64,000 nucleotides of DNA from Clostridia bacterium (GTDB taxonomy: Bacteria > Bacillota > Clostridia > Christensenellales > UBA1242): contig JAEDFV010000002.1 in the NCBI GenBank assembly GCA_016297845.1, forward strand, positions 671 to 64,670. Reading direction: 5' to 3'. A program made the position numbers and the translations under genes. The notes below the pieces were generated by a model. That model was not told where the DNA came from and did no database searches. It was given only the letters and a program-made list of their open reading frames with translations. This document shows, piece by piece, positions 1 to 64,000 of this stretch (within the stretch, counting starts at the first letter, position 1; each line of letters starts with the position of its first letter).

Positions 1-878
1 AAAAGTCTCTTACCAACAAATTTTTCAAAAAGTTCTTCCAATGCTTGTCCAACTTTCGATTCACTCATTGAATAACCTTTTCTGCAAACGTTAGTGCTTT
101 CGCAAAGAAGAAGCTTGACTCCTTTCTTTCCAAGTTCGCCAAATCGTGTAAGGTCTGTTATAACTCCATCAACTGGCGTAAAATCAATTTTTAAATCGCC
201 TGTGTGAACAAGTGTACCAACAGGAGTTGTAATTGCAAGTGCAAGTGCACCAGCAATTGAGTGACTTACGTTTATAAATTCAATTTGAAAATTTCCAAGT
301 TTTAAAAGATTTTTTGGTTTAACTCTAACACCTTTATATTCAATTCGATGTTCTTGCATTTTATTATCCAAAAGTGCAAGTGTCATCGCAGAACCATATA
401 CAGGGACTTTCAATTCGTTTAAAATATATGGCAATCCTCCGATGTGGTCTTCGTGGCCATGAGTTAAAATAATTGCTTTAACTTTGGATTTGTTGGCAAG
501 AAGATAGGAAATGTCTGGGACAACAAGGTCAATTCCTGGGAATTCTCCCGTTGGAAAAGAAAGCCCGCCATCAATTACTACAATTTCACCATCATATTCA
601 ATTGCAGTCATATTTTTTCCAATCTCGCCAACACCGCCCAAGAAAGTTATTTTAATAGATTTCTTTGACTTAGGTTGAGATTTTTTCACAACTTGAATTT
701 CGCCTGACGAAGGTTCAATCATTTTTTGTTCTTCATTCATCTTTGTGTCGTCAATTTTTTTTATCAAGTTTTTTCTTTGAGCAAATTGTTTAATCTTCCT
801 TTTTTCATGCTTTATTTCTGAAGATGCAACTTCAGAATTTGCACCTTCTTGGTGCAATAAATTTTCATTTTCGTTCAT
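1..878 (-). CDS. rnj: Ribonuclease J, N-terminal part (3' end of gene runs off the window start)
   Basis: Own translation of the minus strand from ATG at 878 gives ...KITFLGGVGEIGKNMTAIEYDGEIVVIDGG...ILTHGHEDHIGGLPYI..., the metallo-beta-lactamase HxHxDH signature typical of RNase J. A Lys-rich N-terminal extension of about 65 aa means the true start could be an internal Met. Confidence 0.85.
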   Translation of the reverse strand, partial: MNENENLLHQEGANSEVASSEIKHEKRKIKQFAQRKNLIKKIDDTKMNEEQKMIEPSSGEIQVVKKSQPKSKKSIKITFLGGVGEIGKNMTAIEYDGEIVVIDGGLSFPTGEFPGIDLVVPDISYLLANKSKVKAIILTHGHEDHIGGLPYILNELKVPVYGSAMTLALLDNKMQEHRIEYKGVRVKPKNLLKLGNFQIEFINVSHSIAGALALAITTPVGTLVHTGDLKIDFTPVDGVITDLTRFGELGKKGVKLLLCESTNVCRKGYSMSESKVGQALEELFEKFVGKRL

Positions 879-926
879 TTTATTTTCCTTTTTTAAATTT
901 TTAACAATAAGTTATTTAATAAACAA

Positions 927-1865
927 CTAAATTAAATATTTGACTTTTTTAAAAGAGTCATTTTCTTCCAAACGTTTTGGTGAAAGAATTGTATCCAAAT
1001 CCACATAATATCTCATGCCTTGGCTTCCATAGAACATAACCATTTCAAATACGTAGAAGAAAGAAGCAAAGAATGGGAATATTATAGGGAAAACAAAGGT
1101 TCCAAAAAGATATGTTACAGCTATGCTTATTAACATAATCATAAGTGCAGTTGAGAAAACTTTCAAGAATCTTCTAGAAACAGCTTTTACACCTTTTTTA
1201 AATCCTTTGAACATATTACAGTCATAGACAACTATTGCTGGACTCCAACCTGAAAAAATTGTCTTTTTAAGCGCACTTAAAATAACAACTATGGAAACAA
1301 GCAAAAGTGGCATGATATAGACAACCCATGATGCAAGAGTTACAAGACGCAAAGTGTAAACAAAAGCAAGAACAATTAATATATTAAATGGCAACAAAAT
1401 TAATTGTTTCAAAAGCTGATATCTAACAGAACGAGCGAAATATTTCAGGTATGAACCAGTAAAAGAATATTTTGTCAAACTTGACATATATCCAAAAAGA
1501 ACTTGTCCAACTGGCAAATCTGCAAGACTTAATAGGAAAGGAAACAAATAGAGAATAACAAAGCAAACATAAAGTGCAACTGCCGTGTTAGATTTTAAGA
1601 ATCCCAAAAGCAAACTAAAGATGCTAGTGAAAGCATCATTAAGATTTAATACTAAATCAAATGGATTTACTGACACATTAAAATTAGTGAGCAAAGTGCC
1701 AATTTTGTCCAAAAGACCCGAACCATTGAATGCTTGACCTATTTCAGTGAAAAAAGGTGCGATAAGTCCAATTGTAATTCCAAAAACAATAATATAATAA
1801 AGAATCAACTTCCATACAATCGCGAAGTTGGCAATTAATAATTTAGTTGAATTCTTAAACATCAT
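927..1865 (-). CDS. Polytopic integral membrane protein, function unknown
   Basis: 312-aa ORF with many long hydrophobic segments. It lies 1 nt downstream of the HTH gene, in the same-strand cluster 4789->927. Confidence 0.6.
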   Translation of the reverse strand: MMFKNSTKLLIANFAIVWKLILYYIIVFGITIGLIAPFFTEIGQAFNGSGLLDKIGTLLTNFNVSVNPFDLVLNLNDAFTSIFSLLLGFLKSNTAVALYVCFVILYLFPFLLSLADLPVGQVLFGYMSSLTKYSFTGSYLKYFARSVRYQLLKQLILLPFNILIVLAFVYTLRLVTLASWVVYIMPLLLVSIVVILSALKKTIFSGWSPAIVVYDCNMFKGFKKGVKAVSRRFLKVFSTALMIMLISIAVTYLFGTFVFPIIFPFFASFFYVFEMVMFYGSQGMRYYVDLDTILSPKRLEENDSFKKVKYLI

Positions 1866-1866
1866 A

Positions 1867-2226
1867 TTATTGTTTTACCACCATTAAATAGATTTGTCTC
1901 ATATTTACATAAATCATGCAATCTTCAAATTTTTTCAAATCGAGCCCAATCATCTTATTTATTTTATCAATTCTATAAATGAGCGTATTCCTATGGAGAT
2001 AGGAATTTGCAGAAGCAAGAGAAAGATTAAGCCCATTTTTTATAAAAGCATCAACTGTTTGATTAATAGACTCATTTTCAAGAATTTTAATCAAATTCTC
2101 GTCTTTGAAAATTTTCTTATAAACAGGCAGTTTGAGTTTTTGACCAACAACATTTCCTGGCATAAATAATTCTCTGTTACACAAATTTGAAAAAACAGCA
2201 GTTTTTGTTTTCATAGTGCTCCCCAC
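1867..2226 (-). CDS. PucR/CdaR-type C-terminal helix-turn-helix protein
   Basis: SLASANSYLHRNTLIYRIDKINKMIGLDL matches the PucR-family HTH pattern (..H.NT..YR..KI......D..). It is short at 119 aa, i.e. the HTH module only. Confidence 0.6.
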   Translation of the reverse strand: MGSTMKTKTAVFSNLCNRELFMPGNVVGQKLKLPVYKKIFKDENLIKILENESINQTVDAFIKNGLNLSLASANSYLHRNTLIYRIDKINKMIGLDLKKFEDCMIYVNMRQIYLMVVKQ

Positions 2227-2246
2227 GTTTAGTATGTCATCATTTG

Positions 2247-2891
2247 CTATTCTTCTATTGACCCAAGTTTAAACCTAATTGTACGCTTTGTCAAGTCTTT
2301 TGCAATTGAAGAAGATGTTGTTGCGATGATAGTTGTTGTCTTATTTTGAAGAAATTGTTTTCTTATTGTCTCAGCCACCTTTTCATATTCGTCTTGGCTA
2401 AGTTTTTCAAAAATATTATCAATCAAAACAAGTTCAACATTTCTGAGCGACAATCTCGCAAAAGAAAGCATATATTTTTCAAAAAGTGTCAAGTTCTTAA
2501 TCTTTTCATCTCTGAATTTTTCAAGATTAAATTCAATTAAAAGTTTGTTTATCTTTTCTTCAATTTCGCGTTTTGAAAACTTTCTAACTTTTAAAATATA
2601 TTGCAGATTTTGATAAACTGTTTTCTTTTCAAAGAAAATTGGTGTTGCAGGAATATATCCCATGTCAATATCTGCTGAATAGTCAACTTTTTTAAGTGGA
2701 ATATTTTTTAGATATACTTCACCAGAATAATCATCTTCAAGTTTACACAACACACGCATGAGTGTCGTTTTTCCACTGTTGTCTTCACCCAAAAATGAAA
2801 CAGACTCACCCTTCTTAATTTCCAAATTTATTCCATAGAGTGCATAAAATTCTTTTGTGAACTTTAAACATAAATTTTTTATGAGAATCAT
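2247..2891 (-). CDS. ABC-type ATPase-like protein with degenerate catalytic motifs
   Basis: Walker A GEDNSGKT is present. The signature LSGGQ position reads LTLFEK, Walker B reads LVLIDN (catalytic Glu replaced by Asn), and no H-loop His is seen (IATTSSS). Confidence 0.7.
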   Translation of the reverse strand: MILIKNLCLKFTKEFYALYGINLEIKKGESVSFLGEDNSGKTTLMRVLCKLEDDYSGEVYLKNIPLKKVDYSADIDMGYIPATPIFFEKKTVYQNLQYILKVRKFSKREIEEKINKLLIEFNLEKFRDEKIKNLTLFEKYMLSFARLSLRNVELVLIDNIFEKLSQDEYEKVAETIRKQFLQNKTTTIIATTSSSIAKDLTKRTIRFKLGSIEE

Positions 2892-2955
2892 TTTCCCTCG
2901 CTTATAAATAACTATAACCTTTTAATAAAAAAAAATCAACTGAAAATCAGTTGAT

Positions 2956-3315
2956 TTAAAAAATTGCTCTCAGCAAAACGCCAATTATAAAACTAAATAT
3001 AGCAAGGAGTGCCGTTCTAAGGATAATCCAAGATGCATGTCTCTTTTCTTTTTGTAAATCTTTTTTAAAAAGAAGTCCTTTATTCTTTAAACTCACACAA
3101 TAAACAGAACCGTTTTTGCTATCACTCGACACATAATCAATAAGTCCTTCTTTTGATAATGAAATCATAATTTCATCAAGTTCGCTTGTGGAAATTACAT
3201 TTTTCTTTTGCACAAGAAAATCAATCAACTCTTGAGAAGGGAAAAGCCTTGTTTTCCCGCTTTCACAGTTGTCAAAAATATATCCCATAACAATCTTTTC
3301 TTTTCTGTCAAGCAT
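2956..3315 (-). CDS. Small protein with soluble N-terminal domain and single C-terminal transmembrane helix
   Basis: 119-aa ORF with C-terminal WIILRTALLAIFSFIIGVLLRAIF. No recognisable catalytic motif. Confidence 0.5.
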   Translation of the reverse strand: MLDRKEKIVMGYIFDNCESGKTRLFPSQELIDFLVQKKNVISTSELDEIMISLSKEGLIDYVSSDSKNGSVYCVSLKNKGLLFKKDLQKEKRHASWIILRTALLAIFSFIIGVLLRAIF

Positions 3316-3343
3316 TCTATAATTATTCCATTATTTAAACTTT

Positions 3344-4789
3344 TTAAATCCTTGAGATTTTTTTTGCAAAATCAAGTCTTCTAATAAGTTTTTCTTTGTC
3401 ACGCTCTATTTCAGTTTTCTTAACCTCATATTTAGGCACTTCTGGTCGTGACATAATGTAATATCTAAGTTCGTCCATCGCATGGTCATCTTTCTTTGTT
3501 GGCGCATCATTATTCCCCCAAAAATAGCCTTTAATCTCTCGAATCATATTAACACAATTCCTGAAGATGAAAAGCTTTGCTTTTCCTTCTGCATTTTTAA
3601 GATATGATTTCACTCGATTGATTCCAGAAAAAAGGTCTTTGTTAACTTTTGGTGAGACACAAATTCCATTTTCAAGAAACAGTTCGGTTACACTTTTTAC
3701 TCCAGCAAGAGTTTTTTGATTTGCTGCCGAATCTATTATAGCTTCATATTTATCACCAAATTTTTTTTGCCAATTAAGTCGTTCACAAATCCGTTTTATT
3801 TCGTTTGAGTGAAAAATAATATCTTTTCCCGCTTGATAGTGTTCTGCAATTACATATACATTACCATCAAAGTCAACTGCATACCAATGTGCAGAAAGTG
3901 GATTGTTGAGACCAGGGTCAATTGAAATTTTATCATACCATTCTTTTGGAACTTCAAACGGGTCAATTACATGCAACTGAGGGTCAAATTCTGGATAAAC
4001 AAGACCCCCAACTGCCGTAAACTTTCCGTAGCACCTTGTTTCAAGTTCACTTTCACTCATAGAAGATTTCAAGTTTTTTATTTCTTCTTCTGCAAGATAC
4101 GGATTATCGTCCCAACTCATGCAAATTGACCAAACTTCATCGTCTCCCTTATCATTTAAATAAATTTCATCGTATACCCAAGTCAGCCCTTTAAGAGGTG
4201 TCATGGTTCCATAAATTTCACCTTGGCGGTCTATAACTCTCATTTTACATTCTTTGTATATATCTTCTGGCGGTTCTTCGTCAAACCACACATAATTAAG
4301 CGAAGTTCCTTGAAACTTTTCACGACCTTGGTCACAACTTTTAAATCCAATTCTGCTGTGTCCCCCAAAAACATTTTTTATTAAAATGTAATCAACAATC
4401 CCACTTTCAGGAAAATCCTTTGACCCGCTTTCCATGACTACATCTTCTATCCATTCAGGTTTAAGATAATGAAATATTTTGTTCTGTGCAACATCTCTTT
4501 GAACTTGCTTTGAAAGAGAAACAACCCAAATTGACACATTGTCTATGTTTTTGCGGAAAGGGTGTATGCCACGAGCAAGCCAAACAGTTTCAACAGCCCC
4601 ACACTCAGTTTTCCCGCTTCGGTTTCCTCCAAATACCCAACGATTACGTTTGTTTGATTTATGAAACTCAAGTTGTTTAAGATGTTTTTTGGTTCCAGAG
4701 TTGTATGTATCAATGGCATTATGATCATTTCTAACTTTTAACTGCTTGTCTATAGCATAAATCAACTTAAGAATTTCTGTTTTTGTCAT
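3344..4789 (-). CDS. terL: Phage terminase large subunit-like protein (orphan)
   Basis: Walker A GGNRSGKTECG and Walker B VWFDEEP in the N-terminal ATPase. The C-terminal RNaseH-like nuclease has acidic motifs SIDPGLNNP, IIDSAA and DDHAMDELRY. No portal, capsid or small terminase ORF nearby. Confidence 0.8.
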   Translation of the reverse strand: MTKTEILKLIYAIDKQLKVRNDHNAIDTYNSGTKKHLKQLEFHKSNKRNRWVFGGNRSGKTECGAVETVWLARGIHPFRKNIDNVSIWVVSLSKQVQRDVAQNKIFHYLKPEWIEDVVMESGSKDFPESGIVDYILIKNVFGGHSRIGFKSCDQGREKFQGTSLNYVWFDEEPPEDIYKECKMRVIDRQGEIYGTMTPLKGLTWVYDEIYLNDKGDDEVWSICMSWDDNPYLAEEEIKNLKSSMSESELETRCYGKFTAVGGLVYPEFDPQLHVIDPFEVPKEWYDKISIDPGLNNPLSAHWYAVDFDGNVYVIAEHYQAGKDIIFHSNEIKRICERLNWQKKFGDKYEAIIDSAANQKTLAGVKSVTELFLENGICVSPKVNKDLFSGINRVKSYLKNAEGKAKLFIFRNCVNMIREIKGYFWGNNDAPTKKDDHAMDELRYYIMSRPEVPKYEVKKTEIERDKEKLIRRLDFAKKISRI

Positions 4790-4873
4790 AATATCTCCGT
4801 TTAAAAGTTATTTCATTATTTTTAGACATATTTCTGCTAAGCCCCCACATATAAAAACTGATATACTTTTGTC

Positions 4874-5740
4874 ATGTCAATAAATATATTTAAAAAAACA
4901 ACACTGTTTTTTTTAATATCAGTTATTTTATCATTTGTACTGTTGCTTCCCAAGGCAAAAATTTCTTGCCTTTGTGCAACATCACAATCCTACTATGCGC
5001 AAATAGTTGCATCAAATGTTAAATTATATCGTTCAACAAATGGTAGCGAAGAGATTTCAAACATATTTTTTGTAATCCCCCAAACATATTTTGTTGAAAT
5101 CTCGAGTTGCGAAAACTCAAATTTTTTTACAGCGCGATATTTTGATAAAACAGGTTATGTAAAAAAAAGTGAAGTTAAATGTGTAAAAGGAATCCCACAA
5201 ACACCTTTTGCCAATGCCAGCTTCAGGGTTTTTATTCCAGGTGGTGTTGCTCTTCGCACCAGTCCTTCTCAATCGGAAGGACTCAACACAGTTGAAACCT
5301 TGCCGTTTCTTGAAACAAATCTGAGATATTATGGAACCATTGATGGCGAAGAAGCAATCTCACATAAATCTTCAACATGGTACTATTGTAAATATATTAA
5401 AAGTGGTAGTGAAGTTTTTGGATATGTTTATGGTGCATTCTGTGACCTTTTAACAACAATCCCTTCCAATACTGAAATACTTGAAGAAATCGAAGAACCT
5501 GATTTCACAATAGCAACACAAGCAGAAGCAACACAAGTTGAAGAAAGTGGCTTAAGTTCACTACCATCAACAACTCAAATAATAATAATTGTTGCCGTAT
5601 GTTTGCCTTGCGTTATTATAATTTATTTACTTTTTAAACCAACAAAAATAACAGCCAAAGCACTTGAAGATGCGGAAAATAAACCCCGCAGACGAAAAAA
5701 AAGGCAACGACATCAAGATTATTATGAATATGATGAATGA
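4874..5740 (+). CDS. Secreted/membrane-anchored protein with SH3b-like repeats, C-terminal TM helix and basic tail
   Basis: N-terminal hydrophobic signal, two segments resembling bacterial SH3 (..VKLYRSTNGSE.., ..ALRTSPSQSEG..), TM IIIIVAVCLPCVIIIYLLF, then KPRRRKKRQRH. Confidence 0.55.
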   Translation: MSINIFKKTTLFFLISVILSFVLLLPKAKISCLCATSQSYYAQIVASNVKLYRSTNGSEEISNIFFVIPQTYFVEISSCENSNFFTARYFDKTGYVKKSEVKCVKGIPQTPFANASFRVFIPGGVALRTSPSQSEGLNTVETLPFLETNLRYYGTIDGEEAISHKSSTWYYCKYIKSGSEVFGYVYGAFCDLLTTIPSNTEILEEIEEPDFTIATQAEATQVEESGLSSLPSTTQIIIIVAVCLPCVIIIYLLFKPTKITAKALEDAENKPRRRKKRQRHQDYYEYDE

Positions 5741-6291
5741 ATGGGATTTGCAATGCTTTTTATAATTCTTAAGCAATCAAAATTGGCATTGAAAATGTCG
5801 TTTTCAACAACACCCTTTTCAAAGAATTCATAGCATTTTTCATAAACTTCCATTATCCAACCTTCAGAAGAATATTTTTTCATAAAATACTCTTCTGTAA
5901 AATTGTTGTTTTTTAAATATTTTTCAAACTCATCATATGCCTTGTTAAGTCGCCTGAAATAAGTTCTGTCGCTTAGACCAAGCAGTTTTGCAATTTCTGC
6001 ACTTGTCTTTCCATCAACATGTTTCAAAATTAAAATTTTAGCACAAGTTCTGTCAATTTTCTTCAGTCCATTAATGCAAATTGTATTAAGGTTAATTAGG
6101 TTAATTTTACTATCCATCACATTAATAATAAATTTGCTTACTGATTCACCGTTATACTCGTGAATATTTTTAGAATTGACAAACATAGACGCAATGGCCT
6201 TTTTGTAAATTACATGGTCAAGTGCCTTAGTGACCTTTTCGAGATATCTTTGAACTGTCAACATTGTCTTGGCCCAAACTTTAAGTTCCAT
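5722..6291 (-). CDS. Sigma-70 region-4-like HTH protein (phage late-regulator RinA/ArpU-like)
   Basis: ILILKHVDGKTSAEIAKLLGLSDRTYFRRLNKAYDEF is a region-4/LuxR-type HTH. No region-2 motif was seen. It lies next to the orphan terminase. Confidence 0.55.
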   Translation of the reverse strand: MELKVWAKTMLTVQRYLEKVTKALDHVIYKKAIASMFVNSKNIHEYNGESVSKFIINVMDSKINLINLNTICINGLKKIDRTCAKILILKHVDGKTSAEIAKLLGLSDRTYFRRLNKAYDEFEKYLKNNNFTEEYFMKKYSSEGWIMEVYEKCYEFFEKGVVENDIFNANFDCLRIIKSIANPIHSSYS

Positions 6292-6560
6292 TTTTTCTCC
6301 TTTGCTGTAAAAAATTATGCCTATTAAAATTAATAAACAATAAAATTATAAAATTGATTTTTTTACATTGTCAACAACGTCTGCCATTATTGTACATTAA
6401 TTTTGTAAAAAAACAAAACTATTTTTTACAAAATTCGACCTTTTTAGACATTTTTATACAAATTCTATATAAACTGAACATTTCAGACCCTGAAATATTG
6501 GAAAATACGCCAAAAAAATTATCTTACAGTCAAAAAAAATTTGCCATGAAAGGCAAATTT

Positions 6561-7994
6561 TTAAAACAAATCTTTTATCTCATTCAATTCTTCTTCACTG
6601 AGCGGTTCTTCATCTTGTCCTGATGGTTGTTCGGCAACAACAGTTTTTGGAACATAACTTTTGCTATAATTTTCAAAACTTGTTGTTTCACCAACCCATT
6701 TAAGTTTTACAGTGCCAAGCGGTCCATTTCTATGTTTTGCAATTATAAGTTCAGCAACATCAGGTTCTTCGCTTACAACGTCGTTATACATATCAGGCTT
6801 ATAAATAAACATAACAATATCAGCATCTTGTTCAATCGAACCACTGTCTCTAAGGTCAGAAAGAACAGGTCTATGGTCACCTTTTCTTGATTCAACTGCA
6901 CGAGACAATTGAGAAAGCAAAATTATAGGCACATCAAGTTCTCTCGCTGCAATTTTCAAAGAACGTGTAATCTCTCCAACTTCCAAAACTTTGTTGTCAT
7001 AATTTGAATTTTTATCTGCGCGCATAAGTTGAAGATAATCTATCATAACAAGATCAAGCCCATGCTCTCTTTTAATTCTTCTGCATTTTGAAAGAATGTC
7101 ATTTGGGTCATTTAAACTTGAATCGTCTATATAAATTTTTGCTTCGGAAAGTTTTCTGCTTGCTTTAACAAGCGCTGTCCACTCATCAACAGAAAGTTGA
7201 CCTTTTAGCGCTTTTTCCATGCTAACTCCACCAATAGAGCACATTGAACGCTGTGCTATTTGTGTTCTTGGCATTTCCAGCGAGAAGATGGCACAACTTT
7301 TTTTGCCTTGTATTGCTACATTATTAACAAGGTTCATTGCAAGAGAAGTTTTACCAACACCAGGACGTGCTGCTAGCAAAATTAGGTCAGAATTTTGGAG
7401 ACCGTTTGTTATTGCATCGAGGTCAGTAAGTCCAGTTGAAAGACCACGCAAAGCATTAGGGTCCTTTGCAATTTTGTTGAGTTTCTCCATAACTTCTTTT
7501 AAGGCACCATCAATATGCTCCAAGGACGAAAAATCTTGTTGCTCTGAAATGTCAAAGATTTCTTTTTCAGCAAATTTAAGAGCACTTTTGTCATCTGTTG
7601 CTTCATAAGCATTCTCTATTATTTTTTGTCCACTTTGAATAAGTTTTCTAAAAAGCGAATCACGTTTTACAATATCAACATAATATTGAAAGTTTGTTGC
7701 TGAAGGCAAAATATTTGTAAGGGTTGTTATATAATCAATTCCTCCAACATTTTCAAGTTCTCCACATTTATCCAATATATCCGTTAAAGTAACAAAATCA
7801 ATTGGTGTATTTGCACGATATAGTTCTTGCATTTTTGAAAAAATTAATTTGTTGGCATTGGAATAAAAATCGTCGGCACAAAGTGCAGACAAAATTGTCA
7901 ACGGGGCTTCGTTATTTATTAACATTGAGCCAAGAACAGATTGCTCTGCTTCGATACTGTGGGGCATTGTTTTAAAATCTTTTTTCTTATCCAT
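6561..7994 (-). CDS. dnaB: Replicative DNA helicase DnaB
   Basis: MPHSIEAEQSVLGSMLIN N-terminus, Walker A ARPGVGKTSLAMN, LVMIDYLQLM, and RecA-like C-domain motifs. Confidence 0.95.
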   Translation of the reverse strand: MDKKKDFKTMPHSIEAEQSVLGSMLINNEAPLTILSALCADDFYSNANKLIFSKMQELYRANTPIDFVTLTDILDKCGELENVGGIDYITTLTNILPSATNFQYYVDIVKRDSLFRKLIQSGQKIIENAYEATDDKSALKFAEKEIFDISEQQDFSSLEHIDGALKEVMEKLNKIAKDPNALRGLSTGLTDLDAITNGLQNSDLILLAARPGVGKTSLAMNLVNNVAIQGKKSCAIFSLEMPRTQIAQRSMCSIGGVSMEKALKGQLSVDEWTALVKASRKLSEAKIYIDDSSLNDPNDILSKCRRIKREHGLDLVMIDYLQLMRADKNSNYDNKVLEVGEITRSLKIAARELDVPIILLSQLSRAVESRKGDHRPVLSDLRDSGSIEQDADIVMFIYKPDMYNDVVSEEPDVAELIIAKHRNGPLGTVKLKWVGETTSFENYSKSYVPKTVVAEQPSGQDEEPLSEEELNEIKDLF

Positions 7995-8003
7995 AACATT
8001 CTC

Positions 8004-8321
8004 CTAATCCGCAAATGGGTCTTTTCTTTTCGGTTTTTTACTTTGGTTCTCTGCCACTTTTTTAGTTATCAACATGACAATTATATCAACTATAACAAAG
8101 ACAGCACCCCAACAAACAACAGTTAAAAGAAGCTGAAGCGAAAGCGACAAATTAAGCCACCAAAATAAGACCGCAAATCCAATCCCAGCAGGAATTAGAC
8201 ACAGCAGTTCAATCATTCTGCGCTTCATGTTAGATTTCATTTTTCTTTTTTCAGAACTTTGCATCACGCACATTGTAACAACAAAAACAATGAAAGTCAA
8301 ATATTTAACTTTCATTGTCAA
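8004..8321 (-). CDS. Small membrane protein
   Basis: 105-aa ORF with 3 hydrophobic helices. No homolog recognised. Confidence 0.4.
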   Translation of the reverse strand: MTMKVKYLTFIVFVVTMCVMQSSEKRKMKSNMKRRMIELLCLIPAGIGFAVLFWWLNLSLSLQLLLTVVCWGAVFVIVDIIVMLITKKVAENQSKKPKRKDPFAD

Positions 8322-8331
8322 AATTTAGCCT

Positions 8332-9171
8332 TTAACTTATCTCAATCATATCATCTGTTTTTTTATCTTTTTTAAAATAGATAACAATTAAATAAATTGA
8401 AATAAAAACAAAAGTTATCGCAAGAGCAAGAAGATAATATGCTAAGGCATTTGCTTGAACAACATAAAATTCATAATCAGTTGTTGCTGAATCAAAACAG
8501 AATGCTGTCTTTTCTCCCAATGAGGCAATTTCACTTGTCCCAAGCGCATGAACCCTGGCGTTTTCAGAAAGGAATAAATAATAGTAATTTATTTCGCCAA
8601 GTTTCGAGAGAGACTCTGAACCAATTAATGACAAATCCGCTTTTATTTTGTCACTAAAATAATTTTCTAAAGTTGACGTAATTATATTGTTTGGAGTTTT
8701 AGAAAAAATTCCTGAATATTTTACATATGTCTTAGTTGAAAACGTTTCTTCTACATTCTTAATTTCATAATTTTCACTGCTTTGCAAAAATATGTTTGAA
8801 GAAATCGAAGAATAAAACTTTAATTCTATAATATAATTTTGACCGTCCCAGTTAACATATGGAGTAAAATGATTTTTATAAATAACTTTTTCATTAGTTG
8901 AAATCGTGCCTAATTCTTCTTGTTTGTCCAGAGCATTATAGTATCTTAATTTCAATTCTTGCAAATACTTAGATGCTTGCGTTTCTATTGCATTTTTTAC
9001 AGCGCCCTCTTCTGCACTTGTCATATTATTTAAGTTCGCCTTCGAGGTATCTAAAACAAAATATAGCGATGAAAACTTCGTGTTAACAGAAGAAAGATTG
9101 CGTGCAGATGTGCACCCAATCAATGGAAAAGAACAACATATAATCATCAAAAATACAAATATCTTTTTCAT
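8332..9171 (-). CDS. Putative lipoprotein with additional C-terminal TM helix
   Basis: Signal peptide plus lipobox (FPLIGC). C-terminal hydrophobic helix YYLLALAITFVFISIYLIVIYF. Confidence 0.6.
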   Translation of the reverse strand: MKKIFVFLMIICCSFPLIGCTSARNLSSVNTKFSSLYFVLDTSKANLNNMTSAEEGAVKNAIETQASKYLQELKLRYYNALDKQEELGTISTNEKVIYKNHFTPYVNWDGQNYIIELKFYSSISSNIFLQSSENYEIKNVEETFSTKTYVKYSGIFSKTPNNIITSTLENYFSDKIKADLSLIGSESLSKLGEINYYYLFLSENARVHALGTSEIASLGEKTAFCFDSATTDYEFYVVQANALAYYLLALAITFVFISIYLIVIYFKKDKKTDDMIEIS

Positions 9172-9260
9172 AATCTCATTCTATCACAAAATTATTATAT
9201 GACAAACTTTTTAATTTTAATAATAAAAAACTGTTCATTATTTGAACAGTTTTTTCTATT

Positions 9261-11366
9261 TTAATTTTTCGGTCTAATAACATTTTTTATTGTAAGGTCG
9301 AGCGCCTTTTGTTGTTGTTTAAGAAGTTCATTTTGTTCTCTTAAACGATTTTCTATTGAACGAAGATTTTCATCTAAATCATTTTTTTGAATAGTCTTTT
9401 TTGGACGGCCAACAGGTTTTTTAACTTTTGTTTCAGCACTCACGTTTTTCTTTGGTCTACCAACTGCTTTTTTTGTGACATTAGCAGTTGTCTCTTTTTT
9501 AGGTCTTCCACGTTTTCCTGCTGGTTTTATGTTTATGAAAGAATCATCTGCCCCAAACATTTCATCTTCAAAGAAATCATTAAATTCAATTTTGTCTTCT
9601 TTTTTAGGTTCATTGTCAAATGCGTCAAAAGAATTTTCTCCAAAAATTACTGGTGTAGGTTGCTTTATTTCATCAACTTTTTCATCTTCAAACAATTCAA
9701 TCTTGCGCCCATCAACGTCAAACACGTTACCGTTTTTGTCATGGAAATTTCCATCTTTATCAAAATATGCGCCATTTTTATATCTGTAATTTCCGTTGGA
9801 GTCATATGCTCCATCTTCGGTCACAGGCTTTCCATCATTTTGTTTATTTGTTTGCTTTTCAGCATTTGCTTCAACCGTTACTTCAATTTTTTTATTGTTG
9901 TCAATTTCTGCATCAAGTTTTTCTTGCGGTTTGTTTTTCACTTCAAAATCTGGTTTATTTTTTTCATCGCGCACTTCTGCTTTATTTGACAAAATTTTGT
10001 TTTCTTTTTCAATTTTATCAAGTTTTGCCAACGTGTCCTCAAGTTCTCGAGCGACCTCTTCTCTTGAACTAATCAACTCTTCTCGCTCTTCTTTAACTTG
10101 TTCGTTAACGGTGTCACGAATTTCTTTATAAATTTTGTTAGCAAAAGTTTTATATTCTGAAAGCATAGATTTTTCAACGTTGACTTTTGCTTCTTGAAGT
10201 TCTTCTTTACGTTTTTGAATCTCAGTTGCAAGATTATTAATCTCTTGATTAAATCTGAGTTGAGCATCTTCTTGGTCTTTTTCAATCTGCTCTTGTTTTC
10301 TTATTTCATCAGCCTGTTGTTTTCTGATGTAATTATTTTCAATTCTATTTGTCGTTGCTTCTTGTTGTTCTCTCAAACGTTCACTGTTTTCTTTACTTGC
10401 TTGAAGTTTTTTCTGATAATCTTTTGTCGTGTTGTCAAAGTTTCGTTTCAAGCTTTCAATTTCACCTTCAAGTTGTTGAATCTCTGCTTCAAGTCTACTT
10501 CTCAAACTAACAAAAAGTTCAGTTTCTTTCATAGCACGTTCTAAGACAAGTTCGCCTTTTTCTCCAGCAGATTCAAAATTATATTGTTCATGTTGTATTG
10601 CATTTTCACGTGCACGTTTCATTTCTTCTTGTTCTTGAAGTTGGCGTTTCTCGATGTATTCATTTAAAACTGGAATACCCCTTTGAATTTCTTGCGCTGT
10701 AAACAAAACTTCAAAGTCAACGTAGTCTGGCATAGTTGAAACTGCTTTATCAATAAATCTGTTAAAAATTTGGAAAGTTTGATATAACTCATTTGCATTT
10801 GATGTTTTTCTTATATTCAAAACTAAAATGAAAAGATATGTCAAAAGCAAAATAACAAGTGGAATTGCAAAAACCAAAATAAAGTAATCAGGTGCAACGC
10901 TTGCAAGTCCCGTAGCCCAACCACAGCTTATTATGAATGAAAGGATTGCATAAACAAAACCAAGATATTTAAATGTTTTTATTGTCGTCGAAAAAGTGCT
11001 TGTTTTAAGTGGGCGGTCAATGCAGTTTTCAACTGACATATAGTAACTTGGATTTTTATCACGATTAAGCATATATTGTTGCCAATGATAACGAAGTGTT
11101 TTTGGAACACGTTTCATCATGTTATTAAATTCAATTAAGTTGTTTTCGTTGATATATTGAACTTCATACAAATATGCGTTTATTTTATCAACAGCACGAA
11201 TTAATTTAAGTTCATATACATTGTGAACAATAAAACAAAATACAATTATAGTTAATATTTCAATTCCTACAAAAATATACAAAAGATATTCAAGCGAAAT
11301 GCTTTCTCTTGCAGATTGAAAGAATGCAACTATATTTTGAAATAAATCCGCTCCTAAATATTTCAT
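9261..11366 (-). CDS. Membrane protein with long coiled-coil and three C-terminal AT-hook (GRPKK) motifs
   Basis: N-terminal TM helices, about 250 aa of E/K/Q-rich heptad-like sequence, then KRGRPKKE, VGRPKKN and VGRPKKT spaced 16-17 aa apart. Confidence 0.65.
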   Translation of the reverse strand: MKYLGADLFQNIVAFFQSARESISLEYLLYIFVGIEILTIIVFCFIVHNVYELKLIRAVDKINAYLYEVQYINENNLIEFNNMMKRVPKTLRYHWQQYMLNRDKNPSYYMSVENCIDRPLKTSTFSTTIKTFKYLGFVYAILSFIISCGWATGLASVAPDYFILVFAIPLVILLLTYLFILVLNIRKTSNANELYQTFQIFNRFIDKAVSTMPDYVDFEVLFTAQEIQRGIPVLNEYIEKRQLQEQEEMKRARENAIQHEQYNFESAGEKGELVLERAMKETELFVSLRSRLEAEIQQLEGEIESLKRNFDNTTKDYQKKLQASKENSERLREQQEATTNRIENNYIRKQQADEIRKQEQIEKDQEDAQLRFNQEINNLATEIQKRKEELQEAKVNVEKSMLSEYKTFANKIYKEIRDTVNEQVKEEREELISSREEVARELEDTLAKLDKIEKENKILSNKAEVRDEKNKPDFEVKNKPQEKLDAEIDNNKKIEVTVEANAEKQTNKQNDGKPVTEDGAYDSNGNYRYKNGAYFDKDGNFHDKNGNVFDVDGRKIELFEDEKVDEIKQPTPVIFGENSFDAFDNEPKKEDKIEFNDFFEDEMFGADDSFINIKPAGKRGRPKKETTANVTKKAVGRPKKNVSAETKVKKPVGRPKKTIQKNDLDENLRSIENRLREQNELLKQQQKALDLTIKNVIRPKN

Positions 11367-11450
11367 ATTTCCTCCAATTTTCTTGCATTAGTATAACACA
11401 TTGATAAAGAATTAACTAATAATTTTAAAATATTTTTTGAAAATTATTTT

Positions 11451-14400
11451 TTAACTAATTTTTAATAATTTTGATTTTTTTAAATTTAAAATATAAATTT
11501 CATCAATATTAATATTAGTAGAAGTTTCGATTGCAAATTTATAAGATAGAAGTTGTTTTTTATATTTAATAATTAATTTTTCATCAGAATTAATATTTGT
11601 ATATTTATAATCAATTAAAATATTTTTTTCACCACACGAAAAGAAATCAATTTTGCCTTGAATTAATAGTTTTTCATTTCCCCCATTTCCAAAAATTTCT
11701 CTTTGGCTAGCATAGGTCATAAATTCTTTTTCCTTATAATTAATATTATTTTTAGGAATTAAATTTTTAATTAATTTAATATTTTCAAGTGACAAATTAT
11801 ATAAGTAGTCTTTTTCAAAATATTCTTCGTCAATGGATTCAATTATATCTTTCAAATCAGTTTCTATTTGTCGACTGTCGAAATCTATTTTTTCCAAAAT
11901 ATCATGCAAAATAATTCCTTGTTCTGGGACAATTCTCTCCTCGAAGTGTTCCTTAGTTTTGAAATCAACAGGAGAAAAATTGACCGTTTCATAGCCGTCA
12001 TTTTGGAATGCAATTTCACTAACAGATGTCTTCAATGAAAAATCTTTTTCACTCTCATAAGGATATTGAAATTTTTCAAATTTAATATTTTTAAATCGTG
12101 CACAATCAACAATTTCCTTTCCAAAATCCTCTTTTTCGAAATTTTCTTCGCCAACAAATTCAATTTCTGTTCCATCAATTTTTTTTCCGTCAATCGCACC
12201 CAATATATAATTCATGTATGTTGGTTCAACAGATAAGTAATCTTCATCAAAATTGAAATTCCCAACACATTTAGGAAGTGTTCCCGTAATCAAAAGTTTG
12301 TTTTTCGCGCGAGTTAAAGCAACATACAACAGTCGAAGACTCTCGCCAATTTCCTTCTTTTTTATTGATTTTTTTATAATTTGATTAAATATAGAATTGT
12401 AAACTTTTCTTTCGCTCTTGTCATAATTTTTTATAGCTAATCCAAATTTTTTGTCTACTTCTAAATCAGCCGTTTGAACTCTTTTTTTCAAAAAATTTCT
12501 TCCCGCATCAGCCAAAATTACAACTGGATATTCAAGACCTTTGCTCGAATGTATTGTAGTAATTTGGACACAATTTTCCGTTTTTTTATGTATTGTTGAA
12601 ACTTTGATTTCTCCAACAGAAGAAAGATAACTAATTAAATTAACAAAATCATAGTTTAAATTTGTTTCTTCAATATGTTTTAAAAATTGTTTAACAAAAT
12701 TAATTCTTTGTGTTCCATTTTCGGCAAATAAAATTTTGTCATAATAATTTGTTTTAATAATTAAATTTTCGAGTGCATTTTTAACACCAAACAAATTAAT
12801 TTCAAATCTTAAATCTTTAATTAATTTATAAAGATTTCCTAATTTTTGAGAAATTAAATTATTATTTTTTTCAAAATAATTTTTGCATCTTTCGTGAAAA
12901 AATTCACCGTCAGAATTAAGTTTTATCTCGGCAAGTTCATCATAAGAAAAACCACCAAACTGAGAAAGCATAACAGGAACCAAATTCATATCATCTTTTT
13001 CATTTAATGCCAAATTTAATATTGAAATTAAAATTCTGACTTCTTTTGAATTCAAAAGATTAAATTCACTGTTCACAACATAAGGAATTTCAAACTCATT
13101 AAAGACAGTTTCAAGTTGCCCCAAAAATTTCGACCTGCTTCTAAGTAATATACAAATGTCTCCAAAATTTATCTGTCGTTGTTCTCCACCAATATTAATT
13201 TTTTGTTTTAATAACTTACCTATTTCGCAAGCAACAACCTTTGCCTCTAATCCGCTTTTGCTTTTTGCACTAAAATCAAAAACTTTTCTAACACTGTTTG
13301 GAACAACAATTTCATCTTCAGCCTCTTCAATCCCAACAATTCGCACACTTGCCAAATCACAAAAGTTTTCGCTTTCACCTTTAAATTGGGAAGTGTTTTT
13401 ATAATCGATTCCGCAAGTATTTTGTGTCATAAGGCAGTTAAAAACCTCATTGTTAAAATCCAAAATCTTTTTATTTGTCCTAAAATTTACATTAAGTTTA
13501 AGTTCTTCAAACTCATCTCTTTCAGCAAATTCTTTGCATTTTTCAATGAAAATATCAACATCTGATTGTCTAAAGGAATATATGCTTTGCTTTGCATCAC
13601 CGACATAAAGTACATTGTCATTTTGAATAAGCTTCAAAATTTCAGATTGCATTGGATTTATATCTTGAAATTCATCAACAAAAATTTTTTTATAAGATTT
13701 TTTAATTTCATTTCTAACTTCTTCATTTTGCAAAATTTCATAACATAATTGCTCAAGGTCAGAAAAATCAAATTCAAATTTCTGTTTTTTTATTTCAAAA
13801 AGCTCTTTCTTAAATTGTCTATAAAGTTCAATCAAAATTTCAAGATTTTCTTTACATGAAGAAAACGACGAAATAATTGTTTCAAAAGAACCCAAATTGC
13901 TTGTTCTAAGTGATTTAACATTTTCCATAAAAGAGTCTTTAATTGCTTTAACCTTAAAAAAGTTTTCTGTTTTCGGCATTGCTAAACTACTCTTTAATTG
14001 AGGAAATGAAAAATCATAAATCAATTTTTCATAAAGGTCTTTGTAATTTGTAATTTGTAATCCAGAAAGCAAACTTTGGCAAGAATTAATATATTGAACA
14101 AGTTTTATTTCATTATTATCCTTCGCAGACCCTAATACATTATCTAATTTTTTCATGGAAGAATTCACGCTTGCAAAAATATCAGAAAAGAAAATCGAAA
14201 GAGTTTCTTCTTTATTATTCTCCATTGAAAGAGCAATTTCATCGAGCCATTTTTCAGGATTAAATTGTGATGATAGAAATTCATCTATCATAAAAATTCT
14301 TTGTTTAATTGAATTGTCGCTTCTTTTTTTTCCAAGCACATCAAGAAGTTCAAAATATTTTTCAGGATTTTTATTTTTTAAATTTTCAATGGATTTTTTA

Positions 14401-14822
14401 AAAGCCTGTTCTTTAAATTGTTGCAACGTTTCTTCGTTTGCGATTTTGAAACTGGGAGATATTTTTGCAACATAAAAATATTTTTTAACAATTTTTTCAT
14501 AAAATGAGTGGAAAGTTGAAATATCTGCTTGAGGCAAATAATCAATTTGATTCAGAAGTTCAAAATTCCCATTTCTTTCAACTTCTCGTTCTAACTCACT
14601 CGCCAGTCTGTCTTTCATTTCCCCAGCAGCGAGATTTGTAAAAGTAAGCGCAAGAATGTTCTGCGTTGTGCATTCTCCCGACAAAAGATATTTCATAATT
14701 TTTCTTATCATAACGCTGGTTTTTCCGCTTCCTGCAGACGCAGAAACAATGGCGCTTGACTCAACATCAATCACCTTTTCTTGTTCTTCAATTTTCTTAA
14801 ATTTGTTCTCCATTTTCAACAA
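11451..14822 (-). CDS. addA: ATP-dependent helicase/nuclease subunit A (AddA)
   Basis: UvrD-type Walker A SAGSGKTSVM, FVDEFQD Walker B, and C-terminal PD-(D/E)XK nuclease (GKIDFF...LIDYKYT). Its start overlaps the addB 3' end by 26 nt. Confidence 0.9.
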   Translation of the reverse strand: MLKMENKFKKIEEQEKVIDVESSAIVSASAGSGKTSVMIRKIMKYLLSGECTTQNILALTFTNLAAGEMKDRLASELEREVERNGNFELLNQIDYLPQADISTFHSFYEKIVKKYFYVAKISPSFKIANEETLQQFKEQAFKKSIENLKNKNPEKYFELLDVLGKKRSDNSIKQRIFMIDEFLSSQFNPEKWLDEIALSMENNKEETLSIFFSDIFASVNSSMKKLDNVLGSAKDNNEIKLVQYINSCQSLLSGLQITNYKDLYEKLIYDFSFPQLKSSLAMPKTENFFKVKAIKDSFMENVKSLRTSNLGSFETIISSFSSCKENLEILIELYRQFKKELFEIKKQKFEFDFSDLEQLCYEILQNEEVRNEIKKSYKKIFVDEFQDINPMQSEILKLIQNDNVLYVGDAKQSIYSFRQSDVDIFIEKCKEFAERDEFEELKLNVNFRTNKKILDFNNEVFNCLMTQNTCGIDYKNTSQFKGESENFCDLASVRIVGIEEAEDEIVVPNSVRKVFDFSAKSKSGLEAKVVACEIGKLLKQKINIGGEQRQINFGDICILLRSRSKFLGQLETVFNEFEIPYVVNSEFNLLNSKEVRILISILNLALNEKDDMNLVPVMLSQFGGFSYDELAEIKLNSDGEFFHERCKNYFEKNNNLISQKLGNLYKLIKDLRFEINLFGVKNALENLIIKTNYYDKILFAENGTQRINFVKQFLKHIEETNLNYDFVNLISYLSSVGEIKVSTIHKKTENCVQITTIHSSKGLEYPVVILADAGRNFLKKRVQTADLEVDKKFGLAIKNYDKSERKVYNSIFNQIIKKSIKKKEIGESLRLLYVALTRAKNKLLITGTLPKCVGNFNFDEDYLSVEPTYMNYILGAIDGKKIDGTEIEFVGEENFEKEDFGKEIVDCARFKNIKFEKFQYPYESEKDFSLKTSVSEIAFQNDGYETVNFSPVDFKTKEHFEERIVPEQGIILHDILEKIDFDSRQIETDLKDIIESIDEEYFEKDYLYNLSLENIKLIKNLIPKNNINYKEKEFMTYASQREIFGNGGNEKLLIQGKIDFFSCGEKNILIDYKYTNINSDEKLIIKYKKQLLSYKFAIETSTNINIDEIYILNLKKSKLLKIS

Positions 14823-17800
14823 TCCTATTAATTATATCTTCAGAAATTTCTCGACCAAGTTCACGCGGTTCTTGACTCAAATTTTGTTTAAATGAACACA
14901 CGCCATAAAGTGGACATTTCGAACACACAAATTCACCCGTTGGAATTGCAGAAATTTTTCCAGATAAAACTTCTTTTCTAAAATTTTTTAAAAGTAATTT
15001 CAAATATACAAAAGCATTCTCAAACCCTTGTTCGCTGAAAACATTTTTCGAAGTTGAAAGAACGAGATTCATGACAGTGGAAGATTTTGCAAGTTTAAGC
15101 GAAACTATGTCACTTGATAAATTTCTGCCAAATCTTCTGTCAAGGTCTTTTATAACTTGTGAATCTCTCAAAACAAATCCATCTAGAACAAATTTTTTTG
15201 AATCTCCATCTTTCGAGAAATCTCCACTTATCGGCATATAAAATCCGCCAGCAGGTTTGTAGCCATAAATTTCCTTTATGGCAAAAAGATATAGAAAAAG
15301 TTGCAATTCAATTCCATTTTGGAAAGCAATCAAACTTCTTTTTGTTTCACCAGATTTATAATCAATTACTCTAAAGAAATTTTCAGACAAATCAACCCTG
15401 TCAATTACGCCACAGATTTTAAAATCATCAATTAAAAATTCAAAGAACTTTTCAACAAATTTTGCAAAAAAGTTTGAATTTTTTTGTTCATAAACAATTT
15501 GAGAAAGAAGCATTTTTGCCTCTTTTTTCAAAATTTGGAACAAATGTAAATTTTCAGTGTTTTCATAGAGAAGTTTAAATCTTTCATCTTTTTTTATAAT
15601 TTCAAAAATTTTGTCAAGTTCTCTATCAATGTCACTCTCATTCAAATTTCTAATATTTTTTAAATTGCGTTCAACAAAACTCTGTGCATAGATATGAAAA
15701 AAGTTTCCGTAATCACGCCCATCAAATTTGCCTTTTGGATTTTCCTTAACTCTGAGTCCATAAAGCAAAAAGTGTTTAAGTGGACACTCATAAAACTTTT
15801 CAATTTGCGTTGGAGAAAATTTTCGTCCAAAAATTTTTTCAGGGTTTGACAAATTTTCTTCAAGACAATCCTGTTTCCCAACAAGTCTTTCAATATCTGA
15901 GTTTGAAATTTTATTTTCATTTTTGAGATTTATAATAAATTCATTTAAATCATATTTTGTTTGAAAATTAAATTCATCAAGATTCTCGCCTACAAATTTT
16001 TCGTTAAATTTACTTAAGATTTGAATTTCTTTATTTTGCGAAGTAAACATCTTTTTGAATTCATCAAAGATGATTGATTTTTCAACTTTTTCCCCCAATT
16101 CATCTTCAGAAACTGAAACAAAAACCTCATCTGCAAGTGTCAAATCAAACAAAAGTTTTTGTTTGTTTCTCTTGTTAATCATGTTTATAGTTGGTTGAAT
16201 TGGAAGCGAAACTTTTGCAATATCGCTATCAGACATAAGCCCTAAATCTTTTGTCGTCATAGGAATTGTGCCCTGTTTTGCAAAGGTCACAAAAAGCACC
16301 TTTCTTTTTTCAAAGAAAGATTTTTGACTTCCCACATAAACACAATCGACAGAAAGCCCCGCTGATGAAATTTCTTTATCGCCAAAAAGTTTTAAAAATA
16401 TCTCAACATAATTTCCAAAATCAATTTCTTCATTAAAACAAAGAGTTTTAATTATGGTTTCAAAAACATTTTCTATTTGTACATAAATTTTTTCTTCATT
16501 GCAATTTTTTATTTTTAATTGCTCAACAATTTCATTTGTTGTTTCAAACACAAAAAATTGGTCACAAAGATTTTTTGTTAATTTAGAAAAATCATCAAAA
16601 GTTTTGGCACTTTGATATTTCTTTTCTATTTCATTTAGTTTATCTACAAAAATTTCTATGTCAGGGAAATTTGCACAATGTGAAATTTCAAAAAAACCTT
16701 TTGAAGAAATATAATTTTGAAAATCTGAAATCTCATCAAATGAAATTTTTGAATATACATTTGTGAGAATGTTTAATAATGAGGCATACGACTTTGTATT
16801 GAAAAATTCGAAAATATTTTTAAGAAATGAATAAATTGGCAATGTCGAAATTTTCGTTGCAATGTCAAAGAAAACAGGAATTTCTCTTTCCAAAAATATT
16901 TTTTCAAAACGCTCTTTTTCCTCTTCTAAATTCCCGCAAAGAATATTGAAATCTTTAAATCTATATCCTTTTTTTTGTACATAGAAATTTATTGTTTTTG
17001 CAACTTCTGTTATCTCATCTGTAGGTGTTTCAAACTCCAACAAATGAACATTGTTTGTTTCTAATTGAGTTTTTGAATATGAAAAAAGATTTTTAAGAAT
17101 ATGTTCAGAAAAATTAGAAATGTTTTGTTTAATAAAAATCTTTTCAAAAGCAATTTTATTAAGTCGAGAAATATTTGAAAGTTTATTCATTATATCAGAA
17201 TCATAAACGAACGAATTCTTTTGTTTGTCAGGCATTATCGCTCCAACAACCACATTTTTCCCGTTCAATATGAGCTTCTCTAAAACTTTCCCTCCTTGTT
17301 CAGTTAAACTATCAAAACCTGCAAAAAAGAAATTGGATTTTGAAACTTTTTCAACATCAAGAAAAGTCACAAGATTTGACAACAAATCACTTTGATCAGG
17401 TTTAGTTTTCATGGATTCATAAATGGAAAAAATGTTTGCTAAATCAGAAAGTTTTTGATTTGTTGCTTTTGCAGAAAATTCGGCACAAGAAATATTACTT
17501 GATTTAAGTTGTGAAATAATTGCAAATATTTCATTAGCAAGTTCAAGTGTTGGATTTGAAAAAGAAGGGAAATTATTATTTTTCAGAATTAATAACACTT
17601 CCAAAACACTTTGGTCTTTCGAAAGAAGGTCTTGTTTTGTTAAAAAATATTTAGCGAGTTTTGAAATGCCAAGAACTTTTATATTAAACGAAGTTTTTAT
17701 TCCCAAACACTCAAAAATTTCTTTTTCTGCAAAGAGAGAAAATCTGTCAGGAACAACAACAAAATTTTCAAGGTCAACAGAACTTGAAATAGGAATTTCA

Positions 17801-17859
17801 TTAATAACTGCTTGTGTAACTTCCGCAAGCGAATTTCCAATCAAAATTTTTGTACTCAC
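14797..17859 (-). CDS. addB: Helicase/nuclease subunit B (AddB/RexB type, Walker A absent)
   Basis: Size and position upstream of addA. C-terminal nuclease with Fe-S cysteines (YECPLKHF ... CSKCPLYGVC). The N-terminal position of GRAGSGKT reads GNSLAEVT. GTG start. Confidence 0.85.
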   Translation of the reverse strand: MSTKILIGNSLAEVTQAVINEIPISSSVDLENFVVVPDRFSLFAEKEIFECLGIKTSFNIKVLGISKLAKYFLTKQDLLSKDQSVLEVLLILKNNNFPSFSNPTLELANEIFAIISQLKSSNISCAEFSAKATNQKLSDLANIFSIYESMKTKPDQSDLLSNLVTFLDVEKVSKSNFFFAGFDSLTEQGGKVLEKLILNGKNVVVGAIMPDKQKNSFVYDSDIMNKLSNISRLNKIAFEKIFIKQNISNFSEHILKNLFSYSKTQLETNNVHLLEFETPTDEITEVAKTINFYVQKKGYRFKDFNILCGNLEEEKERFEKIFLEREIPVFFDIATKISTLPIYSFLKNIFEFFNTKSYASLLNILTNVYSKISFDEISDFQNYISSKGFFEISHCANFPDIEIFVDKLNEIEKKYQSAKTFDDFSKLTKNLCDQFFVFETTNEIVEQLKIKNCNEEKIYVQIENVFETIIKTLCFNEEIDFGNYVEIFLKLFGDKEISSAGLSVDCVYVGSQKSFFEKRKVLFVTFAKQGTIPMTTKDLGLMSDSDIAKVSLPIQPTINMINKRNKQKLLFDLTLADEVFVSVSEDELGEKVEKSIIFDEFKKMFTSQNKEIQILSKFNEKFVGENLDEFNFQTKYDLNEFIINLKNENKISNSDIERLVGKQDCLEENLSNPEKIFGRKFSPTQIEKFYECPLKHFLLYGLRVKENPKGKFDGRDYGNFFHIYAQSFVERNLKNIRNLNESDIDRELDKIFEIIKKDERFKLLYENTENLHLFQILKKEAKMLLSQIVYEQKNSNFFAKFVEKFFEFLIDDFKICGVIDRVDLSENFFRVIDYKSGETKRSLIAFQNGIELQLFLYLFAIKEIYGYKPAGGFYMPISGDFSKDGDSKKFVLDGFVLRDSQVIKDLDRRFGRNLSSDIVSLKLAKSSTVMNLVLSTSKNVFSEQGFENAFVYLKLLLKNFRKEVLSGKISAIPTGEFVCSKCPLYGVCSFKQNLSQEPRELGREISEDIINRIVENGEQI

Positions 17860-17902
17860 GAAATTATAATATCACATATTTATATAAAACTGAAATTTTT
17901 AG

Positions 17903-17930
17903 TTGACTTTTTTCATATTTTTGATATACT
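17903..17930 (+). promoter_or_regulatory. Sigma-A-type promoter for rpsU
   Basis: TTGACT (17903-17908), 16-nt spacer, TG-n-TATACT (17925-17930). Confidence 0.5.
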
Positions 17931-17969
17931 TACTCTGAAATTAAAACCTAAAAGGTGGTGAACAGTAAC

Positions 17970-18152
17970 ATGACAATGGTTAAAGTTGGCGAAAACGAAA
18001 GTTTAGACAGCGCACTTAAACGTTTCAAACGCAAATGCCAACGCGACGGAATTATTGGAGATATAAGAAAAAAAGAAGCATATCTTAAACCAAGCGTTAA
18101 AAAGAAAAAGAAACAAGAAGCAGCTAGAAAACGTGCAAGAAAAAGAGCATAA
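17970..18152 (+). CDS. rpsU: 30S ribosomal protein S21
   Basis: [28 protein letters not shown]...[13 protein letters not shown] matches S21. RBS AAAGGTGG upstream; ATG at 17970 preferred over the GTG at 17955. Confidence 0.9.
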
Positions 18153-18166
18153 TTGCTCTTTTTTTA
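18141..18166 (+). terminator. Rho-independent terminator after rpsU
   Basis: AAAAGAGCA-TAAT-TGCTCTTTTTTT hairpin followed by a T-run. Confidence 0.6.
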
Positions 18167-18303
18167 TGTTTAAAAAATAAAAATCATCACAGGGAATTAA
18201 AATAAAAGGAACTTTACTTTAAAGTAGAGTCCCTTAACATTAATTCTGCTGGTTTCAAAAGCGCTAACACTTCAATGTTATTTAAAAAAAACGGCTGATG
18301 CCG

Positions 18304-18633
18304 TTATTTTTCTTGATCTTTTACTTCAGATTTATCAAATGATTGCTCACCAGTACCAATAACATCACAAGCTAAAGCCGACTTTACAAGCTCGTACATA
18401 GCAGAAAGGACATGGCTTCCATCTTGATTCATAAGGTTATTTGTCATTTTTTTTGTTCCTTTTTTTAATTGTTTTAAGTCTTTATTTGACATTTCTGGGT
18501 GATCTTTTTTAACTTGTTCCATTTTTTTATTTGTTATTTTACGAATTTCCTTTTTGTGATATTTTCCAACTGCAGTAATTGCAACTGCTCCTGCCAAAGC
18601 CTCAAACACTTCTTCAATTTTCATTTCTTTCAT
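18304..18633 (-). CDS. Hypothetical Lys-rich small protein
   Basis: 109-aa ORF. The hairpin AACGGC-TGAT-GCCGTT at 18290-18306 acts as its terminator. Confidence 0.45.
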   Translation of the reverse strand: MKEMKIEEVFEALAGAVAITAVGKYHKKEIRKITNKKMEQVKKDHPEMSNKDLKQLKKGTKKMTNNLMNQDGSHVLSAMYELVKSALACDVIGTGEQSFDKSEVKDQEK

Positions 18634-18706
18634 TTCTTATCTCCTATATTAACGACTACATAATAACACATAATTTTAAAAAAGTAAATAGTCTTTTAAT
18701 AATTTT

Positions 18707-20422
18707 TTACATTTTTTTTGGAATATCAATAGCAAGTAATTCTGCAAAAATTTGAAGTGCTGTCTTAACGGTCTTTATTAAGGTTAAAAGTGAATTTCTT
18801 TTGTTTTTGTCAACTTCATTTAAAATGTTTGTTTTATTATAAAGAGTGCTAAAACTGGACGCAAGGTTATATGCACTTTGAACAAAAATATTTGGTGCAT
18901 AATCTCTATAAGCGCAAACAACATCTTTGGCAAACTTTAAAAGATTAATTATAACTTCTCGCGTTTCCTGGTTTACAATTTCAAAGCAAGGCTCAAAATC
19001 TTTTGCTTTGTCTAAAATTGAATTTATTCTCACAATTGAATATTGCATGTATGGACCAGTTTTACCTTCAAAACTGCAAAACTTTGGAATATCAAAAATA
19101 TAGTCTTTTGAAGGATAATTTATCATGTCACCAAATTTAAGCGCAGATATTCCAATTTGCTCTGCTAATTTTTCAATTTGGTCGTCTTCAATTTTTTGAT
19201 TTTCCAACAGTTTTTTACGACATGCATCTTTAACCATTTCAATTAGATCCGAAAGATACATTGTTCCTCCGTCACGCGTTTTGAAAGGTTTCCCATCTTT
19301 TCCATTTACTGTCCCAAAAGTTATATGAGTAAGTTTCGCGTTTTCAGCAATGCCCGCCAAAGAACATACCCTGAACACTTGGTTAAAATGCAAAGATTGA
19401 CGATTGTCTGTTAAGTATATTATTTCTTCTGGAGAATAATTTTGAACGCGCGAAATGATTGTTGCAAGTTCAGTTGTTGCATATAGTTCTGCTCCAGCGC
19501 TGGAACGAACAATGAGAGGAGGCATTGGACTTGTGTCAGTTTCTCGTTCGACATTAACAATTTCCGCCCCTTCACTTTTTTCAATCAAATTTTTTTCACT
19601 AAGAATCTCAAATACATTTTTAATGTAAGGTTCGCTGTCGCTTTCTCCATTCCAAAGTTCAAAATCTACATTAAGAATTTTATATATTTTTTTTATGTCA
19701 TCAATTGAAATGTTTTTTATTTCATTCCAAAGGTCATAATAACCCTTTTCCTTTTGTTGAAGTTTAACAGTTATTTCTTTTGCTCGGGCTTTAAACTCTT
19801 CGTCAACTTTTGAACGTGCACTGCTTTCAGGATATATTCCTGCAAGTTCTTCAAAATCAAAACAAGGTTTTTCTCCTTCTCCTGTGAAAAAATATTTGCA
19901 GTCGTATTTTTCCATTATACCCGCAATGACAAGTCCCATTTGAAGCCCCCAATCTCCAAGATGAACATCACTTGTCACATCATTCCCAACAAATCTGCAA
20001 AGTCTCTTAATTGTTTCTCCAATTATTGCACTTCTCAAATGTCCAACATGCAAAGGTTTTGCAATATTAGGCCCACCATAATCTATTAAAACTTTTTTGT
20101 TTTCAATTTTTTCAATTCCAACTCTAGGGTCGCTGTAAAGTTCTTCCAAAATCTTTGAAAGCATTTTATCTTTAAGTTTTACATTTATGAAACCTGGTGC
20201 AACTGCAAAAATCTCGAAATTCTCATTTTCCATGTTTTCAACAATTTCATTTGCAATCATAATCGGAGATTTTTTTAGAATTTTTGAAAGTGAAAATGCA
20301 ACATTCGTTTGGAAATCGCATAATTCTGGGCGATCAGAAAAAGAGAGACTGACATTTGCCTCTGCCCCCAACTTTTTAATCTTGTTATGTAACAAATTTT
20401 CAACTTCTTCTAAAAACTTCAT
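18707..20422 (-). CDS. argS: Arginine--tRNA ligase
   Basis: HIGH-type motif PNIAKPLHVGHLRS and a class-I ArgRS-like body. The start was moved to the internal ATG at 20422 (MKFLEEV...) because the longer ORF overlaps recR; AGGA RBS upstream. Confidence 0.92.
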   Translation of the reverse strand: MKFLEEVENLLHNKIKKLGAEANVSLSFSDRPELCDFQTNVAFSLSKILKKSPIMIANEIVENMENENFEIFAVAPGFINVKLKDKMLSKILEELYSDPRVGIEKIENKKVLIDYGGPNIAKPLHVGHLRSAIIGETIKRLCRFVGNDVTSDVHLGDWGLQMGLVIAGIMEKYDCKYFFTGEGEKPCFDFEELAGIYPESSARSKVDEEFKARAKEITVKLQQKEKGYYDLWNEIKNISIDDIKKIYKILNVDFELWNGESDSEPYIKNVFEILSEKNLIEKSEGAEIVNVERETDTSPMPPLIVRSSAGAELYATTELATIISRVQNYSPEEIIYLTDNRQSLHFNQVFRVCSLAGIAENAKLTHITFGTVNGKDGKPFKTRDGGTMYLSDLIEMVKDACRKKLLENQKIEDDQIEKLAEQIGISALKFGDMINYPSKDYIFDIPKFCSFEGKTGPYMQYSIVRINSILDKAKDFEPCFEIVNQETREVIINLLKFAKDVVCAYRDYAPNIFVQSAYNLASSFSTLYNKTNILNEVDKNKRNSLLTLIKTVKTALQIFAELLAIDIPKKM

Positions 20423-20432
20423 TGTATTTTTC

Positions 20433-21023
20433 CTAAATTTCTCTTCTTGCTTCAATTGCGCGTGCCAACGTAACTTCATCTGCATATTCAAGTTCACTGC
20501 CCATTGAAACACCTTGTGCAAGTCTTGTAACTTTCACGCCAAATGGTTTTAAAAGTTTTGCAATATACATTGCTGTTGCGTCACCTTCAACATCAGGATT
20601 TGTCGCCATGATAACTTCTTCTGTTCCATTTTTTTGAATTCTCTCAAGCAATTCTTTTATTCGTATATCGTTAGGTCCACGATTTTCAAGCGGATTTAAC
20701 GTCCCATGCAATACATGATATACTCCAGAAAAACTTTTTGATTTTTCAATAGCAACAACATCTTTTGGTTCTTTAACAACGCAAATTGTTTTTGGATTTC
20801 TTTGCGAACAAATATCACAAACTTCTTTGTCTGTAAAATCCCCACATTCTTTGCAAAATCCAATTTTTTCTTTTGCTTGCAAAATTACATGCGAAAAATT
20901 TTCCGCATATGATTTTTCGGAATTTATAACTTTATATGCATATCGTTGCGCAGTTTTAAGACCAACTCCTGGAAGAGTCCTGAAAGCGCAAACAAGTTCT
21001 TCAAGTGCTTCAATTTGGTTCAT
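20433..21023 (-). CDS. recR: Recombination protein RecR
   Basis: LPGVGLKTAQRYAY helix-hairpin-helix, zinc finger CKECGDFTDKEVCDIC, and a Toprim domain. Confidence 0.95.
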   Translation of the reverse strand: MNQIEALEELVCAFRTLPGVGLKTAQRYAYKVINSEKSYAENFSHVILQAKEKIGFCKECGDFTDKEVCDICSQRNPKTICVVKEPKDVVAIEKSKSFSGVYHVLHGTLNPLENRGPNDIRIKELLERIQKNGTEEVIMATNPDVEGDATAMYIAKLLKPFGVKVTRLAQGVSMGSELEYADEVTLARAIEARREI

Positions 21024-21367
21024 TACATCAATCCTGGAACACTTGGAGTTTTTTCTTTTTCAACTTTTTCAATTTGGTCAATCGCGTCATTAACCCCTGC
21101 AATGATAAGGTCTTGCAACATTTCAATGTCATCTGGGTCAACAATTTCAGGTTTTATTGTTATTGATTTAATTTTTTTGTCGCCGGTCATAACAACTTCA
21201 ACCATTCCCCCACCCGACTTTGCTGTAAACTCAGTCTGAATAAGTTCTTGTTTTGCTTTTTCCAAATCTTCTTGCATTTTTTGGGCTTGTTTAACAAGTT
21301 GTTGCATGTTAAAACCGCCTCCAAAACCGCCCATGTTTCCTCCGAAACCGCCTCTGTATCCGCCCAT
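21023..21367 (-). CDS. ybaB: Nucleoid-associated protein YbaB/EbfC
   Basis: NMQQLVKQAQKMQEDLEKAKQEL...GGGMVEVVMTG is the family signature. Gly-rich N-terminal extension. TAATG overlap with recR. Confidence 0.9.
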   Translation of the reverse strand: MGGYRGGFGGNMGGFGGGFNMQQLVKQAQKMQEDLEKAKQELIQTEFTAKSGGGMVEVVMTGDKKIKSITIKPEIVDPDDIEMLQDLIIAGVNDAIDQIEKVEKEKTPSVPGLM

Positions 21368-21464
21368 AATAAAGCCTCCTTAGTTCAATAGCAATAATTT
21401 ATCATATATTTTAAAATTAATCAAACATTTTTATTAAAATAAAAAACCCTGCAATTTGCAAGGG

Positions 21465-22064
21465 TTATATATTACCTAAATTATCTCCAAAGAAACAAAC
21501 AAATTCTTTTTTGCTTTCTTTGTACTGATCGATATATGCTTTAATTGTATCTATTGTTTTGTAGACGTGAGCAGTGTCACTCATAACATTAAGAACATCA
21601 TCTTTTGTTTCTGCATAAATGTAAAAAGCTACGTCCTCTGTTTCTTTAATGCCTAAGATATATCCGTTGTAATATTTAGTTACTGAACACTCAATTTTTT
21701 TTGTTTCTGTTGTAATTTCTTTAACATTTTCTTTAAAGCCACTTGAATTAGTTGTTGTTTCTGTTAGATAAAGAGTTCCTGTTCCGCCATCACGAGTAAC
21801 TAACTTATTGTTCAGCGAAACATCATTTGATGAATATTTATATACTGTTCCAAGCAAGTTCCCATCAGCATCTTTAACTTCCTTATCAACAACCCAGTCG
21901 GAACCCAGCGGTGCAAGACCAGTTTCTAAGTATTTGTATATTGTTTTTGATTCAAACGTTTTTTCTCCATTCCCGCAACCTGTAAACAAGAAAGCAAGAG
22001 GAATCATTATAACTACCAAAACCAAACCTAAAATTATTGGGCCATATTTCCTAAGTTTTTTCAT
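21465..22064 (-). CDS. Putative lipoprotein
   Basis: Signal peptide plus lipobox LFTGC. It is inserted between dnaX and ybaB. Confidence 0.6.
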   Translation of the reverse strand: MKKLRKYGPIILGLVLVVIMIPLAFLFTGCGNGEKTFESKTIYKYLETGLAPLGSDWVVDKEVKDADGNLLGTVYKYSSNDVSLNNKLVTRDGGTGTLYLTETTTNSSGFKENVKEITTETKKIECSVTKYYNGYILGIKETEDVAFYIYAETKDDVLNVMSDTAHVYKTIDTIKAYIDQYKESKKEFVCFFGDNLGNI

Positions 22065-22115
22065 AACACCTCACATAATATAATTTTATATCATTCGATT
22101 GAAAAAATCAAGACA

Positions 22116-22463
22116 TTATTCAACAATTAAATTCTCTCCAAATTTTTCTTTCAGACTTTCAATATCATCTAGCGCATCAGCATTTTGGGGAGCAATTTTT
22201 TGTATTGAGAAATCGAGTTCAAACCCCAAATATCTAAGTGTTCGTCTTATTATTGCTTTGTTTTCATCAGAACCAATAAGATTAAACAAATAATCTTTAT
22301 CTGTCTTTGCAACAAGAGTGTTATCTGAAAGTTCAGTTTCCCCTATCTCACCACACGCAACAAAAAGAGCAGGCTCTCCGTTTTCACGAAGACGTGTGAG
22401 CAATTTTCCCCAAATCTGTTTGACAGGTGGAAGTTGTTTAACCTGAATTTTTAGTTTTTTTTT
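22116..22463 (-). CDS. dnaX: DnaX C-terminal (tau-specific) segment, open in the -1 frame relative to 22451..23554
   Basis: Own translation through the A-run in the -1 frame gives ..KKKLKIQVKQLPPVKQIWGKLLTRLRENGEPALFVACGEI.., which resembles the W..v...L+..G...L... C-terminal domain of Firmicutes DnaX. No stop lies between the A-run and residue 1 of the 95-aa track ORF. Confidence 0.7.
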   Translation of the reverse strand, partial: KKKLKIQVKQLPPVKQIWGKLLTRLRENGEPALFVACGEIGETELSDNTLVAKTDKDYLFNLIGSDENKAIIRRTLRYLGFELDFSIQKIAPQNADALDDIESLKEKFGENLIVE

Positions 22464-23554
22464 GAGCCATCTTCGCCCATAATAGCTTTAACAGTTGCAA
22501 CTTCAACAAGAGTTCTTGGACTCAATGCAAACTTTAATTCAGATTCAATTTCACTGAAATTTTTCATAAGGAACATTAATTGTTCTTCCGAAACTTTTTC
22601 TGCTTGTGAAACAAGTTTTTCAATTGTTTCTGATGGCAGACTCAAAATTTCATTTGCTTTTTTAGATGCTTTGACAACAAGAAGGTTTCTGAAATGAACA
22701 GTCAAATCTTTTGCGAAGACGCTTATATTAATTCCGCCTTTGACTGCGCTGTCAATTATTTCAAAAGCGCTTGCAGTATTTCCAGCAAAAATTGCTTCCG
22801 CAAACTCGAAGAGTTTTTGCTGACTCGTTGCCCCAAGCATGCTCAATGCATTTGAATAACTTGCAACTCCATTTCCAAGTGAAACAACGGCGTCAGCAAT
22901 AGATAACATATCACGGTCACTTCCCTGAGCGGAAGAGACAATCAAGTCAACAGCAGGGTCTTCATATTTTATGTTTTCCTTGTCAAAAATTGAAATTAAT
23001 TGCCTTTTTAAATCTTCTGGCGAAAGCAATTTAAAATCAAAACGCAAACATCTTGACAAAATTGTCTGAGGAAGCTTATGTGGCTCAGTTGTTCCAAGAA
23101 TAAACACAACATGAGATGGTGGTTCTTCAAGAGTTTTTAGAAGAGCATTGAAAGCACTATCTGTCAACATATGAACTTCATCAATTATATAAACTTTGTA
23201 CTTCCCGTTTGTTGGAAGAAATTTCACCTTTTCACGGATTTCACGAATTTCGTCAACACGATTGTTTGAAGCGGCATCAATTTCAATTATATCCATATTG
23301 TTTTGACTTGAAATTGCTTTACAAACTTCACATTCATAACATGGTGAGCCATCTTGCGGATTTAAACAGTTTATTGCACGTGCAAAAATTCTTGCAACAC
23401 TTGTCTTTCCTGTCCCCCTGCTTCCTGAAAAAAGATAAGCATGAGAAATCTCGCCTTTCTTAATTTGATTTGAAAGTGTTTTTGTTATATGGGATTGGCC
23501 AACAACTTCAGAAAAAGTTTTTGGACGATATTTTCTATAAAGTGCTTGATACAT
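22451..23554 (-). CDS. dnaX: DNA polymerase III subunit gamma/tau, zero-frame product (gamma-length, 367 aa)
   Basis: YRPKTFSEVVGQ, Walker A GSRGTGKTS, zinc module CYECEVC, IIDEVHML, SRC motif ILSRCLRF. The frame ends ..GEDGSKKN* immediately after an A9 run. Confidence 0.93.
   Translation of the reverse strand: MYQALYRKYRPKTFSEVVGQSHITKTLSNQIKKGEISHAYLFSGSRGTGKTSVARIFARAINCLNPQDGSPCYECEVCKAISSQNNMDIIEIDAASNNRVDEIREIREKVKFLPTNGKYKVYIIDEVHMLTDSAFNALLKTLEEPPSHVVFILGTTEPHKLPQTILSRCLRFDFKLLSPEDLKRQLISIFDKENIKYEDPAVDLIVSSAQGSDRDMLSIADAVVSLGNGVASYSNALSMLGATSQQKLFEFAEAIFAGNTASAFEIIDSAVKGGINISVFAKDLTVHFRNLLVVKASKKANEILSLPSETIEKLVSQAEKVSEEQLMFLMKNFSEIESELKFALSPRTLVEVATVKAIMGEDGSKKN
22455..22463 (-). 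promoter_or_regulatory. A9 homopolymer: candidate recoding (slippage) site in dnaX
   Basis: Plus strand T9 at 22455-22463, which is TCA AAA AAA AAC TAA on the coding strand. One extra A, or a -1 ribosomal slip, fuses the two dnaX frames. Confidence 0.5.
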
Positions 23555-23626
23555 ATTTTTAGTATAACAATCAAAAACAAAAAAAGCAAACTAAATAATA
23601 AAAATAGCAAAAACTTTTTGTTTCTG

Positions 23627-25078
23627 CTATTTTTTTGAAATCAGATTTCGTGCAACTTGAACGCCACTTGCACTTGCCATCATAAGACCTGTTGTAAGTC
23701 CTCCACCATCACCTATACAAAAAAGATTTTTGATGTTTGTTTCAAAATTTTTATCAACAACAACTATGTTTGAATAAAATTTTATTTCTGGTGCATAAAG
23801 CAAGTTGTCCTCTCCTGCAAATCCAGGAATTACTTGGTCAATTTGTTTTATAAAATTAATTATATCCGTCATTGTTCTATAACCTATTGCATAAGTTATA
23901 TCCCCAGCAACAGCGCCTTTTAATGTTGGAACAACAGAATTTTTTTCAAGGTCTTTTTCCCAAGTGCGTTTTCCGCTCAGGATATCTCCGAATCTTTGGA
24001 CAAGCACACCACCCGCCGCCAACCTATTTACATTCTGGGCAATGTTCTCGCCATATTCAATTGGTTTATTAAAAGGATAATTGAAATTGTGCGAAACTAA
24101 AATAGAAAGATTTGTATTCTCACTCTTTTTGTCTTTATAAGAATGTCCATTTACAAGAGTTAATCCGTTGTCATAAACCTCAGCAGAAACAAATCCACTT
24201 GGATTTTGACAAAATGTCCTAACTTTGTCTTCAAAAGGTTTTGGGCGTCCTATAAATTTCCCTTCATACATATATTTGTTGATTTCTTCCATAACACTAT
24301 CTGGAAGTTCATATCTAATTCCAAGGTCAACACTTCCAACTTGAGTTTCTATTCCATGCCTATTGCATATGTCACTTAGCCAACCTGCCCCTTTTCTCCC
24401 AACACCAAGTACAACATCTTTTCCAAAAATTTCTTCAACTTTGCCATCTTTATCAAGAGTATTTCTTACTTTAACTCCCTTTATTGTTCCTTCTTCAATT
24501 ATTAAATCTTCAACTTGTGTATTAAAAAGCATATCAACTTTGTCTTCTAAAAATTTTTCAATCTTTGTATACAAAATATGTGCCTTTTCTGTTCCAAGAT
24601 GGCGAATAGGAAAATCGACAAGTTCAAGCCCACTTTCTTTTGCCTTGTTTTGCAATTTTATAATCTCATCTCTATTATCAATCCCATGAAGATGTTTGTC
24701 CGCCCCGAAGTCCAAATATATATTATCCGTGTAGGCAAGAAGTTCCTTTATCTCATCTGTTGACATATATTGCTTAATGTAACTTCCCCCATTTCCACCA
24801 AGATAAAGGTCGCCATTTTGATTATATAGTGATAGATGATATGAATTAAGTTTACCATCTGAAAATGCACCTGCCCCAGAAAATCCGCAAGTTATGTTAC
24901 AAAAAGGTTTACACTTGACACATTTCCCAAGTTTTTCCATTGGACAAAATCTATCTTCAATTCGTTTGCCTTGTTCAACTAAAAGAATGTTTTTTAAACT
25001 GTGTTTTTTAATTAATTCATACGCACAAAAAATTCCGCTAGGCCCCATTCCAACAATAATTAAATCATATTTTTTCAT
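23627..25078 (-). CDS. FAD-dependent oxidoreductase (COG2509-like)
   Basis: Dinucleotide-binding YDLIIVGMGPSGIF near the N-terminus and C-terminal GDGGG motif. The start was moved to ATG 25078, which has an AGGAGA RBS. Confidence 0.8.
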   Translation of the reverse strand: MKKYDLIIVGMGPSGIFCAYELIKKHSLKNILLVEQGKRIEDRFCPMEKLGKCVKCKPFCNITCGFSGAGAFSDGKLNSYHLSLYNQNGDLYLGGNGGSYIKQYMSTDEIKELLAYTDNIYLDFGADKHLHGIDNRDEIIKLQNKAKESGLELVDFPIRHLGTEKAHILYTKIEKFLEDKVDMLFNTQVEDLIIEEGTIKGVKVRNTLDKDGKVEEIFGKDVVLGVGRKGAGWLSDICNRHGIETQVGSVDLGIRYELPDSVMEEINKYMYEGKFIGRPKPFEDKVRTFCQNPSGFVSAEVYDNGLTLVNGHSYKDKKSENTNLSILVSHNFNYPFNKPIEYGENIAQNVNRLAAGGVLVQRFGDILSGKRTWEKDLEKNSVVPTLKGAVAGDITYAIGYRTMTDIINFIKQIDQVIPGFAGEDNLLYAPEIKFYSNIVVVDKNFETNIKNLFCIGDGGGLTTGLMMASASGVQVARNLISKK

Positions 25079-25146
25079 AATGTCTCCTAAAAGGATTATA
25101 GCAAACAACTAAAAAAAGAAAAAAGCAAAATAACAAAATTTTGCTT

Positions 25147-26943
25147 TTAGTCTTCAACAATTTCTGAATATTTGCTTGAAAACTGACTTTCATAAAGTTC
25201 CTTATAAAATCCACCTTGTTTCATAAGTGATTTATGATTTCCTTTTTCAATTATATTTCCATCTTTCATGACAAGAATTAAATTGGCATTCTTTATCGTG
25301 GAAAGCCTGTGAGCAATAACAAAAGTTGTTCTTCCTTTTGTCAAATTGTCCATTGCTTTCTGAATTAATTTTTCAGTTCGTGTATCAACTGAACTTGTCG
25401 CTTCGTCCAATATGAGCATAGGAGCATTTTCAACCATTGCTCGTGCAATTGTCAAAAGTTGTTTTTGTCCAACTGATATTGAAGTTGAATCCATAATAAC
25501 TGTTTCATAGCCCTCTGGAAGTGTACGAATGAAATGGTCAACTCCTGCAATTTCGCACGCATGTTCAATTTCTCTGTCATCTGCATCTGGTTTTCCATAT
25601 TTTAAATTTTCTCTTATCGTTCCTTCAAACAACCATGTATCCTGTAACACCATTCCAAAAAGTTTATGGATATTCTCCCTTTTAAGTTTTGAAATTGGTA
25701 CATCGTCAATCAAAATTTCACCGCTGTCCACTTCATAAAATCTCATGAGTAAATTTACAAGAGTTGTTTTTCCTGCACCTGTTGGTCCAACAATCGCAAT
25801 CTTGTCACCAGGTTTTATTTTAACTGAAAAATCATGGATAATTGTTTTACCTTTATCATAGCCAAATGTCACATTTTTGAATTCAACTTTTCCTTTGACA
25901 TCTGTCAAAACAGTTTGTTTGTCACTTTCATCTTCAAGTTCATTCTCACCCAAAAATTCAAAAACTCTTTCACTTGCCGCTGATGTAGATTGCAAAGTTG
26001 TGGCAACTTGTGCAAGTTGGCCAAGTGGTGAAGTAAATAGCCTTATATAAATCATAAACGAAACAATAACACCAAAATCAATCATTCCTTTTGAGCACAA
26101 AACAGCCCCAACAACGCACACAACAACAAAACTGAAATTCCCAACAAATGCCATCAGAGGTTGCATAATCCCAGAGAAAAACTGAGATTTCCATGCATTC
26201 GTGTAAAGAGCAGAATTTGTTTTTTCAAAACTTTCTTTTTCATCATTCTTCCCATTGAAAGCTTTAACAATTGCGTGTCCCGTATATGATTCTTCAATTT
26301 TGCCATTAAGTTCACCAAGAGTCTCTTGTTGCGCTTTGAAGTATTTTTGAGATTTACTCATTATGACGCCCATTAGAACAAATCCAATTATTGTTGCACC
26401 AATAGCTGAAAGCGCCATTATCCAGTTGGTGATAACCATCATAATTATACAGCCAATGAGCATGGAAAGTGAAGTTACAAGCGAAGTCACACTGTTATTT
26501 AAACTTTGACCAATTGTGTCAACATCGTTTGTTACCCGACTCAAAATATCTCCATGAGAATGACTATCAAGATATCTTAATGGAAGCCTATTAATTTTTG
26601 AACATATGTCTCCTCGAAGTTTTTTTGAAACTCGTTGGGTAACTGTTGTCATAATGAAAGCTTGCACATAAGTAAAGATGACACTGAGCAAATATATCAC
26701 TATGAGTGTATATGCAATTTGATTTACTGCTGAAAAATCAATTCCAGTTGGCAAAAACATTCCTTCCGCAATAAGATTTGAAAGGTCTCCAACCTTGTTT
26801 GGCCCAATAAGAGAAAGAACTGTTCCTGCAATCGCCAAAATAAGAGCAATTATTATGACTGTCATATACTTCTTTATGTAACGGAACAAATCAGCAAAAG
26901 ATTTCTTAAAATTCTTTGGTTTATCAAAATTTCTGGTTCTCAT
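25147..26943 (-). CDS. ABC exporter, fused permease/ATPase (heterodimer partner B)
   Basis: Six-TM exporter domain plus NBD (GPTGAGKTT, ISVGQKQLLTIARAM, LILDEATS). ATG at 26943 overlaps the upstream stop (ATGA). Confidence 0.9.
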   Translation of the reverse strand: MRTRNFDKPKNFKKSFADLFRYIKKYMTVIIIALILAIAGTVLSLIGPNKVGDLSNLIAEGMFLPTGIDFSAVNQIAYTLIVIYLLSVIFTYVQAFIMTTVTQRVSKKLRGDICSKINRLPLRYLDSHSHGDILSRVTNDVDTIGQSLNNSVTSLVTSLSMLIGCIIMMVITNWIMALSAIGATIIGFVLMGVIMSKSQKYFKAQQETLGELNGKIEESYTGHAIVKAFNGKNDEKESFEKTNSALYTNAWKSQFFSGIMQPLMAFVGNFSFVVVCVVGAVLCSKGMIDFGVIVSFMIYIRLFTSPLGQLAQVATTLQSTSAASERVFEFLGENELEDESDKQTVLTDVKGKVEFKNVTFGYDKGKTIIHDFSVKIKPGDKIAIVGPTGAGKTTLVNLLMRFYEVDSGEILIDDVPISKLKRENIHKLFGMVLQDTWLFEGTIRENLKYGKPDADDREIEHACEIAGVDHFIRTLPEGYETVIMDSTSISVGQKQLLTIARAMVENAPMLILDEATSSVDTRTEKLIQKAMDNLTKGRTTFVIAHRLSTIKNANLILVMKDGNIIEKGNHKSLMKQGGFYKELYESQFSSKYSEIVED

Positions 26944-28697
26944 GCAAGTTCCTCCTTTGAAAGTTGCGACGTCGCAATTTCCTTGTAGACCGGACATTGT
27001 TTCATGAGATATTCATGTTTGCCAATTCCAACCATTTCTCCGTTGTCAAGTACAACTATTAAATCTGCATCTTTAATTGTGCCAATTCTTTGTGCAACAA
27101 TCAAATTTGTAGTATGCTTCTTTTCTCGTTTTAATGCCGTTCTAAGTTTTTTGTCAGTCTTATAATCTAGCGCTGAAAAACTGTCATCAAAAATCATAAT
27201 CTCTGGATTGCGTGCAAGCGCTCTCGCAATTGCAAGACGCTGTTTTTGACCACCTGACACATTTGTTGCACCTTGAGTAATTTCAGCATCAAGCCCGCCT
27301 TTTTCTGAGATAAAAGAATCTGATTGTGCAATTTTAATCGCTTTCTCAACATCAGCATCAGAAGGTTTTTCTCCCGCTTTGCTTCCATATTTCAAATTGC
27401 TCTGTATTGTTCCGCTGAAAAGAAATGCCTTTTGAGGGACATATCCAATTAAGTCATTTATCTGAGAGAGTGTGTAATCTTTTACATTAACACCATCAAT
27501 TAAAATTTCACCTTCTGTTGCATCATATATTCTTGGAACAAGACTTATCAACGTGCTTTTTCCACTCCCAGTTGACCCAATAAATGCAACCGTCTGCCCT
27601 TTTCCTACTTTAAAATTTATATTTTTTAAAACATATTCATCAGCATCAGGATATTTAAACGAAACATTTTTAAATTCTATCTCACCGTGTGAAATTGGAG
27701 TTGCTCCTTCGCCATCAATAATGTCAGATTTATCTTCTAAAACTTCGTTGATTCTTTTTGCTGAAACAGATGCACGAGGATACATTACAAAAACCAAAGT
27801 CAACAAAATAAAAGCCATAACAACTTGCATAGCGTAACTCATAAAAACCACCATGTCGCTAAAAACTTCAAGTTTCAAACTTATGCTGGTTTCTTGAATT
27901 ATTCCTGCTCCGAGCCAATATATTCCAAGACTAAGCCCACTCATAATAAATGTCATAAAAGGATTAATAAGTGACATTAATCTACCAACAAATAGATTAG
28001 TTTTTGTCAAATCAGAGTTAACCCTTCCAAAACGATTTTCTTCATATTTTTCTGCATTATAAGCCCTGACAACTCTAACACCAGTTAAATCTTCACGCAT
28101 AATTCTGTTGATGCTGTCAGTTTGTTTTTGAATTTTTTTGAATTTCGGCAAAACAAAAATTGTTAGTATCAAAATCAATATCATTAAAACGCCAACGGCA
28201 GATGCAGTCAAAGCACTCCACTTCCAACTTTTCCCAAGAATTATCACAATCGCCCAAATTGCCATAATAGGAGCCTTAATAATTGATTGCATACCAAAAG
28301 AAACAAGATTTTGAATGTTTGTAACATCGTTTGTTGTTCTTGTAATTAAACTAGCAGTTGAAAATTTTTTGATTTGATTAGCTGAAAATCCTTGTACTTT
28401 GTCAAAAATATTCGACCTTATTCTAAGTGAAAGACCAGAAGCAATCTTTGCAACAAGGAAGCCAACAATAATAGAAATTGCTGTGCTCCCAAGAGTGCAA
28501 GCAAGCATCAACAAACCTTTCATCAAAATATCTTCAACTGACCCACCAGTTGTCAAAAGTTTTGTAATATCGGACATGTAAGTTGGTTGTTTAAGGTCAA
28601 GCCACACACTTGCAACAATCAGCCCAACACTGATAGCAACAAAAAGCCATTCAACTTTGTTTAATTTTTTTAATATTTTCAGCATGATTTTCTCCAA
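26940..28697 (-). CDS. ABC exporter, fused permease/ATPase (heterodimer partner A)
   Basis: TM domain plus NBD (GSTGSGKST, VSGGQKQRLAIARAL, MIFDDSFS). Confidence 0.9.
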   Translation of the reverse strand: MEKIMLKILKKLNKVEWLFVAISVGLIVASVWLDLKQPTYMSDITKLLTTGGSVEDILMKGLLMLACTLGSTAISIIVGFLVAKIASGLSLRIRSNIFDKVQGFSANQIKKFSTASLITRTTNDVTNIQNLVSFGMQSIIKAPIMAIWAIVIILGKSWKWSALTASAVGVLMILILILTIFVLPKFKKIQKQTDSINRIMREDLTGVRVVRAYNAEKYEENRFGRVNSDLTKTNLFVGRLMSLINPFMTFIMSGLSLGIYWLGAGIIQETSISLKLEVFSDMVVFMSYAMQVVMAFILLTLVFVMYPRASVSAKRINEVLEDKSDIIDGEGATPISHGEIEFKNVSFKYPDADEYVLKNINFKVGKGQTVAFIGSTGSGKSTLISLVPRIYDATEGEILIDGVNVKDYTLSQINDLIGYVPQKAFLFSGTIQSNLKYGSKAGEKPSDADVEKAIKIAQSDSFISEKGGLDAEITQGATNVSGGQKQRLAIARALARNPEIMIFDDSFSALDYKTDKKLRTALKREKKHTTNLIVAQRIGTIKDADLIVVLDNGEMVGIGKHEYLMKQCPVYKEIATSQLSKEELA

Positions 28698-28796
28698 CTA
28701 TTTATATATCTATAAATACAACTTATTCTATATAACACAATTAATAACATTTTGCAAATAAAAAAATAACCCAAAATTTTTTGAGTTATTTTATTT

Positions 28797-30200
28797 TTAT
28801 TTCCTTGTGCCATTTGCTGAAATTTGCCATGTAGTTTCATCTTCTAAAATTGAGATTTCAAACTTTACACCTTTAATATTTCCTGAAAATTTAGTTGTTT
28901 TGTCTTTAAGTTTTTCATACTCTTCATTTTTTACAACTGTATATTCAATTTTTTCGCCATCTCCAAAAATAGTATAAGTTACAGTCTTCTTCTCCAAATC
29001 TTCATCTTTTGAGAAGGTATAATCAATTCCATAAATTGTAACAGTCTTGGTTGAGTCAACTTCTAAGCTTTCTGAATATGAAACATTTTGATTGCCAAAA
29101 ACAAATTTACCTAAAGTGTGAACATCTCTTTCAATCAAATCACCTTCAACAGTTATATTACAATTTTCAACAACAATTTCATCAAATCCACCATATGCTT
29201 TTTCGCCAGCAGATATTTTTCCAGTTATACCTTTAAAAGCATAATCACACTTCTTGCTTGAATTGTCTATCAAAACATTTCCAATTACATTGTTAAATGT
29301 TTGACTTCCATAAATATTTTTTAAATAAAGATTCGATGCATTAACATTTCCATATTTAGAAGTTGCATTTTCACTTTCAATTTTAACATTTCCCGTTGCA
29401 ACAATTGAATTTTCTGCGCTAAAAGTTACGCTCCCTGTTGTTTTAATATTCAAATCTGTGGCATACATTGTTGTTGCACAAGAAAGAGATTTAGCATCAA
29501 TTTCACATACACCTTTTGACGATGATGTTCCAACATAACCAAATTCTGTTACCCTAACTGTGTTTGAAGTTGTCACATTAAGAGATTTCAGATATAAAGA
29601 TTTAGGTTCAAGATTGCTGTCGGTTTTTGTATCTCCAATTGTAACATCGCCACTTCCAGCATTAATTTTTAAATTAAATTTTGTTGCACTCGAACTTGAA
29701 TATTTATCAAAAGGAAGAGCAATATTAATTGAACAACTGTTTGTTATATTCCAAAATCCTTGTGGAACTTTTGCAACAATTTCCAAAGTTTTTGTGTCAG
29801 TGTAATAATTACATCTCATAATTGAACTAATTATTTCGTCAGTTGTAAAACCTGCACACTCATTTTTCATTGTTACATGAAACTCTGTGTAATTGGTCAT
29901 TCCGCTGTTAGCAGACAACACATTAACGGAATGAACATTTGAATTAATTATCAAATTTTCAATCTCAAGATTTTTGAAGAATGTCCCATCTCCGTCAATT
30001 TTTTCATAGGTGTCTCCTGAAACTGAATAAATTTGTGCTTTGTCAAAAAGTTTTTCATTTTCAACTTTATAATATTTAAGACCAAAAATGCTTGTTCCAG
30101 GGCTAAAAATTAATATACAAACACAAACAACGAAACCTGCGAACAAAATCCCCAAAAGTAATAATAAATAAAAGACAAATCCTTTATTAATTTTTTTCAT
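28797..30200 (-). CDS. N-terminally membrane-anchored beta-strand-rich extracytoplasmic protein (DUF4097/adhesin-like)
   Basis: One N-terminal TM helix followed by S/T/N/V-rich short-strand periodicity. No catalytic motif. Confidence 0.5.
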   Translation of the reverse strand: MKKINKGFVFYLLLLLGILFAGFVVCVCILIFSPGTSIFGLKYYKVENEKLFDKAQIYSVSGDTYEKIDGDGTFFKNLEIENLIINSNVHSVNVLSANSGMTNYTEFHVTMKNECAGFTTDEIISSIMRCNYYTDTKTLEIVAKVPQGFWNITNSCSINIALPFDKYSSSSATKFNLKINAGSGDVTIGDTKTDSNLEPKSLYLKSLNVTTSNTVRVTEFGYVGTSSSKGVCEIDAKSLSCATTMYATDLNIKTTGSVTFSAENSIVATGNVKIESENATSKYGNVNASNLYLKNIYGSQTFNNVIGNVLIDNSSKKCDYAFKGITGKISAGEKAYGGFDEIVVENCNITVEGDLIERDVHTLGKFVFGNQNVSYSESLEVDSTKTVTIYGIDYTFSKDEDLEKKTVTYTIFGDGEKIEYTVVKNEEYEKLKDKTTKFSGNIKGVKFEISILEDETTWQISANGTRK

Positions 30201-30265
30201 TTATTTCTCCTTGATTGACATTTTAACATATAAAGAATAAATAATCAACATTTTCGAAAAAAATC

Positions 30266-30293
30266 TTGACTTTTAATGTCTTAAATCTATAAT
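30266..30293 (+). promoter_or_regulatory. Sigma-A-type promoter
   Basis: TTGACT-N16-TATAAT. AAGGAGG RBS at 30300-30306 precedes ATG 30310. Confidence 0.45.
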
Positions 30294-30309
30294 TAAAATT
30301 AAGGAGGAT

Positions 30310-31182
30310 ATGAAAATGTATTACTTTGACGATGACGACGACAGCACCAATAACGGCGGATATGGATATTATAATAAACAATTAAATGAAGAAGCAAAAG
30401 AAGCTGTAATTCGACTGAATGAAGCCACCGAACAAGATATTGTTAGGAAATTAAACATATTCAAAAAAAATTATAAAAAACTTTTAAACTCGTTTATGTT
30501 TTTAGAGCAAAAAATTGATGAATTAAATAATGATTATAATAGAACAAAAGATTTTGCTATAAATAAAGCAATATATGTTGATTTATTAAAGCAAGATTTA
30601 AATAATTCTTTCTCTTATGAGACAAAACAAAAATTTTTAGATGAGATTGACAGAACATTAGGGCAAATTCGTGCTGGCCTTGTCCAATATGCAGACGTAA
30701 AAATTCAAGTTGGTAAATATCCTTTTAAAATTACGCAAGAAGAAAAATTGAAGAGAGAAATGAGTTTAATGCCAAAGTGGAGAACCACACAAAAACTTTA
30801 TGATACAGAGTGCGATAAGTTATCACAATATGAAAAAACTCTAGACAAAATTACTGTTGAATTAAAAGAAAAAAAGAACGACTATGAAACTTATAAGCAA
30901 GAGGCAACTAAAGATGAGGAAAAAGCTAAATACTACGATCAAAATAAGGATTTTGTAGATGGATTTGATAATCAATTAAATAATCTAAAACATAGTTTAG
31001 AGGTTTATATAAATAAACATAAAGAAACTAATTTGAAAAAATCAATACTAAAAACACTTAAAGCTTCTAAAATAAAAAATAAAGAAACAGAACTTGTAAC
31101 AGAAAAAACAATTAAAGACCTTATTTATAATGTTTGTACAAAAAAATTATTAAATTTTCCAGACGTACAAAGAGAAATGTAA
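30310..31182 (+). CDS. Coiled-coil protein, unknown function
   Basis: 290-aa ORF with strong RBS, acidic DDDDD N-terminus, and long K/E/L-rich helical sequence. Confidence 0.5.
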   Translation: MKMYYFDDDDDSTNNGGYGYYNKQLNEEAKEAVIRLNEATEQDIVRKLNIFKKNYKKLLNSFMFLEQKIDELNNDYNRTKDFAINKAIYVDLLKQDLNNSFSYETKQKFLDEIDRTLGQIRAGLVQYADVKIQVGKYPFKITQEEKLKREMSLMPKWRTTQKLYDTECDKLSQYEKTLDKITVELKEKKNDYETYKQEATKDEEKAKYYDQNKDFVDGFDNQLNNLKHSLEVYINKHKETNLKKSILKTLKASKIKNKETELVTEKTIKDLIYNVCTKKLLNFPDVQREM

Positions 31183-31204
31183 AAAGCACAATATGTGCTT
31201 TTTA
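31181..31204. terminator. Bidirectional rho-independent terminator
   Basis: AAAAAGCACA-ATAT-GTGCTTTTT between convergent genes. Confidence 0.6.
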
Positions 31205-31795
31205 TTTTATGTCGTTTTCGATTCTTTCCAAAATATTTTCTATTCCTCTCCTATCAATACTGCTTGATGTCAAAACATTTCCAATCGCAATTTTCAATTC
31301 GCTTGTAATAATTTTTAAATACTGCTGAATTTTACTTTTTGGAATTTTGTCAACTTTTGTTGCAACAACGCTAAATGGAATTTGATTGTAATATAAGAAC
31401 TCTATCATAAGTTTGTCCAAATTGCTTGGCCTGTGTCGAATGTCAACAAGAACAAAAACCCTTTTCAAATTCTTTGCATTCAAAAGATATGTTCCAATCA
31501 AATCAGACCACGATTCGTTTGTCGCCTTCCCCGCCTTAGAAAAACCATATCCGGGCAAATCAACTAATAAAAATCTGTCATTCTCATTTTTGTTAACCCA
31601 AAAATAATTGATGAGTTTTGTATGCCCCGGATTTGATGAAGTTTTTGCCAAACTTTTTTTATTCACCAAAGAATTTATCAACGAACTTTTCCCGCAATTA
31701 CTTCTTCCAACAAAAGCAAACTCTTTTGCATCAAGTTCTAATATTTTATCTTTATTTGCGACACTTGTTAAAAATTCTGAACTCATAATTTTCAT
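31202..31795 (-). CDS. engB: Ribosome biogenesis GTPase YsxC/EngB
   Basis: G1 GRSNCGKSSLINSL, G3 DLPGYG, G4 TKVDK. Confidence 0.9.
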   Translation of the reverse strand: MKIMSSEFLTSVANKDKILELDAKEFAFVGRSNCGKSSLINSLVNKKSLAKTSSNPGHTKLINYFWVNKNENDRFLLVDLPGYGFSKAGKATNESWSDLIGTYLLNAKNLKRVFVLVDIRHRPSNLDKLMIEFLYYNQIPFSVVATKVDKIPKSKIQQYLKIITSELKIAIGNVLTSSSIDRRGIENILERIENDIK

Positions 31796-31878
31796 GAAAT
31801 GATTATAACATATTTATGATTAAATATTGCATATTTTTTTTAACTATGTTAAAATTTAAACAAAAAAGGAGTTAATAT

Positions 31879-32187
31879 ATGTTTAAAAGAGTTTTAAATT
31901 GGATTGTCGCTGTCGCGGGATTCTTGCTTCTAATTGGACTTTTATTAATTTCACTTAACAACAATTTGCATTTTATGGACGAAACAATAGCAAAAGCCCC
32001 AGGACTTGTTAATTACATAACAAACTATGGTGCATTGACGATAGTTGGTGCTTTGGTCGTAGTAAATTTAATAGGTAAAAGCATAATAAAAATTGTTCTT
32101 CTAGTACTTTTCTTAATCTTGCTTGCATTCTATATTTTTTCAAGTGTTTTCCCATCTCAATTTGTATCACTCTTTGGAATAGCCTAA
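31879..32187 (+). CDS. Small membrane protein
   Basis: 102-aa ORF with three hydrophobic helices. GGAG RBS. Confidence 0.5.
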   Translation: MFKRVLNWIVAVAGFLLLIGLLLISLNNNLHFMDETIAKAPGLVNYITNYGALTIVGALVVVNLIGKSIIKIVLLVLFLILLAFYIFSSVFPSQFVSLFGIA

Positions 32188-32260
32188 AACTGCAATTTTT
32201 GCAGTTTTTTATTGCAAAATTCTCAAATAGTGATATAATATTCCCAAACGGAGGTAATTT

Positions 32261-32782
32261 ATGAATGAGCAAGAAATAAGTAAAGACCTTAAATCAAAAG
32301 GGAAATTTAATTTCCTTTTATCTGGCGTATTACATTTTGGCGCAGCAGGAGCTGTTGCCGCAACAATTCCACTTTGGTTGCCATATACAATAGGTGGAAT
32401 AGAAATTGGAATGATAACTGCCCTTTGCGCCGGCGCAGCTGTTTCACTTGGTTTTGGGATTGAAAAATTGGGTTCTGCAATAAAAGATTATTCACTTGCA
32501 AAAAATATCCAAAAATTGAGCAAAGAAAAATTTGTTAAAAAATATGAAAAATCAAAAAATAAAATTGCCCAACAAATTGTTGAGAAATATAAATCAGAAT
32601 TGACAACTGAAAACAATGAAACTGTTAACGAAGAACCAAAGCCTGAAAACCAAGAACCAAAAAACGAACCAACGATTGAAAATGTTCAAACTCACACACC
32701 AGTTGCTCCTTCAAAACCAAAAATTCAACCAAAACGTCCAGCACCAAAAACAAAAACCCCACAAGATAATGAACTTGCATAA
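32261..32782 (+). CDS. Membrane protein with Pro/Lys/Glu-rich C-terminal tail
   Basis: Two Gly/Ala-rich TM helices, then EPKPENQEPKNEP...PKRPAPKTKTP. GGAGG RBS. Confidence 0.5.
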   Translation: MNEQEISKDLKSKGKFNFLLSGVLHFGAAGAVAATIPLWLPYTIGGIEIGMITALCAGAAVSLGFGIEKLGSAIKDYSLAKNIQKLSKEKFVKKYEKSKNKIAQQIVEKYKSELTTENNETVNEEPKPENQEPKNEPTIENVQTHTPVAPSKPKIQPKRPAPKTKTPQDNELA

Positions 32783-32837
32783 AAACAATGTTAAAAATAG
32801 GATTGCCAAAGTACTTTTTGATGTACTTAAAAATCTG

Positions 32838-32868
32838 AAAGACGACTTAAAAAAGTCGTCTTTTTTAT
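32838..32868 (+). terminator. Rho-independent terminator; left edge of island
   Basis: AAAGACGAC-N8-GTCGTCTTTTTT. Confidence 0.6.
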
Positions 32869-32898
32869 TTCGTGTATAGTTGTCAAAAACACTAATCC

Positions 32899-33099
32899 GT
32901 GCAGTCTTCCCAGTGGCCACACTTCCACTCACTTCGCCACACAAACATAAACTTACAACTGATGGCTAGTATAGCTATGAAAATAGTCTCTGCCCGTGCA
33001 GAACCTTCAAAAGCCTCAACCACAAGCGACTTCTACAGCCACTTCATAAAGAACTCAGACATCCATGCAAGTGAGATATTAAATAAAATTTTTGAATAA
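32899..33099 (+). pseudogene. Tyrosine integrase C-terminal remnant
   Basis: SLRHTNINLQL...KASTTSDFYSHFIKNSDIHASEILNKIFE aligns with the C-terminus of the 36900..37172 fragment (LHSLRHTNITLQL...KASTTSDFYSHFLKTPDQHASATIDKIFE). The entire N-terminal body is missing. Confidence 0.7.
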
Positions 33100-33264
33100 A
33101 TTATAAAGAAAAATGGCACTAAACGTTGCAAATCAAAAAATTTTAAACTTAAATTACAAAAGTTTGAAGAAGTATTACTATTTCTCCAACCTTTTGCATT
33201 TTTAGGAGGATAAAATGAAAAATTTAAATAAAAAGATAAACAAATTTTATATGGAGGTGCTATA

Positions 33265-33558
33265 ATGGGTTCAGGTGGTGTTCCTAATAGAACCATAGAA
33301 AGGATTGATGGAAAACGTGGAGATTTGCCTACAAGCGGAGCTAAACCTAACTCTCGTTGTGATTTATATGTGAATGGGCAAAAAGTTCAATGTAGATGGT
33401 TTGACTCAAAAGGTAATGTTGTAAGAAATAGAGATTTTAATCATCAAGATGCACACAATAATCATGAGTTTCCGCACGATCATAATTGGAGTTGGGACAA
33501 AGGATTTCCTGAGAGAAATCCAGAGAATCTAGTTCCTGACTATGAAATGTTCTATTAA
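33265..33558 (+). CDS. Small His-rich protein resembling a free-standing polymorphic-toxin-type C-terminal domain
   Basis: GAKPNSRCDLYVNGQKVQCRWFDSKGNVVRNRDFNHQDAHNNHEFPHDHNW fits a G.PNS..DLY..G...Q.R.yd..G.....D..H.....H.FPH.H.W pattern, which I recall from toxin or phage MuF C-terminal modules (from memory, unverified). GGAGG RBS. Confidence 0.45.
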   Translation: MGSGGVPNRTIERIDGKRGDLPTSGAKPNSRCDLYVNGQKVQCRWFDSKGNVVRNRDFNHQDAHNNHEFPHDHNWSWDKGFPERNPENLVPDYEMFY

Positions 33559-33570
33559 AAGGAGATAAAA

Positions 33571-34257
33571 ATGACAAAAAAATTAAGTGAATATGAAATA
33601 GATAAGCAAAACAAGAAACAACAACTAGTTAGAAACGAGTTTTTATATAATGGCAATTCTGCAGGTCAGTACAACATGCCTTTAATTCGCAAACAAAACA
33701 TAGATATTAGTAAAATTGAATTTTTAAGTTATGTTAACAAATGGAAAAAACAAAATAAAAATGTCTCTGGATTAAAAGCTAAGGACTTTAAATTTTTTGA
33801 TTATGATGATCCCTATGTAAAAGACCAAATGACAAAATGTTCAATTTGTGGATCAGTAGCACTACAAGACCAGTATGGAAATGGAGAATGCAAAAAGTGT
33901 GGCTGGAAATTTTTTAAGGACGAAGAAATTTTTGAACAAAAAATAGGTATAAGTTATCCTATGTTAGTTACACCAACAACTGCAAGAGAACAATATAAAA
34001 AAGGATTACCATTCAAAGCAACTTTTACAGAATTTGTTAACGGTTTATTCTTCTATAGTGAAATGCTTTTCATATATAATAATATAATGTATGAGGTGTT
34101 CTTAAAACAAGACTATACCATAGTGTTTTGCTCAAAAGATATGCAACAAGAATATAAAACAAGACAAGAATTCGAAAATAATGCGAATATAAGTGGGAAA
34201 TTATTAAAAGATATTTGGAATGACGTTTCATTTGCTGGCTTTATGTATTGTGAATAA
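33571..34257 (+). CDS. Zinc-ribbon (CPCC-like) protein, possible cognate partner of 33265..33558
   Basis: CSICGS...x13...CKKCGW motif. Starts 12 nt after the upstream stop, with a GGAG RBS. Confidence 0.5.
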   Translation: MTKKLSEYEIDKQNKKQQLVRNEFLYNGNSAGQYNMPLIRKQNIDISKIEFLSYVNKWKKQNKNVSGLKAKDFKFFDYDDPYVKDQMTKCSICGSVALQDQYGNGECKKCGWKFFKDEEIFEQKIGISYPMLVTPTTAREQYKKGLPFKATFTEFVNGLFFYSEMLFIYNNIMYEVFLKQDYTIVFCSKDMQQEYKTRQEFENNANISGKLLKDIWNDVSFAGFMYCE

Positions 34258-34260
34258 AAC

Positions 34261-34291
34261 AAAAAAGACGCCGTAAAATAGCGTCTTTTTT
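34261..34291 (+). terminator. Rho-independent terminator (island junction copy B)
   Basis: AAAAAAGACGCC-GTAAAATA-GCGTCTTTTTT. Near-duplicate of 38225-38256. Confidence 0.6.
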
Positions 34292-34300
34292 CATGAAAAT

Positions 34301-34345
34301 TGGTGCAACCGAGATGATTCGAACATCCGACCTATCGCTTAGGAG
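34301..34345 (-). other. tRNA-Arg(CCT) 3' fragment (anticodon loop to CCA), att-type duplication
   Basis: Minus strand reads CTCCTAA-GCGAT-AGGTC-GGATG-TTCGAAT-CATCT-CGGTTGC-A-CCA. There is no matching 5' half upstream. Confidence 0.75.
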
Positions 34346-34598
34346 CAATAGAAAATCATTAAAATAACCTTTCTATCACTCATTATATCAATTATCATTA
34401 GAATGATAATCAATTTCACACAAAATCTCAACCAAATTGATTAACTTTTCTAACTTTTAATCAAACCAACCCAAAATCACGGTGACGATTTGGTGCACTT
34501 TTGAGCAAAATTGTACTTTGGGTGCAAATTGAAGATTTTTTTGTTTTTAGATACAAATAAGATGTTTTTATGTTATAATATTCTTATAGGAGTAAAAT

Positions 34599-35627
34599 AT
34601 GCCATTTCTAGGAACTGACAAAGTTGCATACAGAAAAGCGTCTAAAGGCAAAACGCCAAAACAAAGAAGTAAAATATATTATCAAGAAAAAGCAAAGAAC
34701 GAAAGAAAATCAAAGCAATCAAAAAAGCCTAAATTAACAAAACCAATAAATTCGTCTATAAAATCTAGATCTTTGCCTAAAAATACCAACTATGTGTCTA
34801 GAACACAACATAAACAATCTTTACCAAAAAATCGAACACCTTCCATAACAAGCAAAAGTAAGCCAACAACACAACCTAAAATTAATATAAAACAACAATT
34901 AAAAAAATCAAACTCGATTATTTGGGATAAAGCTCTAGATAGTTTAAGCAATACTATTAAGGATAAGATTTTAGATTTTACACTTGAACTTATAAAAGAA
35001 AATACAACTGAACAGATTGAAAAAGTTATCGACACATATCAAACCATAGAAAAATACATTAAGGTTGCACAAAAAATTTATAAAGTAATAGTAGATATTG
35101 ATAAAAAGATAAATAAATTTTCTATAAAATACGAACATCAACCAAACAGTGCATCTTCTCAATTAAAGTATAACAACGAATATGAAAGACATAAAAAAGT
35201 ATATTCAAAGTATGAAAACCTATCAAATCTAGTTGTCATTGATTTGCAAAATCTTGAAGTTTGGCATTTAGGTAAAAATAAAAAGCAAGCTAATAAACTT
35301 TTTAAATTAGTGCTACAAGGGAAAAAGATTGCAACTTCATATTTGTATGATGGGAATAATCCTCAAACAAATACATACAACATATTAACCAATTGGGATA
35401 AAAATAAACAAATATTAATTCAAACAACAAGCATTGAAGTAGTACCATTTAATAAAGTAACCAAGCAACATGCTCGAAACGAAGGTGAAGGCACTAAAAC
35501 TTTGCGTTATTGGCGTAAAACACATAAGAAGTTTTTTATAGAAGAACTCGCGGAAAAAAGTCAATCTTTTTCTGAAGAAACATTAATTGTATGTGAAATC
35601 TTTCGCGTTGTAAGAATACTAAAATAG
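34599..35627 (+). CDS. ASCH-domain protein with long Lys/Ser/Pro-rich N-terminal extension
   Basis: The C-terminal ~130 aa, WHLGKNKKQANKLFKLVLQGKKIATSYLY...VVPFNKVTKQHARNEGEGTKTLRYWRKTHKKFF, matches the ASCH/COG4405 pattern (GkKtAT.S ... A..EGEGD.sL..WR..H..fF). The first ~100 aa are low-complexity and basic. Confidence 0.7.
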   Translation: MPFLGTDKVAYRKASKGKTPKQRSKIYYQEKAKNERKSKQSKKPKLTKPINSSIKSRSLPKNTNYVSRTQHKQSLPKNRTPSITSKSKPTTQPKINIKQQLKKSNSIIWDKALDSLSNTIKDKILDFTLELIKENTTEQIEKVIDTYQTIEKYIKVAQKIYKVIVDIDKKINKFSIKYEHQPNSASSQLKYNNEYERHKKVYSKYENLSNLVVIDLQNLEVWHLGKNKKQANKLFKLVLQGKKIATSYLYDGNNPQTNTYNILTNWDKNKQILIQTTSIEVVPFNKVTKQHARNEGEGTKTLRYWRKTHKKFFIEELAEKSQSFSEETLIVCEIFRVVRILK

Positions 35628-36217
35628 ATTATCTGATGTGTTAGTCAAAATTTTGGCTAAATATTTTCTTACAAACTTTATAAGTAATCTCAATCACATG
35701 GTCAATTTCAAGGTTATGAATTTGACCTTTTTCTATGTCTAAATTAAAATATTCCTTCTATTTTTCTTTTGAAAAGCCTTTAACAAAAGCATCTTCAAGT
35801 TCACAAATCTTGTTTAACTGTAACTGCTCTTTAGCAGTTCTTTTTTCATTTTCTAGAATATCTCTGACTAGTTGTAAAACGTGGTCAACTTTTTCACCTC
35901 CATTTGAAATTATAGAAACATATTTGGCATAATCTTCGCCGTCGCTGTAAACCAGGATCAGTCAAACCAGAAATAAAATTCATTTTTAGTTCGGCAACTT
36001 TTTCTTTTTGCACTTTGAGTTTTTCAGAATCAACAAAAGACTTATTTAAATTCTTTTGCAAGTCTTTTAACAAAATAATTAAATATATAGGTAGAACAAT
36101 TGCCTCCTATGAGATAGTTCCAAGTTTGATTCTTCTTATTCACGCCAAAAATAACCCATCATTCCCTGAGTATGAAAAAATTGGTTATACTGATGATGTA
36201 ATAAGAGATTGGCTCAA

Positions 36218-36415
36218 TTAAATAGAAGCGAATGTACTCCGTTTGCTTTTAGAGTTTATGCGACTTATTAGGTGATAACTTTTGTCTTTAGCAAAACGAT
36301 GTCCAAAAGAATGTGGATATACGACCTTTGGATTTAAATACTCTTCCTTCATACATAACAAAAAATTGTTTTGCAGATCTAATTTAAGAATCAATGGTAT
36401 GAGTTTTAAAGCCAC
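36218..36415 (-). pseudogene. Tyrosine recombinase fragment (opposite orientation)
   Basis: ..YPHSFGHRFAKD.. resembles the H-x-x-R-H box with Arg replaced by Gly. The ORF is short and lacks the rest of the enzyme. The region 35640-36215 contains only frame-broken fragments. Confidence 0.4.
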
Positions 36416-36436
36416 GCTTATGCAAAAGAAACGATA

Positions 36437-37172
36437 ATGAAATTAAAACGAACACTAGCAACCATACTAGCAGATGCTAAAAGACAAAGATTGGTTGAAC
36501 ACAACTTCGCATCCCGTGACTATATAGCACCAATAAAAGGCTATAAAAAAGAAGTCAAAATACTAAACGATAAAGAAGCTAAGATACTGGCAAACTACTT
36601 ACACACAGAACCAAACCCAAGATGGAAGATTGCCTTGCTCACAGTATTATTTATGGGATTAAGGCGTGGCGAACTTGCAGGACTAGAATGGAAAGATATT
36701 GACTACGAAAACAAGACAATGACCATAGCGAGATCTGTTCATTATAGGATTTGGACTAATAACCAAAGAACCTAAAACTGAAAACTCAAAAAGAACAATC
36801 TCAATGTCAGATAAACTAATCGACTACTTAAAGGAATATGAAGTGTAGTGGCTAAACCAAAAGAAATATCTTGGAGATAGACTCGGAGATACAGATAGAT
36901 TGTTCTGCACAGAAGATGGCACAGATATATCCCCTGGGTTATTCAGAGTATGGCTACAAAAAACACTCGCAAAGGCAGGCTTGCCACGAGTAACACTTCA
37001 CTCTTTACGACATACCAATATAACCCTGCAACTTGCTAACGGTGTTGATATGAAAACAGTATCGGTAAGAGCTGGCCATTCAAAAGCATCAACAACTTCC
37101 GACTTCTATTCGCATTTCTTAAAAACACCAGATCAACACGCTAGCGCCACAATTGATAAAATTTTTGAATAA
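36437..37172 (+). pseudogene. Tyrosine integrase, N-terminally truncated and disrupted by a frameshift and an in-frame stop
   Basis: Catalytic-domain motifs GLRRGELAGLEW (Arg I) and LHSLRHTNIT (H-x-x-R). The frame breaks near 36750-36775, TAG at about 36846 (..EYEV*WLNQ..), and the C-terminal piece is 36900..37172. Confidence 0.8.
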
Positions 37173-37228
37173 AATAAGTTATTTATATAACACATTCGAT
37201 AATATGTTATAATATTGCTAATAAAGAG

Positions 37229-38239
37229 GTGAAAATGAATAAAAAGATTGTAGATGAATGTGTAAGCTTATCTGATGAAATTATAAAAAATATTGAATTA
37301 AATGAAATACCATTTGAAGCAATAATATTAAAGTGTTTAAGGGTTTGCAGGTTATTAAATGATGAAGTTGGAATCAAATTGTTTTCTTATGAGGCTTATG
37401 GCTACCCCTATAACGAAGAAAATGGTAATCTTGCCACAGAAGCGTGGGCAATAGTTAAGCTGGCTGGGCGATATTATGTTGATAAAGACAAATATGGCAA
37501 AGTAAAGAAATATGGAAAAACACAAACTGTTGCGGAACTAAACGCGTCTATAGATATTCTAAAAGCAAGAATGGAGTCTGCAAAAGATCCAAACATAAGC
37601 CTAGCATCCTCGAATCCTACCCAGTTTTTAAATCCCGTTTCTAATAGATCTGAAAGATTGGGAATTGTACAAGATATAGCTGCTATGACTAAAATCCTAG
37701 AAAAAATCAAAGGCGCTATTTATGATTATATTTTAAAACTTAATACACGTTTAAAGTTTGAGAATAATATATCTAGTATATTAGAAGAAAACGAACTAGA
37801 TGTAAACGAGAGGTTGTGTGATCTTGATTCAAATATTGTAAATAAAATTAAAGCCATAAATGACAATATTAATTCTGAAAATCCAGAAGATTGGTCTAAT
37901 GCCTTAACTTCATGTAGAAGAATTTTAAAGGATGTTGCAGACAAATTATATCCGCCAAGAGATCCAATAACTAAAGGAAATAAGCAGATAAAATTGGGAG
38001 AAGATAATGTAATAAATAGATTAATTGCTTTTGTGGAAGAAGGTAAAGAAAGCAAAACTTATAACAAAATAATTGGGGATAATTTAGATTATTTTGGAAA
38101 TCGATTGGATGCTATTTACAATGCTACATCAAAAGGAGTACATGCCGATTTAACACACTTTGAAGCTAAAAGATATGTTGTTTATACATATTTTATATTA
38201 GGGGATATTCTGAATTTATGTGATAAAAAAGACGCCTAG
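37229..38239 (+). CDS. Hypothetical cargo protein, possibly AbiTii-like (abortive infection) N-terminal domain
   Basis: Intact 336-aa ORF with GAGG RBS. The N-terminus IPFEAIILKCLRVCRLLNDEVGIKLFSYEAYGYP resembles the ..lLrkc..lA.rL.de.l..W...EL.GY pattern I associate with AbiTii. This is weak and motif-level only. Confidence 0.45.
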   Translation: MKMNKKIVDECVSLSDEIIKNIELNEIPFEAIILKCLRVCRLLNDEVGIKLFSYEAYGYPYNEENGNLATEAWAIVKLAGRYYVDKDKYGKVKKYGKTQTVAELNASIDILKARMESAKDPNISLASSNPTQFLNPVSNRSERLGIVQDIAAMTKILEKIKGAIYDYILKLNTRLKFENNISSILEENELDVNERLCDLDSNIVNKIKAINDNINSENPEDWSNALTSCRRILKDVADKLYPPRDPITKGNKQIKLGEDNVINRLIAFVEEGKESKTYNKIIGDNLDYFGNRLDAIYNATSKGVHADLTHFEAKRYVVYTYFILGDILNLCDKKDA

Positions 38240-38256
38240 ACAAGCGTCTTTTTTAT
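38225..38256 (+). terminator. Rho-independent terminator (island junction copy A)
   Basis: AAAAAAGACGCC-TAGACAA-GCGTCTTTTTT, overlapping the stop codon of 37229..38239. Confidence 0.6.
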
Positions 38257-38264
38257 TTTTAAAT

Positions 38265-38341
38265 TGGTGTGAGTATGCAGATTCGAACTGCAGGCCTTCC
38301 GCTTAGGAGGCGGACGCTCTATCCAGCTGAGCTATACCCAC
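38265..38341 (-). tRNA. tRNA-Arg (anticodon CCT), CCA encoded
   Basis: Hand-folded cloverleaf: GTGGGTA-TA-GCTC-AGCTGGATA-GAGC-G-TCCGC-CTCCTAA-GCGGA-AGGCC-TGCAG-TTCGAAT-CTGCA-TACTCAC-A-CCA. 77 nt; all stems pair, with one G:U. Confidence 0.93.
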
Positions 38342-38470
38342 ATATTATTGAATTTTTTATTGGTTTGGGTGACTTTATGGTCACTTTTTAAATTTTTGTT
38401 TGTTTTTTGTGTTGCAAGATTGTGCGAAGTATTGGGCGATTTAGAAGGTTTTTTCAAGTTGTATTCGGTA

Positions 38471-38508
38471 CTTAGGAGAGACGCTCTACCTTGCTGAGCT
38501 ACGGAAAC
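38471..38508 (-). other. tRNA 5' fragment (acceptor to anticodon loop) ending at CTCCTAAG
   Basis: Minus strand reads GTTTCCG-TA-GCTC-AGCAAGGTA-GAGC-GTCT-CTCCTAAG, then unrelated sequence. No 3' half can be paired. Confidence 0.6.
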
Positions 38509-38707
38509 ATTTCTTGTACCGAGATAGTTTAACATAAATATTTTAAAAAATCAATTTAATAGCAACAAATAGATTAATCATTTATAAAATAACAATCTTT
38601 TTTTAATTTTTTAACAAAAAAATAAATTTTTTCGACAAAAATTGATATAGATATTGACACAAAAGCATTTTTGGTTTAAAATAAACTAGAAATTTTTATG
38701 AGGTTAT

Positions 38708-39538
38708 ATGAAAGACATAAACAAATATAAATTCTTCTATAATTACTATAAACCTTCAAACGATAGTCGCAACTATGGAGATTTTTTACGTGACTATACT
38801 TTTGAAATTTCAAGATACAGAGAAAACATAAAAAACTTTCATGATTTATATACGATTATAAAAGAAAAATACAAAGTTAAAGAAGGATTTAGCAATTTTC
38901 TTGAGGAAGTTTATTCTTTTAATTATGATAATCTTATTAAAGCAGATGCAAAGAAAAAAGCACTGGATGCTTTTTGGAGTTCTCTCTCCTTTGGAACTGC
39001 AGTAGACCCTGTTGAACATCAAAAGAAACTTGAAAAAGCAATCGAAAAAAGTGAAATTTTCAAAACAACGCTTACAAAAAGACTTAAAGCGATGAATTTG
39101 AATGTTAACATTGAAAATGATAAACTTGCAAAAGTTGCATTAAGCAATTTAAAAAATTCTGATTTACAAAGTATTGTATTAACAAGCTTACAAAATGAAA
39201 TTAGGACTCTGATTGTTTCTGGAATTTTAGAATTCACTAATAGTATTGACAATGCTACAAAATATGTGACTTTATACAGCAAAAATTCCGAACTAAATAA
39301 AGCTTGGGAGTTAACATTACATTGTATAGATAATGATGCAAAAAAAGCATTGCTTGAATGTTTCTCTTGGAAAGACGATTATGACAATGTTGCAAAACCA
39401 AAGTTAAGTGACAAAGTTGATAGTGAAAAGTTCTATAAAGACCTTAACGAGCGCATAAAAGAGAGAGAACGAAGAGAAGGGAAAAAACCTGTTGGAATTC
39501 GTTTTGCTCCAAGTGGTGTTTTCCAAATCAGTTTGTAA
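38708..39538 (+). CDS. Hypothetical protein
   Basis: 276-aa ORF with GAGG RBS. Helical, Lys/Glu-rich, no motif recognised. Confidence 0.5.
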   Translation: MKDINKYKFFYNYYKPSNDSRNYGDFLRDYTFEISRYRENIKNFHDLYTIIKEKYKVKEGFSNFLEEVYSFNYDNLIKADAKKKALDAFWSSLSFGTAVDPVEHQKKLEKAIEKSEIFKTTLTKRLKAMNLNVNIENDKLAKVALSNLKNSDLQSIVLTSLQNEIRTLIVSGILEFTNSIDNATKYVTLYSKNSELNKAWELTLHCIDNDAKKALLECFSWKDDYDNVAKPKLSDKVDSEKFYKDLNERIKERERREGKKPVGIRFAPSGVFQISL

Positions 39539-39546
39539 AAATTCAA

Positions 39547-39578
39547 CAAAAAAAACGATATCGATTGATATCGTTTTT
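39547..39578. terminator. Bidirectional terminator (copy 1 of a duplicated terminator)
   Basis: AAAAAACGATATC-GATT-GATATCGTTTTT. The same stem occurs at 48875-48906. Confidence 0.65.
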
Positions 39579-39595
39579 CTTATATTGAATAGCAA

Positions 39596-42500
39596 TTACG
39601 CTTTTTCAACAATCTTGCTTTCATAACTTGAGCCTAAAGCAGTTACGTATGCATCTTTTGTTCCAGCTGGAACATAGATTGTTATGCTCAAAGAATAATC
39701 TAATGGATCAGTCCAAAATGTTGGCGGTGTAGTACCTTTAAAAGTAATTGCTGTAAGTTTTTTGCATCCAAAAATTACCGAACCCCCCATATTAACAACA
39801 CTACTTGGAATTGTAATTGATATCAAACCTGTGCAATTAGCGAATACATCATCACCTATGGTTGTTACACTGTTTGGGATTGTAACTGATGTCAAGCCTG
39901 TGCAATCAGAGAATGCATGACTATCAATACTTGTTACACTACCTGGAATTGTGATTGATATCAAACCTGTGCAACCAGAGAATGCAGAACTACCTATGCT
40001 TGTTACAGTATTTGGGATTTCAATTGATGTCAAGCCTATGCAATCAAAGAATGCATGACTACTAATACTTGTTACACCGCTTCCAATTGTAACTGTTGTC
40101 AAACCTGTGCAATTATCGAATGCATATTCACCAATACTTGTTACACTATCTGGAATCGTAATTGATGTCAAGCCTGTGCAACCTTCAAATGCATAACTAC
40201 CTATGCTTGTTACACTGTTTGGAATCGTAATTGACATCAAGTTCATGCAACTTTCGAATGCACGACCGCCAATACTTGTTACACCGCTTCCAATTGTAAC
40301 TGATGTCAAGCCTGTGCAACCTTCAAATGCACAACTATCAATACTTGTTACACTGTCTGGAATCGTAATTGACATCAAGTCTGTGCAACCCATGAATGCA
40401 TAATTCCCTATACTCGTCAATGAGGAAGGTAAGATAACATTAATAACATCTGAATCTATGCTATAATATACGAGTCTTTGATATTTCCCAGTAAGAGACT
40501 TAACAGTATATGTTGTACCACCAATTTCAAATGTGTTTGGAATAATATAAGACGTTTCCGATGTGGTTACTGATGTTATGGTTAATTCTGTTTCGTATTT
40601 ACTGTATGTTATGTCACTTGAAGTTAAAGTATAGAAACCTTCAAACTCATATGTAATCGTTACTGCATTTGCTGGCATTGTAAATGTATATACGCCTTCT
40701 GAAATTTTTGTTACTTCAACTGCTCCACTGTTAACTTTCAAAGATTTTATTCCATAACCTGTATTTCCAATCGTTGTTATTGTAACAGTATCGCCATCAA
40801 ATGCTTCGGCAACGTCTGTTTCAACAGTTCCATTATCAGCTTCAACTATTGCAATTGAACTCTTAACTCCAAAGTCAACTCTTACTTCTACGTTGTAAGC
40901 AATCATATTGAAAACATATTCGTTTTCATTTGCTGTTTTTGCTGGAATTAATGTTTCATAAATTCCATCGCCGTTTGAATCATAGAGAACTGAAATGGCT
41001 TTGAGAGAATAGCCATCGTCTGGTGCAACTGTGATTGTGATTTCATCATTGTAATTTGCAGTTGTTTTTGAAGCTGTGAATGAACCATTTACGAAGCTTT
41101 CTTCGTCAATTGTTATTGTATATAAAACAAGAGAGTAATTTACAGAAATTGTTACATTTCCTGCTGGCATTGTGAACTTGTTATCTGTTACAACAATTGG
41201 TGTTTCACCGCACATAACTGTGTATGTTGCTTCATAACCAGCTTCTGGATTTGAAGTTATAACAACTTCTTCACCATATGTTGCTGTATCTTGAATTTCG
41301 AAAGTTCCATGGTCAGAAGTTCCTGTTCTTTCAATAGTGTAAACTACTTGTTTGAATGTAACTGTTACTGTAACATCTTCTCCTGGCATTGAGAATGATG
41401 TTTCACCTACTTCAAGAGCAGTTCCGTTAACCAAAATTTGGTCAAGTTCATAACCTTCATTTGGATAAACTGTGACTTCTACAGAATCACCATAGTATCC
41501 TTCTGTTACAGAAAGATCAAAGGTTCCGTTTACTGTTTCTCCTTTTGTAATTTGAACTGTTTTCTTTCGGCATTCATAGTCAAAAGTAACCTCACCTGCT
41601 GGCATTACAAAGTACGCCAAGTCTTCGCCATTAGGACCCTGTTCCATTTGTACGGCTCCCATAAGGTCGCCTCCTGCCCAGTATAAATTTACACCACTAT
41701 CAGAGAACTCATAACCTGGTTGTGGGGTAGCAAGACATATGTATGCTCCTAATCCAAGTTCTACGGCTACACTTTCCTCAACTACGTAGACTTTTGTTCC
41801 TTCCGCAACAGCTATTGGGTTGGCATAAATGTTTGAACCTTCGTAAGAAACTATATTAATTGCGAATCCTTCTTGCACAAATGTTGCAGAAATTGTTACG
41901 TTTCCTGCTGGCATTGTGAATGTTGCAGTATTTCCATCAATAGTTCCTAAAACATTCAAATCTCCGTTTTTGATTGTGAGACTTTCAAGGCCATATGTTG
42001 CATTTGGAGAAATTGTGAGAGTAATTATTTCGCCAACAATTGCTGTTGTTTTGTTTGGAATTACACTTCCATTTTCTGAAGAACTAACTGCAATTAAATA
42101 TTGATTTGCTGTCAATTCAACTGTTACTTCTGAATTTTCTGTAACAACGAACGAATTTCCAGAAATTGCTGTTCCATTAACTTTTATTGCTGAAACAGTA
42201 TATCCCGCATCTGGAGTTACAGTTACTGTAATTGTATCTCCATAATTTGCTGTTGTTTTTGATAAGGTTATTTTTCCATGTTCTGGATTTATTTTTGAAA
42301 CATCATATTCATTTGCCTTAAACTCAACAGTAACTGTTGTGTCTTGAGCTGGCATAGTGAAAGTTGTTCCAGAGATTGTGTTTCCATTTACTTTTATTTT
42401 ACTGAACAAATATCCAGCATCTGGTGTTATTCCAGTTACTTCTATTGTGTCGCCATAGTTTGCAGTTGCTGGAATAGTGAAAGTTCCATGTTCGCTTGCT

Positions 42501-43096
42501 TTTGTCAAAGAATATGTAATCTTTTCAAAAGTTGCGTTAATTGTTATGTTTCCTTTTGGCATATTAAAAGAGTATTTATCTCCTTCTTTAGTTACCAAAA
42601 TTTGGAGGCCTCCATTAAGAACTTCAAGATATGTAGATTCATAACCTTTTGTTGGAACTGGTGTAAGAGTTACTTTTGTACCCCATTCAATTTTATCACC
42701 AGTTGAAATGTTTTGCTCATCAACTTCAATGTCAATTGTTCCGTGTTCAACGTTACCGATATTAACTGCATAGTTTATTTTCTTAAACCTTGCTGTTACA
42801 TTAATGTTTCCTTCTGGCATAACAAATTTATTGTTGATAACTATTTTTCCGTTAACCTTCAAAGAGTCCTGAACATATTCATAACCTTCTCCAGCTTCTG
42901 GAATAATGGTTATTTCTTCCCCAGCAATCGGATCGCCAATAACTTTAACCGAACAACCACTTGGGATTGCTTTGTCGATTGTTATGTTATACGCTGTCAT
43001 ATCTGCTTTTGTACAAGCTGTAAAGACAAATGCAGAGCAAAAAATAAGCGCAAAGCAACATAACACTGAAAGCAACGCTTTTTTGATTTTTGTCAT
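39596..43096 (-). CDS. Large surface lipoprotein, paralog 1: ~11 Ig-like B-repeats (Listeria-Bacteroides/InlB-B type) plus BspA-type leucine-rich repeats
   Basis: Signal peptide with lipobox (VFTAC). Repeated ~70-aa units (..HGT..v.....a.yGdtvtvt.tPd.GY....ikVNG..i.g..FtMP...vtv...F). C-terminal 23-aa LRR_5-type units (IP.SVTSIG..AF.GCTGLTSITI). Confidence 0.85.
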   Translation of the reverse strand: MTKIKKALLSVLCCFALIFCSAFVFTACTKADMTAYNITIDKAIPSGCSVKVIGDPIAGEEITIIPEAGEGYEYVQDSLKVNGKIVINNKFVMPEGNINVTARFKKINYAVNIGNVEHGTIDIEVDEQNISTGDKIEWGTKVTLTPVPTKGYESTYLEVLNGGLQILVTKEGDKYSFNMPKGNITINATFEKITYSLTKASEHGTFTIPATANYGDTIEVTGITPDAGYLFSKIKVNGNTISGTTFTMPAQDTTVTVEFKANEYDVSKINPEHGKITLSKTTANYGDTITVTVTPDAGYTVSAIKVNGTAISGNSFVVTENSEVTVELTANQYLIAVSSSENGSVIPNKTTAIVGEIITLTISPNATYGLESLTIKNGDLNVLGTIDGNTATFTMPAGNVTISATFVQEGFAINIVSYEGSNIYANPIAVAEGTKVYVVEESVAVELGLGAYICLATPQPGYEFSDSGVNLYWAGGDLMGAVQMEQGPNGEDLAYFVMPAGEVTFDYECRKKTVQITKGETVNGTFDLSVTEGYYGDSVEVTVYPNEGYELDQILVNGTALEVGETSFSMPGEDVTVTVTFKQVVYTIERTGTSDHGTFEIQDTATYGEEVVITSNPEAGYEATYTVMCGETPIVVTDNKFTMPAGNVTISVNYSLVLYTITIDEESFVNGSFTASKTTANYNDEITITVAPDDGYSLKAISVLYDSNGDGIYETLIPAKTANENEYVFNMIAYNVEVRVDFGVKSSIAIVEADNGTVETDVAEAFDGDTVTITTIGNTGYGIKSLKVNSGAVEVTKISEGVYTFTMPANAVTITYEFEGFYTLTSSDITYSKYETELTITSVTTSETSYIIPNTFEIGGTTYTVKSLTGKYQRLVYYSIDSDVINVILPSSLTSIGNYAFMGCTDLMSITIPDSVTSIDSCAFEGCTGLTSVTIGSGVTSIGGRAFESCMNLMSITIPNSVTSIGSYAFEGCTGLTSITIPDSVTSIGEYAFDNCTGLTTVTIGSGVTSISSHAFFDCIGLTSIEIPNTVTSIGSSAFSGCTGLISITIPGSVTSIDSHAFSDCTGLTSVTIPNSVTTIGDDVFANCTGLISITIPSSVVNMGGSVIFGCKKLTAITFKGTTPPTFWTDPLDYSLSITIYVPAGTKDAYVTALGSSYESKIVEKA
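40503..43096 (-). repeat. 2.6-kb near-identical direct repeat, copy 1 (partner 50061..52654)
   Basis: Constant offset of 9558 nt. Encoded residues 1-864 are identical except T34K and K42E. Spurious plus-strand ORF translations are also identical between copies. Confidence 0.9.
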
Positions 43097-43184
43097 TTTA
43101 TCCTCCTGTAACTCGAATATTTAACTTTTGTTTTAAGTTTTCCTTTTTTCGGTATTTTATGCCTTTATGTATAGAAGTCCATTG

Positions 43185-43216
43185 AAAAAACTTAGCAAAA
43201 AATAATTTTTGCTTAG
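43185..43216 (-). terminator. Rho-independent terminator after rubrerythrin
   Basis: Minus strand: CTAAGCAAAAA-TTAT-TTTTTGCTAAG followed by TTTTTT. Confidence 0.55.
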
Positions 43217-43276
43217 TTTTCAAAATATTTAATTTTTAAGATTGTTTACACTACTCATCTCTGCTAAATGAATAAA

Positions 43277-43807
43277 TTATAATTTATCTGTAAAATAGCT
43301 TTGTGGATGATCACAAACTGGGCAAACTTTTGGTGCTGTTTTACCAAAATGGATATGTCCACAGTTCAAGCATTTCCATGCAACAACTTCATCTTTATTG
43401 AAAATTGTTCCATTTCTAACTTCTTCCAAAAGTTTAAGATATCTTTCTTCGTGATGTTTTTCAATCTCACCAATTGCTTCAAATTGATAAGCCAATTTGT
43501 CAAACCCCTCTTCTTTTGCCTCTTTAGCCATGCGAGAATACATATCTGTCCATTCTCCATGTTCTCCAGCAGCAGCATCAATTAAATTTTCTATGGTCAT
43601 TGGAACCATTCCTCCATTGAGTGCCTTGAACCACAATTTTGCATGCTCTTTTTCATTGCTTGCTGTTTCTTCAAAAATATTTGCTATTTGTTCGTAGCCT
43701 TCTTTTCTTGCTTGTGATGCATAAAAATTATACTTATTTCTCGCTTGACTTTCGCCTGCAAACGCTTCTTTTAAATTTTTCTCTGTTTTTGTTCCTTTAA
43801 GTTCCAT
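43277..43807 (-). CDS. rbr: Rubrerythrin
   Basis: N-terminal ferritin-like diiron domain (E..A...[20 protein letters not shown]) and C-terminal rubredoxin CLNCGH...CPVCDHP. Confidence 0.9.
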
Positions 43808-43818
43808 ATTTTCTCCTT

Positions 43819-45222
43819 TTATTTTATTTCAGATGAACGATCAAAATACTTTGTATGCAACAACATTTCACTTGTGTCGCTTAGCGGTGTTTTCAAAAAT
43901 TCGCTGTATATTTTTTTTACTAGTGGATTTTGATGGGCACACCTAGTTTCCAACCCTTCATCTTTTAAGTATAGAGCATTTATTCGTTTTTTCCTAACAA
44001 AATCATCAATTTTTTTTATTTTCGGCTGTCCACCACCACCTGAACAACCACCGGGACAAGTCATAACCTCAATAAAATCAAAATCTGTTTTTCCTGATTT
44101 TATCATTTTTATTAAATCATGAACATTCCTAAGTCCGTTGACAACAGCAACTTTTACGTTCGCTCCACACACATTAATTTGATCTTCTTTAATGCCATTA
44201 AGTCCACGCACTTTTTCAAGTTTCAAGAAATTATCTTTTGGCTCTTTACCAGTTAACATATAATATGATTCACGCAAGACAGATTCAGTAACACCACCGG
44301 TTGCACCGAAAATAATTCCTCCGCCAGAACCTCTACAAATATCATCAAATTCGCCATCGTATAAATTGCCATAAGGAATATTTTGTCGTCTTATCATATG
44401 TGCAAGTTCTCGCACTGTTAAAACATAATCGACATCATGAATGCCTGGCATATAACCATAATCGTCAGAAATGGAAAGTTCTTCTCGTGTTATTTCATAT
44501 TTTTTTGATGTGCACGGCGTGATAACCACGTGAACAATGTTTTCAGGTTTTATCTTTTTTTGCTTTGCAAAATAAGTTTTAATGATTGCACCTTGAATTG
44601 AAATCGGACTTTTTACTGTTGACAAATTTGGAATAAGTTCTGGCTCAAACATTTCAACAAATCTAACCCAAGAAGGACAACAGGACGAAAACATTGGCAA
44701 CACTCCCCCATGTTTAATTCGATGAATAAGTTCACTTGCTTCTTCCATAATTGTAACATCTGCCCCAAATGTCACATCAAAAACATAATCAAAACCTAAC
44801 ATACGAAGAGCAGTAATCATTTTCCCTTCATCAAACATCCCCGAATCATAACCAAATTCTTCAGCAAGAGACACTCGAACAGCAGGTGCTGTTGACACAA
44901 CTAAAACTTTTTCATAATTGCTGAGTGCATCTAAAACCTCTCTGTAGCTTGACTTTTCGCGAAGCGCATTAAATCCGCACACAAGAGTACATTGACCACA
45001 CCCAATACAAGCATTCGGTTGACCTGGTTTATTTACATTGTAATTTGAGCTAAGTCCGGTTACATGATTGCACATTTCTCTGCATTGTCCACATTTTATG
45101 CATTTTGTTACATCACGAAAAAGGCAAGGGCTGTTCTCATCTACAAACACCCTTGCATCTTCTCCAAGTTTTTTCTTAATAACTTCTTTTAACTTCTCTT
45201 GTTTTAATTTTTTTAAATTCAT
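43819..45222 (-). CDS. hydA: [FeFe]-hydrogenase catalytic subunit (2x[4Fe-4S] + H-cluster domain)
   Basis: Ferredoxin motifs [11 protein letters not shown] and [12 protein letters not shown]-cluster motifs [16 protein letters not shown] and [16 protein letters not shown]. Confidence 0.85.
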
Positions 45223-45227
45223 TTCCC

Positions 45228-45986
45228 CTATCCAATTTCCTTTGTTTTGTCTTGTTTTTTTACCTGCTTAAGTTCTTTAACTTCTGCCTTAATTTCTTTT
45301 TTAGAATACATTTTTCTAAGCAGTCTTTTTAAGTTGACTTTATTCTCTGTTCCAACTAAAAGTCTAAATATATTCTGCCTATGCATGATCCAAGTTAAAC
45401 AAAACATTATAAAAAGTAAAATTGTGATAACTAAATTACTGCTTTCACCCGTGTACTTTAATGCTTCAATGAATGTAACAATTGAAATGAAAATAAACGA
45501 AGCAACGGCACCATAATCAAATATATAAAGATATAAAAAGCAAAATGCAAAACAAATGGCAACACAAATTGGTGATGAAACAAGAAAAACTCCGAGCATA
45601 CATGCTACGCCTTTCCCACCTTTAAACTTGTAAATTACTGGGAAATTGTGCCCAAGGATAACAGAAAGCCCGCCAATGTATAGCCCCATCATTGCGGTTG
45701 ATGATGAATGTAATCCCAATATATCAATATAACTGCCTACTTCGAGCCCACCAAACAAGAAGAAACCCAAAAGCGCAGACACTGTTCCTTTTAACGCATC
45801 AAGGACAAGCGTTAAAAGCCCAGCGCCAAAACCGTATGCACGAAGCATGTTCATTGTCCCAGGATTTCCACTTCCTTGCTTTGTTATGTCACTTTTCAAG
45901 ACTTTGCGCGAAAGAATTCTTGCAAAACTTATGTTTCCCAAGAAATATGAAACTATAATAACAACAACATATCTCCACCATTCCAT
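45228..45986 (-). CDS. plsY: Glycerol-3-phosphate acyltransferase PlsY (with C-terminal extension)
   Basis: YFLGNISFARIL and GSGNPGTMN motifs, multi-TM. Lys-rich tail of about 50 aa. Confidence 0.85.
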   Translation of the reverse strand: MEWWRYVVVIIVSYFLGNISFARILSRKVLKSDITKQGSGNPGTMNMLRAYGFGAGLLTLVLDALKGTVSALLGFFLFGGLEVGSYIDILGLHSSSTAMMGLYIGGLSVILGHNFPVIYKFKGGKGVACMLGVFLVSSPICVAICFAFCFLYLYIFDYGAVASFIFISIVTFIEALKYTGESSNLVITILLFIMFCLTWIMHRQNIFRLLVGTENKVNLKRLLRKMYSKKEIKAEVKELKQVKKQDKTKEIG

Positions 45987-45990
45987 TATG

Positions 45991-47322
45991 CTATTGATCT
46001 TTCTCCTTTCTGTTTTTGAAAATTAATTTTATAGGTGTACCTTCAAAATTAATTGCTTCACGTAGTCTGTTTTCCAAAAATCTTTGATATGAGAAATGGA
46101 CAAGTGCTCCATCATTGACAAATATAACAAATGTAGGAGGACAAACTTCCGCTTGTGTTGCATAAAGGATTTTCAGTTTTTTGCCCTTTTTTGTAGGCGG
46201 TTCTTGTGCCAAAATTGCTTTTTGGATAACTTCATTTAAAACCCCAGTTGAAACTCGTCGAGAATTATTGCCGTAAATTTCCAAAACAGTCGGCATAATT
46301 CTCTCAAACCTTTTCCCAGTTAAAGCAGAAACAAAAATAGGTTTAAAATAATTCATAAAGGAAAGTTTGTCCGAAAGCATTTCTTTGTATTCGTTAATTG
46401 TATGACCGTCTTTTTCAACAAGGTCCCATTTGTTCATTACAATTAAATTAGGTTTCCCTTCTTCGTGGACATAGCCAGCAATTCTGACATCTTGTTCGCT
46501 TATTTCTTGACTTGCGTCAAAAACGATAAGTACAATGTCCGCGCGTTTGATTGCTTCCATTGCACGAATGACACTGTATCCCTCAACGCTTTCTCGTTCA
46601 ACACTGCGTTGACGACGCATGCCAGCAGTGTCAATCAAGACATAATCTTTCCCTGCATATCTAAAAGGCGTGTCAATTGCGTCACGTGTTGTTCCTGCGA
46701 CATTTGAAACAACAACACGTTCTTCACCCAAAATTCGGTTAACAATTGAACTCTTGCCGGCATTAGGTCGACCGACAACTGCGATTTTAATAACACCATC
46801 ATCTTTTTCTGTGATATCTTGACCTTTGAATGCAGGAGAACTTATAATTTCGTCCAAAACTTCTCCGAGACCTTTACTTTGCTCGCAAGAAATTGGGAAT
46901 GGTTCGCCAAGTCCAAGCGAATAGAAATCATAGGTGTTTTCAACTTCGAACCTGTCTAATTTGTTTACAACAAGGATAACTTTTTTGTTGGTTTTCCTGA
47001 GTAACGCTCCAACTTCTTCGTCCGCTGGAGTAAGCCCATCTCTGCCGTCAACCATAAAAATTATTACATCAGCAAGGTCAATTGCAATTTGTGCTTGAGA
47101 ACGAATTGTTTTTTGAAAAACATCAGTGCTTTTGCTGTCAAGACCGCCTGTGTCAACGAGTGTGAAAACATGCCCGCACCATTCTGCGTCAGAATAAATT
47201 CTGTCACGCGTTACGCCTGGCATATCATCAATTATACTGATTCTTTTTCCGCAAATCTTGTTGAAAAACGTGCTCTTGCCCGTGTTAGGTCTTCCAACAA
47301 TTGCAACTAATGGTTTTTTCAT
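45991..47322 (-). CDS. der: Ribosome-associated GTPase Der/EngA
   Basis: Two tandem G-domains (GRPNTGKST, GRPNAGKSS; DTGG/DTAG; NKLD/NKWD) plus a KH-like C-terminus. Confidence 0.95.
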   Translation of the reverse strand: MKKPLVAIVGRPNTGKSTFFNKICGKRISIIDDMPGVTRDRIYSDAEWCGHVFTLVDTGGLDSKSTDVFQKTIRSQAQIAIDLADVIIFMVDGRDGLTPADEEVGALLRKTNKKVILVVNKLDRFEVENTYDFYSLGLGEPFPISCEQSKGLGEVLDEIISSPAFKGQDITEKDDGVIKIAVVGRPNAGKSSIVNRILGEERVVVSNVAGTTRDAIDTPFRYAGKDYVLIDTAGMRRQRSVERESVEGYSVIRAMEAIKRADIVLIVFDASQEISEQDVRIAGYVHEEGKPNLIVMNKWDLVEKDGHTINEYKEMLSDKLSFMNYFKPIFVSALTGKRFERIMPTVLEIYGNNSRRVSTGVLNEVIQKAILAQEPPTKKGKKLKILYATQAEVCPPTFVIFVNDGALVHFSYQRFLENRLREAINFEGTPIKLIFKNRKEKDQ

Positions 47323-47375
47323 CTCTTTTCCTAGTTTAAATTTATCATAATCTAATTTATTTTCAAAACAAAATG

Positions 47376-48489
47376 CTATTTGCTTGCACTTTTCTTAAGA
47401 TAGTCGCTTATAAATGGTTCAATGTCACCGTCCATAACGCCAAATATGTCGCTGGTTTCATAGCCAGTTCGATGGTCCTTGACCATTGTGTATGGGTGGA
47501 AAACATATGAACGAATTTGACTTCCCCACTCAATTTTTTTGAGTTCTCCACGAATGTCGTTCAGTTTCGCAAGTTCTTCCTCCTCTCGCTTTTCAACAAG
47601 TTTTGAAAGCAACATTTTCATGCATGTCTCACGATTTTGAATTTGACTGCGCTCCGTTTGACACGAAACAACAAACCCAGTTGGAATGTGAGTTATTCGA
47701 ATTGCACTTTCAGTTTTGTTAATGTGCTGACCGCCAGCGCCACTGCTTCGATAGGTGTCAATTTTGAGGTCTTCGCTTCGAATAACAATGTCTTCACTCT
47801 CCGAAATTTCTGGCATAACTTCGACACTTGCAAAACTTGTGTGACGGCGCGCGTTTGAATCAAATGGAGAAATTCGAACAAGCCTGTGGACACCTTTTTC
47901 GCATTTCAAGAATCCATAGGCGTTGTCGCCTTCAACGGTGAAAGTTATGGATTTTATTCCCGCTTCGTCTCCGTCAAGTACACTTAATACACTCGTCTTG
48001 AACCCTTCCTTTTCGGCATATCGCGCGTACATTCTATAGAGCATGTTCGCCCAATCTTGCGCTTCGGTTCCGCCCGCCCCAGCATGAATTGTCAATATCG
48101 CATTGTTTGAGTCATATTTTCCCGAAAGAAGTGTTTCAAGTTTTGTTTTTTCAATGTCTGAAGAAAACGATTTTATCTCGCGCAAAAGTTCGTCAAAAAA
48201 TTCGCGCCCTTCATCATCTCCAGAAATTTCAGCAATTTCCAAAAGTGCGTTTATGTCCGCAAGTTTTTTTTCGAAAGACTTTACTTTTCCAATTCGCGCC
48301 TCAAGTTTTTTCAGTTCTTTTCCAACCTTGAGCGCTTTTTCGCTGTCTTGCCAAAACCCGTCAGACTCCTGCTCCAATTTTAAACTTGAAATTTTGTTCC
48401 GCGTTTCTTCCGTGTCAAAGACACTCCTTTATGAAGGAGAATTCCTTTTCTAGTTCTTTGACTTTTATTTTTTCATTTTCAACTATCAT
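47376..48489 (-). CDS. prfB: Peptide chain release factor 2, with programmed +1 frameshift
   Basis: ORF0 is 48489..48415 (MIVENEKIKVKELEKEFSFIKECL*). After the +1 shift at CTT TGA C, reading continues DTEETRNKISSLKLEQESDGFWQD... to 47376. SPF and GGQ motifs (RISPFD, SGAGGQHINK) are present. Confidence 0.93.
48414..48429 (-). promoter_or_regulatory. RF2 autoregulatory +1 frameshift site
   Basis: Coding strand AAG GAG TGT CTT TGA C: an internal SD-like AAGGAG 3 nt before the slippery CTT, then UGA followed by C. Confidence 0.9.
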
Positions 48490-48496
48490 ACGAAAG

Positions 48497-48525
48497 ACTA
48501 TACATTTTCTGCTCAAGTTTGTCAA
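48497..48525 (-). promoter_or_regulatory. prfB promoter (predicts a leaderless mRNA)
   Basis: Minus strand TTGACA (48525-48520), N17, TATAGT (48502-48497). Only 7 nt (CTTTCGT, no SD) separate the -10 from the ATG at 48489. Confidence 0.55.
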
Positions 48526-48556
48526 TCTTTTTCGCTCTTGAATTTTTCGCTATATT

Positions 48557-48860
48557 TTTGTAAAATAAATCAGTCTTATTTGTAAAAAATACATATTTTT
48601 GTAAAATAACACGCGTTTTGTAAAATATACAAAATATTTTTGTAAAAAAGACCTTATTTTGTAAAATACCCTTTATTTTGTAAAGAAATCATAATATTTG
48701 TAAAATATTTAGGTTTTTGTAAAATATTCTTTGTTTTTTGTAAAATAATTCATTTTTGTAAAATTATAAAGACTTTTGTAAAGAACTTTTTATATTTTGT
48801 AAAATATGTACGGATTGACTTTTGTAAAATATTAAATATTTTTGTAAAATATTTTACAAA
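48557..48860 (+). repeat. Array of 15 phased direct TTTGTAAA(A/G)(T/A) boxes with unrelated spacers, ending in a 20-bp palindrome
   Basis: Box starts: 48557, 48579, 48598, 48617, 48639, 48658, 48677, 48697, 48716, 48737, 48755, 48775, 48796, 48821, 48841. The inverted copy at 48851-48860 gives TTTGTAAAATATTTTACAAA. Confidence 0.9.
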
Positions 48861-48874
48861 ATCCCCCACTCCAT

Positions 48875-48906
48875 AAAAAAAACGATATCTTTCGATATCG
48901 TTTTTC
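48875..48906. terminator. Bidirectional terminator (copy 2 of the duplicated terminator)
   Basis: AAAAAAAACGATATC-TTTC-GATATCGTTTTT. Confidence 0.65.
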
Positions 48907-48922
48907 TTATATTGAATAGCAA

Positions 48923-51900
48923 TTACGCTTTTTCAACAATCTTACTTGCATAGCTTGAACCTAAAGCAGTTACGTATGCACTCTTTGTTCCAGTAGGAAC
49001 ATAGATTGTTGTAAGTGAGGTACAATTATAGAATACATCATTTCCAAATGTTGGAGGTGTAGTACCTTCAAAAGTTATTGATGTTAAGCTTGTATCACTA
49101 AATGCAACATCACTTATGCTTGTTACACTATCTGGGATTGTAATTGATGTCAAGTTTGTGCAACCAGAAAATACGGAATTTTCAATACTTGTTATGCCAT
49201 TTCCAATTGTTACTGATGTCAAGCTTTTGCAACCAGAGAAGGCGCTAGCACCTATAGTTGTTACACTATTTGGGATTGTAATTGATGTCAAACCTGTGTT
49301 AAGGAATGCCTCTTCTCCTATAATTGTTACGCCATTTGGAATTGTGATTGATGTCAAGCCTGTGCAACCAAAGAATGCAGAATCGGCGATTCCTATAACA
49401 TCGCTAGGAATTGCTAGGGTTCCAGTAGGTTCTGTTGTTTTATATCCTAAAAGCCATCTCTTTCCATCTGCTCGTGAGATATATAAATTTCCGACAGCAG
49501 CATTATTGTAGAAATACGTATTAGTGAATGCAGAATTACTGATACTTGTTACACTACTTGGTATTGTTATTGATGCCAAGTTTGTGCAGTCTAGGAACGC
49601 AGATATTTCTATACTTTTTACACCGTTTGGTATTGCAATAGACGTCAAACCTGTGCACTGAAATGCCCAACCCCCTATACTTGTTACACTGCTTGGTATT
49701 GTTATTGATGTTAAGCCTGTGTGACCAGAGAATGCATAATAACCAATACTTGTTACATTGTTTGGAATTATTGTGTTTTTGCAGCCTGCAACCAATTTAT
49801 TAGTAGAAATTTCAATTATACAATTTGCTCCATCGCCAGATGTATAGGTTGTATTTCCTTCTTCTACTACTATTGATTTCAAAGATGAACAATTATTAAA
49901 TGAACTACCATCAATACTTGTTACACTATTTGGAATTGTGATTGATGTTAGGTCTGTGCAATTTTTAAATGCGCCATATATAGCTGTTAATGTAGAAGGT
50001 AAGACAACATTAACAACATCTAAATCTATACCACCACTAAATGTTCCTTCAAGTTTTTTGACAGTATATGTTGTACCACCAATTTCAAATGTGTTTGGAA
50101 TAATATAAGACGTTTCCGATGTGGTTACTGATGTTATGGTTAATTCTGTTTCGTATTTACTGTATGTTATGTCACTTGAAGTTAAAGTATAGAAACCTTC
50201 AAACTCATATGTAATCGTTACTGCATTTGCTGGCATTGTAAATGTATATACGCCTTCTGAAATTTTTGTTACTTCAACTGCTCCACTGTTAACTTTCAAA
50301 GATTTTATTCCATAACCTGTATTTCCAATCGTTGTTATTGTAACAGTATCGCCATCAAATGCTTCGGCAACGTCTGTTTCAACAGTTCCATTATCAGCTT
50401 CAACTATTGCAATTGAACTCTTAACTCCAAAGTCAACTCTTACTTCTACGTTGTAAGCAATCATATTGAAAACATATTCGTTTTCATTTGCTGTTTTTGC
50501 TGGAATTAATGTTTCATAAATTCCATCGCCGTTTGAATCATAGAGAACTGAAATGGCTTTGAGAGAATAGCCATCGTCTGGTGCAACTGTGATTGTGATT
50601 TCATCATTGTAATTTGCAGTTGTTTTTGAAGCTGTGAATGAACCATTTACGAAGCTTTCTTCGTCAATTGTTATTGTATATAAAACAAGAGAGTAATTTA
50701 CAGAAATTGTTACATTTCCTGCTGGCATTGTGAACTTGTTATCTGTTACAACAATTGGTGTTTCACCGCACATAACTGTGTATGTTGCTTCATAACCAGC
50801 TTCTGGATTTGAAGTTATAACAACTTCTTCACCATATGTTGCTGTATCTTGAATTTCGAAAGTTCCATGGTCAGAAGTTCCTGTTCTTTCAATAGTGTAA
50901 ACTACTTGTTTGAATGTAACTGTTACTGTAACATCTTCTCCTGGCATTGAGAATGATGTTTCACCTACTTCAAGAGCAGTTCCGTTAACCAAAATTTGGT
51001 CAAGTTCATAACCTTCATTTGGATAAACTGTGACTTCTACAGAATCACCATAGTATCCTTCTGTTACAGAAAGATCAAAGGTTCCGTTTACTGTTTCTCC
51101 TTTTGTAATTTGAACTGTTTTCTTTCGGCATTCATAGTCAAAAGTAACCTCACCTGCTGGCATTACAAAGTACGCCAAGTCTTCGCCATTAGGACCCTGT
51201 TCCATTTGTACGGCTCCCATAAGGTCGCCTCCTGCCCAGTATAAATTTACACCACTATCAGAGAACTCATAACCTGGTTGTGGGGTAGCAAGACATATGT
51301 ATGCTCCTAATCCAAGTTCTACGGCTACACTTTCCTCAACTACGTAGACTTTTGTTCCTTCCGCAACAGCTATTGGGTTGGCATAAATGTTTGAACCTTC
51401 GTAAGAAACTATATTAATTGCGAATCCTTCTTGCACAAATGTTGCAGAAATTGTTACGTTTCCTGCTGGCATTGTGAATGTTGCAGTATTTCCATCAATA
51501 GTTCCTAAAACATTCAAATCTCCGTTTTTGATTGTGAGACTTTCAAGGCCATATGTTGCATTTGGAGAAATTGTGAGAGTAATTATTTCGCCAACAATTG
51601 CTGTTGTTTTGTTTGGAATTACACTTCCATTTTCTGAAGAACTAACTGCAATTAAATATTGATTTGCTGTCAATTCAACTGTTACTTCTGAATTTTCTGT
51701 AACAACGAACGAATTTCCAGAAATTGCTGTTCCATTAACTTTTATTGCTGAAACAGTATATCCCGCATCTGGAGTTACAGTTACTGTAATTGTATCTCCA
51801 TAATTTGCTGTTGTTTTTGATAAGGTTATTTTTCCATGTTCTGGATTTATTTTTGAAACATCATATTCATTTGCCTTAAACTCAACAGTAACTGTTGTGT

Positions 51901-52654
51901 CTTGAGCTGGCATAGTGAAAGTTGTTCCAGAGATTGTGTTTCCATTTACTTTTATTTTACTGAACAAATATCCAGCATCTGGTGTTATTCCAGTTACTTC
52001 TATTGTGTCGCCATAGTTTGCAGTTGCTGGAATAGTGAAAGTTCCATGTTCGCTTGCTTTTGTCAAAGAATATGTAATCTTTTCAAAAGTTGCGTTAATT
52101 GTTATGTTTCCTTTTGGCATATTAAAAGAGTATTTATCTCCTTCTTTAGTTACCAAAATTTGGAGGCCTCCATTAAGAACTTCAAGATATGTAGATTCAT
52201 AACCTTTTGTTGGAACTGGTGTAAGAGTTACTTTTGTACCCCATTCAATTTTATCACCAGTTGAAATGTTTTGCTCATCAACTTCAATGTCAATTGTTCC
52301 GTGTTCAACGTTACCGATATTAACTGCATAGTTTATTTTCTTAAACCTTGCTGTTACATTAATGTTTCCTTCTGGCATAACAAATTTATTGTTGATAACT
52401 ATTTTTCCGTTAACCTTCAAAGAGTCCTGAACATATTCATAACCTTCTCCAGCTTCTGGAATAATGGTTATTTCTTCCCCAGCAATCGGATCGCCAATAA
52501 CTTTAACCGAACAACCACTTGGGATTGCTTCGTCGATTGTTATGTTATACGCTTTCATATCTGCTTTTGTACAAGCTGTAAAGACAAATGCAGAGCAAAA
52601 GATAAGCGCAAAGCAACATAACACTGAAAGCAATGCTTTTTTGATTTTTGTCAT
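48923..52654 (-). CDS. Large surface lipoprotein, paralog 2: same B-repeat N-terminal 864 aa, divergent and longer BspA-type LRR region
   Basis: Identical signal/lipobox and B-repeats. After ..GGTTYTVK the sequence diverges (KLEGTFSGG.. vs SLTGKYQRL..). The LRR_5-type repeats are irregular. The conserved C-terminal end is ..YVPTGTKSAYVTALGSSYASKIVEKA. Confidence 0.85.
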   Translation of the reverse strand: MTKIKKALLSVLCCFALIFCSAFVFTACTKADMKAYNITIDEAIPSGCSVKVIGDPIAGEEITIIPEAGEGYEYVQDSLKVNGKIVINNKFVMPEGNINVTARFKKINYAVNIGNVEHGTIDIEVDEQNISTGDKIEWGTKVTLTPVPTKGYESTYLEVLNGGLQILVTKEGDKYSFNMPKGNITINATFEKITYSLTKASEHGTFTIPATANYGDTIEVTGITPDAGYLFSKIKVNGNTISGTTFTMPAQDTTVTVEFKANEYDVSKINPEHGKITLSKTTANYGDTITVTVTPDAGYTVSAIKVNGTAISGNSFVVTENSEVTVELTANQYLIAVSSSENGSVIPNKTTAIVGEIITLTISPNATYGLESLTIKNGDLNVLGTIDGNTATFTMPAGNVTISATFVQEGFAINIVSYEGSNIYANPIAVAEGTKVYVVEESVAVELGLGAYICLATPQPGYEFSDSGVNLYWAGGDLMGAVQMEQGPNGEDLAYFVMPAGEVTFDYECRKKTVQITKGETVNGTFDLSVTEGYYGDSVEVTVYPNEGYELDQILVNGTALEVGETSFSMPGEDVTVTVTFKQVVYTIERTGTSDHGTFEIQDTATYGEEVVITSNPEAGYEATYTVMCGETPIVVTDNKFTMPAGNVTISVNYSLVLYTITIDEESFVNGSFTASKTTANYNDEITITVAPDDGYSLKAISVLYDSNGDGIYETLIPAKTANENEYVFNMIAYNVEVRVDFGVKSSIAIVEADNGTVETDVAEAFDGDTVTITTIGNTGYGIKSLKVNSGAVEVTKISEGVYTFTMPANAVTITYEFEGFYTLTSSDITYSKYETELTITSVTTSETSYIIPNTFEIGGTTYTVKKLEGTFSGGIDLDVVNVVLPSTLTAIYGAFKNCTDLTSITIPNSVTSIDGSSFNNCSSLKSIVVEEGNTTYTSGDGANCIIEISTNKLVAGCKNTIIPNNVTSIGYYAFSGHTGLTSITIPSSVTSIGGWAFQCTGLTSIAIPNGVKSIEISAFLDCTNLASITIPSSVTSISNSAFTNTYFYNNAAVGNLYISRADGKRWLLGYKTTEPTGTLAIPSDVIGIADSAFFGCTGLTSITIPNGVTIIGEEAFLNTGLTSITIPNSVTTIGASAFSGCKSLTSVTIGNGITSIENSVFSGCTNLTSITIPDSVTSISDVAFSDTSLTSITFEGTTPPTFGNDVFYNCTSLTTIYVPTGTKSAYVTALGSSYASKIVEKA
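50061..52654 (-). repeat. 2.6-kb near-identical direct repeat, copy 2 (partner 40503..43096)
   Basis: See copy 1. I found four substitutions, all in the last ~130 bp next to the start codon. Confidence 0.9.
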
Positions 52655-52960
52655 TTTTATCCTCCTTTTCCAGACACAACCTGCTCAACCATAGTTCTCT
52701 CGCAAACTGGAAACTTATTTGCGATTTCTACAAATCTCGACATAATTATGCCTTTTTACCCTCTTAGTATACACAGTTTCTTATTTTTTTTACATTATCG
52801 TCCAACTGTACGAGTTTTTTGAAAAATGTCGAAAAATAGAAAACTTACATTATATATATCACAATCTCCACTGAATGTAAATAGTATTTTGAAATTTTGT
52901 CACATTATTTTTTGCTATCGCATAACTTATATTGAAAATCATTTTTTTTGGAGGTTTAAA

Positions 52961-53608
52961 ATGTCTTTTTACATCAACAACAATAACAACTGCCGTCCCG
53001 GAGGGTTGTGTGGAAACCCTACAAACGGCTTATGTGAAAAAGCACTTATCGAAGTTACAAAAGTTTTCGACGCATGCAGACAACAAATTGTTGAAAGCGG
53101 GCTTGCACTTACTCTTTCTGATTTCGACCCTGCCAACCCAACACTGCCTCTTACATTTATTTCTGCCACAACAAGTTTGACGGACCCTGCCACAATAAGC
53201 GATGTGGTTGTTGACAGGATAGAACAACGACCTAATTTTGCAAATGTCTCCGGAACCGTAACAATACCAATTATTGTGCAATATCGTGACGCAAACGGAG
53301 TGCTTGGAACTGCGAAATCCACCATCACAGTCCCAGAAAACGTAATTTTATTTGTTCCTCAACCATCGGTAACCCCTCTCGACATTTCCGTGTTTGCAAC
53401 ATTTACTTCGACAATAGGTTCAATCAATGAGGAAGGCACTGTCGCAACAGTAACTGGTTGCCTTAACATTATAATCAAAGTTACAGCACAAGTTGACATT
53501 CTTGTTCCATCTTATGGCTATCCAGTTATTCCACCTTGTCAACAAGCAGAAACGCAAGTTTGTCCTGGCCCAGGCGAACTGCCACTTTTCCCAACAGCAT
53601 TGGGTTAA
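52961..53608 (+). CDS. Hypothetical Cys-containing protein (215 aa)
   Basis: GGAGG RBS 5 nt upstream of ATG 52961 (the track ORF start at 52826 has no RBS). The N-terminus is MSFYINNNNNCRPGGLCGNPTNGLCEKALIEVTKVFDACRQ. Strong terminator follows. Confidence 0.55.
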   Translation: MSFYINNNNNCRPGGLCGNPTNGLCEKALIEVTKVFDACRQQIVESGLALTLSDFDPANPTLPLTFISATTSLTDPATISDVVVDRIEQRPNFANVSGTVTIPIIVQYRDANGVLGTAKSTITVPENVILFVPQPSVTPLDISVFATFTSTIGSINEEGTVATVTGCLNIIIKVTAQVDILVPSYGYPVIPPCQQAETQVCPGPGELPLFPTALG

Positions 53609-53626
53609 TATTCAATTTTCAACTAA

Positions 53627-53651
53627 ACCCCTTTCCCAGGGGTTTTTTTGT
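53627..53651 (+). terminator. Rho-independent terminator
   Basis: AAACCCC-TTTCCCA-GGGGTTTTTTT. Confidence 0.65.
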
Positions 53652-53741
53652 TTCAAAATGCAAATTAATGTTAAAAATATTTTAAAAATTGTTTTTGAAA
53701 TTTACTTTTCTATGTTAAACTTGGCATATAAGGAGCAAAAT

Positions 53742-54164
53742 ATGATTATTCTTGCATGCGACCACGCCGGATATCCACTAAAAGAAGAAATTAAAAAATT
53801 CTTTAACAGAGAAAACATAACAACAATTGACGTTGGAACATATAGCAACGAATCTGTTGACTATCCTGACTATGCAAAACTTGGAAACGCAAAAGTGTTG
53901 GAAAGCGAAAACAACATGGGAATTTACATCTGCGGAACTGGAGTTGGCATGAGCATCGTAGCAAACAGAAATTCAAAGATTCGTGCTGCACTTTGCTGGA
54001 ATCCAACAATAGCCTCGCTTGCAAGACGACATAATAATGCCAATGTTCTTGTCCTTTCAGGCAAATATCTCAGAAAAAGAAAAGCCATTCGAATTGTCAA
54101 AGAATTTTTAACGACTCAGTTTGAAGCAGGACGTCATGCAAAGCGATTAAAAAAACTAGGATAA
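53742..54164 (+). CDS. rpiB: Ribose-5-phosphate isomerase B
   Basis: MIILACDHAGYPLKEEI..., CGTGVGMSIVANR, RHNNANVL. AGGAG RBS upstream of ATG 53742; the longer track ORF is an artefactual 5' extension. Confidence 0.9.
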   Translation: MIILACDHAGYPLKEEIKKFFNRENITTIDVGTYSNESVDYPDYAKLGNAKVLESENNMGIYICGTGVGMSIVANRNSKIRAALCWNPTIASLARRHNNANVLVLSGKYLRKRKAIRIVKEFLTTQFEAGRHAKRLKKLG

Positions 54165-54166
54165 AG

Positions 54167-55012
54167 GTGATTATGATTTATACTTTTGTTTTTGTAGGCG
54201 AAAGAGAACGTGGAAAAATTTTAGAAGAAATAACTTCTAAAATCAGTTTATCTTCGAGCGCCTATCAAGTTTTGTTTTTAAACAATAAAGATTATACAAA
54301 AGAAGATTTATCTATTTATTCTCACATAAACTTCAGAACGATCATTTTTCGTGAAAGTGCAACACAAGATGAAATGTTCGAAACTGTTGTTCAAGGCGAA
54401 AGCCTCGGAACAGTAATTCTTTTCAAGGAAAGTGCTGTAAAAGTAAATTTTAAATATATCAATCAAATGATTGACCAAAATCGAAATGGTCACAAAATTG
54501 TAATTTCGAAACAAGATAAACATGCTAATATTTTCACACGTGCATTTAATCAAGTAAAAAAATTTTTAATAAGAGTTTTTCTCGGCATAAAACTTTATCC
54601 TGGAGAAGCTGACATAATTTTAATTGACCAAGTTCTTTTGTCCACAATGTCAGAAATGGACGGGAAAAGTGGTTTTTTAACAAAAGTTAATGGCTGGGCA
54701 GGAATTGAGCCAAAAACAGTGACCATTGACGAACAAAAGTCAGTTAAAAAATCTTATTCAATAAAAAACTTTGTTTTTCCAATAGTTTATGAATGGTTGT
54801 TTGTTCTAATGCTGATTGGAAATATTATCTTTTCAGTTTTGAACATAAAAATTCCGTTCCTAGGAATGTTCTCGTATATTTTGGCAGAGATTGCTCTCTT
54901 TGGAATGTTTATCTACACCCTTTCAAAATCGTTGTTTAGACAAGAATTTGGAAATATAAATTATACGTTAAAGAATGAAATTGTTAAAATTATTAATAAT
55001 TTTGAAGAATAA
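54167..55012 (+). CDS. Hypothetical membrane protein (soluble N-domain + 2 C-terminal TM helices)
   Basis: 281-aa ORF immediately after rpiB. The start is GTG 54167 or ATG 54173. No DXD or other catalytic motif recognised. Confidence 0.5.
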   Translation: MIMIYTFVFVGERERGKILEEITSKISLSSSAYQVLFLNNKDYTKEDLSIYSHINFRTIIFRESATQDEMFETVVQGESLGTVILFKESAVKVNFKYINQMIDQNRNGHKIVISKQDKHANIFTRAFNQVKKFLIRVFLGIKLYPGEADIILIDQVLLSTMSEMDGKSGFLTKVNGWAGIEPKTVTIDEQKSVKKSYSIKNFVFPIVYEWLFVLMLIGNIIFSVLNIKIPFLGMFSYILAEIALFGMFIYTLSKSLFRQEFGNINYTLKNEIVKIINNFEE

Positions 55013-55061
55013 CGAGATACTTAAATTGTCTGGACTTTCGCTTTATGCGTGTTTTATATAA

Positions 55062-57119
<2,058 letters not shown>

Positions 57120-57177
57120 TTGGATATATATGAACTATATTGGAATTTTGTTAAAAAAAATAGTGCATATTTATACA

Positions 57178-57765
57178 CTATTTTGCATTTTCATTCAACG
57201 TCTCCACTATGCCTAAGCCCGACCAAATTTGGTTTTTGATTTCTTCCAAATCATAATCCGTTTTAACCTTAATTGTAACAACAGGGAGTTCTGCACTTTT
57301 AAGCGCTTCGAAAACTTCTGGAGATTCTTGGTCGAGTTGTTCGTCACCAATTGAACCATCAAACACATCTATAACTAGTTTTGGTTTCATTGTTTCTTGC
57401 TCAAAAATAACAAAGTCCAAATATTTTCCTTTGACTGCATCAAAAAGCGCATGACTACCAACAGGTTCCAAAATTGTATCTATTCCAATTTTTGGAAAAA
57501 CAACATATTCTTTTGGCAAAATTTTTGAAATAACAATTAATAGTTTCACTTCTTTTCTATAAAGAAATTTATCTACAGTATCACAATACGACCCTTTTAG
57601 TTGCAATTTGTCTTGTTTGATTTTTTGTTTGACAACTTTTTTTGGTTTCTTCGTTTTTTGAATCTTGTCTTTTGGTTTCTTCTTTTTATATTTTGCAAAC
57701 TTATACGCAGAAAAAATTATTATCGCTATAAGAATAATTGCACTAAAAGCAATAATCCAGTTCAT
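57178..57765 (-). CDS. Membrane-anchored DUF2726-like (restriction-endonuclease-fold) protein
   Basis: N-terminal TM helix and a Lys-rich linker, then YVVFPKIGIDTILEP...GKYLDFVIFEQETMKPKLVIDV, which resembles the DUF2726 core (from memory). Confidence 0.5.
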   Translation of the reverse strand: MNWIIAFSAIILIAIIIFSAYKFAKYKKKKPKDKIQKTKKPKKVVKQKIKQDKLQLKGSYCDTVDKFLYRKEVKLLIVISKILPKEYVVFPKIGIDTILEPVGSHALFDAVKGKYLDFVIFEQETMKPKLVIDVFDGSIGDEQLDQESPEVFEALKSAELPVVTIKVKTDYDLEEIKNQIWSGLGIVETLNENAK

Positions 57766-57773
57766 TTTTCACC

Positions 57774-58433
57774 TCACCATTCTATCTCTTTTTTTCCCAA
57801 CTTCTTTAAAATTTCGTTTGTTTTTGTAAAATGACCACAGCCAAAAAAACCATTGTATGCCGAAAGTGGACTTGGATGTGCGCAAGTTAAAACGTAATGT
57901 TTAGTTCTGTCAACACCGCTTGCAATTTCTTTTGCATTTGCGCCCCAAATAAGAAAGATAACTGGGTCATTTCGCCTATTTAACAAATCAATTACTTTTC
58001 GCGTAATCCTTTCCCAACCTTTGTTTTTATGAGAATTTGGACAACTTTCTCTAACTGTCAAAACACTGTTTAAAAGCAAAACTCCTTGTTTTGCCCATGC
58101 GGTTAAATTTCCATTTGTTATGGACTTTTTTCCTGTTTCTGCCTCTATCTCTTTATATATATTTTGAAGAGAAGGAGGAAGCGCAGTTCCCTCTTCAACC
58201 GAAAAACAAAGACCATGAGCCTGACCAGGTTGATGATATGGGTCTTGACCAATTATGACAACTTTTACATCTTCAAATTTAACTAAGTTCAACGCTGTAA
58301 AGACATTCTCAACTTTTGGATATATCTTGAAAGAAGCATATTCAGAATTTAAAAAATTTTGCAGATTCTTAAATTCTTGACTTTCAAACTCATCTTTTAG
58401 CAATTCAAACCAATTCTTTGTTATCGGAAACAT
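57774..58433 (-). CDS. ung: Uracil-DNA glycosylase
   Basis: GQDPYHQPGQAHGLCFSV and HPSPLSA motifs. Confidence 0.95.
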   Translation of the reverse strand: MFPITKNWFELLKDEFESQEFKNLQNFLNSEYASFKIYPKVENVFTALNLVKFEDVKVVIIGQDPYHQPGQAHGLCFSVEEGTALPPSLQNIYKEIEAETGKKSITNGNLTAWAKQGVLLLNSVLTVRESCPNSHKNKGWERITRKVIDLLNRRNDPVIFLIWGANAKEIASGVDRTKHYVLTCAHPSPLSAYNGFFGCGHFTKTNEILKKLGKKEIEW

Positions 58434-58523
58434 GAAATCATTATAGCATATATTTAAAACAAAGTGAATTACTTTCTAAAAAAATATTTGCAATAATTTT
58501 TGTTAAAAAACATGTAAATTTGC

Positions 58524-58552
58524 TTGAAAGTCACAAAATATGTTGCTATAAT
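58524..58552 (+). promoter_or_regulatory. Sigma-A-type promoter (predicts a leaderless transcript for 58559..58933)
   Basis: TTGAAA (58524-58529), N17, TATAAT (58547-58552). The ATG at 58559 is the 7th nt after the -10, with no SD. Confidence 0.4.
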
Positions 58553-58558
58553 GAAAGC

Positions 58559-58933
58559 ATGAAAGAAATTATTAATTCCCTAAATGAAGAAAAAGAAATA
58601 TTAAAAATTGATGAAAATTTTGTTGAAATTAAAACTTGTGCTGAAATTAAAAACGGAATTTCAATTCGTGCATTTCTGAAAAAAGACGGAAACAAAGTTA
58701 TACTCTGCGACAACAAGCACACCCTTAGATATATGAATACAATTTATGAACTTGGGGCCAACGATGTAAAGCAATGTATAAATGATGTTGTACATCACTA
58801 CAATTTCAAAATTGAAAAAGGTGAATTAAAAACTGAAGTCAATTCGAAAAACATCAAAAAAAGATATGCCGACTTTTTAATTTGTTGCGGAACTCTTGCA
58901 AATATGTTTATATTTTTTGACGAGCCAAATTAG
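58559..58933 (+). CDS. Hypothetical protein (124 aa)
   Basis: The ORF in the track begins at TTG 58520. The first ATG at 58559 fits the promoter geometry. Confidence 0.5.
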   Translation: MKEIINSLNEEKEILKIDENFVEIKTCAEIKNGISIRAFLKKDGNKVILCDNKHTLRYMNTIYELGANDVKQCINDVVHHYNFKIEKGELKTEVNSKNIKKRYADFLICCGTLANMFIFFDEPN

Positions 58934-59018
58934 CAAATTTAATTTGTAAATATTAAAAAATGTGATATAATCCTAGTTAAGTGAATGCACAAAAGTGCAA
59001 AATTAATTAGGATTTTTT

Positions 59019-61394
59019 ATGAAACAACAAAAATATTTCAACGCAAAAGAAAATTTTGCGCTAATTTCGAGTATGTCGAAAGAACTTAATTTAAGTGAAA
59101 AAGTGGTTGAACTTCTCTTTTCACGAGGGATTGATACAAGGGAAAAAATTGAAAAATTCTTTTCTCCTTCTTTTTCAGATTTTAACGACCCTTTCCTCCT
59201 TTCAGGAATGAAAGAAGCAACTGAAAAAATACTTTGTGCGGTAAAAGAAAAAAAACGCATTTTAATTTTCGGTGACTATGATGTTGATGGTATAAGTGCA
59301 ACAGCGATTATGCTTCTAACTCTTAAAAAATTGGGTGCAACAGCACAATACTATCTCCCAAACAGATTTATAGATGGCTATGGTTTAACTGTTGACGTAA
59401 TAAAAAAATTACAAGAAAAATTTAATCCTGAACTTATAATAACTGTTGACTGTGGAATCTCTTGTGCAAAAGAAGTTGAATATGCAAAAGAAAATGGAAT
59501 TGATATAATAATAACTGACCACCACGAAATCCCAGATGTTATTCCGTCAACTGTTGTAATTAACCCAAAACTTGAAAAACAAGATTATCCTTTCAGAGAA
59601 CTTTGCGGAACGGGAGTTGCACTTAAAGTTTCTCAAGCACTTATTGGAAACGAAAGCAACGAATTTTTACCTATTGCCAGCATCGCCACAATTGCCGATA
59701 TAGTTTCACTGAGAGAAGAAAATCGTGCAATCGTTGCGCTGGGAATGAAATTGTTTGAAGATTATTTGCCTGTTGGAATTAAAATGCTCTTTAAAGAAAA
59801 TAAAATTTCGTTAAAAAAAGTCACTTCAACAGACATAGCCTTCAAAATTGCACCAAAAATAAATTCAAGCGGACGCATGGGCGAAGCTTCAGACAGTTTA
59901 AAACTATATCTTGAAACAGACCCGGTTATCTTGCGCCAACAAATTGCAAAAATAAATGACTATAACATTCGCCGTCAACAATCTTGCACAAAAGTTTTTG
60001 ACGATTGTGTTAGAAAATTAAAAAATGTCAATCTCTCCTCTGAACGGGCAATAATTTTATATGATGAATCATGGGACAGCGGAATTTTAGGAATTGTGTG
60101 CGCAAGACTTGTTGAAACATACAACCGACCAGCATTTTTATTCTCACTTGAAGACGGTTTTTTAAAAGGTTCCGCTCGTAGTCTTCCAGATGTAAACGTA
60201 CACGAAATTCTTTCAAGTATGCAAGATATTCTTGAAACTTTTGGTGGACATAAAATGGCGGCAGGACTCTGTTTGAAACAAGAATATTTTTCTGAATTTT
60301 GCAACAGAGTAACAAATTTTATATTCAATAAAGTCAGCGAACAAGCATTCAATCCAATAACATATTATGACCTCGACATTGAAGAAAGCCAAATTACTGA
60401 CAAATTTTTAGAAGACTTGGACAAACTTGAACCTTTTGGACTCAACAATGCAAAACCACTGTTTAGAATTTCAACAAGCAAAGCAAAAATTGGTGCATTA
60501 AAAAATTTTTCATGCCACTATAACATTTCAATTGGAAGATTATATCTTGTTTATTTTAATTGTTCAGAAAAATATTTTTCACTTAAATATGCAAAACAAA
60601 AGAATATAATTTTCGAAATACAAAATAAACAAGGCAATCAAATTAAAGGAATTGTTAAAAACTTTGATGGTGGATTTGAGCTTGACAAAAGTTTTTCTTC
60701 AACGTTGGACGCATATATTTTCGAACAATTCAAATATTTAAACAACAAAGAAAAATGCAAAGTTAATTCCTACAACAAAGATTTACTAATTGAACTTGTT
60801 GCGGGCTGTGAAAAAAATCCTTTTGGAACAATTTTTGTTGCATCAAAAAGTGAAACATATCGAAATTTTGTCTCAAAATATTGCAGTGAAAACATATCCA
60901 AACTATTTGTTTTTAACAACTCATCTGATTCAGGATATAATGCTCTATATTTATATCCAACAAACCTTAACATTTTCAAAAACTATTCAAATATTGTTTT
61001 CCTTGACCCCGTCATGGACCAATCATATCTTTCTGAAATAAAAAAATATACATCAGGGAACATTTATATCCCAAACGATAAAAACTTTAACAAAAAACTT
61101 TTCACAACATTAAATCTTTCTCGAGCATCAATTACGGATTTTTTTGTGAAACTTAAAACTTTGGAAAATCAAAATTTTTCGAATTTATCTCACCTATATA
61201 ATTCACTTTCCAAAACAACAAAAATTTCATTCAACAATTTTTATGTCTATTTTCTTGTTCTACAAGAACTCAACATTATAACTTTAGAAGGAACAGAATC
61301 CTTAACCCTTAAAATTGACTCAAAAACAAAAACTCAGTTAGCAAATTCAAAAATTTATAACTTAATAAGTTATTTAAAAAGAGTGAACAAATAA
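59019..61394 (+). CDS. recJ: Single-stranded-DNA-specific exonuclease RecJ
   Basis: DHH-family motifs IFGDYDVDGISA, VDCG, ITDHHE, and DHHA1 GGHKMAAG. Confidence 0.9.
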   Translation: MKQQKYFNAKENFALISSMSKELNLSEKVVELLFSRGIDTREKIEKFFSPSFSDFNDPFLLSGMKEATEKILCAVKEKKRILIFGDYDVDGISATAIMLLTLKKLGATAQYYLPNRFIDGYGLTVDVIKKLQEKFNPELIITVDCGISCAKEVEYAKENGIDIIITDHHEIPDVIPSTVVINPKLEKQDYPFRELCGTGVALKVSQALIGNESNEFLPIASIATIADIVSLREENRAIVALGMKLFEDYLPVGIKMLFKENKISLKKVTSTDIAFKIAPKINSSGRMGEASDSLKLYLETDPVILRQQIAKINDYNIRRQQSCTKVFDDCVRKLKNVNLSSERAIILYDESWDSGILGIVCARLVETYNRPAFLFSLEDGFLKGSARSLPDVNVHEILSSMQDILETFGGHKMAAGLCLKQEYFSEFCNRVTNFIFNKVSEQAFNPITYYDLDIEESQITDKFLEDLDKLEPFGLNNAKPLFRISTSKAKIGALKNFSCHYNISIGRLYLVYFNCSEKYFSLKYAKQKNIIFEIQNKQGNQIKGIVKNFDGGFELDKSFSSTLDAYIFEQFKYLNNKEKCKVNSYNKDLLIELVAGCEKNPFGTIFVASKSETYRNFVSKYCSENISKLFVFNNSSDSGYNALYLYPTNLNIFKNYSNIVFLDPVMDQSYLSEIKKYTSGNIYIPNDKNFNKKLFTTLNLSRASITDFFVKLKTLENQNFSNLSHLYNSLSKTTKISFNNFYVYFLVLQELNIITLEGTESLTLKIDSKTKTQLANSKIYNLISYLKRVNK

Positions 61395-61396
61395 CG

Positions 61397-62785
61397 ATGG
61401 AAATCAAATTTATTAATACTGAATATGAAAAAGAACTTGGCGAAATTATTGGTCTTTTTTTTCCAACGTTTGAAACTGAAGAAAATCAAAACACAATTAC
61501 ATTTGAAGCCCTAACAGACAAAAATGTTGTTACAATTAATGAAAAGAAATATGAGTTTTCACTCGAACTTGAAAAAAGAAAAAGCGACGAAAAAAATGCT
61601 TTATATCTTGCTCTTTCAGACTATTTCAAAAAAACATTTGAATGGGGCTCAATCACAGGCGTTCGCCCAACAAAAATTGGATATGATTTATTGGAAAAAG
61701 GTGTTCCCAAATATCTCTTAAAAGAAACACTCATGAAAGATTATCATCTTTCTGAGCAAAAAGCTAAACTTATTAAGGACACAATTTCAAATCAAAATTG
61801 TATTATAAAAAATGACAATCTTGTTGATATTTTTATTAACATACCTATTTGCCCAAGTCGTTGCAAATATTGCAGTTTTATTTCTTCTCAATATGAGCAA
61901 GTAAAGAACAAAATCCCTTCTTATTTAAATTGTTTAATAAAAGAAATTGATGCAATCAAAGAAATTATATCAACAAAAAATCTAATTGTACGTTCAATTT
62001 ATATAGGAGGAGGAACACCAACCGTTTTGTCCGCTGAAGAACTTGAGGAAATACTTGGCAAATTGTCATACCCTTCTGTTGAGTTTACAGTTGAAGCAGG
62101 TCGCCCAGACACAATAACACGAGAAAAACTTGAAGTTTTAAAGCGCAACAACGTGACACGCATCTGCGTAAACCCACAAACTTTTTGCGAAAAAACTCTC
62201 AAGCAAATTGGCAGAAATCACACCGTGAAAGATGTTATTTCCGCATATATGCTCGCTATTGAATTTGGATTTGATGTCAATATTGACCTAATTGCTGGAT
62301 TACCTGGAGAAAAATTTACAAACTTCAAAAAATCAATTGAAACTGCAATAGAGATGGCTCCAGCAAATTTAACAATCCACACGCTTGCCCTTAAACGTGG
62401 CTCAAATCTTACAAACGAAGCGATAAAAAACAACGAAATTCAATCGTTTAATTGTCCTCCTGCTGAGGAAGTTAAAAAAATGATTGATTATTCAAATCGC
62501 CGACTTTTAGAAGAGAAATATAATCCATACTATTTATACAAGCAGAAAAACACTCCACTAGGTCTTGAAAATGTTGGCTACGCCCAAAAGGGTCATGTTT
62601 GCATTTTTAATGTTGACAGCATGGAAGAAACATGTAGCGTTCTGGCTTGCGGAGCACATGCCATATCCAAAAGAGTGTTCTCGCTTGAAAATCGAATTGA
62701 AAGATGCTGTAATGTTAAATTTATAGAAGACTATATTTCTCGAATTGACGAAATGATTGAAAGAAAAAAAGAACTATTCAAATAA
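61397..62785 (+). CDS. hemZ: Radical SAM coproporphyrinogen-dehydrogenase-like protein (HemZ/HemN family)
   Basis: CPSRCKYCSF (CxxxCxxC) cluster motif, GGGTP motif, and the N-terminal extension typical of HemZ. Confidence 0.8.
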   Translation: MEIKFINTEYEKELGEIIGLFFPTFETEENQNTITFEALTDKNVVTINEKKYEFSLELEKRKSDEKNALYLALSDYFKKTFEWGSITGVRPTKIGYDLLEKGVPKYLLKETLMKDYHLSEQKAKLIKDTISNQNCIIKNDNLVDIFINIPICPSRCKYCSFISSQYEQVKNKIPSYLNCLIKEIDAIKEIISTKNLIVRSIYIGGGTPTVLSAEELEEILGKLSYPSVEFTVEAGRPDTITREKLEVLKRNNVTRICVNPQTFCEKTLKQIGRNHTVKDVISAYMLAIEFGFDVNIDLIAGLPGEKFTNFKKSIETAIEMAPANLTIHTLALKRGSNLTNEAIKNNEIQSFNCPPAEEVKKMIDYSNRRLLEEKYNPYYLYKQKNTPLGLENVGYAQKGHVCIFNVDSMEETCSVLACGAHAISKRVFSLENRIERCCNVKFIEDYISRIDEMIERKKELFK

Positions 62786-62810
62786 AAAAAGCACATTAAG
62801 TGCTTTTTTT
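62784..62810. terminator. Bidirectional rho-independent terminator
   Basis: AAAAAAAGCAC-ATTAA-GTGCTTTTTTT between convergent genes. Confidence 0.6.
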
Positions 62811-63531
62811 AATCAATATTAACGTTGTGAATAACTTCTTGGACATCATCACTTTCTTCAAGTTTATCAACCATTTTTTGGAATGTATCAAGTTGTTTCT
62901 CATCAAGGTCAACATAATTTTGAGGAATAAATTCAACTTCAGCCGAAATAAAAGTCAACCCGCCTTGTTCAAGTTTTTCTTTAACTTCAGTCAATTTTTC
63001 TGGTGCTGTTATTATTTCAAAAACATCGTCCTCGTCTTTAACATCTTCAGCATCTGCCTCAAGTGCCATCATAAGCACATCATCTTCTGTTAAATTCCCT
63101 TTTTCCAAAACAAGAACACCTTTTCTGTCAAACATAAATTGCACACAACCAAGAGCACCAAGTGAACCGCCAAACTTGTCAAAAGCATGACGAACATCTC
63201 CCGCTGTTCTGTTTTTGTTGTCTGTCAAACATCTGACAATAACAGCGCTTCCCCCAACTCCATAACCTTCATAACTGCAATCTTCATAATTTACGTTTCC
63301 CAATTCACCGCTTGCCTTTTTGATGCTTCTTGCAATCGTGTCATTAGGCATATTGCTCTGTTTTGCCTTTGCAATCAAATCTTTAAGCTTCCCGTTTGTT
63401 TGAGGGTCTGTTCCGCCAGTTTTCACTGCAACAGCAATTTCTCTTCCAATTTTTGTAAAAATTTTTCCCTTTTGGGCATCTGATTTTTCTTTTGCATTTT
63501 TTATATTATGCCACTTACTGTGTCCGCTCAT
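62809..63531 (-). CDS. yebC: YebC/PmpR family DNA-binding transcriptional regulator
   Basis: MSGHSKWHNIKNAKEKSDAQKGKIFTKIGREI is the family signature. Confidence 0.93.
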   Translation of the reverse strand: MSGHSKWHNIKNAKEKSDAQKGKIFTKIGREIAVAVKTGGTDPQTNGKLKDLIAKAKQSNMPNDTIARSIKKASGELGNVNYEDCSYEGYGVGGSAVIVRCLTDNKNRTAGDVRHAFDKFGGSLGALGCVQFMFDRKGVLVLEKGNLTEDDVLMMALEADAEDVKDEDDVFEIITAPEKLTEVKEKLEQGGLTFISAEVEFIPQNYVDLDEKQLDTFQKMVDKLEESDDVQEVIHNVNID

Positions 63532-64000
63532 TATATATCTCCTTTAACTTTAAACATTAATATGCTTCCTGCAACCGAAGCATTTAAACTTTCAACCCCA
63601 TAATTCATAGGAATGGAAACACCCGTGCAAATTTGTTGAATTTCCCGAGAAACACCATTTCCTTCGTTTCCTATCACAATTCCGCAAGGTGAAGGGAATT
63701 TGATTGATGAAACATTTTTGCCGTCCATAATCCCACAAAAAAGATTCTTATCTTTGAAACAATTTACAAAATTTTTCCTATCTATTTCAAATATGTTAAC
63801 TTTGAAAAGTGCTCCCATTGTACTTCTTACAACCTTTTCGTTTGTAGGACTTGCACTGTTTATTAAATAAATATCCTGAAATCCAAAGGCAAGCGCAGAA
63901 CGTATCAACGTTCCAACATTTCCAGGGTCTTGAACTTCATCTAACACAAGAAAATTGCCAGAAGGAGGCTTAAAAGTTTTTTGACCAAACTTCACCATTG
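63531..64000 (-). CDS. TrmH/SpoU-family RNA 2'-O-methyltransferase (5' end beyond window)
   Basis: LVLDEVQDPGNVGTLIRSALAFG, IGNEGNGVS and LNASVAGSI SPOUT motifs. The reading frame is still open at 64000. Confidence 0.8.
   Translation of the reverse strand, partial: MVKFGQKTFKPPSGNFLVLDEVQDPGNVGTLIRSALAFGFQDIYLINSASPTNEKVVRSTMGALFKVNIFEIDRKNFVNCFKDKNLFCGIMDGKNVSSIKFPSPCGIVIGNEGNGVSREIQQICTGVSIPMNYGVESLNASVAGSILMFKVKGDI

What the first reader, a model, noticed from the sequence alone, without database searches (positions are those of the whole stretch)
40503..43096. 2.6-kb direct repeat with a perfectly identical core shared by two surface-protein genes that bracket essential genes
40503-43096 and 50061-52654 align at a constant offset of 9558 nt with no indels. 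The encoded 864 residues differ only at T34K and K42E. The four nucleotide differences I could find all lie in the last ~130 bp next to the start codon. Identity stops abruptly after codon ~864 (..TYTVK). Upstream of the RBS the two loci are unrelated. A long perfect core with a sharp edge on one side and sprinkled substitutions on the other looks like recent gene conversion rather than ancient duplication. The repeats are direct and flank rbr, hydA, plsY, der and prfB. Reciprocal recombination would delete essential genes, so only conversion or duplication outcomes should survive.
Basis: seen in the sequence. Interest (0 to 1): 0.6.

Follow-up and report, generated by a model that had tools for sequence, protein, structure and literature searches.

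The report
Recent gene conversion between two adhesin genes
Two neighbouring surface-protein genes of a tiny-genome gut bacterium carry the same 2.6-kb front part because one gene recently overwrote the other by gene conversion, a well-known way in which bacteria reshuffle surface proteins, so the finding is real but of a familiar kind.

Summary
Window 40503-43096 and 50061-52654 align at offset 9558 with no indel and four mismatches, and the longest perfect run is 2470 nt. Both copies are the 5' 2.6 kb of two minus-strand genes for BspA-type lipoproteins. Each has a lipobox, about ten Flg_new_2 repeats and an LRR_5 tip. The genes bracket rbr, hydA, plsY, der and prfB.

The same two-paralog synteny occurs in four other genomes, down to 82% nt identity. 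There the paralogs are diverged. In a conspecific strain that is 98.5% identical in the bracketed genes, they share only the first 91 nt. The duplication is therefore old and the homogenisation in this lineage is recent.

Haplotype comparison points to direction. Gene B matches a conspecific B gene on both sides of the block end, whereas gene A switches haplotype there. B is the likely donor and A the recipient.

Two of the four differences (+21, +54) are older alleles in the signal-peptide segment that all paralogs share, so they lie outside the tract.

The perfect core could partly be a by-product of short-read assembly. An independent k=31 contig rules out large differences between the copies.

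This is a new member of a known kind, of modest interest.

The parts
39596..43096 (-). Gene A (1166 aa). BspA-type lipoprotein: signal peptide with lipobox (..FVFTAC28), about 10 Flg_new_2 repeats, and an LRR_5 tip (LRR_A). Inferred recipient of the conversion, and a chimera.
   Evidence: ORF. Pfam PF18998 at 2.8e-72 and PF13306 at 1.4e-70. Haplotype switch at the block end.
48923..52654 (-). Gene B (1243 aa). Paralogous BspA-type lipoprotein with a different LRR tip (LRR_B). Inferred donor.
   Evidence: Same haplotype as the B gene of conspecific L017 on both sides of the block end, at 95-100% per 100 nt.
40503..43096 (-). Repeat copy A: 2594 nt, covering codons 1 to 865 of gene A.
   Evidence: An independent Logan contig, L020 (SRR12268554), is 100% identical from hydA through rbr and the whole block. 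It ends exactly at 40503.
50061..52654 (-). Repeat copy B: 2594 nt.
40503..42972 (-). Perfect core of 2470 nt. Partner is 50061-52530.
43006..43096 (-). Signal-peptide and lipobox segment (gene nt 1-91). It is conserved between the A and B genes in every genome examined. It holds the position-specific differences at +21 and +54. The 5' edge of the conversion tract lies between +55 and +92.
   Evidence: Alignment of 15 5' ends. In L016 the A and B genes share only these 91 nt, with one mismatch at +54.
39596..40502 (-). LRR_A cassette plus conserved C-terminal tail. It is not shared with gene B (about 70% nt identity). Its closest relative is the LRR of the B-position gene in L012.
48923..50060 (-). 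LRR_B cassette plus conserved C-terminal tail.
39546..39620 (-). Last codons and hairpin terminator of gene A. It is nearly identical to 48873-48947 downstream of gene B, and so forms a third homology anchor.
43277..48489 (-). Bracketed genes: rbr (43277-43807), hydA (43819-45222), plsY (45228-45986), der (45991-47322) and prfB (47376-48377, plus the frameshift ORF0 up to 48489).
   Evidence: Pfam hits. hydA, plsY, der and prfB are single copy in the assembly.

Best explanation
The two copies are the N-terminal 'stalk' regions of two old paralogous genes for BspA-type surface lipoproteins. The genes have sat on either side of rbr-hydA-plsY-der-prfB since before this genus diversified.

In the lineage of this genome, a RecA-type non-reciprocal homologous recombination (gene conversion) recently copied about 2.5 kb of gene B into gene A. 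Gene B lies upstream of prfB and gene A lies downstream of rbr. The tract began inside the 91-nt signal-peptide segment that all paralogs share. It ended at the junction between the stalk and the LRR region, where similarity between the paralogs falls to about 70%.

The result is two full-length, separately translated lipoproteins with the same ten-repeat stalk and different LRR tips.

Shown here: the old synteny, the divergence of the paralogs in relatives, the near-identity in this genome, and the haplotype continuity of B against the switch in A. Inferred: the RecA mechanism, the exact history, the role of the stalk and tip, and the idea that crossover products are lethal so that only conversion outcomes persist.
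For: - Repeat: 2594 nt with four mismatches and no indel, and only two copies in the genome.
- Old synteny: the order B-prfB-der-plsY-hydA-rbr-A is found in G007, L013 and L015/L016. Identity in the bracketed genes is 82%, 88% and 98.5%.
- Diverged paralogs elsewhere: about 39% aa identity in G007, with three short patches of 87-94% nt identity. In L013 the segments are 81-93% identical. In conspecific L016 only nt 1-91 are shared and the rest is about 67% identical.
- Block type: the block resembles B-position genes. L012-B scores 88-100% per window and L017-B scores 95-99%. It does not resemble the A-position genes of conspecifics L016, L017 and L022, which score 58% or less.
- Direction: gene B matches L017-B continuously across the block end. 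Gene A changes there from L017-B-like to L012-B-like sequence.
- 5' edge: the A copy keeps the A-position allele T at +54 and G at +21, as in the A genes of L016, L017, L019 and L022.
- Age: there are two differences in about 2500 nt of tract (0.08%), against 0.56-1.5% divergence between conspecific strains in the bracketed genes.
- Assembly support: an independent k=31 Logan contig (L020) runs unbroken from hydA and rbr through the whole A block and stops exactly at the block end.
- Machinery: recA and mutS are present.
Against: - No reads could be examined. A short-read assembler that traverses a simple loop reuses one collapsed repeat edge. The 'perfect' 2470-nt core may therefore be perfect by construction, and a few isolated differences could be hidden.
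- The two remaining in-tract differences (+101, +124) lie within 24 nt of each other near the 5' edge. That is unlikely for random post-conversion mutations. It fits patchy heteroduplex repair or assembly effects better.
- The assignment of B as donor rests on two comparison haplotypes (L017-B, which is partial, and L012-B).
- The F-flank Logan contig of the same run (L028) stops about 145 nt short of the gene B start. The junction of the upstream flank with copy B is therefore seen only in the MAG contig.
Confidence: 0.72

Rival explanations
1. Assembly effect. The two genes are real and similar, but the perfect core comes from collapsing two slightly different copies into one graph edge that is then used twice. 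At the extreme, one of the genes does not carry this block at all.
For: - The genome is a 28-contig MAG.
- All four retained differences lie within about 140 nt of the graph branch point at the RBS. That is where an assembler cannot collapse them.
- No other assembly in the protein collection holds either full-length protein (one contig each).
- Reads were not available.
Against: - The Logan k=31 contig L020 is unbroken through the whole block and ends exactly at the branch to the two LRR regions. Any long or dense A/B difference would have broken it.
- It is 100.000% identical to the MAG over 4617 nt. That would be unlikely if many variant sites had been resolved independently by two assemblers.
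- Both 5' ends carry the position-specific alleles expected for an A gene and a B gene.
- Both 3' junctions match real haplotypes in other strains.
- Every relative has two paralogs at these positions.
- This rival can therefore hide a handful of SNPs. It cannot remove the event.
Confidence: 0.15
2. Import rather than intragenomic conversion. Gene A acquired a B-type allele (block plus LRR_A, as in L012-B) from another strain by homologous recombination. The signal-peptide segment and the shared 3' tail and terminator served as anchors.
For: - The LRR_A of gene A is closest to the B-position gene of L012, at 94% just past the block.
- The A gene of L014 also carries an L012-B-like N-terminus.
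- Several block windows are 100% identical to L012-B although that genome is only about 95% identical in the bracketed genes. Exchange between strains therefore does occur.
Against: - An imported L012-like block would differ from the resident B block by about 4%, and by 9-15% in its last 200 nt. The observed figure is 0.08%.
- The last 200 nt of the block in gene A are L017-B-like, not L012-B-like.
- Import may explain the state of gene A before the conversion. It does not explain the present identity.
Confidence: 0.08
3. Old duplication whose N-terminal part is kept identical by purifying selection, or a very recent duplication of the gene.
For: None beyond the identity itself.
Against: - Synonymous sites are identical too.
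- The same paralogs are strongly diverged in conspecific and congeneric genomes.
- The two loci and their unrelated upstream regions are conserved across the genus. The second locus is therefore not new.
Confidence: 0.02

Closest known systems
Helicobacter pylori babA/babB adhesin paralogs (gene conversion between full-length outer-membrane adhesin genes at separate loci). From my own knowledge, not looked up here.
   Same: Two expressed paralogs at fixed loci have conserved 5' and 3' ends and a divergent ligand-binding part. RecA-type non-reciprocal recombination replaces part of one gene with the other, giving chimeras and strain-to-strain mosaics.
   Different: The protein family is different: BspA-type LRR lipoproteins of a Gram-positive-lineage bacterium. 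Here the converted part is the stalk, not the binding module. No experimental evidence of switching exists.
Concerted evolution of duplicated bacterial genes by gene conversion, for example tufA/tufB of Salmonella and rRNA operons. From my own knowledge.
   Same: Paralogs are kept identical or nearly so within a genome while orthologs diverge between genomes. The process depends on RecA.
   Different: In tuf and rrn the homogenisation is continual and covers the whole gene. Here it is sporadic: conspecific strains have fully diverged paralogs. It is also partial, covering the stalk only.
Programmed antigenic-variation cassette systems (Neisseria pilE/pilS, Borrelia vlsE, Mycoplasma genitalium mgpB/MgPar). 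From my own knowledge.
   Same: Segmental, non-reciprocal recombination into a surface-protein gene, with mosaic alleles among strains.
   Different: Those systems use silent, truncated donor cassettes and switch at high frequency. Here both genes are complete, each with its own RBS, start codon and terminator. No within-population switching has been shown.
BspA of Tannerella forsythia and related LRR_5 surface proteins; the InlB B-repeat of Listeria internalins.
   Same: Pfam LRR_5 (PF13306) and Flg_new_2 (PF18998, 'divergent InlB B-repeat') both score far above their cut-offs.
   Different: The architecture differs: an N-terminal lipid anchor, about ten B-repeat domains, then a C-terminal LRR. 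No binding or adhesion function has been tested.

Membership tests
BspA-type leucine-rich repeat proteins (Pfam LRR_5, PF13306) | Match to the LRR_5 profile above the gathering score | tested here: met
   gene A scores 235.5 bits and gene B 253.5 bits, against a cut-off of 27.7.
InlB B-repeat / Flg_new_2 domain proteins (PF18998) | Repeated matches to the Flg_new_2 profile | tested here: met
   239 and 238 bits, with 8 stretches each. Nine to ten repeat-end motifs of the type F.MP..NVT....F lie between residues 91 and 818.
Bacterial lipoproteins | N-terminal signal peptide ending in a lipobox with an invariant Cys | tested here: inconclusive
   The sequence reads MTKIKKALLSVLCCFALIFCSAFVFTAC28: a positive n-region, a hydrophobic core and ..FTAC. 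It is conserved in all paralogs. No dedicated predictor was run.
Gene conversion between paralogs | The paralogs existed and were diverged before the event | tested here: met
   Same synteny, with diverged paralogs, in G007, L013 and L016.
Gene conversion between paralogs | A tract of near-identity with sharp edges inside otherwise diverged genes, grouping by genome rather than by locus | tested here: met
   The block in gene A is 99.9% identical to the resident gene B, but at most 58% per window to the A genes of conspecific strains.
Gene conversion between paralogs | Non-reciprocal: the donor is unchanged and the recipient is chimeric | tested here: met
   Gene B is collinear with L017-B across the block end. 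Gene A switches haplotype there. This rests on two comparison haplotypes.
Gene conversion between paralogs | Homologous-recombination machinery present | tested here: met
   RecA at 452.6 bits on C23. MutS domain V at 290.7 bits on C25.
Gene conversion between paralogs | Both copies physically present and identical in the DNA molecules (reads) | not testable with these tools
Only indirect support is available, from the Logan contig L020.
Programmed antigenic-variation cassette systems | Silent, promoterless or truncated donor cassettes | tested here: not met
   Both genes are full length, each with an RBS, an ATG, a signal peptide and a terminator.
Programmed antigenic-variation cassette systems | High-frequency switching within one population | not testable with these tools
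   No reads were available.

The most novel reading that the evidence does not exclude
The two loci may form a standing two-slot cassette system for adhesin diversification in reduced-genome gut Christensenellales (UBA1242-like). Three conserved anchors would guide the exchanges: the 91-nt signal-peptide segment, the stalk/LRR junction, and the roughly 75-nt 3' tail with its terminator. Recurrent exchange of stalk and LRR modules would occur between the slots and between strains. The essential genes between the direct repeats would make every deleting crossover lethal, so the pair stays locked in place. The A gene of L014 and the LRR of L012-B suggest independent exchanges.
Probability: 0.25. 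Interest if true: 0.5.

Novelty: new member of a known kind. Interest (0 to 1): 0.3.

Why it matters
The case shows, with polarity and rough dating, that a bacterium of about 0.75 Mb with very few genes still reshuffles its largest surface proteins by recombination. Those genes are by far the most variable part of an otherwise 98.5-99.4% identical chromosomal segment. This points to the BspA-type lipoproteins as the likely interface with the host or a partner organism in an uncultured, probably dependent, gut lineage. It is also a practical warning. Long identical repeats inside short-read MAG contigs can be identical by construction, so they need read-level checks before fine detail such as a 'perfect core' is interpreted.

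Tried and rejected
- **Exact-protein look-ups of genes A and B.** Searches failed because the machine did not answer. One search shows each protein exists on only one contig, the window's own, so they were not repeated.
- **Look-up of the flanking gene.** It failed with the 260-aa ORF start and succeeded with the 215-aa start.
- **L017 as a graph cycle.** I considered that the 9526-nt contig L017 was a graph cycle, which would have been evidence of an identical repeat or a circle in another sample. I rejected this because its A 5' end is the diverged A type, about 70% identical to the block.
- **The four differences as a pure k-mer artefact.** I partly rejected this. The differences at +21 and +54 match locus-specific alleles in other strains.
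- **Metagenome scan with the block protein.** It gave only one close relative, L036, which is identical to L014.
- **Scenario with an L012-like whole-gene copy.** In this scenario the whole of gene A was copied from an L012-like B allele, and the LRR of gene B was later replaced. It is disfavoured because the last 200 nt of the block are L017-B-like (97%) rather than L012-B-like (88%).
- **Other mechanisms.** I saw no sign of a site-specific recombinase, an inverted-repeat shufflon or a diversity-generating retroelement at the tract edges. No dedicated search was run.
- **Promoter scan.** It was uninformative: 52 hits against 46 expected by chance.
Full report
**Observation**

Window 40503-43096 and 50061-52654 align at a constant offset of 9558 nt with no indel. 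There are four mismatches, at 42973, 42996, 43043 and 43076. Flanking 100-nt windows fall at once to 18-39% identity. The longest perfect run is 2470 nt.

In gene coordinates the differences are +21 and +54 (both synonymous), +101 (T34K) and +124 (K42E). The shared protein prefix is 866 residues. With a 1-nt indel the similarity continues through the RBS. The whole 754-kb, 28-contig assembly contains only these two copies.

**What the copies are**

Both lie on the minus strand. They are the 5' 2.6 kb of two long ORFs: gene A (39596-43096, 1166 aa) and gene B (48923-52654, 1243 aa). Pfam gives Flg_new_2 ('divergent InlB B-repeat', PF18998, about 239 bits) and BspA-type LRR_5 (PF13306, 235 and 253 bits) for both.

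The N-terminus, MTKIKKALLSVLCCFALIFCSAFVFTAC, looks like a lipoprotein signal. About ten repeat units fill residues 30-818. The LRR tips that follow are only about 70% identical at nucleotide level. The last codons and the hairpin terminator are again nearly identical.

Between the genes, on the same strand, lie rbr, hydA, plsY, der and prfB. hydA, plsY, der and prfB are single copy in the assembly.

The organism is a reduced-genome gut Christensenellales. NCBI names relatives' proteins that way. Such lineages under 1 Mb are described as family UBA1242 in PMC12306168. I did not test membership of that family.

**The arrangement is old; the identity is new**

A congeneric genome, G007, has the same order: paralog, prfB, der, plsY, hydA, rbr, paralog. 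So do L013 (GCA_964315865.1) and L015/L016 (GCA_051883475.1). Their bracketed genes are 82%, 88% and 98.5% identical to this window.

- In G007 the paralogs are about 39% identical as proteins, with three short patches of 87-94% nt identity.
- In L013 the matching segments are 81-93% identical.
- In the conspecific L016 the paralogs share only nt 1-91, with one mismatch at +54. The rest is about 67% identical.

The second locus therefore long predates this species. The 2.6-kb identity is specific to this lineage.

The tract has two differences in about 2500 nt (0.08%). Conspecific strains differ by 0.56-1.5% in the bracketed genes. The event is therefore younger than the splits among the sampled strains.

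**Direction**

Taken window by window, the block resembles B-position genes. L012-B scores 88-100%, and L017-B scores 95-99% over the part available. It does not resemble the A-position genes of conspecifics L016, L017 and L022, which score 58% or less.

At the 3' edge, gene B is collinear with L017-B on both sides, at 95-100% per 100 nt across the boundary. Gene A switches there. Its last block segment is L017-B-like (97%), and its LRR is L012-B-like (94%). L012-B itself is only 85-91% identical to the last 200 nt of the block. Gene B is therefore the intact donor haplotype and gene A is the chimera.

At the 5' edge, the first 91 nt (signal peptide and lipobox) are conserved between A and B in every genome. 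The A copy here keeps the A-locus alleles, G at +21 and T at +54, as in the A genes of L016, L017, L019 and L022. The B copy has the B-locus alleles. The tract therefore started between +55 and +92.

The other two, +101 (unique to B) and +124 (unique to A), are unexplained. Their closeness to each other and to the edge suggests patchy heteroduplex repair rather than random later mutation.

**Mechanism**

The most likely mechanism is RecA-dependent non-reciprocal recombination, for example repair of a break in gene A templated by gene B 9.6 kb away. recA and mutS are present.

Before the event, gene A may already have carried a B-like body. The A gene of conspecific L014 does. That would have supplied homology along the stalk. 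The tract ends where homology collapses, at the stalk/LRR junction.

A crossover between the direct repeats would delete der, plsY and prfB, which are single copy and essential in model bacteria (general knowledge). This is a plausible reason why only conversion products are seen and why the arrangement is stable across the genus. This last point is inference.

**Assembly caveat**

A short-read assembler can traverse the simple loop R-M-R by using one collapsed R edge twice. That makes the core identical by construction and hides isolated SNPs.

Several observations argue against a larger artefact:

- The independent Logan k=31 contig L020 from SRR12268554 is 100% identical to the window over 4617 nt. 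It runs unbroken from hydA and rbr through the whole A block and ends exactly at 40503, the branch to the two LRRs.
- Other Logan contigs of that run (L028, L034, L035) are consistent with the window (L034 is 100% identical over 3355 nt). L028 stops about 145 nt short of the gene B start.
- A long or dense difference between the copies would have broken L020.

I conclude that near-identity is robust and that literal perfection is unverified.

**Wider pattern**

These genes are the hypervariable part of an otherwise 98.5-99.4% identical region. There are signs of other exchanges:

- L014's A gene has an L012-B-type N-terminus, including the signal segment.
- L012's B gene carries an LRR close to this genome's LRR_A.
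- Several block windows are 100% identical to L012-B although that genome is about 95% identical in the bracketed genes.

This fits the earlier first-reader note on a cassette-like mosaic (e1-2819471). It also allows, without proving, a standing two-slot exchange system.

**Comparison with known systems and verdict**

Functionally this is the well-known phenomenon of gene conversion between paralogous surface or adhesin genes. The closest analogy is H. pylori babA/babB. It is also a form of sporadic concerted evolution.

It is not a member of the silent-cassette antigenic-variation systems, because both genes are complete and independently translatable.

Literature searches found no paper linking bacterial BspA-type proteins with gene conversion (the two hits concern Entamoeba).

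It is a new member of a known kind, of modest interest.

Noticed in passing
window 39546-39620 and 48873-48947: The last codons (..KIVEKA), the stop codon and a 12-17-bp hairpin terminator are nearly identical downstream of both paralogs. This gives a third conserved anchor besides the signal segment and the stalk.
   Followed up: partly
L012:10001-13432 (GCA_964319045.1, B-position gene): This B-position gene, from a genome about 95% identical in the bracketed genes, carries an LRR region 88-94% identical to this window's LRR_A. It also has several 100-nt stalk windows at 100% identity. Both suggest exchange of modules between strains and between loci.
   Followed up: partly
L014:1120-4674 (ERZ1758117, A-position gene): An A-position gene in a conspecific strain has a B-type (L012-B-like) N-terminus, including the signal-peptide alleles. 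This is probably an independent transfer from B into the A slot.
   Followed up: partly
window 41446-41896 approx. (block nt 1200-1650, residues about 400-550): This atypical, longer repeat unit (..EGFAINIVSYEG..YECRKK) is found only in this genome and in L012-B. It is absent or unalignable in the other A and B genes (10-28% per window).
   Followed up: no
L011:13087-17211 (G007, A-position gene): The congeneric A paralog has an extra C-terminal domain of about 190 aa after the LRR and the conserved tail motif. A near-identical database protein is annotated with PF13385. This window's genes lack it.
   Followed up: no
L029-L033 (Logan contigs of several runs): Many k=31 contigs coming from the upstream 215-aa gene end 17-50 nt into gene B. 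This is consistent with the conserved signal-peptide segment acting as a repeat in those strains too.
   Followed up: no
window 48378-48922: The intergenic region between gene B and prfB is very AT-rich (GC 0.23) and holds many TTGTAA/TAAAAT-like boxes. Alignment gaps between strains fall here.
   Followed up: no
window 52961-53608: The 215-aa protein divergent from gene B has no Pfam match and is Cys/Pro-rich at both ends. It is 100% conserved at protein level in at least 20 contigs from many samples.
   Followed up: no

Follow-up and report, generated by a model that had tools for sequence, protein, structure and literature searches.

Between a surface-protein gene and prfB, the gene for release factor 2, the chromosome of a Clostridia bacterium of the order Christensenellales carries a run of short, nearly identical boxes. 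The locus raises the question of what such an array is: a set of sites for a DNA-binding protein, a string of promoters, a shaped DNA segment, a replication or partition site, or a repeat without function. It was addressed in a window of 64,000 nucleotides (contig JAEDFV010000002.1), this being the whole stretch of DNA that was analysed. The features are collected in Table 1.

Table 1. Features of the array, its flanks and the sig4 region (positions in the window)
Feature	Position	Strand	Remarks
Box array, n=15 direct, core tTTTGTAAAAtA	48556..48851	+	sequence, TRF, PWM
Box starts 1-8	48557, 48579, 48598, 48617, 48639, 48658, 48677, 48697	+	
Box starts 9-15	48716, 48737, 48755, 48775, 48796, 48821, 48841	+	
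Terminal inverted box	48851..48860	-	abuts box 15, giving the 20-bp palindrome 48841-48860
Partial inverted pseudo-box TACAAAAT	48628..48635	-	within a spacer; stretch differs among alleles
BspA-type LRR / InlB-B-repeat surface-protein gene	48923..52654	-	upstream of the array, co-directional with prfB
Bidirectional intrinsic terminator of the LRR gene	48878..48905	.	distal array boundary
prfB sigma-A-type promoter, TTGACA-17-TATAGT	48497..48525	-	-35 48525-48520, -10 48502-48497
prfB	47376..48489	-	ATG 48489, frameshift site CTT TGA C 48420-48414
sig4 (candidate box-binding protein, 189 aa, sigma-70 region-4-type HTH)	5722..6291	-	
sig4 sigma-A-type promoter	6345..6374	-	TTGACA 6374-6369, 18-nt spacer, TATAAT 6350-6345
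Inverted box pair	6401..6433	.	6401-6412 +, 6422-6433 -; 16.8 bits each
Terminase-large-subunit-like gene, same conserved module as sig4	3344..4789	-	context

The anatomy of the array given in the earlier note is borne out by a re-reading of the sequence. Thirteen of the 15 plus-strand boxes read TTTGTAAAA and two read TTTGTAAAG; their start-to-start spacings are 22, 19, 19, 22, 19, 19, 20, 19, 21, 18, 20, 21, 25 and 20 bp, and the last direct box forms the exact palindrome TTTGTAAAATATTTTACAAA with the single inverted one, the whole occupying 48557-48860. All of this was reproduced base for base in an independent assembly (L003). The conserved core proved longer than the 9-mer considered previously, comprising 12 nt (TATTTTACAAAA when read on the prfB sense strand), and is quasi-palindromic with a T4-GT-A4 core. 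Array units score 14.2-18.1 bits with a PWM built from the array itself. Information content amounts to 1.2-2.4 bits per position in the core versus about 0-0.4 bits in the spacers, which are roughly 6-13 bp long between the 12-bp cores and have a mean pairwise identity of 0.38, i.e. they are mutually unrelated as had been claimed. Of the 9-mer, 8.1 +/- 2.4 copies are expected in the window and 20 were observed, 14 of them inside the array. TRF reports a period of 19 with 14.9 copies and 65% matches, together with higher-order periods of 58-60 bp (76-77% identity), which suggests that the array grew partly via duplication of multi-unit blocks.

The boxes lie between the terminator of the LRR gene and the sigma-A promoter of prfB, the gene order continuing with der and plsY on the prfB side. 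The prfB promoter and its TTGACA -35 were confirmed and match the sigma-A consensus at 11 of 12 positions. The ATG follows about 8 nt past the -10; the prfB mRNA therefore appears to lack a leader, with a predicted start at about 48489-48490, and the reading frame contains the programmed +1 frameshift site, read directly from the sequence. Relative to this promoter the boxes span about -67 to -370; the nearest occupies about -67 to -76 and ends 31 nt from the -35. The paralogous locus (terminator at about 39550-39580) has the terminator without an array, as noted before, and Rfam and tRNA scans in and near the array gave no match.

Five alleles of one species, with PrfB 98-100% identical and Der identical in every allele checked, carry 16, 10, 9, 8 and 6 intact boxes; the array is thus a VNTR. 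Indels between alleles are unit-sized, and deletion breakpoints fall in register inside boxes, which is consistent with recombination between functional repeats. While the terminal inverted box is kept in all alleles, the perfection of the palindrome is not, allele L001 having a 1-bp insertion at its centre. Decayed boxes, e.g. TTTTATAAA and ATTTTATTAA, occur in alleles L001, L197 and L196 (the last from assembly GCA_964319045.1) and, together with the copy range of 6-16, indicate that constraint on single boxes or on their number is weak. In the sister species the syntenic locus (PrfB 91% identical) conserves the prfB promoter and lacks the array, which is accordingly not an ancient conserved element. 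Conservation at orthologous loci had been set beforehand as a test, and at the prfB locus it failed: the array is species-specific.

The boxes themselves are far less variable than the spacers. When units are compared with one another, mismatches to the column majority number 9 of 180 in the core and 46 of 84 in the spacers (p=2e-19); across the five alleles, 8 of 176 core columns vary as against 27 of 108 spacer columns (p=9e-7). This difference, seen among units and among alleles, shows that the box is under selection.

It could be argued that the array is a neutral minisatellite, an AT-rich slippage repeat with neither binder nor function, whose boxes are alike through recent or concerted evolution. 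Its absence from the sister species, the unit-sized deletions that leave 6 to 16 copies among strains, the decayed boxes in some alleles and the higher-order duplications would all be expected of such a repeat, and 115 of the 184 listed clusters of TTTGTAAAA elsewhere have near-identical spacers, i.e. are plain tandem duplicates. The prfB array displays the copy-number polymorphism of a VNTR; its units, however, are not homologous over their whole length (spacer identity as above). Whole-unit copying cannot hold 12 nt near-invariant while the adjoining 7-9 nt randomise to the degree just described, and the identical box is independently conserved as a promoter element in about ten lineages. 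We thus regard a neutral origin as unlikely.

The promoter element in question belongs to sig4. With the array PWM at >=14 bits, the only sites outside the array in both strands of the window (128 kb) are an inverted pair located 27 nt upstream of the sig4 -35; the chance expectation of such an inverted pair in the window is 1e-5. This lineage-specific gene, about 42 kb from the prfB array and neighboured by dnaB and a domesticated terminase-like gene, is the same HTH gene (5722-6291) that the earlier note listed among candidates, and its own promoter carries the box. In aligned sig4 upstream regions from 8 loci, whose proteins share 29-83% identity, TTTTACAAAA is invariant. The sig4 upstream regions of L200/201 and, from the sister species, of L202/203 have the box as well. 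It is invariant at the orthologous sig4 promoter in about ten lineages, where it occurs in 2-4 copies some 20 bp apart. The layouts include inverted pairs at a distance of 22 or 32-34 bp, three direct repeats at intervals of 19-20 bp (L089), and one inverted plus three direct repeats spaced 16/20/24 bp (L200). The native arrangement thus places 2-4 boxes, some two turns from one another, ahead of a sigma-A promoter. The sister species, having sig4 and its operator pair yet no prfB array, indicates that the array is dispensable and young. At most sig4 promoters 26-28 nt separate the proximal box from the -35, and in L089 the interval is 16 nt; with its 31 nt, prfB is offset from the majority by about 4 bp of helical register.

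What, then, could recognise the box? The sig4 product is a small basic protein (pI 8.99) with its HTH in mid-protein. It matches Pfam Sigma70_r4_2 (E=2e-7). Superposition of its AlphaFold model (pLDDT 75) on sigma-4 domains that bind the -35 gives a target-normalised TM of 0.7-0.84 and an rmsd of about 1-2 A; as modelled, the protein has a sigma-4 fold. Its PHROG matches are phage transcriptional activators, regulators and sigma factors (E=8e-7 to 2e-4), and sig4 is a plausible DNA binder. Since every PHROG match is a transcription regulator, the idea that sig4 might be a small terminase was rejected. At E<=1e-10 and a clustering identity of 50%, the family has 325 clusters, and the NCBI labels of its members go no further than 'sigma factor-like HTH' or 'ECF-type sigma factor'. 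In homologues down to 29% overall identity the segment RT(Y/F)FRR of the recognition helix is kept, a retention that matches the unchanged box. In all loci a single convergent gene separates sig4 from a TerL-like gene, and the module sits on the chromosome, conserved by vertical descent, and does not belong to a prophage. Searches for sig4 relatives yielded 4 loci in metagenomes and 0 in viral sequences; tblastn found no match among the GenBank phages (50,697 phage records), and the tblastn check of pattern candidates in IMG/VR yielded no sig4 relative.

The reading that we favour, with middling confidence, is that the array consists of amplified operator/UAS sites for the sig4 regulator, which would act on prfB or titrate sig4. 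Among the functions suggested earlier, a regulator-type binding array thus comes out ahead: compared with the spacers the box is under selection, and it forms the invariant core of a conserved promoter-upstream element elsewhere. A recent amplification would have created a set of candidate sites for a sequence-specific DNA-binding protein, their number depending on the strain. The unit would be one 12-bp quasi-palindromic box plus a free spacer of about 8 bp, gained or lost through unequal recombination or slippage between boxes. As the same box is a conserved operator/UAS of the sig4 promoter, the likeliest binder would be sig4 itself, autoregulating its own promoter. The prfB boxes share orientation and the spacing of about 20 bp with the 3-4 boxes of some sig4 orthologues, from which we propose that the array might either couple prfB transcription to the regulator or serve as a sink titrating it. 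That a protein binds the box, that sig4 is this protein, and in which direction prfB would respond, we infer from sequence.

Some points sit less easily with sig4. The box could be read by a different factor, one that also controls sig4. The terminase-like gene, the expected target of an Ltr-type activator, has no box upstream of it in the PWM scan. Counting against the favoured reading as a whole, the array is dispensable and young, single boxes and their number are weakly constrained, the motif is a simple one, and the prfB boxes are out of register with those of most sig4 promoters. It is tempting to speculate further, although this is a long shot, that the array might be an evolving regulator sink or rheostat for an unrecognised, widely conserved, phage-derived chromosomal module (an Ltr-type sigma-4-like regulator plus a domesticated large terminase, apparently Spo0A-box-controlled), with the 6-16 sites setting its firing threshold, or else an entry or recognition locus for GTA-like DNA packaging by the terminase.

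The box sequence taken by itself says little. When GTDB genomes were scanned for trios of boxes with gaps of 9-16 nt, the matches listed comprised more than 119 loci from unrelated phyla, with none from the present species among them; most of these are exact 18-24-bp tandem repeats with identical spacers and are accordingly unrelated to the prfB element. Some 3-box clusters lie in Firmicute promoter regions (rpoB, a spo0A-like gene, recN, membrane proteins), among which no shared gene theme was found. Given how simple the T4-GT-A4 8-mer is, and how many unrelated taxa have 3-box clusters, little weight can be placed on a shared motif by itself. A literature search on the box sequence returned irrelevant primer and eukaryotic matches only. 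By half-site spacing or period, the box is not known to fit the Rex, CRP/NtcA-type TGTA-N8-TACA, WalR TGTWAH, PhoP TT(A/T/C)ACA, ResD, MogR or ComK sites.

Alternatively, the boxes might be overlapping weak sigma-A promoters, acting as an RNAP trap with short transcripts ending at the terminator (48878-48905) or driving sense transcription into prfB; in a variant, the product would be a repeat-motif sponge RNA. The region does hold 17 promoter-like sites, shuffles giving 3.2 +/- 2.0: ten are plus-strand TTGTAA-N16-18-TAAAAT, each with 9/12 matches, and five are minus-strand TTTACA-N16-18-(C/A/T)A(A/T)(A/T)(A/T)T. Ten of the 14 box spacings are 19-21 bp, corresponding to promoter spacers of 16-18 nt, a good terminator closes any plus-strand RNA, and in L068 and L085, both from other Firmicutes, the final box of a trio runs into what looks like a real promoter. 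The array sites nevertheless reach 9/12 at most on either strand, short of the true prfB promoter, and the minus-strand sites are equally good because the box is quasi-palindromic, leaving no direction specificity. The terminator is attributable to the LRR gene, as the paralogous locus has it without an array, and promoters on the plus strand would have neither a gene nor a conserved RNA to transcribe, Rfam being empty here. The plus-strand transcript has a folding z-score of -5.9, which is accounted for by the terminator, the palindrome and U/A complementarity and was not counted as a sign of an RNA gene. At sig4, finally, there is a canonical -35/-10, and the boxes lie well away from it on its upstream side; they are found in both orientations and their spacing varies, which is how operators behave. 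The resemblance to promoters probably just follows from the make-up of the box, and tandem promoters are decidedly unlikely.

The array might also act through DNA shape, as a curved element or through UP-element-like T4/A4 tracts that stimulate prfB via alpha-CTD or bending, with no dedicated protein. The box on the prfB sense strand, TTTT-AC-AAAA, does resemble the UP-element consensus core, which is reportedly TTTTnnAAAA. In a wedge model with approximate parameters, the local bend angle averages 23 degrees in the array versus a window mean of 15 degrees, and the distal array end overlaps windows among the ten most curved in the whole window. The suggestion that all boxes lie on one face of the helix is contradicted by their phases, which cover the whole turn modulo 10.5 bp (R=0.30 at 10.5 bp, P=0.41); even the best R (0.53) is reached by 41% of random sets of 18-25-bp spacings. 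With no coherent phase and an end-to-end/contour ratio of 0.842 against a mean of 0.867, at the 29th percentile of 300-bp windows, the phased A-tract curvature proposed earlier is not supported. An UP element would be expected at -38 to -59, a region that even the nearest box does not enter, the array reaching about -370, and the invariant central G/C pair and the flanks point to base-specific recognition. An effect of shape is thus highly improbable.

Extremely improbable is an iteron, centromere or pac-type site for replication, partition or packaging, one version of which would be recognised by the terminase-like module. Numerous direct repeats at intervals of about 20 bp with an inverted terminal copy do bring plasmid iterons and parC-type centromeres to mind, the strongly conserved TerL-like gene lies one gene from sig4, and a phage contig (L188) holds 26 of the same 8-mer boxes beside an HTH gene; the other matches of the IMG/VR pattern scan are mainly giant-virus MAG tandem repeats. 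A Pfam scan of the neighbouring ORFs, however, revealed no rep, par or terS gene, the flanks being the LRR gene and prfB-der-plsY, which speaks against an iteron origin. A partition centromere, i.e. the partition-type array proposed previously, is likewise not supported, there being no parA, parM, tubZ or centromere-binding gene among the same ORFs. The sig4 PHROG matches do not point to small terminases, and the array is chromosomal, missing in the sister species and variable in copy number. Blastn of the array matched nothing in PLSDB (72,556 plasmids) or among GenBank phages, searches in which the low-complexity filter could mask weak matches. CRISPR repeats are 23-50 bp long, with spacers of similar length and cas genes usually near; the 12-bp core and spacers of about 6-13 bp do not fit a CRISPR array.

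If the preferred reading of amplified sig4 sites is right, a testable DNA motif would now be assigned to an uncharacterised sigma-4-like protein family, a family linked, in gut Christensenellales and their clostridial relatives, to a terminase-like gene that is strongly conserved. The array itself would count among the few natural clusters of transcription factor sites that expand and contract among strains before an essential translation gene, and it would hence lend itself to work on the tuning of regulation or titration by operator number. Even without binding, it would be an instructive case of a short selected motif within a fast-evolving repeat.

Tandem boxes about two turns apart are familiar from iterons and partition centromeres (R1 parC, pSK41 parC, F sopC, pSM19035 omega-protein heptads); such arrays sometimes include inverted copies and can be both operator and structural platform. 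The prfB array differs in its chromosomal position between housekeeping genes with no Rep or Par genes nearby, in its lack of conservation in the sister species and in its unconstrained spacers of variable length. Promoter VNTRs, such as the 7-bp repeats upstream of the H. influenzae hmw genes and the TAAA tract of N. meningitidis nadA, resemble it in lying upstream of a promoter, with copies that vary among strains via slippage or unequal recombination. Its units are, by contrast, about 20 bp long with just 12 bp conserved and the tract is not homogeneous, the gene downstream encodes an essential translation factor and not a surface antigen, and there is no evidence of rapid within-population switching.

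Decoy or titration clusters, e.g. datA for DnaA, offer another comparison, and we know of no description of natural strain-to-strain variation in their copy number. Decoy sites have been considered for response regulators, where the modelled motif is an autoregulated regulator with extra sites (PMC8599769). Many predicted high-affinity sites away from the main target could likewise buffer free regulator, and sig4 autoregulation plus extra sites would fit that motif. Titration by the prfB array is proposed, and the array lies directly upstream of a promoter and may be regulatory instead of inert.

The closest known analogue is the direct-repeat site of phage Ltr activators, and the earlier statement that no described element matches the array was too strong in view of this close functional counterpart (PMC3753634). 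The Ltr superfamily (RinA, ArpU, LtrA/Sigma70_r4-like, LtrB, LtrC; Quiles-Puchalt et al. 2013) comprises activators that bind 2-4 direct repeats upstream of a promoter, and these repeats, preceding a host-sigma promoter, are necessary and sufficient for specific activation (PMC3753634). The differences are several. The sig4 module is chromosomal and vertically conserved instead of prophage-borne; the link is made by PHROG profile matches only (1e-6 to 1e-7), tblastn giving none in GenBank phages or IMG/VR candidates; sig4, at 189 aa, is longer than a typical RinA (about 130 aa) and has a central HTH; an Ltr gene directly precedes terS/terL, with the repeats placed between it and the late promoter, and sig4 is set apart from its TerL-like neighbour by a convergent gene; the sig4-type repeats precede sig4 itself and prfB and do not lie between regulator and terminase genes; and the prfB array has 15 copies versus 2-4. 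In both systems, nonetheless, a terminase gene has as its neighbour the gene for a small basic protein whose DNA-binding domain is sigma-4-like, and the sig4 promoters of L089 and L200 as well as the prfB array share with the Ltr sites a block of short direct repeats.

Direct reading of 48200-49100 bore out the earlier note's description of the region upstream of prfB, which is largely correct and concerns a structure far beyond chance. Fifteen plus-strand boxes stand at exactly the starts that had been claimed, 13 of them reading TTTGTAAAA and two TTTGTAAAG, and the palindrome TTTGTAAAATATTTTACAAA at 48841-48860 is formed by the last direct box abutting a single inverted one. The window contains 20 copies of the 9-mer, 14 of them in the array, as compared with 8.1 ± 2.4 expected from dinucleotide shuffles. 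TRF reports 14.9 copies of period 19 with matches of only 65%, and additional higher-order periods of 58-60 bp (76-77%). When the units are anchored on the box, a conserved core of 12 nt, tTTTGTAAAAtA, emerges, and the spacer positions beside it carry about 0-0.4 bits of information. The box is quasi-palindromic, TTTTGTAAAA differing from its own reverse complement solely in the central GT/AC; on the prfB sense strand it reads TATTTTACAAAA, and relative to the prfB promoter the boxes lie at about -67 to -370. The array region holds no ORF of at least 60 aa, and Rfam and ARAGORN gave no match in the array. Since the whole intergenic region is identical in an independent assembly from another sample (locus L003), the array is not an assembly artefact. 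The names borne by identical or near-identical proteins indicate a Christensenellales MAG.

Features of the prfB and sig4 loci (window coordinates)
Feature	Position	Strand	Remark
BspA-LRR / InlB-B-repeat surface-protein gene	48923-52654	-	1243 aa
Bidirectional terminator of the surface-protein gene	48878-48905		
prfB sigma-A promoter	48525-48497	-	TTGACA-17-TATAGT, 11/12 match
prfB start codon	48489	-	ATG; sequence read
prfB +1 frameshift site	48420-48414	-	CTT TGA C, classical; sequence read
sig4 ORF	5722-6291	-	immediately downstream of dnaB

The genes relevant to the array are all on the minus strand, along which the order is surface-protein gene, terminator, array, promoter, prfB, der, plsY, Fe-hydrogenase gene and rubrerythrin gene. 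The prfB ATG lies 7-8 nt past the -10 hexamer, here and in relatives (L127, L133, L138), without a Shine-Dalgarno sequence; given this spacing of about 8 nt, the lineage appears to use a leaderless mRNA for prfB translation. An internal Shine-Dalgarno-like AGGAG is kept ahead of the frameshift site. The surface-protein gene has a paralogue, also of the LRR / InlB-B-repeat type, at 39596-43096, and the 3' ends and terminators of the two are near-identical. A lone TTTGTAAAAA box at 39532-39541 overlaps the stop codon of ORF 38708-39538 about 8 nt ahead of the A-run of the paralogous terminator, a relative position roughly equal to the distal end of the array; it may be a coincidence or a shared-seed remnant. 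The counterpart of the surface-protein gene in another assembly (L001) shows only about 50-83% identity in parts, and such low strain-to-strain identity suggests rapid diversification of the LRR surface proteins.

In the sister species, a syntenic relative with PrfB 91% identical, six contigs have the same order (LRR gene, terminator, prfB, der, plsY, hydrogenase) without the array; the intergenic region is just 184 bp, with gtgggggTTGTGGAAAAAAgatTTGACA directly after the terminator. More distant relatives differ in synteny and lack the array as well. Five conspecific alleles were recovered (PrfB 98-100% identical, Der identical wherever checked), with 15+1, 9+1, 8+1, 7+1 and 5+1 intact boxes. 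They differ by unit-sized deletions, the breakpoints of which lie in register within boxes, and by point changes; every allele retains the distal palindrome together with the first unit, as well as the three units nearest the promoter, and some interior boxes have decayed in more divergent strains. The absence from the sister species and the variation in copy number indicate an array that is hypervariable and, on the scale of species, young. Its evolution is nevertheless not neutral. Between units, 9 of 180 core positions mismatch the column majority as compared with 46 of 84 spacer positions (p = 2e-19); between alleles, 8 of 176 core columns are variable as compared with 27 of 108 in the spacers (p = 9e-7). 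Such a contrast cannot be produced by whole-unit duplication or gene conversion, but can be produced by selection on the box.

A PWM built from the 15 array units found only two other sites of at least 14 bits in the window, 6401-6412 (+) and 6422-6433 (-). They form an inverted pair of 16.8 bits each (chance expectation about 1e-5), situated 27 nt upstream of the -35 in the TTGACA-18-TATAAT promoter of sig4. The product, 189 aa with a pI of 9.0, has a Pfam Sigma70_r4_2 domain, weak NCBIfam matches to ECF/SigF region 4, and PHROG matches to phage transcriptional activators, one sigma factor and one Q-like protein. In its AlphaFold model (pLDDT 75, pTM 0.68), the central domain superposes on -35-binding sigma-4 domains with a target-normalised TM of 0.7-0.84 and an rmsd of about 1-2 Å. 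The family is uncharacterised and comprises 325 clusters at 50% identity (E<=1e-10).

Orthologous sig4 loci with 29-83% protein identity were found in other assemblies (L089, L123, L125, L126, L140-L144, L200/201 and, in the sister species, L202/203), and a promoter-region box is present at every one of them having upstream sequence. When the upstream regions of eight loci are aligned, TTTTACAAAA is the sole fully invariant block besides parts of the -35 and -10. The boxes occur as inverted pairs (22 or 32-34 bp, centre to centre), as three direct repeats 19-20 bp apart (L089), or as one inverted and three direct boxes 16, 20 and 24 bp apart (L200/201). The native configuration is thus one of two to four boxes, spaced by about two helical turns and preceding a sigma-A promoter; the prfB array enlarges on it, and its boxes face the promoter downstream of them in the same orientation as those of L089. 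Even where overall identity falls to 29%, the putative recognition helix keeps the sequence RT(Y/F)FRR, in agreement with the unchanged box. The stretch from the proximal box to the -35 of the sig4 promoters also holds a conserved ATGGCAG block. At the distal box, or within some 25 nt on its upstream side, there is a (T)GTCGA(A/T) motif (about 6434-6445 in the window; equivalents in L123, L125, L141, L143, L200 and L202); it resembles the Spo0A '0A box', TGTCGAA, and suggests that sig4 may be under sporulation-type control.

The proposal that the array binds a regulator is supported consistently, though indirectly, by the constraint on the box and its conservation at sig4 promoters, from which we infer binding itself. 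The anatomy, polymorphism, constraint and conservation are established; the parsimonious choice of binder would be the sigma-4-like protein, autoregulating at its own promoter. In this species, unequal recombination would have multiplied a box-like seed beside the prfB promoter to give 6-16 sites; once bound, the regulator might modulate the adjacent prfB promoter, in one sense or the other, or the array might titrate the regulator. Several observations tell against the proposal. The sister species, which has the regulator gene and operator pair, does without the array, and boxes have decayed in some alleles. There is a 4-bp helical offset at prfB, its proximal box and -35 being 31 nt apart as compared with 26-28 nt in most sig4 promoters and with 16 nt in L089. 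There is no box upstream of the neighbouring terminase-like gene. Finally, the motif is simple, and three-box clusters are found in many unrelated genomes.

Among the matches listed from GTDB, promoter regions of various Firmicutes carry groups of three TTTGTAAAA boxes at intervals of 19-25 bp, the spacers being unrelated (L068, L085, L029, L048/L073/L077, L099, L122), for example upstream of rpoB (Parvimonas parva), a spo0A-like gene after spoIVB, and recN; at times a good -35 precedes the last box and an extended -10 follows it. A 181.8-kb viral contig (L188, IMG/VR UViG_3300021256_000058) has 26 TTTGTAAA/TTTACAAA boxes, in both orientations and with unrelated spacers, in a 460-bp intergenic region (6469-6930) directly after a DUF6291 + HTH_7 gene with an in-frame stop codon (possible stop-codon recoding). 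It may represent the origin or an operator array of a phage in which the same simple box is paired with HTH proteins of an unrelated family.

Alternatively, neighbouring boxes could act as tandem promoters. Promoter-like hexamer pairs are indeed enriched in the region, 17 as compared with 3.2 expected; those inside the array are all 9/12 matches, and they occur on both strands because the box is quasi-palindromic. This reading is unproven and less likely than regulator binding. The arguments from curvature and from a single helix face were wrong: box phases modulo 10.5 bp span the whole turn (R 0.30; 41% of random 18-25-bp spacings do as well as the best R between 10 and 11 bp, 0.53), and the end-to-end/contour ratio from a wedge model with approximate parameters is 0.842 as compared with a window mean of 0.867 (29th percentile), so that curvature is unexceptional over the whole array, with local bending somewhat raised (23 vs 15 degrees, likewise approximate). 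By the same wedge model, the most curved 300-bp windows in the 64 kb are 6301-6650, which includes the sig4 promoter/operator region, and 38451-38800 (ratio 0.44-0.46).

The sig4 gene belongs to a conserved chromosomal module (927-17859; also L089, L140, L141, L143, L200/201 and L202): addB, addA, an AT-hook protein gene (about 700-850 aa), two small ORFs, dnaB, the sigma-4-like gene, a convergent 265-319-aa gene, a TerL-like gene, a 119-aa ORF, and genes for an ABC-type ATPase, an HTH_30 protein, a 312-aa ORF and RNase J. The TerL-like protein (481 aa; PF03237, phrog_2) has intact GGNRSGKT, DEEP and DDHAMDELRY motifs, and the adjacent ORFs scanned included no recognisable capsid or portal gene. 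Between the window and L089 the TerL-like protein is 66% identical, the regulator only 29%; this suggests a terminase that has been domesticated and is strongly constrained by purifying selection.

Among known systems, the phage Ltr activators are the closest analogue. The Ltr superfamily (RinA, ArpU, the Sigma70_r4-like LtrA, LtrB and LtrC) consists of small, basic proteins encoded beside terS, which bind two to four direct repeats upstream of the late promoter, these being necessary and sufficient for specific activation (PMC3753634). The sig4 gene lies one gene away from the TerL-like gene in every locus. Membership is not established, since the PHROG matches are at profile level only, sig4 has no BLAST similarity to phage records, and its repeats are not at the position of the Ltr model. 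Iteron and centromere arrays have the same architecture, with no rep or par genes nearby here and nothing similar in PLSDB; promoter VNTRs are alike in polymorphism and differ in how the unit is built; for UP elements, phased A-tracts and CRISPR alike, a defining feature is lacking here. The element is best read as an operator/direct-repeat array, unusually large, chromosomal and strain-variable, and an unstudied regulator family gains a candidate motif.
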